Shown piece after piece: positions 1 through 20,000 of a DNA stretch of 20,000 nt. Every line of letters starts with the position of its first letter. Within the stretch, counting starts at the first letter, position 1. Source of the stretch: an uncultured virus (IMG/VR IMGVR_UViG_3300030329_002891) (Duplodnaviria; Heunggongvirae; Uroviricota; Caudoviricetes); the IMG/VR virus record IMGVR_UViG_3300030329_002891. One strand, written 5' to 3'. Both the position numbers and the translations under genes were made by a program. The notes beneath the pieces were generated by a model that did not search any database, was not told the DNA's origin, and saw only the letters and a list, made by a program, of their open reading frames with translations.

Positions 1-13
1 AAACTCTGGGCTA

Positions 14-3000
14 ATGAGAAGATTTATAGGAGAAGTAAAAGATCCTGCGTCTTTAGAAATGGCTAACACTTTAAATGATTTAACTCCTACAGAATTATTA
101 GCATATGATTTCTTTTCATTTTTATCAAAATATAATGAAGGCATTAAGAATAAAAAAGAAACAATTACATATGACCAGCCTATTGCTGTATTTTCAGATA
201 AAAGCAGAAGGTATTATATAGAAAGTATTATAGCTCATAACGATAAGAATAGAAAATTGTTATTATCTAAAATAAAAAATAATCCACGTTATAATGCTAC
301 TTATAAAAACGGAAAAGATAAAGTATTCCCTTTTACTATTACTAATAATAAAATAGAAGGTATAGATGGGGCGGTTGTAAAGTTTAAAAAATATATAAAA
401 GATAATAAAGAGTTATTTCAAAATAACGAAGACTTTAATGAAACTAAAAATGTTGATGCTGCACTAGAAGCTTACTATACATCTTATATTGCAAATAGAT
501 TCATGGCTCAACAATTATTTGTAGCAGATCATATTCAAACTAAAGATCAAATAGATTATATAAAAAGAGCCGCTGGTTCTATAGCTGGACATACAGTATA
601 TGATAGAAATATAATGGTAGAGCCTGTTATAATAAAAGATTATTATAAAGATGGAGCTATTGAAAATGATGCTATGGGATATGTATTACCTAATCAAGCA
701 CAAGCTATAACAAGTAAATATGGAGTTGTGCAAAAAGTAGGTAGTGTATTTAAGTTTGTGTATAACTATACAGAGATGGAGGGCAAGCATAAAGGCAAGA
801 GTACATATCTAAAGTTTGCTGTACATGTTATTACTCCAAAGATGGAATCTGAAAATGCTCATATGAAAAACATAGCAGATGTATTAAGAGCAAGACAAGA
901 AAGAGTGAATAAAATTTCTGGAGATCCAAGCAATTTAGTTATAGCAGCTTCAGAATCTGCAGCTAAAATGTTTGTAGGTGATAAAAATCATATATACGAT
1001 ATATCTCCTGATAACTTTAATATGGATTATATAAATGCACAGCAAGATAATTTATATATGGAAGGTGATGCTAAAAGCCAAATGTTTAAATTTAAAGGAT
1101 TACATGGAGAAGGATTAGGAATACAATTAGAATTAGATAAAAAATCAGACGAAAGATTTTTCCCTTCACAATTATTTTATCACACCGCAACCAATATTAG
1201 TAACGCACAAGAACAAGCATTAGTTGATGAAATGTTTGAGCTTAGAACAGATGTAATGAATATAAATAATAAGCAAAGAAATGAAGGGCTTATTCCATTT
1301 AATAATGATAGCGTACTAAAAGAAAGAGATTTATTTAAATCTTCTATAACTGAAGATGTATATGGAAATTTAATAACCTCTATGTATGAATACACACACC
1401 CTATGTATCCTTATTTGAATGCTACACACAATTCAATGGCTACTGGACGTATTACACATAAGGGGACTAAAATGTATACTAAAGGAGCTATAGGTTATCA
1501 GTCTTCTAGTTTAGGATATGACTTAAAAGCTTATGAAGCTGGATTGTATGAGGGTAATGAAAAGGTGTTAGCATCAGAAGCTATTGTTCCTGAGTTTTTA
1601 GAAAAGCAAGGTGTTAAAAGAGGGGATGTGTTTATTGGGACTAGAGTTCCTGCGCATGGTAAAGTATCAAGTTCTGTATTTATAGTTAAAGATTTTCACG
1701 ATCAAGTTCCAGGATCCGCTTCTGCTACATCTAATATTACTATACCTGCTGAGGTAAGTAAAAATTGGGGTGCTGATTTAGATGGAGATTCTATACATAT
1801 GAATTTTAAATGGAAAAAAGGAGCTGAATTAAATCCTACTAAAGAGCAAGCTAAAGAAACTAATAATTGGAAAACTAAATCTAATAGATTTATAGATGCA
1901 TATATAGATTTAATTTCAAGAGATAAAAAAGCAGAAATAACAGCAGATATTAATTTTGAAGAAGATGCTAAAATTGCTATAAAAAAATCAAAAGACTTTT
2001 ATAAAAAAGGTCAAGATAAAAAATCTTCACAATTAACACCACTTGGAGACGCAAAAATGTTTGAAGATAATGTACCAGCAAAACATTTAGTTGGTATAAT
2101 TGCTTCTTTACAAAGAACATTTAATATAATGTCTAATAGCCAAGATGCCTTACCATTTGACATAACCATAAAAGGAGTTGATAAAAAAGTTAAAACTACA
2201 GAAACTTTTAATGACAACAAAGAGGATAAAAATGATCCTGGCACTTGGTTTGGTGTAGCACAGCTTTTAAATATTGCATTAGATAATGCTAAATGGCAGT
2301 ATGCAGGTCAGTTAGGATTAGATATGCAAAGTGTATTTTCTTATACAATGCTTAGAAGATTAGGTTATTCATTAAATGATTTATCTGTAATGTTTAACGA
2401 TCCTATAGTTAAGGATTATATGGAGTATAAAAGATCTAAAAGTAAAAACTATATATCTAATGATAGTGAGATAAAGCAACTATTTGAAGAAAAGAGCGAT
2501 TTATTTGAAAATGAATTTTTAAACTTTACTAAAAATAAAGGCATTTATGCAAACTTAAATTCTATAATGCAGCAAAAAAAGATTGATATAAATTTAAATA
2601 ATTTAAAAAACTCAAACAAAAAAATAGTAAAAACAGAACAGGGTAAAGTTTTAGCAATGATTTATTCATTAGAAAAATTTAACCAACATATAATAAATCC
2701 TTTTTCTAAGGCATTTACAGTTCATCAAAGTATTGAAAAGAATCCAAACGAACTAAATAAAGTTAATCGTGCAATAAAAGAAGCTAGTAAGCCAAATACT
2801 AATATTCCTTTATTAGGAAAAAAGGGAATACCATATACACTAAAAGATAAAACTATTAATAATCAAATAGTAGACCACGCTACAAAACTATTTGATACAA
2901 TATTAGAAAGAGCAAGTAAGACAGATATAAGATATACTCCTTATATGCAAGATATTATAGAGCATCAAGACGATCCTACGTATATACCATATACAAATAT

Positions 3001-6000
3001 TAGACAAAGTCCAAAGGTTGATAGTCAAATTATAAATCAAATTATAATAAATGATTTAAAAAATAATATAACAGTTTTAAATGATGGTAAAAGCCCAAAA
3101 GATTTAGTAATTGAATTTAAAGATTTATTAAAAAGAAATCCTGAAAATGAATTTCTTACCAAAGTATTAGAAATAAAAACACTTAAAAATGGAAATGACG
3201 TTGTAGTCCTTAATAGTATAGAAACAGGAGATCTTGTTTCTCAAGCTAGAATAGAGGAATTTAGAGAAGCGTTTGCTGATTTAAATACTGATGATCAAAA
3301 TCTTATATTTAAATTAGAATACCAATTTAATGGATTTGGATTAACAGGTGCGTATGGATCAGCTCAATCATTTACCCCTTTCTTTAATAAAGAATATATA
3401 GAAAAAATCAATGATTGGATTCAAACAATTGTAGATAACAATCAAACTAAAGAGCCTAGCGGAACAGAGCTAAGTCAAGCAATTTCAGATATAAAAAATA
3501 AGCCACAATCTTATGATGCTAGAAAAGGTATTGAAGAAGCTAGTAAAAATAATAATAATTTTGAAATAAAACTACCTGGCAAAAAAGCTAAAAAGAGAAT
3601 ATATTCTGAAACGTCATATAATAATGATCATTTAGGAACAGGTACTGCTAGAATGACATTTGAAAATTGGAATAAAGATAAAGGAATAGATATATCTAAA
3701 ATAGATAAAAATTCTAAAACTTATGAAATGTTGTTTGACAGATATAATTCTTATTTACATCAGCTAGGCTTAGTAAGAAATATGGAAAACAATCTTCTTA
3801 AAAAACCATTATCTAAATACAGTTTAGAAGGATTGTATGATTTAGCTAGAGATTTAAGAAAGATGGATAATACTGCTAGTAAAGGATTGGCATATGAAGT
3901 TGAAAAAGAAATAGGTCAAAAAGCATTTAAAATGCAAGTTGAAGGCTTTAAGAAAACTAGAGACAGGGAAGGGTTTATTGGATTAAAAAAAGCAGGACTT
4001 AAACAAGGTTATAAATACAATGTGCCTGGAGAAGATGGTGTGCCTCAAGAAGACTTATCTAATTTTAGAGCATGGCTAGGTTCTAACAATATGACATCTA
4101 AAAGACCTGAAATACAATACTTAATTAACGAGGCTCAAAAAGAATACAGAAAGTATCTTAGAAGTTTTAAAAGATATAAGAATATGATAGAGGGAGCTAA
4201 TAATGCTTTAATAAGATCTAAAATGAAAGGTATTAGCGTATTAGAAAGAGTTAGACAAGGTTTTGATCAGAATGCTCGTTATCAATATATATATGGTAAT
4301 ATAGCAACATTAGAAGGTGGTAACATTAGACTGTTTACAGAAGAAGAAATAGCAGAAAATTTTGACAACCTAACACAAGAAGAACGTAACTATTATAATC
4401 AATATAAAGCTGTAGCAGAATTATTATTAGGGGCGCAAGAAACAAATGGCACAGTTGTGCCTGGTATGCAGATGGGTGAAATAGAAAATATGTCTAGGAG
4501 CGGTTTATTTAGCCTTTACGACAGTATGATTGATTCAAGTGACTACAATAGAGTTTTAGTCTATGGAACAGATAAAGACGGTAAGAGGGCTTTAAAAACG
4601 TTTTATGAATGGAAGTATGATGTATATAAAGGAAGAACTAAAAAGCTAAGACTAGACTCTGGTAGAGAAATATTAGAACTTGACAAATTAAGAACTAAAG
4701 CTAAACAATTAAAAGCTAAAGGTAAACATGAAGACGGTACTGATATTATGCTTTCTGATGCAGAATATGACGCATTAGTTAATAACGGAGCTATGTTAAA
4801 AAGAATGGTTGGTTATGAGGCTACTGGTATAGATGCTGAACTTATACAAGAATACGAAAGAAGAAAAGGTGTTAAAGCACAAAAGATAACATATGATATA
4901 AACACTACATTGTTAGAGTTTGCAAGAGGATCTATATTTAGACACGGAGAAAATCTAAATGAAATACCTGACGGTTTTGCAGGCATGGGTAATTTAGCTA
5001 TACTTACAGATTCTATTATTGCATTTAATAAAAATCTAGACAATAAGAATGCGGTTAACTATTTAACAAGATGGTGGAAAGAAGGATTTATAGAAAGAAA
5101 ACAACAGCAAAGCCGTCTTGGAAAGTCAGGAGATAAAGTAATAGATTTATTTGTAAGACTAACATCTTTAAGATTACTTGGGTTTAATATGACTGTTGCT
5201 ACGGGTAATGTATTGGCTGGTAAATATCAAGAATTACGTAAGCGAGGGGGTAAACAATTTATAAAAGGAGAAAAAAGATATTGGGTAGATCGTAAAAAAT
5301 CTTGGAAAATACTTAGAGAAAATAGAATTATAGAATATAGTTTTGACGACTTTGTACATCTTTCTGAGCCTAAAGGAGTGTTTGGTCAAATAGAAAAACT
5401 TTCTTATATATTTATGGATAAAACAGAGGGTTATATACAGGGTGCTGCTTTCTTAGGAGAGTTAACAGATCAAGAATATAACACTGGTAATATATCTGAA
5501 CAGAGAGTAATGCAGATAAATCATAAAATATCTACATTGCATGGAGAAGGATATACGGCATTAGATCAAAACATGTTAGCTATGTATTCTTATGGTAGAG
5601 CATTGTTACAATTTAAAAAATGGTTTGTAACCTTAATACAAGATAGATTTAAAGCAGAAGACATAGATAGATTTGGAGAAGTGAATGTTGGTAGTTATAG
5701 AGCTGCAGGAGAATTTACTGTTAATTTATTTAAACAATTCTTCAAAGGAGAGCTCACAATGGAAAGTATTGTAAATGCATATAACAACTCTAGCGAAAAG
5801 AGACAAAAAGAAATGAAAGCATATATAAACGGTTTAGGTATTGGCGTAACATTGTTATCTTTAATTGCCATAATGGAAGATGATGACGATACAGATCAAG
5901 GCACATTAAGAGCGTTGAAAAAACTTTCTAATGATGTTTTTGTAACAACAGATTTAAAAAGATTTGTAAATTACACTATGGTTCCAGCATCTTTGAGCAC

Positions 6001-6208
6001 AATGAAAAATACTATGAGAATGATGGAGGAGTCTGTAAGAGGTGATAAAATCAAACGTACAGGCCCTTACGGAGAGGCAGGAACATCTAAAGCTTTAAAG
6101 ACAGCTAAGTATGACATATCACCTTATGCGTCTGTTAGAAAAAGTATTGCAAATAGATTATATACAGGCCCACAAGAGAAAAAGGAAACTAGTTCTTTAA
6201 TTAGATAA
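14..6208 (+). CDS. Giant virion-associated two-barrel (DPBB) RNA polymerase, crAss-like/phi14:2 gp66 type; probably 5'-truncated by the window edge
   Basis: Catalytic-loop-like GADLDGD (DLDGD at 1775-1789, D588/D590/D592), preceded by GTRVPAHG (R544 at 1643), matching the RxP...DxDGD layout of beta'-like DPBB. Upstream YLK (K267) and SESAAK (K318) are candidate beta-like DPBB lysines. Frame is open from base 2 (AAC TCT GGG CTA ATG), so the true start probably lies upstream. Confidence 0.85.
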   Translation: MRRFIGEVKDPASLEMANTLNDLTPTELLAYDFFSFLSKYNEGIKNKKETITYDQPIAVFSDKSRRYYIESIIAHNDKNRKLLLSKIKNNPRYNATYKNGKDKVFPFTITNNKIEGIDGAVVKFKKYIKDNKELFQNNEDFNETKNVDAALEAYYTSYIANRFMAQQLFVADHIQTKDQIDYIKRAAGSIAGHTVYDRNIMVEPVIIKDYYKDGAIENDAMGYVLPNQAQAITSKYGVVQKVGSVFKFVYNYTEMEGKHKGKSTYLKFAVHVITPKMESENAHMKNIADVLRARQERVNKISGDPSNLVIAASESAAKMFVGDKNHIYDISPDNFNMDYINAQQDNLYMEGDAKSQMFKFKGLHGEGLGIQLELDKKSDERFFPSQLFYHTATNISNAQEQALVDEMFELRTDVMNINNKQRNEGLIPFNNDSVLKERDLFKSSITEDVYGNLITSMYEYTHPMYPYLNATHNSMATGRITHKGTKMYTKGAIGYQSSSLGYDLKAYEAGLYEGNEKVLASEAIVPEFLEKQGVKRGDVFIGTRVPAHGKVSSSVFIVKDFHDQVPGSASATSNITIPAEVSKNWGADLDGDSIHMNFKWKKGAELNPTKEQAKETNNWKTKSNRFIDAYIDLISRDKKAEITADINFEEDAKIAIKKSKDFYKKGQDKKSSQLTPLGDAKMFEDNVPAKHLVGIIASLQRTFNIMSNSQDALPFDITIKGVDKKVKTTETFNDNKEDKNDPGTWFGVAQLLNIALDNAKWQYAGQLGLDMQSVFSYTMLRRLGYSLNDLSVMFNDPIVKDYMEYKRSKSKNYISNDSEIKQLFEEKSDLFENEFLNFTKNKGIYANLNSIMQQKKIDINLNNLKNSNKKIVKTEQGKVLAMIYSLEKFNQHIINPFSKAFTVHQSIEKNPNELNKVNRAIKEASKPNTNIPLLGKKGIPYTLKDKTINNQIVDHATKLFDTILERASKTDIRYTPYMQDIIEHQDDPTYIPYTNIRQSPKVDSQIINQIIINDLKNNITVLNDGKSPKDLVIEFKDLLKRNPENEFLTKVLEIKTLKNGNDVVVLNSIETGDLVSQARIEEFREAFADLNTDDQNLIFKLEYQFNGFGLTGAYGSAQSFTPFFNKEYIEKINDWIQTIVDNNQTKEPSGTELSQAISDIKNKPQSYDARKGIEEASKNNNNFEIKLPGKKAKKRIYSETSYNNDHLGTGTARMTFENWNKDKGIDISKIDKNSKTYEMLFDRYNSYLHQLGLVRNMENNLLKKPLSKYSLEGLYDLARDLRKMDNTASKGLAYEVEKEIGQKAFKMQVEGFKKTRDREGFIGLKKAGLKQGYKYNVPGEDGVPQEDLSNFRAWLGSNNMTSKRPEIQYLINEAQKEYRKYLRSFKRYKNMIEGANNALIRSKMKGISVLERVRQGFDQNARYQYIYGNIATLEGGNIRLFTEEEIAENFDNLTQEERNYYNQYKAVAELLLGAQETNGTVVPGMQMGEIENMSRSGLFSLYDSMIDSSDYNRVLVYGTDKDGKRALKTFYEWKYDVYKGRTKKLRLDSGREILELDKLRTKAKQLKAKGKHEDGTDIMLSDAEYDALVNNGAMLKRMVGYEATGIDAELIQEYERRKGVKAQKITYDINTTLLEFARGSIFRHGENLNEIPDGFAGMGNLAILTDSIIAFNKNLDNKNAVNYLTRWWKEGFIERKQQQSRLGKSGDKVIDLFVRLTSLRLLGFNMTVATGNVLAGKYQELRKRGGKQFIKGEKRYWVDRKKSWKILRENRIIEYSFDDFVHLSEPKGVFGQIEKLSYIFMDKTEGYIQGAAFLGELTDQEYNTGNISEQRVMQINHKISTLHGEGYTALDQNMLAMYSYGRALLQFKKWFVTLIQDRFKAEDIDRFGEVNVGSYRAAGEFTVNLFKQFFKGELTMESIVNAYNNSSEKRQKEMKAYINGLGIGVTLLSLIAIMEDDDDTDQGTLRALKKLSNDVFVTTDLKRFVNYTMVPASLSTMKNTMRMMEESVRGDKIKRTGPYGEAGTSKALKTAKYDISPYASVRKSIANRLYTGPQEKKETSSLIR

Positions 6209-6219
6209 TTTAAATTAAG

Positions 6220-6227
6220 TATATTTG
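6220..6227 (+). promoter_or_regulatory. Putative Bacteroidota primary-sigma -7 promoter element (TAnnTTTG)
   Basis: TATATTTG in the short intergenic gap after the RNAP stop, 14 nt before ATG 6242. No convincing -33 TTTG seen. Confidence 0.5.
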
Positions 6228-6241
6228 TAAAAATTTAAAAC

Positions 6242-6616
6242 ATGAATGTTAACGATTTATTTAAAGCCTCATTTGGACAGTTTGGCTCTGTTTATTTAAC
6301 TGGCGATGGAGCTATATTAGATTTAGATGGTACATCTGCTAATAGATTTGTAATCGCTATAACAATGCTAGATGTAGTTACTTTTCAAAAATTACAAACT
6401 TTAGATGGCTTAGTTAGCTCTATAACATCATCTACAAATGAAGATGATGCAGGAGATGCTTTTGGGGCATTAACAAATGAAAGCACAAATACAAATATGG
6501 ATACTATTGAAACAACGCATGAGTTTCCAAAAGGTATAACTATATATGGCAAATGGGATCATGTTGAATTAAATTCTGGTTCTTGTATTTGTTATTTAGC
6601 GCCAGTAGGATATTAA
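6242..6616 (+). CDS. Small beta-rich virion protein, paralog 1 (possible spike/fibre base)
   Basis: 124 aa. Shares GQ.GSV, FxIAxT and FP.G.TI.G.W..(I/V)...SGS...Y blocks with the next ORF. Sits directly before LamG adhesin genes. Confidence 0.6.
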   Translation: MNVNDLFKASFGQFGSVYLTGDGAILDLDGTSANRFVIAITMLDVVTFQKLQTLDGLVSSITSSTNEDDAGDAFGALTNESTNTNMDTIETTHEFPKGITIYGKWDHVELNSGSCICYLAPVGY

Positions 6617-6639
6617 TATTAATTTAAAATAAAAATAAA

Positions 6640-6999
6640 ATGGCAAACGTAGATGATTTAGTAAAGAAAAGTTACGGTCAATTAGGATCTGTATTTTCAG
6701 ATGTAGATGGAGCGATTACTCCTCCAACTGGAAAGGTGTTTATAGCCGTAACATTTCTAGAAGACACTACTTTTGATGGTACTAGTGGATTAGTCGCTGA
6801 TACAAATTACAGAAGCTGTGAATATATCGGAACAAATGCTGCTGCTCATGATGCTTCTACAGCAACTGTAACCTCTGGAACAGGAGGGGAACAAGTTGAT
6901 GGTAGTAATACTTTTCCGCAAGGATTAACTATTTTTGGTCGTTGGACTGAAATAGATATAGGTACATCAGGAAGTCTAATCGCTTATATAGGAGACTAA
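6640..6999 (+). CDS. Small beta-rich virion protein, paralog 2 (possible spike/fibre base)
   Basis: 119 aa, clear paralog of 6242..6616. A-rich leader. Stop overlaps the next start (TAATG). Confidence 0.6.
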   Translation: MANVDDLVKKSYGQLGSVFSDVDGAITPPTGKVFIAVTFLEDTTFDGTSGLVADTNYRSCEYIGTNAAAHDASTATVTSGTGGEQVDGSNTFPQGLTIFGRWTEIDIGTSGSLIAYIGD

Positions 7000-7724
7000 T
7001 GTTATCTTTAGGTTCAAGCTTAAGTAGGCCTTCAATATCAAAAAAGAGTATTGTTAAAGATAATCTTGCTTTAATGCATGACTATACTAATCATGGTATA
7101 CACCAAGTAAGTACTGGTGCTGCGTTTTTTGATAACAGCAATACTGATTATATTACAATGGGTGACGTTTGTGATTTAGGCACTACAGATTTTACTATAT
7201 CTTATTGGGTTTATCTTACTGTTGCTGGTAGTCAATTTATTATGGGTAAGCGACAAGGATCAAATGATTATTGGTTTTTTGGCACAAATAGTGGTGGTGG
7301 TCCTCGTTTTCTTTCAACAGTTGGTGGTAGTACTGCTCAAGATTTAAGCGTTAGTGGTGGTGACCCAGTACCACTTAGAACTTGGACTCACATAGCTGCA
7401 AGTTTTGATAGAGATGGTTTAGAAAAAATATATATAAATGGAGTAGAAAGAGCGTCTGATAGTTGTAACGCTACAGATATAGATAATACTGGTGATTTAA
7501 CATTAGGTTCATTCTATGCTGGAGCTAATCATATGGACGATGGTTACTTGTGTAACGTGGGAATATGGAGCGGAAAAGCTTTATCTCAAGCAGAAATAAA
7601 ATCTATAATGTGGAAAAATTATACAGATCTTACATCTGCAGAAACAACAAGTTTAGCATCATGGTGGAATTTAAGTGAAAACGCAAACGATAATCACGGA
7701 TCTAATAACGGAACTTTATCATAA
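6999..7724 (+). CDS. LamG/concanavalin-A-like lectin domain protein (virion fibre/adhesin)
   Basis: DFTISYWV, WTHIAASFD...KIYING, ALSQAEI and WWNL...DNHGSNNGT are typical LamG_3 elements. N-terminus MLSLGSSL. Confidence 0.8.
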   Translation: MLSLGSSLSRPSISKKSIVKDNLALMHDYTNHGIHQVSTGAAFFDNSNTDYITMGDVCDLGTTDFTISYWVYLTVAGSQFIMGKRQGSNDYWFFGTNSGGGPRFLSTVGGSTAQDLSVSGGDPVPLRTWTHIAASFDRDGLEKIYINGVERASDSCNATDIDNTGDLTLGSFYAGANHMDDGYLCNVGIWSGKALSQAEIKSIMWKNYTDLTSAETTSLASWWNLSENANDNHGSNNGTLS

Positions 7725-10700
7725 TGGCGACAACAATACAAACAATAGAAACACCGAAACGCGCAAGAGCGTTGGATACATCTGGTAATAACAACCACGG
7801 TCAAATATATTCTGGTAGAGCGTTAGAATTTGATGGGGTTACGGATTACTTTCAACATAATGGAGGTACCGCTATAACAGGAGTTAATAGTTTTGCAGAT
7901 GGAAGTCCTTGGACTTTTGCTTGTTGGATGTATTTTAATGATGGTTCAGGAGAAGATTTTTTTGTTGGAAAAGACGGGTCTACCCAACCTCATTTATTAT
8001 TTCGTCAAAATAGCAACGAACATACGTTAAAATTTAGAGATAATAATGCTGATTATTATTTGTTTTCATCAACTGCATTAAATCTTAATACTTGGTATAG
8101 AGTAGTTATAACTACTGATGGAACCTCTATGACAGCATATGTTAATGGTGTTGTTTATGGAACTATTACGGCTGGTCAAGCTAACGTTGCTGCAAACGAT
8201 AATTTTGATACTACAGAAATGAGATTTACTGCTTGGGGAATACCATATGAAACTGGATCTGTTAGACAAAACGCGTTTGATGGCATGATGTCTGATGGTC
8301 AAGTTTGGGATACTACTTGGACTGCAGATGATGTTACTTACGATTACTTAAATCCAGAATCTTTAGCATTAAACAGAGGTGGTACATCACTTACAAACTC
8401 TAATCTAAAAATATGGTATCCAATGCAAGATGGACACAGAGGCCAGCAATCATATATTTTAGACGCATCTAATACTGGACTTGGAGATAATATAATTGTA
8501 AACCCAACTTTTGCTACTTCTATAGCTTTAGGAAGTAACGGTAGTGGTTGGGAAGATGAGAGTACTGGATCTTCTACCGCTACTTTTAGTGGAGGTGGAG
8601 GTAAACTACTTAGTGATGGAAGTAATACTTGTAGACTTAGAGCTCATACAGCAGCTGATAGTGCAAATGTAGTGACTAGTGGAACTACATATAAATTAAC
8701 ATATGATATTATAAGCAATAATAGTGTTGCTGCGGATAAATTTAGTTATTATGACGGTAGTAATACTGTAACAGTGTCTGAAGTAGAGGGATCATATGAA
8801 CTTTATTATACAGCTAAAGGAACTGTTTTTCAATTTCAACTAACAGATAGTGGTGTAGATTCTGGTGATTATATAATTGTAGATAATGTATATTTATATC
8901 CTATAAACGATAAAAATAACGCAACAACTGTATTTTATGGGGATGAAGAAGCAGTTAATGGTGATTTTGAAACATTCCCAACTTTACATGCTTCAAATGA
9001 TGATACTTTCACGGATGAAAGCGTAGATGGTAGCCAAAACGTAACAATGGTAACTGAAACAAGCGTAGCAAATAATGGTTCAAAAAGTGCTAAGGCTACG
9101 TTAAATGATACTAGTGGGCATATAACTTACAATAAAACAGATTATGTAGTTGGTAGAACTTATGAAGCTAGCGTAGCAATGAGAGCAGGTGGAAGTCAAA
9201 CTATAACTAATTTTCAAATGTATGCTGCTGAGACTATTAGAGGTACAGCTACCGCTGGAAGCGCTATAACACCAACTGGTGGTTTTCAAACAGCATCTGT
9301 TACTTTTGTAGCAACCGCTACAACAATGTTTGTAAACATGAATTTTACTGGTACTAATGGACATTATTCATTTATAGATGATTTTAGTATCAAAGAAGTA
9401 GGTACTGCAACAGGTTGGACAGATGCTGATCAACAATTACATATTCCACAAACAGCGTTGCAATCGTACAATGAATTAGCTTGGTTTGATGGTTATGCAG
9501 ATTATGTTCAATTATCTGATCCTTATAATCATAATCTTATTACTGTAAGTGCTTGGGTTTATGTAGGCTGGGAAACTAGTGCACATAAATGTTGGTTTGC
9601 TAATAGAGATTCTGCTAATGACGGTTTGATGTTGACAGTTTCGCAAACAGAAAAATTATATGCAAAATTTAACGGGCAAACACTTGCTTCCAGTACAAGT
9701 ATTCCTACAGGAAAATGGACTCATGTAGTATATACTTATGATGACGCAACAATGAAACTTTATATAAATGGAATGCAAGATAGTAATACCCAAGCATTTA
9801 CTACTTCAGATATGGCTGTTACAACCAACGCTAGAATAGGAGTAGATTCTCAAGCTGGTTTGCTTTATGATTTTCCTGGAAGTATAACAGAATTATCTAT
9901 ATGGGCCGCGGCATTAACACAGGCAGAGGTTAACGAGTTATACAATGATGGTAAAGCATTAAATGCTACTATTCATTCAAAAGCTATTACAGCAAGTACT
10001 AATTTAAAAGGATATTTTAGAAACAATGGTCTTTCAACTTGGACTGATTTATCTGATGATTATAGTAATAACGGCACATCATCAAGTCTTACAGAAACAA
10101 TATTAATTGCAGAAGGTGTAGACGGATCTAGAGATTCACAAGGATTTATAATGAATAAACCTAGAAATACTAGTAGTTTAAATTTACCAATTGGTACTGA
10201 TGATTATGTGCATGTACCAACTAGAACAGATGGTGGGGATGATGATTTAGCATTTATTGGTGTTGGTGATGGTTTTTCCGTATCTTGTTGGGTGAAGAAA
10301 AACAATGTAAGTGGCGGTGAATGGGTAATAAATAGAAACGATGCTGAGGATGGTTGGAGACTTGGGTTTGATGGAGATGAAAAACTTAAATTCCAAATAG
10401 AAGTAGGTGGCGCTATAGGTACAGGAGCTATTACAGATTCTGCGCTTTCCTTAAATACATGGTATCACGTAGTTGGTACTTTTGACGGAGACCCAAGTAA
10501 TGATGGTAGTGGTGTGGTTAAACTTTATCTTAATGGTGTAAATGGAGGCGCTACTACAAATGATGCTACTTCTGCTGATATGGTTACTTCAGCTGCTAAC
10601 AGTATACCGCTTACTATAGGATTAGGTCATCTTGGTTATTTTGAAGGAGAAATAGACGATGTATTAATATATGACGATGTATTAACTCAAGCAGAGGTAA

Positions 10701-10741
10701 CAAAAAATTATAACGCAACAAAACATAATCATAAAAATTAA
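7724..10741 (+). CDS. Multi-domain adhesin/fibre: three LamG-like domains and two CBM-like (galactose-binding fold) domains
   Basis: LamG motifs occur three times (WTFACW...WYRVV...AYVNG; ITVSAWV...WTHVV...LYING; FSVSCWV...WYHVV...LYLNG...GEIDDVLIY). Two CBM-like units start IVNPTF / VNGDFE and end VDNVYL / IDDFSIKEV. Confidence 0.8.
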   Translation: MATTIQTIETPKRARALDTSGNNNHGQIYSGRALEFDGVTDYFQHNGGTAITGVNSFADGSPWTFACWMYFNDGSGEDFFVGKDGSTQPHLLFRQNSNEHTLKFRDNNADYYLFSSTALNLNTWYRVVITTDGTSMTAYVNGVVYGTITAGQANVAANDNFDTTEMRFTAWGIPYETGSVRQNAFDGMMSDGQVWDTTWTADDVTYDYLNPESLALNRGGTSLTNSNLKIWYPMQDGHRGQQSYILDASNTGLGDNIIVNPTFATSIALGSNGSGWEDESTGSSTATFSGGGGKLLSDGSNTCRLRAHTAADSANVVTSGTTYKLTYDIISNNSVAADKFSYYDGSNTVTVSEVEGSYELYYTAKGTVFQFQLTDSGVDSGDYIIVDNVYLYPINDKNNATTVFYGDEEAVNGDFETFPTLHASNDDTFTDESVDGSQNVTMVTETSVANNGSKSAKATLNDTSGHITYNKTDYVVGRTYEASVAMRAGGSQTITNFQMYAAETIRGTATAGSAITPTGGFQTASVTFVATATTMFVNMNFTGTNGHYSFIDDFSIKEVGTATGWTDADQQLHIPQTALQSYNELAWFDGYADYVQLSDPYNHNLITVSAWVYVGWETSAHKCWFANRDSANDGLMLTVSQTEKLYAKFNGQTLASSTSIPTGKWTHVVYTYDDATMKLYINGMQDSNTQAFTTSDMAVTTNARIGVDSQAGLLYDFPGSITELSIWAAALTQAEVNELYNDGKALNATIHSKAITASTNLKGYFRNNGLSTWTDLSDDYSNNGTSSSLTETILIAEGVDGSRDSQGFIMNKPRNTSSLNLPIGTDDYVHVPTRTDGGDDDLAFIGVGDGFSVSCWVKKNNVSGGEWVINRNDAEDGWRLGFDGDEKLKFQIEVGGAIGTGAITDSALSLNTWYHVVGTFDGDPSNDGSGVVKLYLNGVNGGATTNDATSADMVTSAANSIPLTIGLGHLGYFEGEIDDVLIYDDVLTQAEVTKNYNATKHNHKN

Positions 10742-10744
10742 AAA

Positions 10745-11197
10745 ATGGCACATTACGAATTATATATATGTTTAACTAAAGCAACTTACGAATCTGCAGT
10801 ACCAAGTGTATTACAGCCTAAATTAGGATGGAAAACATTTGCGTCTGATTTACCTACTAATTCTAATACAGTAGCAGAGATTAAAGCCTGGATGGACTCT
10901 AAGTCTTTAAGTTATTCATCTAGTGATTTAAAAGCAGATTTATTAAATACAATTGATAATACTCCAACTGAAAACTACACCCCAACATGGGAAGAAGCCG
11001 CTTTTAAAGGCAAATTAGGCGCGCCAAGAAAGAGTTTGGACGGTGAACTTATAATAGTAAAAGGAGAGTTTAGTTTATTACAAGGAGAATTAACAGCAAT
11101 AATAGCTTTAGGTAATGGACTAGCATATCCAAATAATTCTGTGTTAACAAAAACAGAAGCACAAACATTAGTAAGTGGTGAATTATTTAACGAATAA
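10745..11197 (+). CDS. Fibre-associated small protein with an internal HeH/LEM/SAP-like motif
   Basis: 150 aa. TVAEIKAWMDSKSLSYSSSDLKADLL resembles the helix-extension-helix motif. The C-terminal PRKSLDG...LTKTEAQ pattern resembles small proteins that follow LamG fibre genes (from recollection). Confidence 0.5.
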   Translation: MAHYELYICLTKATYESAVPSVLQPKLGWKTFASDLPTNSNTVAEIKAWMDSKSLSYSSSDLKADLLNTIDNTPTENYTPTWEEAAFKGKLGAPRKSLDGELIIVKGEFSLLQGELTAIIALGNGLAYPNNSVLTKTEAQTLVSGELFNE

Positions 11198-11202
11198 ACA
11201 AT

Positions 11203-11355
11203 ATGGGATTTATACAAAAATTAGCAAAACGCAGTCCAAGAGTTTATAAAAAAACTTCTAAAGAAAAGTATATTATAAAAAATGATACTTTATATAAAAA
11301 AGTAGAAGAAAAGAAAAAAAGTATATTAGATTATTTAAATCCTAAAAACTGGTAA
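11203..11355 (+). CDS. Small basic hypothetical protein (50 aa), absent from the supplied ORF track
   Basis: ATG 11203 to TAA 11355 encodes MGFIQKLAKRSPRVYKKTSKEKYIIKNDTLYKKVEEKKKSILDYLNPKNW. It fills the gap almost exactly: 5 nt after the previous stop and 1 nt before the next ATG. Confidence 0.7.
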   Translation: MGFIQKLAKRSPRVYKKTSKEKYIIKNDTLYKKVEEKKKSILDYLNPKNW

Positions 11356-11356
11356 T

Positions 11357-12082
11357 ATGGCATTAGGTCTTGGAATAGCAAATGAATTATTAGAAACACC
11401 TACTTTATGGAGCCCCTATAATCAGGGTTTAGCTAATAATTTAGAATTTTGGTATGAAAATAATAATGATATTACTACTAGCGCTTGGCTAGATCAATCA
11501 AAAAATAATAATGATGCAACGCAAGGAACCTCATTAAGGCAGCCTGATGTTTTTCAAGGGGGCTTACGTTTTAACGGGACAAGCGATTATATGGATATGG
11601 ATAGTAAATTTACCATAGCGCAAGGAGGCCCGTTTGCTGTATTTATGGTAATGAAATTGGCGAGTGCATCTAATTGTGTATTTTTATCTGATAGTGCTAG
11701 TGAGTTTTTTGAAATTATGACAACAAAAAAATTTAGATTTAAAGGAAGTAACGGAGGAGCTTTAACAACAGTAATGACGTTTTCAGATGTTCAATTTAAT
11801 ATTGGTGAAGTAATAATTCTTTCTGTATTGCGAGATCCTGAAGGTAATTTCTTTTTGTATAAAGATGGAGAGCAAGTGGTTCCTGACGGAGGAAGTTCAC
11901 AAAATTTAAATAACGATAGAGGGTTTGATATTTTTAATTTAGGAGTAAGAAATGATAATGATAGACTTTTTGAAGGTATTATATACGAAATTTTTATGTA
12001 TAATAAAAAACTTGATGATCCTCAATTAGATAACGCACACGAATATTTAAAATCAAAATTTAGCGCATTTGCAGATGATTAA
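11357..12082 (+). CDS. LamG-like lectin-fold fibre/adhesin with N-terminal LGLG peptide
   Basis: MALGLGIA start; LEFWY...WLDQSKNNNDATQ...P...LRFNG and FEGIIYEIFMYNKKL...YLKSKF are characteristic of phage LamG-like domains. Confidence 0.75.
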   Translation: MALGLGIANELLETPTLWSPYNQGLANNLEFWYENNNDITTSAWLDQSKNNNDATQGTSLRQPDVFQGGLRFNGTSDYMDMDSKFTIAQGGPFAVFMVMKLASASNCVFLSDSASEFFEIMTTKKFRFKGSNGGALTTVMTFSDVQFNIGEVIILSVLRDPEGNFFLYKDGEQVVPDGGSSQNLNNDRGFDIFNLGVRNDNDRLFEGIIYEIFMYNKKLDDPQLDNAHEYLKSKFSAFADD

Positions 12083-13208
12083 TAAAATAAAAATTATAAT
12101 ATTAATTTTAATAATGGTTTCTTGTGCGACACCAAAAAAATGTTGCGCGCAAAAAGACTATAAAAAATATTTTGAAGATTTTAATTTAGAGAAGACTTTA
12201 AAAAGACATATAAAATTTTCTACAATTTATGGTGCTGTTAATGGAGGAACATCTGTTTCAGATGTAAAAACATATGCGGTTTCTACAGGACAATTAGAAG
12301 AGGGGGTTATAGAAACACCATTTGATTATTCTGTAACTTTAGGAATTAGAAAAATAGCTAGATTTGGATATGAAAATAAAGCACAAACATTTTATGACGG
12401 AACAGAATCTAATTATACAGATGCTGCAACTGTTGGTAAAGTTCAGGGCTTTGAATATTTATTTGAAGTAGACTATGCAAGACAACAAGGCGTAGACTAT
12501 ATTGATCAACATCATTTTATTAGATATAGTTCAGATGATAATTGTGAAGGCCCATATTGTATAGATCATTTTGCTGCAAAATTAGAATATTTAAAAGATG
12601 GTTTTGCTGATGTAGAATATTTTGAATTATCAGAAAGATATAGATATAAAAAAAATAAATACTTGGCTTTAAGCGTAGGCGCTGCTCACAGATTGGCAGA
12701 ACCTTACGGGTATAACCCACTAGAGGAATGGATTTTGGATAATGGGAATTTACATTACACTTACTTGGCAATACAAGAAGGCTACACAATAGACGTTGCT
12801 AATAGTGAGTATAAAGATCCAGACGGAAATATAGTGGCTAACAGTTCAGAGGTGTGGAAAGAAGTGGTTATACCGCAAGTATTAGCTAATTATACACAAA
12901 GAAAAAGAAATGAATTAAGTAAGCAAATTCAACATTCAATAATATTAGGATTTGATTACTATCATTATAATAAAAACAAATGGATACACGCTTGGGGTAA
13001 TCTTTTACCTTATCACTACGACGACGGAAACGAATTTTCTTATCATAAATACAATAATGGTGAACAATGGTACGATTACTCAGGCGGTGTAATATACGGA
13101 GTGAAAGTAGATAGACATCTAGGTTATTTTGTAGAAGCAAAATATAATAGATATTGGAACAGAGAATGGTATGATTTTAAATTTGGTGTAAATTATGTTA
13201 TTTTCTAG
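12075..13208 (+). CDS. Exported protein, probable outer-membrane beta-barrel (377 aa)
   Basis: Likely start is ATG 12075 rather than TTG 12069. Basic-hydrophobic leader with VSC lipobox-like site. Aromatic-rich alternating strands and C-terminal YDFKFGVNYVIF beta-signal-like end. Confidence 0.6.
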   Translation: MINKIKIIILILIMVSCATPKKCCAQKDYKKYFEDFNLEKTLKRHIKFSTIYGAVNGGTSVSDVKTYAVSTGQLEEGVIETPFDYSVTLGIRKIARFGYENKAQTFYDGTESNYTDAATVGKVQGFEYLFEVDYARQQGVDYIDQHHFIRYSSDDNCEGPYCIDHFAAKLEYLKDGFADVEYFELSERYRYKKNKYLALSVGAAHRLAEPYGYNPLEEWILDNGNLHYTYLAIQEGYTIDVANSEYKDPDGNIVANSSEVWKEVVIPQVLANYTQRKRNELSKQIQHSIILGFDYYHYNKNKWIHAWGNLLPYHYDDGNEFSYHKYNNGEQWYDYSGGVIYGVKVDRHLGYFVEAKYNRYWNREWYDFKFGVNYVIF

Positions 13209-13229
13209 TATTAACTTAAAAATTTAAAA

Positions 13230-13706
13230 ATGAAAAAATTATTATTAACAATTAGTTTAGTATTTGCAACAATGTTTGCTTCAGCACAATTTATGGCAAT
13301 TACCACTATTAACAAAGTAGAAGGCGTAAAAGCAACACCTCCTAGCACAACTGAAGTATATGAAGGTGATGAATGTCCTACGTCTGACACAGAAGATTCT
13401 TATAATATAACTGACAAAATTGGAATAGGTTATATGGTAAACGAAAAAATAATGGTAGGAGTTACTAAAGACGGTGAAGAAGCTTATGAATTAATAGGAA
13501 GATATATGATTAAAGATGGTTTGTGGGCTACCTGTATATATAATCATGATGAAAATTCTGATGCTGAAATGAAAGATAAACTAGATTTAGGTATAGGATA
13601 TTCTATGAAAATTTGGAAAGAACTTTATATTGAGCCTAACTATACAATGCCAATGAAAGAAGATGGTGAGGGTAGTTTTAATTTAGGTATAGCATACAAA
13701 TTTTAA
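13230..13706 (+). CDS. Small outer-membrane beta-barrel protein (OmpA-TM/PorT-like, about 8 strands or fewer)
   Basis: Sec signal MKKLLLTISLVFATMFASA|Q. Strands IGIGYM, LIGRY, LDLGIGYS, LYIEPNY. Terminal FNLGIAYKF BAM beta-signal. Confidence 0.8.
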   Translation: MKKLLLTISLVFATMFASAQFMAITTINKVEGVKATPPSTTEVYEGDECPTSDTEDSYNITDKIGIGYMVNEKIMVGVTKDGEEAYELIGRYMIKDGLWATCIYNHDENSDAEMKDKLDLGIGYSMKIWKELYIEPNYTMPMKEDGEGSFNLGIAYKF

Positions 13707-13707
13707 T

Positions 13708-14076
13708 ATGTATACTTACAACATTAAACTAGATAGGGTTATTGATGGGGATACTATTGATGCCAATATAGATTTAGGGTTTGATACATGGGTAAAAAAA
13801 AGAGTGAGGTTTTCGGGGGTTAATACCCCTGAATCCCGCACTAGGGATCTTGAAGAAAAAGCAAAAGGCTTAGCTGCAAAAGACAGAGTTAAACAATTAT
13901 TAGAAGGCAGTAATAGAATACAATTAACTTCATATGGGGTTGGCAAATATGGAAGGTGTTTAGGGGAGTTACATATAGACGTTGTAGACGGAAAAGAAAA
14001 AATAACAATGGAAAGTGTAAATGAATTATTAATCAAAGAGGGCCATGCCGTAGAGTATCATGGAGGAAAAAGATAA
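13708..14076 (+). CDS. Thermonuclease (staphylococcal nuclease, SNase) family protein
   Basis: RVIDGDT, RVRFSGVNTPE, KYGRCLG and VNELLIKEGHA match the SNase motif order. No signal peptide. Confidence 0.88.
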   Translation: MYTYNIKLDRVIDGDTIDANIDLGFDTWVKKRVRFSGVNTPESRTRDLEEKAKGLAAKDRVKQLLEGSNRIQLTSYGVGKYGRCLGELHIDVVDGKEKITMESVNELLIKEGHAVEYHGGKR

Positions 14077-14080
14077 AATT

Positions 14081-14254
14081 ATGATAAATTGGATAAACGG
14101 TTTTAATGCTGGTAATAAAAAAGAAAAATATACATTAAATTTTAGATTAGGAACTTTTACTGTTTTAGAAATAAAAGCATGTTTGTTTTGTGATGAAAAT
14201 TGTACAGCTAAAAGATTTAGATTTATGATTTTTAATTTAGGTCTTGAGTTTTAA
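14081..14254 (+). CDS. Small hypothetical protein (57 aa)
   Basis: ATG 14081 lies 4 nt after the SNase stop and is preferred over the overlapping 14060 start. Contains CLFCDENC. Stop is coupled to the next start (TAATG). Confidence 0.6.
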   Translation: MINWINGFNAGNKKEKYTLNFRLGTFTVLEIKACLFCDENCTAKRFRFMIFNLGLEF

Positions 14255-14487
14255 TGACAATGAAAGAAGACATATCATTAATGCAACATAGAATGGACTC
14301 AATGGACGATAAATTAGATAAAATGGACGCTAAATTAGATATGTTAACTGAAAAGTTATTAAATCCAGATAATGGAGTAACAGCAAGAGTTAATAAAAAT
14401 ACATCATACCGAAAGGTTATGACGAAAGCATTATGGGTAATATATACTGTTACTATAGGTTTAATTATAAAATTATTTTGGGGATAA
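14254..14487 (+). CDS. Coiled-coil protein with C-terminal transmembrane helix (XhlA/holin-like architecture)
   Basis: Heptad repeat MDSMDDKLDKMDAKLDML, then hydrophobic ALWVIYTVTIGLIIKLFW. Confidence 0.6.
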   Translation: MTMKEDISLMQHRMDSMDDKLDKMDAKLDMLTEKLLNPDNGVTARVNKNTSYRKVMTKALWVIYTVTIGLIIKLFWG

Positions 14488-14768
14488 TGTCTAAAGAATT
14501 AAATGAAGATACTAGTTTTAAAGTAAGTATAAAAACGCTTATTGCTATAGGTTTTGGTATGGCAACTTTAATATCTATGTGGTTTATGCTACAAGCTGAT
14601 ATAGAAGAGGCTAAAGAATTACCTGTGCCTCCTGCTCCTGATGTAACACGTATGGAGTTTGATATGAAAGATCAAATGATACGAAACACTATTATGGAAA
14701 CACAAGAAGACGTAAAGGAAATTAAAGAGTCTATGGAAAAAATAGAAGATAAATTATATAATAGATAA
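14487..14768 (+). CDS. Single-pass membrane protein with C-terminal coiled coil (93 aa)
   Basis: Start at ATG 14487 (TAATG overlap). TM LIAIGFGMATLISMWFML, Pro linker, coiled coil VKEIKESMEKIEDKL. Confidence 0.65.
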   Translation: MSKELNEDTSFKVSIKTLIAIGFGMATLISMWFMLQADIEEAKELPVPPAPDVTRMEFDMKDQMIRNTIMETQEDVKEIKESMEKIEDKLYNR

Positions 14769-15130
14769 TGGAAGACGAATTACCTGCTTGGAAAATGTAT
14801 GTTTTATATCTTGGTATTTTAGGATTAGTTTTATGGAGCAGTTTAGCTTATGGTCAAATAGAAGCTAAATATTTTAATGCAGAATGGAATAAATCTAATG
14901 ATGTAGACTGGTTTATGAAATTAGCAGACTGTAAAACTAAATCAGTGGTAGATATAAGTAAGGATACAGAATCGCAAAGTAAATATAAAATAGCGGTAAT
15001 ACCTACTATTATTATATTTAAAGATGGTGAAGAGGTTGCCAGATTTCAAGCGGATCTTAGTTTTAAAATGGTAGCAACAAGGGAAGAAATACAAGAAGAA
15101 ATTGACAACATACTAATGAGTGACTTTTAA
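14768..15130 (+). CDS. Exported thioredoxin-fold protein lacking CxxC
   Basis: Hydrophobic leader ending SLAYG|Q. FNAEWNKSN sits where FxAxWCxxC normally is. KYKIAVIPTIIIFKDGEEVARF matches the Trx cis-Pro/beta-hairpin region. Confidence 0.8.
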   Translation: MEDELPAWKMYVLYLGILGLVLWSSLAYGQIEAKYFNAEWNKSNDVDWFMKLADCKTKSVVDISKDTESQSKYKIAVIPTIIIFKDGEEVARFQADLSFKMVATREEIQEEIDNILMSDF

Positions 15131-15131
15131 T

Positions 15132-15362
15132 ATGTGGGACTTATTTAAAAATAAAAACGAAATAAACGAAAAAAATATAATTGGATTTATATCTTTTGGT
15201 ATTATGGTTTTGTTTGCTTTTGCAGATCTTATTACTAGTTTTATATATTCAGGTGATGAGGCATATTTATTAATTAATGATACTATATATAATTCATTTG
15301 TTTTTGTTACATTAGGATGTTTTGGAATTAGCACTTTTGAAAAAATTAAAACTAAAGAATAA
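15132..15362 (+). CDS. Two-TM small membrane protein (holin-like)
   Basis: Start ATG 15132. TMs IIGFISFGIMVLFAFADLI and FVFVTLGCFGI. Charged C-terminus EKIKTKE. Confidence 0.6.
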   Translation: MWDLFKNKNEINEKNIIGFISFGIMVLFAFADLITSFIYSGDEAYLLINDTIYNSFVFVTLGCFGISTFEKIKTKE

Positions 15363-17824
15363 TGAAAAAATTATTATTATTACTATTGTTACCTATAATA
15401 ACTTTTGCGCAAAAAGAAGTAGTTGTGCATGTTAAAACTGATACATGGCCATCTGAAACGGCATGGGTTTTATATAAAGATGCATACCAGGGAGACACTA
15501 TAGGATACGTTCCTTATGGTTATTATACATCGTCTAACTTTATGCATAGAGATACTATTTATATGGCTGATAGTATTACTAATATATCATTTGTTATATT
15601 TGATAGTTATGGAGACGGAATAGTTAATGGAGAATATTATGTAACAATATGTGGTGATACTGTAGTGAGCTATCCTGTATCTACATTTACAAATGGTTTA
15701 ATACACAATAGAACTGTACCTCAATGCATGCCTCAACCACCTCCAACACAAACAGTTGGAGCTAAAGTTATTATTAATTTAGATCAATATCAAAGCGAAA
15801 CTAGCTGGGATATAAAAGATACAAATGGAGTAGTATACGCTTCAGGGGGAGGGTACTATACGCAACCTGATTATGCAACTATAGTAACTCCCGTTCAAAT
15901 ACCTAAAGGCCAGATGATATTTACTATATACGATACCTATGGAGACGGTTTAAATGGGGCGTTATGGCAAGGTCAAGATGGTTCTTATTTTGTAAAGCAG
16001 TGTAATGATACTTTAATATACGGTACAAATCCTGCATTCGGAAATGATACATCTCATATTTTTGTATCTGATTCTTGTCCACCTATATTAGGATGTACAG
16101 ATGATGATTATGTAGAATGGAATCCTTTTGCAACGGTAGATGACGGGAGCTGTCAAACATTAAAAATATTTGGATGTATAGACTCAACTATGTTTAATTA
16201 CGATCCAGGAGCTAATACAATGCAACTTATAGATACATGCACGTTTAAATTAGTATTACATGATTTAATGGGTAATGGATGGGTTGGATCACATTTAAAA
16301 CTTATACATCCTGATACATCATATCAATTTACTCATACAGGAGGATTTGATGACGTGTACTATGTAGGATTAACAGCTCCAGATCCAATAACATTTAGAT
16401 TTCATATATCTTCACAAGCAAGTTTAACTACAATAGAGTGTGGTTTTACATTTATAAATCCTGAAGGGGATACATTAATAAGTATACAGCCTCCATTTAT
16501 ACAACCTTTATTACCTTATCAGCTAATAACAAATTGTGGTAATACATGTGAAGAAAAAGTATTTGGATGTTTAGATTCTTTAGCCTTTAACTATGATACT
16601 TTAGCAAATACAGATGACGGTAGTTGTTATTATACTCCAGGATGCATGAACTCATCTTATTTAGAATATTATACCCAAGGTTTTGTTGCGGATTATGATG
16701 ATGGTACGTGTATAACGTTAGCTGTATGGGGATGTATAGATAGCACAGCATTTAATTATGATTCATTAGCTAATATTAGTAACGGAGGATGTATACCTGT
16801 TATAACTGGATGCATGCAACCTTTGGCGTTTAATTATAATCCAAACGCTAATACGCCAGATACTTGTATAGCTGTAGTTTATGGATGTACTTCACCAATA
16901 GCTTTTAATTATAATCCATTAGCAAATACCGATGACGGGTCTTGTGAAGGAGTGGTTTATGGTTGTACTGACACATCTGCTTTTAATTGGAATCCAAATG
17001 CTAATGTAGACGACAGTAGTTGTGTACCTGTTATATATGGATGTATAAATCCAGTTATGTTTAATTATTGTGATACGTGTAACACAAATGACGGAAGCTG
17101 TATAGAAGTACTATATGGCTGTACTGATAGTACAATGTTTAATTATAATCCTTTAGCTAATGTTAACAATAATTCTTGTGTTCCTTATATTTATGGCTGT
17201 ACTAACCCTATTATGCTCAACTACAATCCAACAGCAAATACAGAAGATTTTAGTTGTATTCCTTTTATTTACGGTTGCATGGATAGCACTGCTCTTAACT
17301 ATGATTCGCTGGCTAATACTGACAACGGTTCGTGTATTGCTATTATTCAAGGCTGCATGGATCCGAATGCGTGGAACTACGATTCGTTAGCAAATGTGAA
17401 TTTTGGACATGATTCTTTAGGGTGTCTTTATGCTGCTAATTGTACAGCGACAGAGCCAGGAGAGCCTTTCTTTTTAAATGATGAATGTTATGCTTGGGTT
17501 ATAGAAGTAGACGAGTATTGCTGTGAAAACGAATGGGATTCCATATGTCAATTAACATATAATCATTGTTATGATGGATGGATAGGCAATCCTCCTCCAT
17601 CAAGACTTGTTAATAAAGATATAAAAATATATCCAAATCCCACAACAGGAATAGTTGTGTTTAACAATTTAGTAGATGTAGCTGTTTATAACGCATATGG
17701 AAAATTAATTATTAATAAAAACGGCATAACTAAAATAGATTTGTCAAAATATAGCAATGGTATTTATAATATAAATGTTATATTTATGGGTAATAAAAGC
17801 AATCATAGAATAATAAAACAATAA
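15362..17824 (+). CDS. Secreted Cys-repeat surface protein with T9SS (Por secretion) type A C-terminal sorting domain
   Basis: Signal MKKLLLLLLLPIITFA|Q. Two N-terminal repeats (D..PSETAW/QSETSW...F.I.D.YGDG). 13 GC...C repeats. C-terminal IYPNPTTG...VYNAYGKLI...IDLSKYSNGIYNINV...RIIKQ has the TIGR04183-type CTD motif order. Confidence 0.85.
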   Translation: MKKLLLLLLLPIITFAQKEVVVHVKTDTWPSETAWVLYKDAYQGDTIGYVPYGYYTSSNFMHRDTIYMADSITNISFVIFDSYGDGIVNGEYYVTICGDTVVSYPVSTFTNGLIHNRTVPQCMPQPPPTQTVGAKVIINLDQYQSETSWDIKDTNGVVYASGGGYYTQPDYATIVTPVQIPKGQMIFTIYDTYGDGLNGALWQGQDGSYFVKQCNDTLIYGTNPAFGNDTSHIFVSDSCPPILGCTDDDYVEWNPFATVDDGSCQTLKIFGCIDSTMFNYDPGANTMQLIDTCTFKLVLHDLMGNGWVGSHLKLIHPDTSYQFTHTGGFDDVYYVGLTAPDPITFRFHISSQASLTTIECGFTFINPEGDTLISIQPPFIQPLLPYQLITNCGNTCEEKVFGCLDSLAFNYDTLANTDDGSCYYTPGCMNSSYLEYYTQGFVADYDDGTCITLAVWGCIDSTAFNYDSLANISNGGCIPVITGCMQPLAFNYNPNANTPDTCIAVVYGCTSPIAFNYNPLANTDDGSCEGVVYGCTDTSAFNWNPNANVDDSSCVPVIYGCINPVMFNYCDTCNTNDGSCIEVLYGCTDSTMFNYNPLANVNNNSCVPYIYGCTNPIMLNYNPTANTEDFSCIPFIYGCMDSTALNYDSLANTDNGSCIAIIQGCMDPNAWNYDSLANVNFGHDSLGCLYAANCTATEPGEPFFLNDECYAWVIEVDEYCCENEWDSICQLTYNHCYDGWIGNPPPSRLVNKDIKIYPNPTTGIVVFNNLVDVAVYNAYGKLIINKNGITKIDLSKYSNGIYNINVIFMGNKSNHRIIKQ
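16091..17425 (+). repeat. Coding tandem repeat, about 26 aa units GC(T/M/I)D...(F)NY.P.AN.DDGSC, 13 copies
   Basis: Counted GC-initiated units: two at 16091 onward (the second interrupted by an inserted domain) and eleven consecutive from 16565 to 17425. Units are diverged at DNA level. Confidence 0.9.
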
Positions 17825-17828
17825 TAAT

Positions 17829-18215
17829 ATGTTAAGTCAAATATTTAGTAGCGGTGCTGCAGAATTAGTTAAAGGAGTTGGCGGAGTAATTGATGATCTT
17901 CATACTTCTGAAGAAGAAAAGCTGCAAGCTGAGCAAAAAATAAAAGATATGATAATGGGTTATGAAGCAGAAATGCAAAAACAAATAACTGAAAGATGGA
18001 AAGTTGATATGAAATCTGACTCATGGTTAAGTAAAAATATAAGGCCAATGGTTTTAATTTTTCTTGTTGTAAGTACTGTGCTTTTGATTTTTATAGATGC
18101 TGGAGCTATTACATTTGAAGTAAAAGCATCATGGGTAGATTTATTACAATTAGTATTAATAACTGTTATAGGGGCTTATTTTGGAGGAAGATCTCTAGAA
18201 AAAGTAAAAAAATGA
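17829..18215 (+). CDS. Holin, 3-TM GTA-type family
   Basis: DDLHTS.EEKL, RW..DM.SDSWLSKNIRP, two TMs and YFGGRSLEK match the GTA_holin_3TM pattern. Confidence 0.82.
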   Translation: MLSQIFSSGAAELVKGVGGVIDDLHTSEEEKLQAEQKIKDMIMGYEAEMQKQITERWKVDMKSDSWLSKNIRPMVLIFLVVSTVLLIFIDAGAITFEVKASWVDLLQLVLITVIGAYFGGRSLEKVKK

Positions 18216-18490
18216 AAAGAATAATGGATAGGATTGAAAAAGACGAAGAACAAATGTTTCATGAGTCTATGCAAAACGCCTATCTACTAGTAACTAAACA
18301 GTTGACTTTTAATGACTTATTTGAATACAATGGGTGTGTATTACCTTATCATCCTAAAAAAAAGATAGATGATGCTGTATTTAAGGAATTAATTGATTAT
18401 TTTTGTACGTTAGAAGAGTACGAAAAATGTGGGGATTTAAAAAAGGTAAAAGAAAACAAAGAATATAATAAAAATTTCATAAATTTGTAA
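18212..18490 (+). CDS. Hypothetical protein (92 aa) with UVR-like EEYEKC motif
   Basis: ATGA overlap with the holin stop gives start 18212. LIDYF...EEYEKCGDLK resembles the UVR helical hairpin motif. Confidence 0.6.
   Translation: MKRIMDRIEKDEEQMFHESMQNAYLLVTKQLTFNDLFEYNGCVLPYHPKKKIDDAVFKELIDYFCTLEEYEKCGDLKKVKENKEYNKNFINL
18480..18487 (+). promoter_or_regulatory. Putative Bacteroidota -7 promoter element (TAnnTTTG)
   Basis: TAAATTTG followed by TAAAAA, 16 nt before ATG 18504. Same context as the site at 6220. Confidence 0.45.
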
Positions 18491-18503
18491 AAAATAAAAA
18501 ACA

Positions 18504-18893
18504 ATGGCAAAAAACTATACATTAAACTGTTCTCTTAGTATGACTGCTAATTCTGCAACAGGGTATTCACAAGCACAAAGTGGATCTTATACACTAAATA
18601 TAACAGGTGTAGATCAAATAGCAACAGGTAGAATAGATGTCGCTCATGATGGAGACTCAACAGTTATGGCTGCTCCAGGATACGGAAGAGTGATTTATGT
18701 TAAAAATTTAGATGATACTAATTTTGTAAAAATTTATGATGGAGCATCATCAGCTGCTGATCTAATAGGTATATTAGAGCCAGGACAATTTTTAATGACA
18801 ATTATAAGAGGGACAGCAACAACAACTGCAAAAGCAGATACAGCAACTGTAACTATAGAGTATGCTGCAATAGAAATAGACGCTAACGCATAA
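18504..18893 (+). CDS. Small beta-sandwich virion protein candidate, paralog A
   Basis: 129 aa, Thr/Ala/Ser rich. IYVKNLDDTNFVKI...ILEPGQF aligns with the next ORF. Confidence 0.55.
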   Translation: MAKNYTLNCSLSMTANSATGYSQAQSGSYTLNITGVDQIATGRIDVAHDGDSTVMAAPGYGRVIYVKNLDDTNFVKIYDGASSAADLIGILEPGQFLMTIIRGTATTTAKADTATVTIEYAAIEIDANA

Positions 18894-18909
18894 AATAAAA
18901 TAAAATAAT

Positions 18910-19335
18910 ATGGCAACACAATCATTATCAGTAACAGTTTCAGGAAGTATATCATTAAGTGATTCAGATGGAAATCAAGTATTATCATTTTCACCATCTT
19001 TTACAACAAATAGCACAACTGTAGACTCTAATATATTACACACAGGAGAAATTTTAGTAGGCACATCAGCAACAACTATTTCTAGTGCGACTAATAATAA
19101 AGATATGATTTTTACATTTGTAAAAAATGTAGACACAGATTATCCAATAGCAGTACAGCCAGATGGTGATGTAATTGCAGATTTAAAACCAGGAGAGTGT
19201 ATGTTTTCACCAGTACATGTAGATGGTGCTGGAGACGGCTCTACAAACTTAGATTTAATAGCAACTACTGCTGCGCAAAAAGCACAATATTTATTATGTG
19301 ATGGTCCTGATACTGGAATAGCATCAGATGACTAA
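18910..19335 (+). CDS. Small beta-sandwich virion protein candidate, paralog B
   Basis: 141 aa. TFVKNVDTDYPIAV...DLKPGEC aligns with the previous ORF. Confidence 0.55.
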   Translation: MATQSLSVTVSGSISLSDSDGNQVLSFSPSFTTNSTTVDSNILHTGEILVGTSATTISSATNNKDMIFTFVKNVDTDYPIAVQPDGDVIADLKPGECMFSPVHVDGAGDGSTNLDLIATTAAQKAQYLLCDGPDTGIASDD

Positions 19336-19346
19336 AATATAAATAA

Positions 19347-19817
19347 ATGAAACTTAAGGTAGTAAGATTTAGTAGCCAGGAGGATAGTACTTCTGGCTTA
19401 CTTTTTTTAGAGCAAAATAATAAGTTAGAATTTTTATGTTATACATTAGAAGATGAATATAGAAAGTCTAAAGTTAGGGGAGAAACAAGAGTACCTGCTG
19501 GTGTATATAAAATACAATTAAGAAAAGAAGGTGGATTCCATCAAAGATATACCAAGAAATATGGTAGTATGCATAAAGGAATGTTACACGTTACTAATGT
19601 ACCAGGTTTTGAATATATTCTTATACATACTGGTAATACTGATGAACACACTGCTGGATGTCTTCTTGTGGGTGATTCGCAAGAAAATAATGCAATCATC
19701 AAAGATGGTTTCATTGGTAAATCCAATAATGCGTATAAAAGAATATATCCAGATATTGCAAAAGCTGTAGAAACAGAAGGAGTAATTATAGAGTATATAG
19801 ATCTTGATACTAAATAA
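19347..19817 (+). CDS. DUF5675-family protein, L,D-transpeptidase-like; putative endolysin
   Basis: ST.GLL...CYTLED...ETRVPAGVY...VPGFEYILIHTGNT...TAGCLLVG, with a His...Gly-Cys catalytic arrangement. Lies near the holin. Confidence 0.8.
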   Translation: MKLKVVRFSSQEDSTSGLLFLEQNNKLEFLCYTLEDEYRKSKVRGETRVPAGVYKIQLRKEGGFHQRYTKKYGSMHKGMLHVTNVPGFEYILIHTGNTDEHTAGCLLVGDSQENNAIIKDGFIGKSNNAYKRIYPDIAKAVETEGVIIEYIDLDTK

Positions 19818-19819
19818 TT

Positions 19820-20000
19820 ATGATACAAAAATTTCTTAACAGAATAAGATTAAAAGGTTTACGTAATATAGATTCACCAAACGTCCTTGTTGTAGATGAC
19901 AATGGAGATATAGGTATTAATGAAGATTTAGGAGGTGATATAAATGCTGTTCAAATCCAAACTGATAGTGGCGCGGGTAGTAAAGCTTCAGATCTTGACG
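19820..20000 (+). CDS. Partial ORF running off the window; possible tail-fibre-like protein
   Basis: ATG 19820, 2 nt after the previous stop, open to the end: MIQKFLNRIRLKGLRNIDSPNVLVVDDNGDIGINEDLGGDINAVQIQTDSGAGSKASDLD... Confidence 0.6.
   Translation, partial: MIQKFLNRIRLKGLRNIDSPNVLVVDDNGDIGINEDLGGDINAVQIQTDSGAGSKASDLD

Follow-up and report, generated by a model that had tools for sequence, protein, structure and literature searches.

In phages of Proteobacteria, the task of breaking or fusing the outer membrane is carried out by spanins. Two-component spanins such as lambda Rz/Rz1 combine an inner-membrane helical partner (N-in/C-out) with an outer-membrane partner, a Pro-rich lipoprotein of 40–60 aa; the two genes are neighbours and occur together with those for holin and endolysin, and their products remove the outer membrane in the last lysis step (available text of Kongari et al. 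2018, PMC6139136). Phage-encoded cargo for type IX secretion systems (T9SS) and phage Q-rule proteins are already published as well (available parts of PMC7468147, PMC6949934 and PMC10367356). The former include the type A cargo of "Cryophage" (Bellas et al. 2020) and the ORFs with a sorting domain in crAss-like phages (de Jonge et al. 2019), which are glycoside hydrolases, PA14 or BACON proteins. The latter come from temperate oral phages of Porphyromonas gingivalis (Matrishin et al. 2023) and have been read as an adaptation to the host Sec pathway and as possible outer-membrane modifiers.

The locus analysed here, part of a stretch of 20,000 nucleotides (the window), resembles each of these systems in some respects. 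Three of its genes, g09, g14 and g15 (the trio), are predicted to encode an outer-membrane barrel, an inner-membrane helix protein and an exported thioredoxin (Trx) fold. Like two-component spanins, the trio has an inner-membrane N-in/C-out helical partner and an outer-membrane partner, encoded by adjacent genes that occur with holin and endolysin genes, and by analogy its task may be the same. It differs from spanins, as the available text of PMC6139136 describes them, in that its outer-membrane partner is an integral 12-strand barrel of 350 aa, with lipidation in some members at most; an extra third subunit is a periplasmic Trx fold, g14 has only 58 residues in the periplasm, and the gene order is reversed. 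Sequence similarity between the trio and spanins was sought and none was found. Like the Cryophage cargo and the crAss-like ORFs, the secreted cargo g17 has the C-terminal sorting domain specific to Bacteroidota, varies among phage variants and lies among late genes, but it consists of beta-sandwich domains and Cys repeats with no enzyme domain. The available parts of PMC7468147 and PMC6949934 make no mention of a barrel, helix protein and dead Trx beside the cargo; those of PMC10367356 share with our exported set the phage signal peptides that expose Gln, but concern different proteins and describe no conserved trio. We did not find the trio described in the literature searched, and if the lysis role discussed below is true, it is possibly an undescribed way to open the outer membrane.

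Gene order and co-conservation

Positions 12075–17824 form a closely coupled run of nine genes (g09–g17), all on the + strand (Table 1). Its junctions are overlaps of 1–8 nt or gaps of 1–21 nt when homologue-supported starts are used (ATG at 12075 for g09, 14081 for g12, 14487 for g14 and 15132 for g16). Every element listed for this run in the initial annotation was found in place, including the three small membrane proteins (g13, g14 and g16), each with a hydrophobic segment by a Kyte–Doolittle 19-residue mean of at least 1.6.

Table 1. Features of the gene run and of its downstream neighbourhood
Feature	Position	Strand	Description and basis
g09	12075–13208	+	Predicted exported outer-membrane barrel, 12 strands; trio gene 1 (AF2 model, fold searches)
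g10	13230–13706	+	Small exported protein, candidate 8-strand outer-membrane barrel; accessory (weak profile matches)
g11	13708–14076	+	Staphylococcal-nuclease-type endonuclease (PF00565 E 1.3e-10, phrog_452 E 3.1e-38)
g12	14081–14254	+	Small accessory protein (start from homologue N-termini)
g13	14254–14487	+	Small accessory protein, C-terminal membrane segment 59–77
g14	14487–14768	+	Predicted inner-membrane protein, 93 aa; trio gene 2 (alignments A3, A8; hydrophobic segment)
g15	14768–15130	+	Predicted exported Trx fold without CxxC; trio gene 3 (profile vs PDB; alignment A4)
g16	15132–15362	+	Small membrane protein (hydrophobic segment)
g17	15362–17824	+	Secreted cargo, 820 aa, 41 Cys (Pfam, NCBIfam, AF2 of residues 1–400, fold searches)
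g17, Sec leader ...TFA↓Q	15362–15409	+	
g17, three beta-sandwich domains	residues 17–390	+	AF2 of residues 1–400, fold searches
g17, ~13 two-cysteine repeats (~26 residues each) and Cys-rich knot	residues 392–736, nt 16535–17569	+	
g17, T9SS type A C-terminal domain	residues 756–820, nt 17627–17821	+	
g18	17829–18215	+	Holin, 4 nt after g17 (phrog_3427 E 3.2e-32)
g22	19347–19817	+	DUF5675, candidate endolysin of the window's subgroup (PF18925 E 3.1e-28)

Parts of the run are co-conserved over hundreds of viral contigs. Among 79 loci seeded with g09, g14 occurs in 75 and g15 in 73; among 80 seeded with g15, g14 occurs in all and the barrel gene in 72, that is, in 72 of the 72 informative loci, the remaining eight being cut by the locus end. 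The trio genes abut or overlap by 1 nt. Two distant relatives, L087 and L088, retain the order barrel, helix protein, Trx fold at 30–31% identity in the barrel and 42–52% in g14, and no T9SS cargo gene was found in either; since the trio is kept at ~30% barrel identity without the cargo, it is independent of it. The synteny expected by the initial annotation thus holds for g09, g14 and g15, which travel together, but not for g10–g13 and g16, present in only 15–26 of the 79 g09-seeded loci, and its view of the nine genes as one system has to be given up on these counts and on the two cargo-free loci. The region is two separable things, a conserved trio and the variable cargo g17.

The trio alignments have mean column identities of 65–76% (76% for g09, alignment A1; 72% for g14, alignment A3), and the trio is 64–89% identical while the neighbouring tail-fibre genes are replaced, g04–g08 being found in 1–4 of 79 loci. 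The matches in genome_contigs were all (12/12) metagenome bins of mixed taxa with no isolate among them, the 30 nearest Atlas clusters were all viral, and no cultured phage was found to carry the barrel or g14. As far as sequence distribution can tell, the barrel, g14 and g15 are an old, phage-only set.

Among the accessory genes, g10 (26/79 loci; in relatives often on the opposite strand and kilobases off) ends in ...AYKF. Its weak PDB profile matches were outer-membrane barrels in eight of eight cases (E 0.016–0.14), and with Pfam OMP_b-brl 17 of 24 members of its family gave matches at E ≤ 1, none of which reached the cut-off (best 1.2e-4). g11 (25/79) has no signal peptide and is accessory, outside the envelope set. 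No family match was found for g12 (22/79); g13 (15/79) weakly matches phrog_1193 "hemolysin" (E 0.0042), and g16 (17/79) lies directly upstream of the holin gene in several relatives.

The exported proteins

The AlphaFold2 model of g09 (mean pLDDT 70.6, pTM 0.64) has 12 long antiparallel strands and a highly conserved insert of 76 residues between strands 7 and 8 (residues 211–286, nt 12699–12926). Among the matches listed, a Foldseek search of the PDB returned outer-membrane barrels or channels only, and an index-free fold search gave KdgM (Z 15.3, 171/171 residues, rmsd 3.4), the EstA barrel (Z 14.9) and NanC (Z 14.8). With KdgM/NanC and autotransporter translocators (PDB 4pr7, 2wjr, 3kvn, 1uyo) the model shares strand number and barrel geometry (Z 14–15, rmsd 3.4–4.5 Å), whereas sequence identity is 4–16%; unlike them g09 has the conserved insert, and its turns are long on the side presumed to be periplasmic. 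It lacks a passenger domain. g09 homologues number 3361 clusters (305 at 50% identity), and g09 matched no Pfam, NCBIfam or PHROG family. It ends in ...NYVIF, and of the two barrel candidates with terminal Phe proposed earlier, g09 is now a predicted 12-strand barrel from model and fold matches, while g10 stays a candidate on weaker evidence.

In g14, a short N-terminus (MSKELNEDT) is conserved; next come one membrane segment, a linker rich in Pro and variable in length, and 42 C-terminal residues free of Pro and Gly. The protein has no PDB or family match. The assignment of g15 as an exported Trx fold is supported by its signal peptide followed by Gln (...AYG↓Q) and by its family profile, which matched 157 PDB sequences at E ≤ 1 (best E 8.3e-7), the best 60 of the 157 being nearly all thioredoxins or other Trx-fold proteins. 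The window's g15 falls just under the Pfam cut-off (22.3 vs 23.5), and distant members lie above it (27.3, 29.4 and 26.7 bits). As in classical thioredoxins the fold is detectable by profile and the cis-Pro region (IPT) is retained, but g15 is exported, and it has FNAEWN in place of WCGPC, the CGPC stretch being aligned to a gap. CxxC is present in none of the 35 aligned members, and is absent in all members seen, including those distant members and lineages at 33–34% identity. Members of the window's subgroup lack the first 30 residues of the fold as well; the C-terminal MSDF is invariant.

The T9SS tail of g17 proposed in the initial annotation scores above both the PF18962 (28.7 bits, cut-off 27; 34.4 on the C-terminus alone) and the TIGR04183 (25.4, cut-off 23) thresholds. 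It is a minority feature of the cargo family, as PF18962 was found in 17 of 120 homologue clusters, among the matches listed, and in none of eight cargo C-termini from related loci. The N-terminal 380 aa are conserved (1695 clusters). The cargo as such is hypervariable: its length ranges over 611–975 aa, some subgroups carry a MAM domain, and contigs break within it. In comparison with the 41 Cys of g17, the neighbouring g01 (2064 aa) has none, and in seven related loci the Cys repeats turn up as well in giant upstream proteins without a signal. g17-like matches were found in 63 of 79 g09-seeded and 67 of 80 g15-seeded loci, a few of them only on other Cys-repeat proteins. The best reading of g17 is a separate, variable, adhesin-like module. 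It would be exported by Sec and then, in the window's phage, handed over to the host T9SS; it probably binds something at or near the cell surface, and could serve masking or adhesion.

Gln, which makes up 3.2% of residues in proteins of the window, follows the signal peptide in all four that are exported and, with cleavage sites assigned by eye and heuristic, in 71 of 72 relatives of g15, 24 of 26 of g10 (...ASA↓Q in the window) and 29 of 29 of g09. The three Q-rule sites and the possible fourth noted at the outset therefore stand as far as Gln is concerned, but CCA↓Q of g09 may be a lipoprotein leader instead, because a lipobox (VSC in the window, then ATPKKCCA↓Q) followed by xxPKxCCxQ is found in 15 of 29 g09 relatives as well as in the window. 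The idea that these products are made for host export agrees with the Sec leaders with Gln at +1, one predicted and one candidate barrel, and, in g17, the T9SS tail with 41 Cys as against none in g01; a single phage would thus direct several of its own proteins to host membranes and surface. Gln after the signal peptide has been described for Bacteroidota (available text of Bochtler et al., PMC5837995). Because Gln follows every signal peptide and a T9SS tail is present, the host of this uncultured ocean phage is, by these sequence marks, a member of the Bacteroidota.

Possible roles of the trio

Downstream of the run, the holin g18 scores 24.5 bits against PF11351, just below the 24.8 cut-off, and matches genes annotated as holin in Vibrio phages by tblastn. 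g22 is a candidate endolysin because in relatives it takes the downstream place that holds Peptidase_M15_3 or phrog_894 endolysins in other subgroups. Of the 37 loci that extend 6 kb or more downstream, 35 have a holin and/or endolysin homologue at a downstream distance of 0.3–8.1 kb; these 37 loci are non-independent through shared ancestry. In L087 a Peptidase_M15_3 endolysin gene overlaps the start of the barrel gene by 4 nt, and in L083 a PG_binding_1 + Amidase_2 endolysin gene follows 30 nt after the Trx gene, so members of two unrelated endolysin families lie right beside the same trio. g09 is the sole lipobox ORF in the window; no plausible small lipoprotein gene was found on the coding strand of the 79 g09-seeded loci, nor any classical o-spanin candidate in up to 21 kb searched per contig. 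g14 has the topology of an i-spanin, with a membrane segment at the N-terminus, then a linker rich in Pro and a stretch free of Pro and Gly, a layout also described for Rz (available text of Kongari et al. 2018, PMC6139136).

These observations lead us to propose, tentatively and at somewhat less than an even chance, that the trio is a spanin-like, envelope-spanning lysis device and the cargo a separate, variable, adhesin-like module. g09 would be inserted into the outer membrane as a 12-strand barrel, g14 would sit in the inner membrane with its helical tail in the periplasm, and g15 would be a soluble, redox-dead Trx fold in the periplasm. Contacts among the three could form an envelope-spanning complex late in infection; with the cell wall already taken away by holin and endolysin, this complex would then break the outer membrane or fuse it. 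Among the six functions listed in the initial annotation, the context favours non-spanin outer-membrane disruption for the trio. Several points speak against a lysis role. g09 is no small lipoprotein but a large integral barrel; the portion of g14 in the periplasm is, from its length, too short to span this space alone; in 18 of the 37 loci only an endolysin was found, often 4–8 kb off with cargo and other genes between; and the structures that match the barrel best, those of sugar-specific porins and barrels of autotransporters, do not point to disruption of a membrane. Lysis genes are expected to be far less conserved than the trio, so its column identity also argues against lysis and may reflect an enzymatic role or a conserved partner in the host.

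Alternatively, in line with the main idea of the initial annotation (surface remodelling or superinfection exclusion), barrel, helpers and cargo might alter the surface of the infected cell so that neither other phages nor the phage's own progeny could adsorb to it or to its debris. The module comes straight after LamG genes of tail-fibre type or a giant protein of virion type, and lambda lom, phi80 cor and T5 llp occupy comparable places. Cargo and putative fibres share Cys-repeat modules, as a decoy would, and the cargo is hypervariable; such roles have been proposed for phage T9SS cargo (Bellas et al., PMC7468147) and for Q-rule proteins of P. gingivalis phages (Matrishin et al., PMC10367356), in the available parts of these papers. 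However, a receptor-specific blocker should covary with the fibres, whereas the trio stays alike beside replaced ones; the trio exists without cargo, and the barrel insert proposed to be surface-exposed hardly varies, an unusual state for a surface that is under selection. We consider this explanation unlikely, though far from negligible.

A role in cargo handling, with the barrel anchoring the T9SS cargo or helping to export it as PorP/SprF do for type B and the dead Trx holding the 41-Cys cargo in the periplasm, has in our judgement a small chance of being correct. The cargo gene lies a few kb from the trio in most loci, redox-inactive Trx domains can bind substrates (as does the b' domain of protein disulfide isomerase), and PorV, of the T9SS translocon, is among the structural matches of the barrel, albeit far down (6h3i_F, Z 9.0, rank 37). 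Yet the two distant lineages keep the trio without cargo, none of 25 barrel-family members matches PorP_SprF or another outer-membrane family at E ≤ 10, and most cargo relatives have no recognisable T9SS tail. The window's own tail is type A, which to our knowledge needs no dedicated barrel. We give similarly little credence to a phage-encoded channel, in which the barrel would be a specific porin for taking in a nutrient or letting out a product while infection lasts, and g14 and g15 its accessories. KdgM and NanC, both 12-strand porins, match the barrel best in structure, its predicted strands contain conserved Arg, Lys and Glu, and porin-like phage barrels are catalogued (BFVD; Pfam Phage_OMP PF24653, seen as a lead), but a shared fold is not evidence of shared function, and a channel would explain neither why the barrel is strictly coupled to a helix protein of the inner membrane and to a dead Trx nor why it lies beside endolysins.

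That the block is an assembly chimera, or host DNA fused to phage DNA, as the initial annotation had considered, is refuted for practical purposes, and nothing was found in its favour: the same gene order recurs in the 79 and 80 loci on many independent viral contigs, GC is even across the stretch (0.28–0.35), and a sequencing run from another study, which contains 0.97 of the stretch's sampled words, yields contigs with 0 differences and even depth (64–84) that span the g08/g09 (12075) and the g17/g18 (17824–17829) junctions.

Conservation of a three-gene unit and its genomic setting

The object of interest in this region is a trio of genes and not the whole nine-gene run that the initial annotation had presented as a candidate envelope-remodelling operon using Sec, BAM and T9SS. 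The trio comprises g09, a predicted outer-membrane barrel, g14, an inner-membrane helix protein, and g15, a dead thioredoxin (a Trx fold without CxxC). This gene order is shared by 79 loci seeded with g09 and by a further 80 seeded with g15, and the block is therefore not an assembly chimera; contigs from another study, spanning both block ends with 0 differences at a depth of 64–84, confirm this. Among the 79 g09-seeded loci, g14 was found in 75, g15 in 73 and sequence resembling the cargo gene g17 in 63, compared with 15–26 for the barrel candidate g10, the nuclease g11 and the small accessory genes g12, g13 and g16, and 1–4 for the fibre-like genes g04–g08; these counts are lower bounds, as many loci end shortly past the barrel. 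Of the 80 g15-seeded loci, all contained g14 and 72 contained the barrel; among the 8 misses one is cut upstream, six end inside the cargo gene and one ends just past g16. Both sets of counts indicate a unit made up of barrel, helix protein and dead thioredoxin, whose genes mostly keep this order and abut. The co-conservation named as a check on the run holds for the trio, which travels together, and fails for g10–g13 and g16.

The trio is also intact in distant lineages with barrels 30–31% identical, where the thioredoxins likewise lack CxxC (L083, L087 and L088 in the table below). The genes after the L087 thioredoxin lie on the other strand and include no cargo. In L087 and L083 the trio thus has endolysins of two unrelated families as immediate neighbours. 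In L086 a small membrane protein matching a mechanosensitive-channel beta-domain and a kinase of the zeta-toxin/AAA_33 type are encoded ahead of a barrel that is very distant, at 27% identity.

The barrel family is large, with 3361 clusters at 90% identity and 305 at 50%, and 328 barrel-encoding stretches were found in one viral collection. The 30 nearest Atlas clusters are all viral. Prokaryote genome collections yielded 12 matches, all in metagenome bins of at least six unrelated taxa and 0 in isolates, which we read as misbinned phage contigs.

The window has the gene content typical of a late region in a phage genome. Its long ORFs are on the + strand without exception, GC content is even (0.25–0.36), and the encoded proteins include LamG-type fibre-like proteins (PF13385; phrog_8510, "virion structural protein"), the holin g18 (phrog_3427, E 3.2e-32) and a DUF5675 protein. 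The tight coupling of the run was correctly described, with overlaps of 1–8 nt or gaps of 1–21 nt between homologue-supported starts. An uninformative scan of the region returned 51 promoter-like sites compared to 60.5 expected, using models without Bacteroidota promoters, and 3 terminator-like sites compared to 2.5 expected. The giant protein g01 matched no Pfam, PHROG or NCBIfam family, and in other subgroups giant proteins of 2188–3216 aa precede the trio. Small paralogous proteins of 120–150 aa, starting MAT...L(T/S)..., occur in 1–3 copies near the module in all subgroups.

Several studies have marine metagenome runs that contain near-identical DNA. One metatranscriptome run contained 0.06 of the sampled words and contigs in 25 of 30 bins, mostly at 90–95% likeness, for which DNA carry-over is a possible source; we do not take this as a sign of transcription. 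GenBank phage records gave no match, either by tblastn with g09, g14, g01 and a distant barrel or by blastn with the DNA of g14–g15. The nuclease g11 is the sole part of the region with DNA-level likeness to annotated phages; blastn returned 37 records, nearly all Synechococcus and Prochlorococcus cyanophages, at 69–71% identity over approximately 140–155 nt. A virion protein of the related locus L021 (phrog_9863, encoded by a gene outside the window) matched 29 records, all 29 from crAss-type gut, Flavobacterium or Cellulophaga phages, all below 60% identity and at 27–29% in 12 of them, so that a crAss-like identity of the phage is borne out in part at most. None of 26 neighbouring ORFs taken from the relatives matched a capsid, portal or terminase family in PHROG.

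Coordinates and gene content of features in the window and in related loci
Feature	Position	Strand	Description
Gene run	window 12075–17824	+	Tightly coupled
g01	window 14–6208	+	2064 aa, 0 Cys, one hydrophobic segment near residue 1940
g09 leader	window 12075–12155		Lipobox type
g11	window 13708–14076		Nuclease
MAT...L(T/S)... paralogues	window 18504–19335; L021:14097–14465; L064:17594–18929; others		No family
Trio locus	L087		Giant protein, Peptidase_M15_3 endolysin (4-nt overlap with barrel start), barrel, 94-aa g14 relative (42% identical), thioredoxin (27.3 bits)
Trio locus	L088		Barrel, g14 relative, thioredoxin (29.4 bits)
Trio locus	L083		Cargo with strong T9SS tail (50.2 bits), barrel, g14, thioredoxin, PG_binding_1 + Amidase_2 endolysin
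Ordinary thioredoxin	L083:16267–16524		WCGPC, no signal peptide
Kinase and small membrane protein	L086:8831–9990		Before very distant barrel
46-aa ORF	L021:14792–14932		Signal peptide and lipobox (LVGC)
Upstream Cys-repeat proteins	L019:4073–4327; L009:5472–6284; L021:5478–6329; L002:4270–4629; L015:6625–7428; L020:5253–6128; L041:3680–4114
Row of basic proteins, DUF6321 protein, PAP2-superfamily protein (lipid phosphatase type)	L064:11722–14226; also L037, L044, L011

Predicted structures and leaders of the exported proteins

The export signal, the even number of antiparallel strands and the C-terminal aromatic residue (beta-signal) together mark g09 as a predicted barrel protein. An AlphaFold2 model from an alignment of 29 relatives (pLDDT 70.6, pTM 0.64) has 12 long antiparallel strands and an insert at 211–286, and the window protein terminates in ...NYVIF; among the 29 aligned members F is the usual last residue, with R in several. 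All PDB matches listed by Foldseek were outer-membrane barrels or channels, and an index-free fold search had as its top matches KdgM (Z 15.3, 171/171 residues, rmsd 3.4), the EstA barrel (Z 14.9), NanC (14.8) and NalP (14.1). None of 25 family members matched any Pfam family at E ≤ 10, with PorP_SprF and other outer-membrane families included; at the level of Pfam models g09 does not fall among the PorP/SprF-type barrels of T9SS. Two barrel candidates had been named; g09 is borne out as a predicted barrel, and g10 stays a candidate with sub-threshold matches. PF13505 (OMP_b-brl) matched 17 of 24 g10 family members, every one under the cut-off, and a PDB profile search gave eight weak matches (E 0.016–0.14), all to outer-membrane barrels.

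The three small membrane proteins of the initial annotation correspond to g13, g14 and g16, each with one strong hydrophobic segment. No PDB sequence matched g14 at E ≤ 10. The exported Trx fold of g15 was also recovered, as the family profile reached a best E of 8.3e-7 against the PDB and the 60 matches listed were nearly all thioredoxins or Trx-fold proteins; the window protein scored 22.3 with Pfam against a cut-off of 23.5, and distant members scored above it. The CxxC redox site is absent from 35 of 35 aligned members and from 4 of 4 further relatives. FNAxWN occupies the place of the thioredoxin WCGPC, and HMMER aligns the CGPC stretch to a gap. One odd 340-aa match on a 1.9-kb contig was the only fusion seen, and this weakly indicates that g15 has no recurrent fusion. 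An ordinary thioredoxin is encoded on the same L083 contig as the dead exported one and may be the source of the dead copy.

Gln follows the leader in 4 of 4 exported proteins and in nearly all of their relatives, compared with a Gln share of 3.2% among window residues. Gln at +1 is presented by Bochtler et al. (PMC5837995) as a Bacteroidetes-specific rule. The N-terminus of g09 is hydrophobic. Read by a heuristic, the leaders of all 29 aligned members were either of the type followed by Gln or of the lipobox type. The family includes full-length members with as little as 29% identity, nearly all with leaders followed by Gln. The site CCA before Gln had been noted as a possible one. Gln does follow the leader, which is, however, a lipobox and then xxPKxCCxQ in the window and in 15 of the 29 relatives; the other 14 lack this block and keep a plain Ala-Gln site. 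These two types, plain Ala-Gln and lipobox with xxPKxCC(A/S)Q, alternate among the related ORFs of L001–L079. A lipobox-PKxCCSQ leader is also found on 2 of 54 cargo-type ORFs, whose relatives have a plain FSQ leader. The lipobox-PKxCC leader looks like a swappable module.

The cargo protein

The T9SS sorting domain noted in g17 (820 aa) was verified with PF18962 (28.7 bits, cut-off 27; 34.4 on the C-terminus alone) and TIGR04183 (25.4, cut-off 23). Its Sec leader is MKKLLLLLLLPIITFA followed by Gln, and a similar leader is present in about 50 of 54 related ORFs. Judging from sorting domain and Sec leader, g17 would be a T9SS type A cargo. It contains 41 Cys in 820 residues, including about 13 two-cysteine repeats, whereas its neighbour g01 has none in 2064; this contrast fits a protein folding outside the cytoplasm. 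Cargo length ranges from 611 to 975 aa, and conservation of the first 380 residues extends to 1695 clusters. AlphaFold2 models these residues as three beta-sandwiches. A resemblance to multi-C2 ferlins was rejected (Foldseek TM only 0.11–0.14), and an index-free search gave a best Z of 7.4, with none ≥ 8 and no enzyme fold seen. The fold matches of this modelled part reflect a common sandwich arrangement only.

A Pfam T9SS tail was found in 17 of the 120 cargo clusters listed, and PF18962 in 0 of 8 C-termini from related loci; the other cargo relatives looked at have a shorter tail, ITDLLGR...LFYIYDDGTVEKKxIK, which Pfam misses. In other subgroups the cargo begins with a MAM domain. The two-cysteine repeats also occur in large upstream proteins of seven related loci; the three read at their N-termini (L019, L009 and L021) lack a signal peptide and are possibly fibre proteins. 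The module is thus common to exported proteins and to others that presumably belong to the virion. The variation in length, tail and MAM domain, together with the repeats elsewhere, indicates that the cargo is a variable, binding-type module. Cargo and trio differ both in distribution and in rate of change.

Six g15-seeded viral contigs (L096, L101, L102, L104, L110 and L116) end inside the cargo gene, which suggests that cargo repeats or strain-level variation break assemblies. In other subgroups trio and cargo are separated by a series of small and strongly basic proteins, several of which end in Cys.

By its sequence features the cargo would show that phages can use host type IX secretion, a point already in print. 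Phage-encoded T9SS cargo appears in the pertinent passages of Bellas et al. (PMC7468147), T9SS sorting domains in crAss-like phages in those of de Jonge et al. (PMC6949934), and Q-rule proteins in P. gingivalis phages in those of Matrishin et al. (PMC10367356).

Possible roles of the trio

We read the trio as a spanin-like or exclusion-type phage envelope module. It would form an envelope-spanning set with one part per membrane and a soluble part between. This layout, the changing endolysin neighbours and the absence of a classical spanin from the stretches searched lead us to favour, tentatively, participation in the final step of lysis. Among closer relatives, homologues of a holin, an endolysin or both lie 0.3–8.1 kb downstream in 35 of the 37 loci with enough downstream sequence and never upstream, although the 37 loci share ancestry and are not 37 independent events. 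A search of the window and of the coding strand in the 79 loci (at most 21 kb of contigs 33–95 kb long) turned up no small lipoprotein gene of the o-spanin type.

As in two-component spanins, g09 and g14 lie side by side in most loci and the trio is near or beside holin or endolysin genes. An i-spanin is oriented N-in, C-out and has a helical periplasmic domain; g14, judged from sequence, has a single membrane segment at its N-terminus and ends in a stretch free of Pro and Gly, but its putative periplasmic part is only 58 residues. An o-spanin is a small lipobox lipoprotein, whereas the only lipobox ORF of the window is the 377-aa barrel, and 14 of 29 relatives of that barrel lack a lipobox. 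The shortness of the periplasmic part of g14 and a barrel in place of an outer-membrane lipoprotein both speak against a lysis role, as do the unusually strong conservation of the trio and its distance of several kb from the lysis genes in many loci. Complex prediction for the barrel (29–379) and g14 (36–93) with g15 (30–120) as partner, run without controls, gave scores of 0.19 and 0.00 against a mark of 0.32 and speaks neither for nor against contact among the three proteins.

With more reserve, we suggest that, next to spanins and disruptin-type peptides, the trio could be a third class of device with which phages disrupt the outer membrane. It would be built around an integral beta-barrel inserted by host BAM, specific to Bacteroidota phages and widespread in ocean viral DNA. 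To our knowledge, it has not been worked out how Bacteroidota phages cross the outer membrane when infection ends. The trio is conserved, phage-only, common and located beside endolysins of different families, and is thus a concrete candidate for this missing step. According to Table 1 of Kongari et al. (PMC6139136), a search of 677 phages of Gram-negative hosts detected no spanin in 91. The set of barrel, helix protein and dead thioredoxin was not found in the open-access literature searched.

The observations of the initial annotation were confirmed overall and its interpretation was supported in part. The exclusion or masking it proposed is less likely than a role in lysis and would concern mainly the cargo; should the trio instead serve exclusion or act at the surface, it would be among the most widespread devices of that kind in marine phages. 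A part for the trio in handling the cargo is improbable, given that trios exist without cargo, and a porin role for the barrel, suggested by nothing but its modelled fold, is equally hard to credit.

The endolysin gene of L021 contains, in a different frame, an ORF of 46 aa that encodes a signal peptide and a lipobox; chance could account for this ORF, or it may be a small embedded lipoprotein gene.
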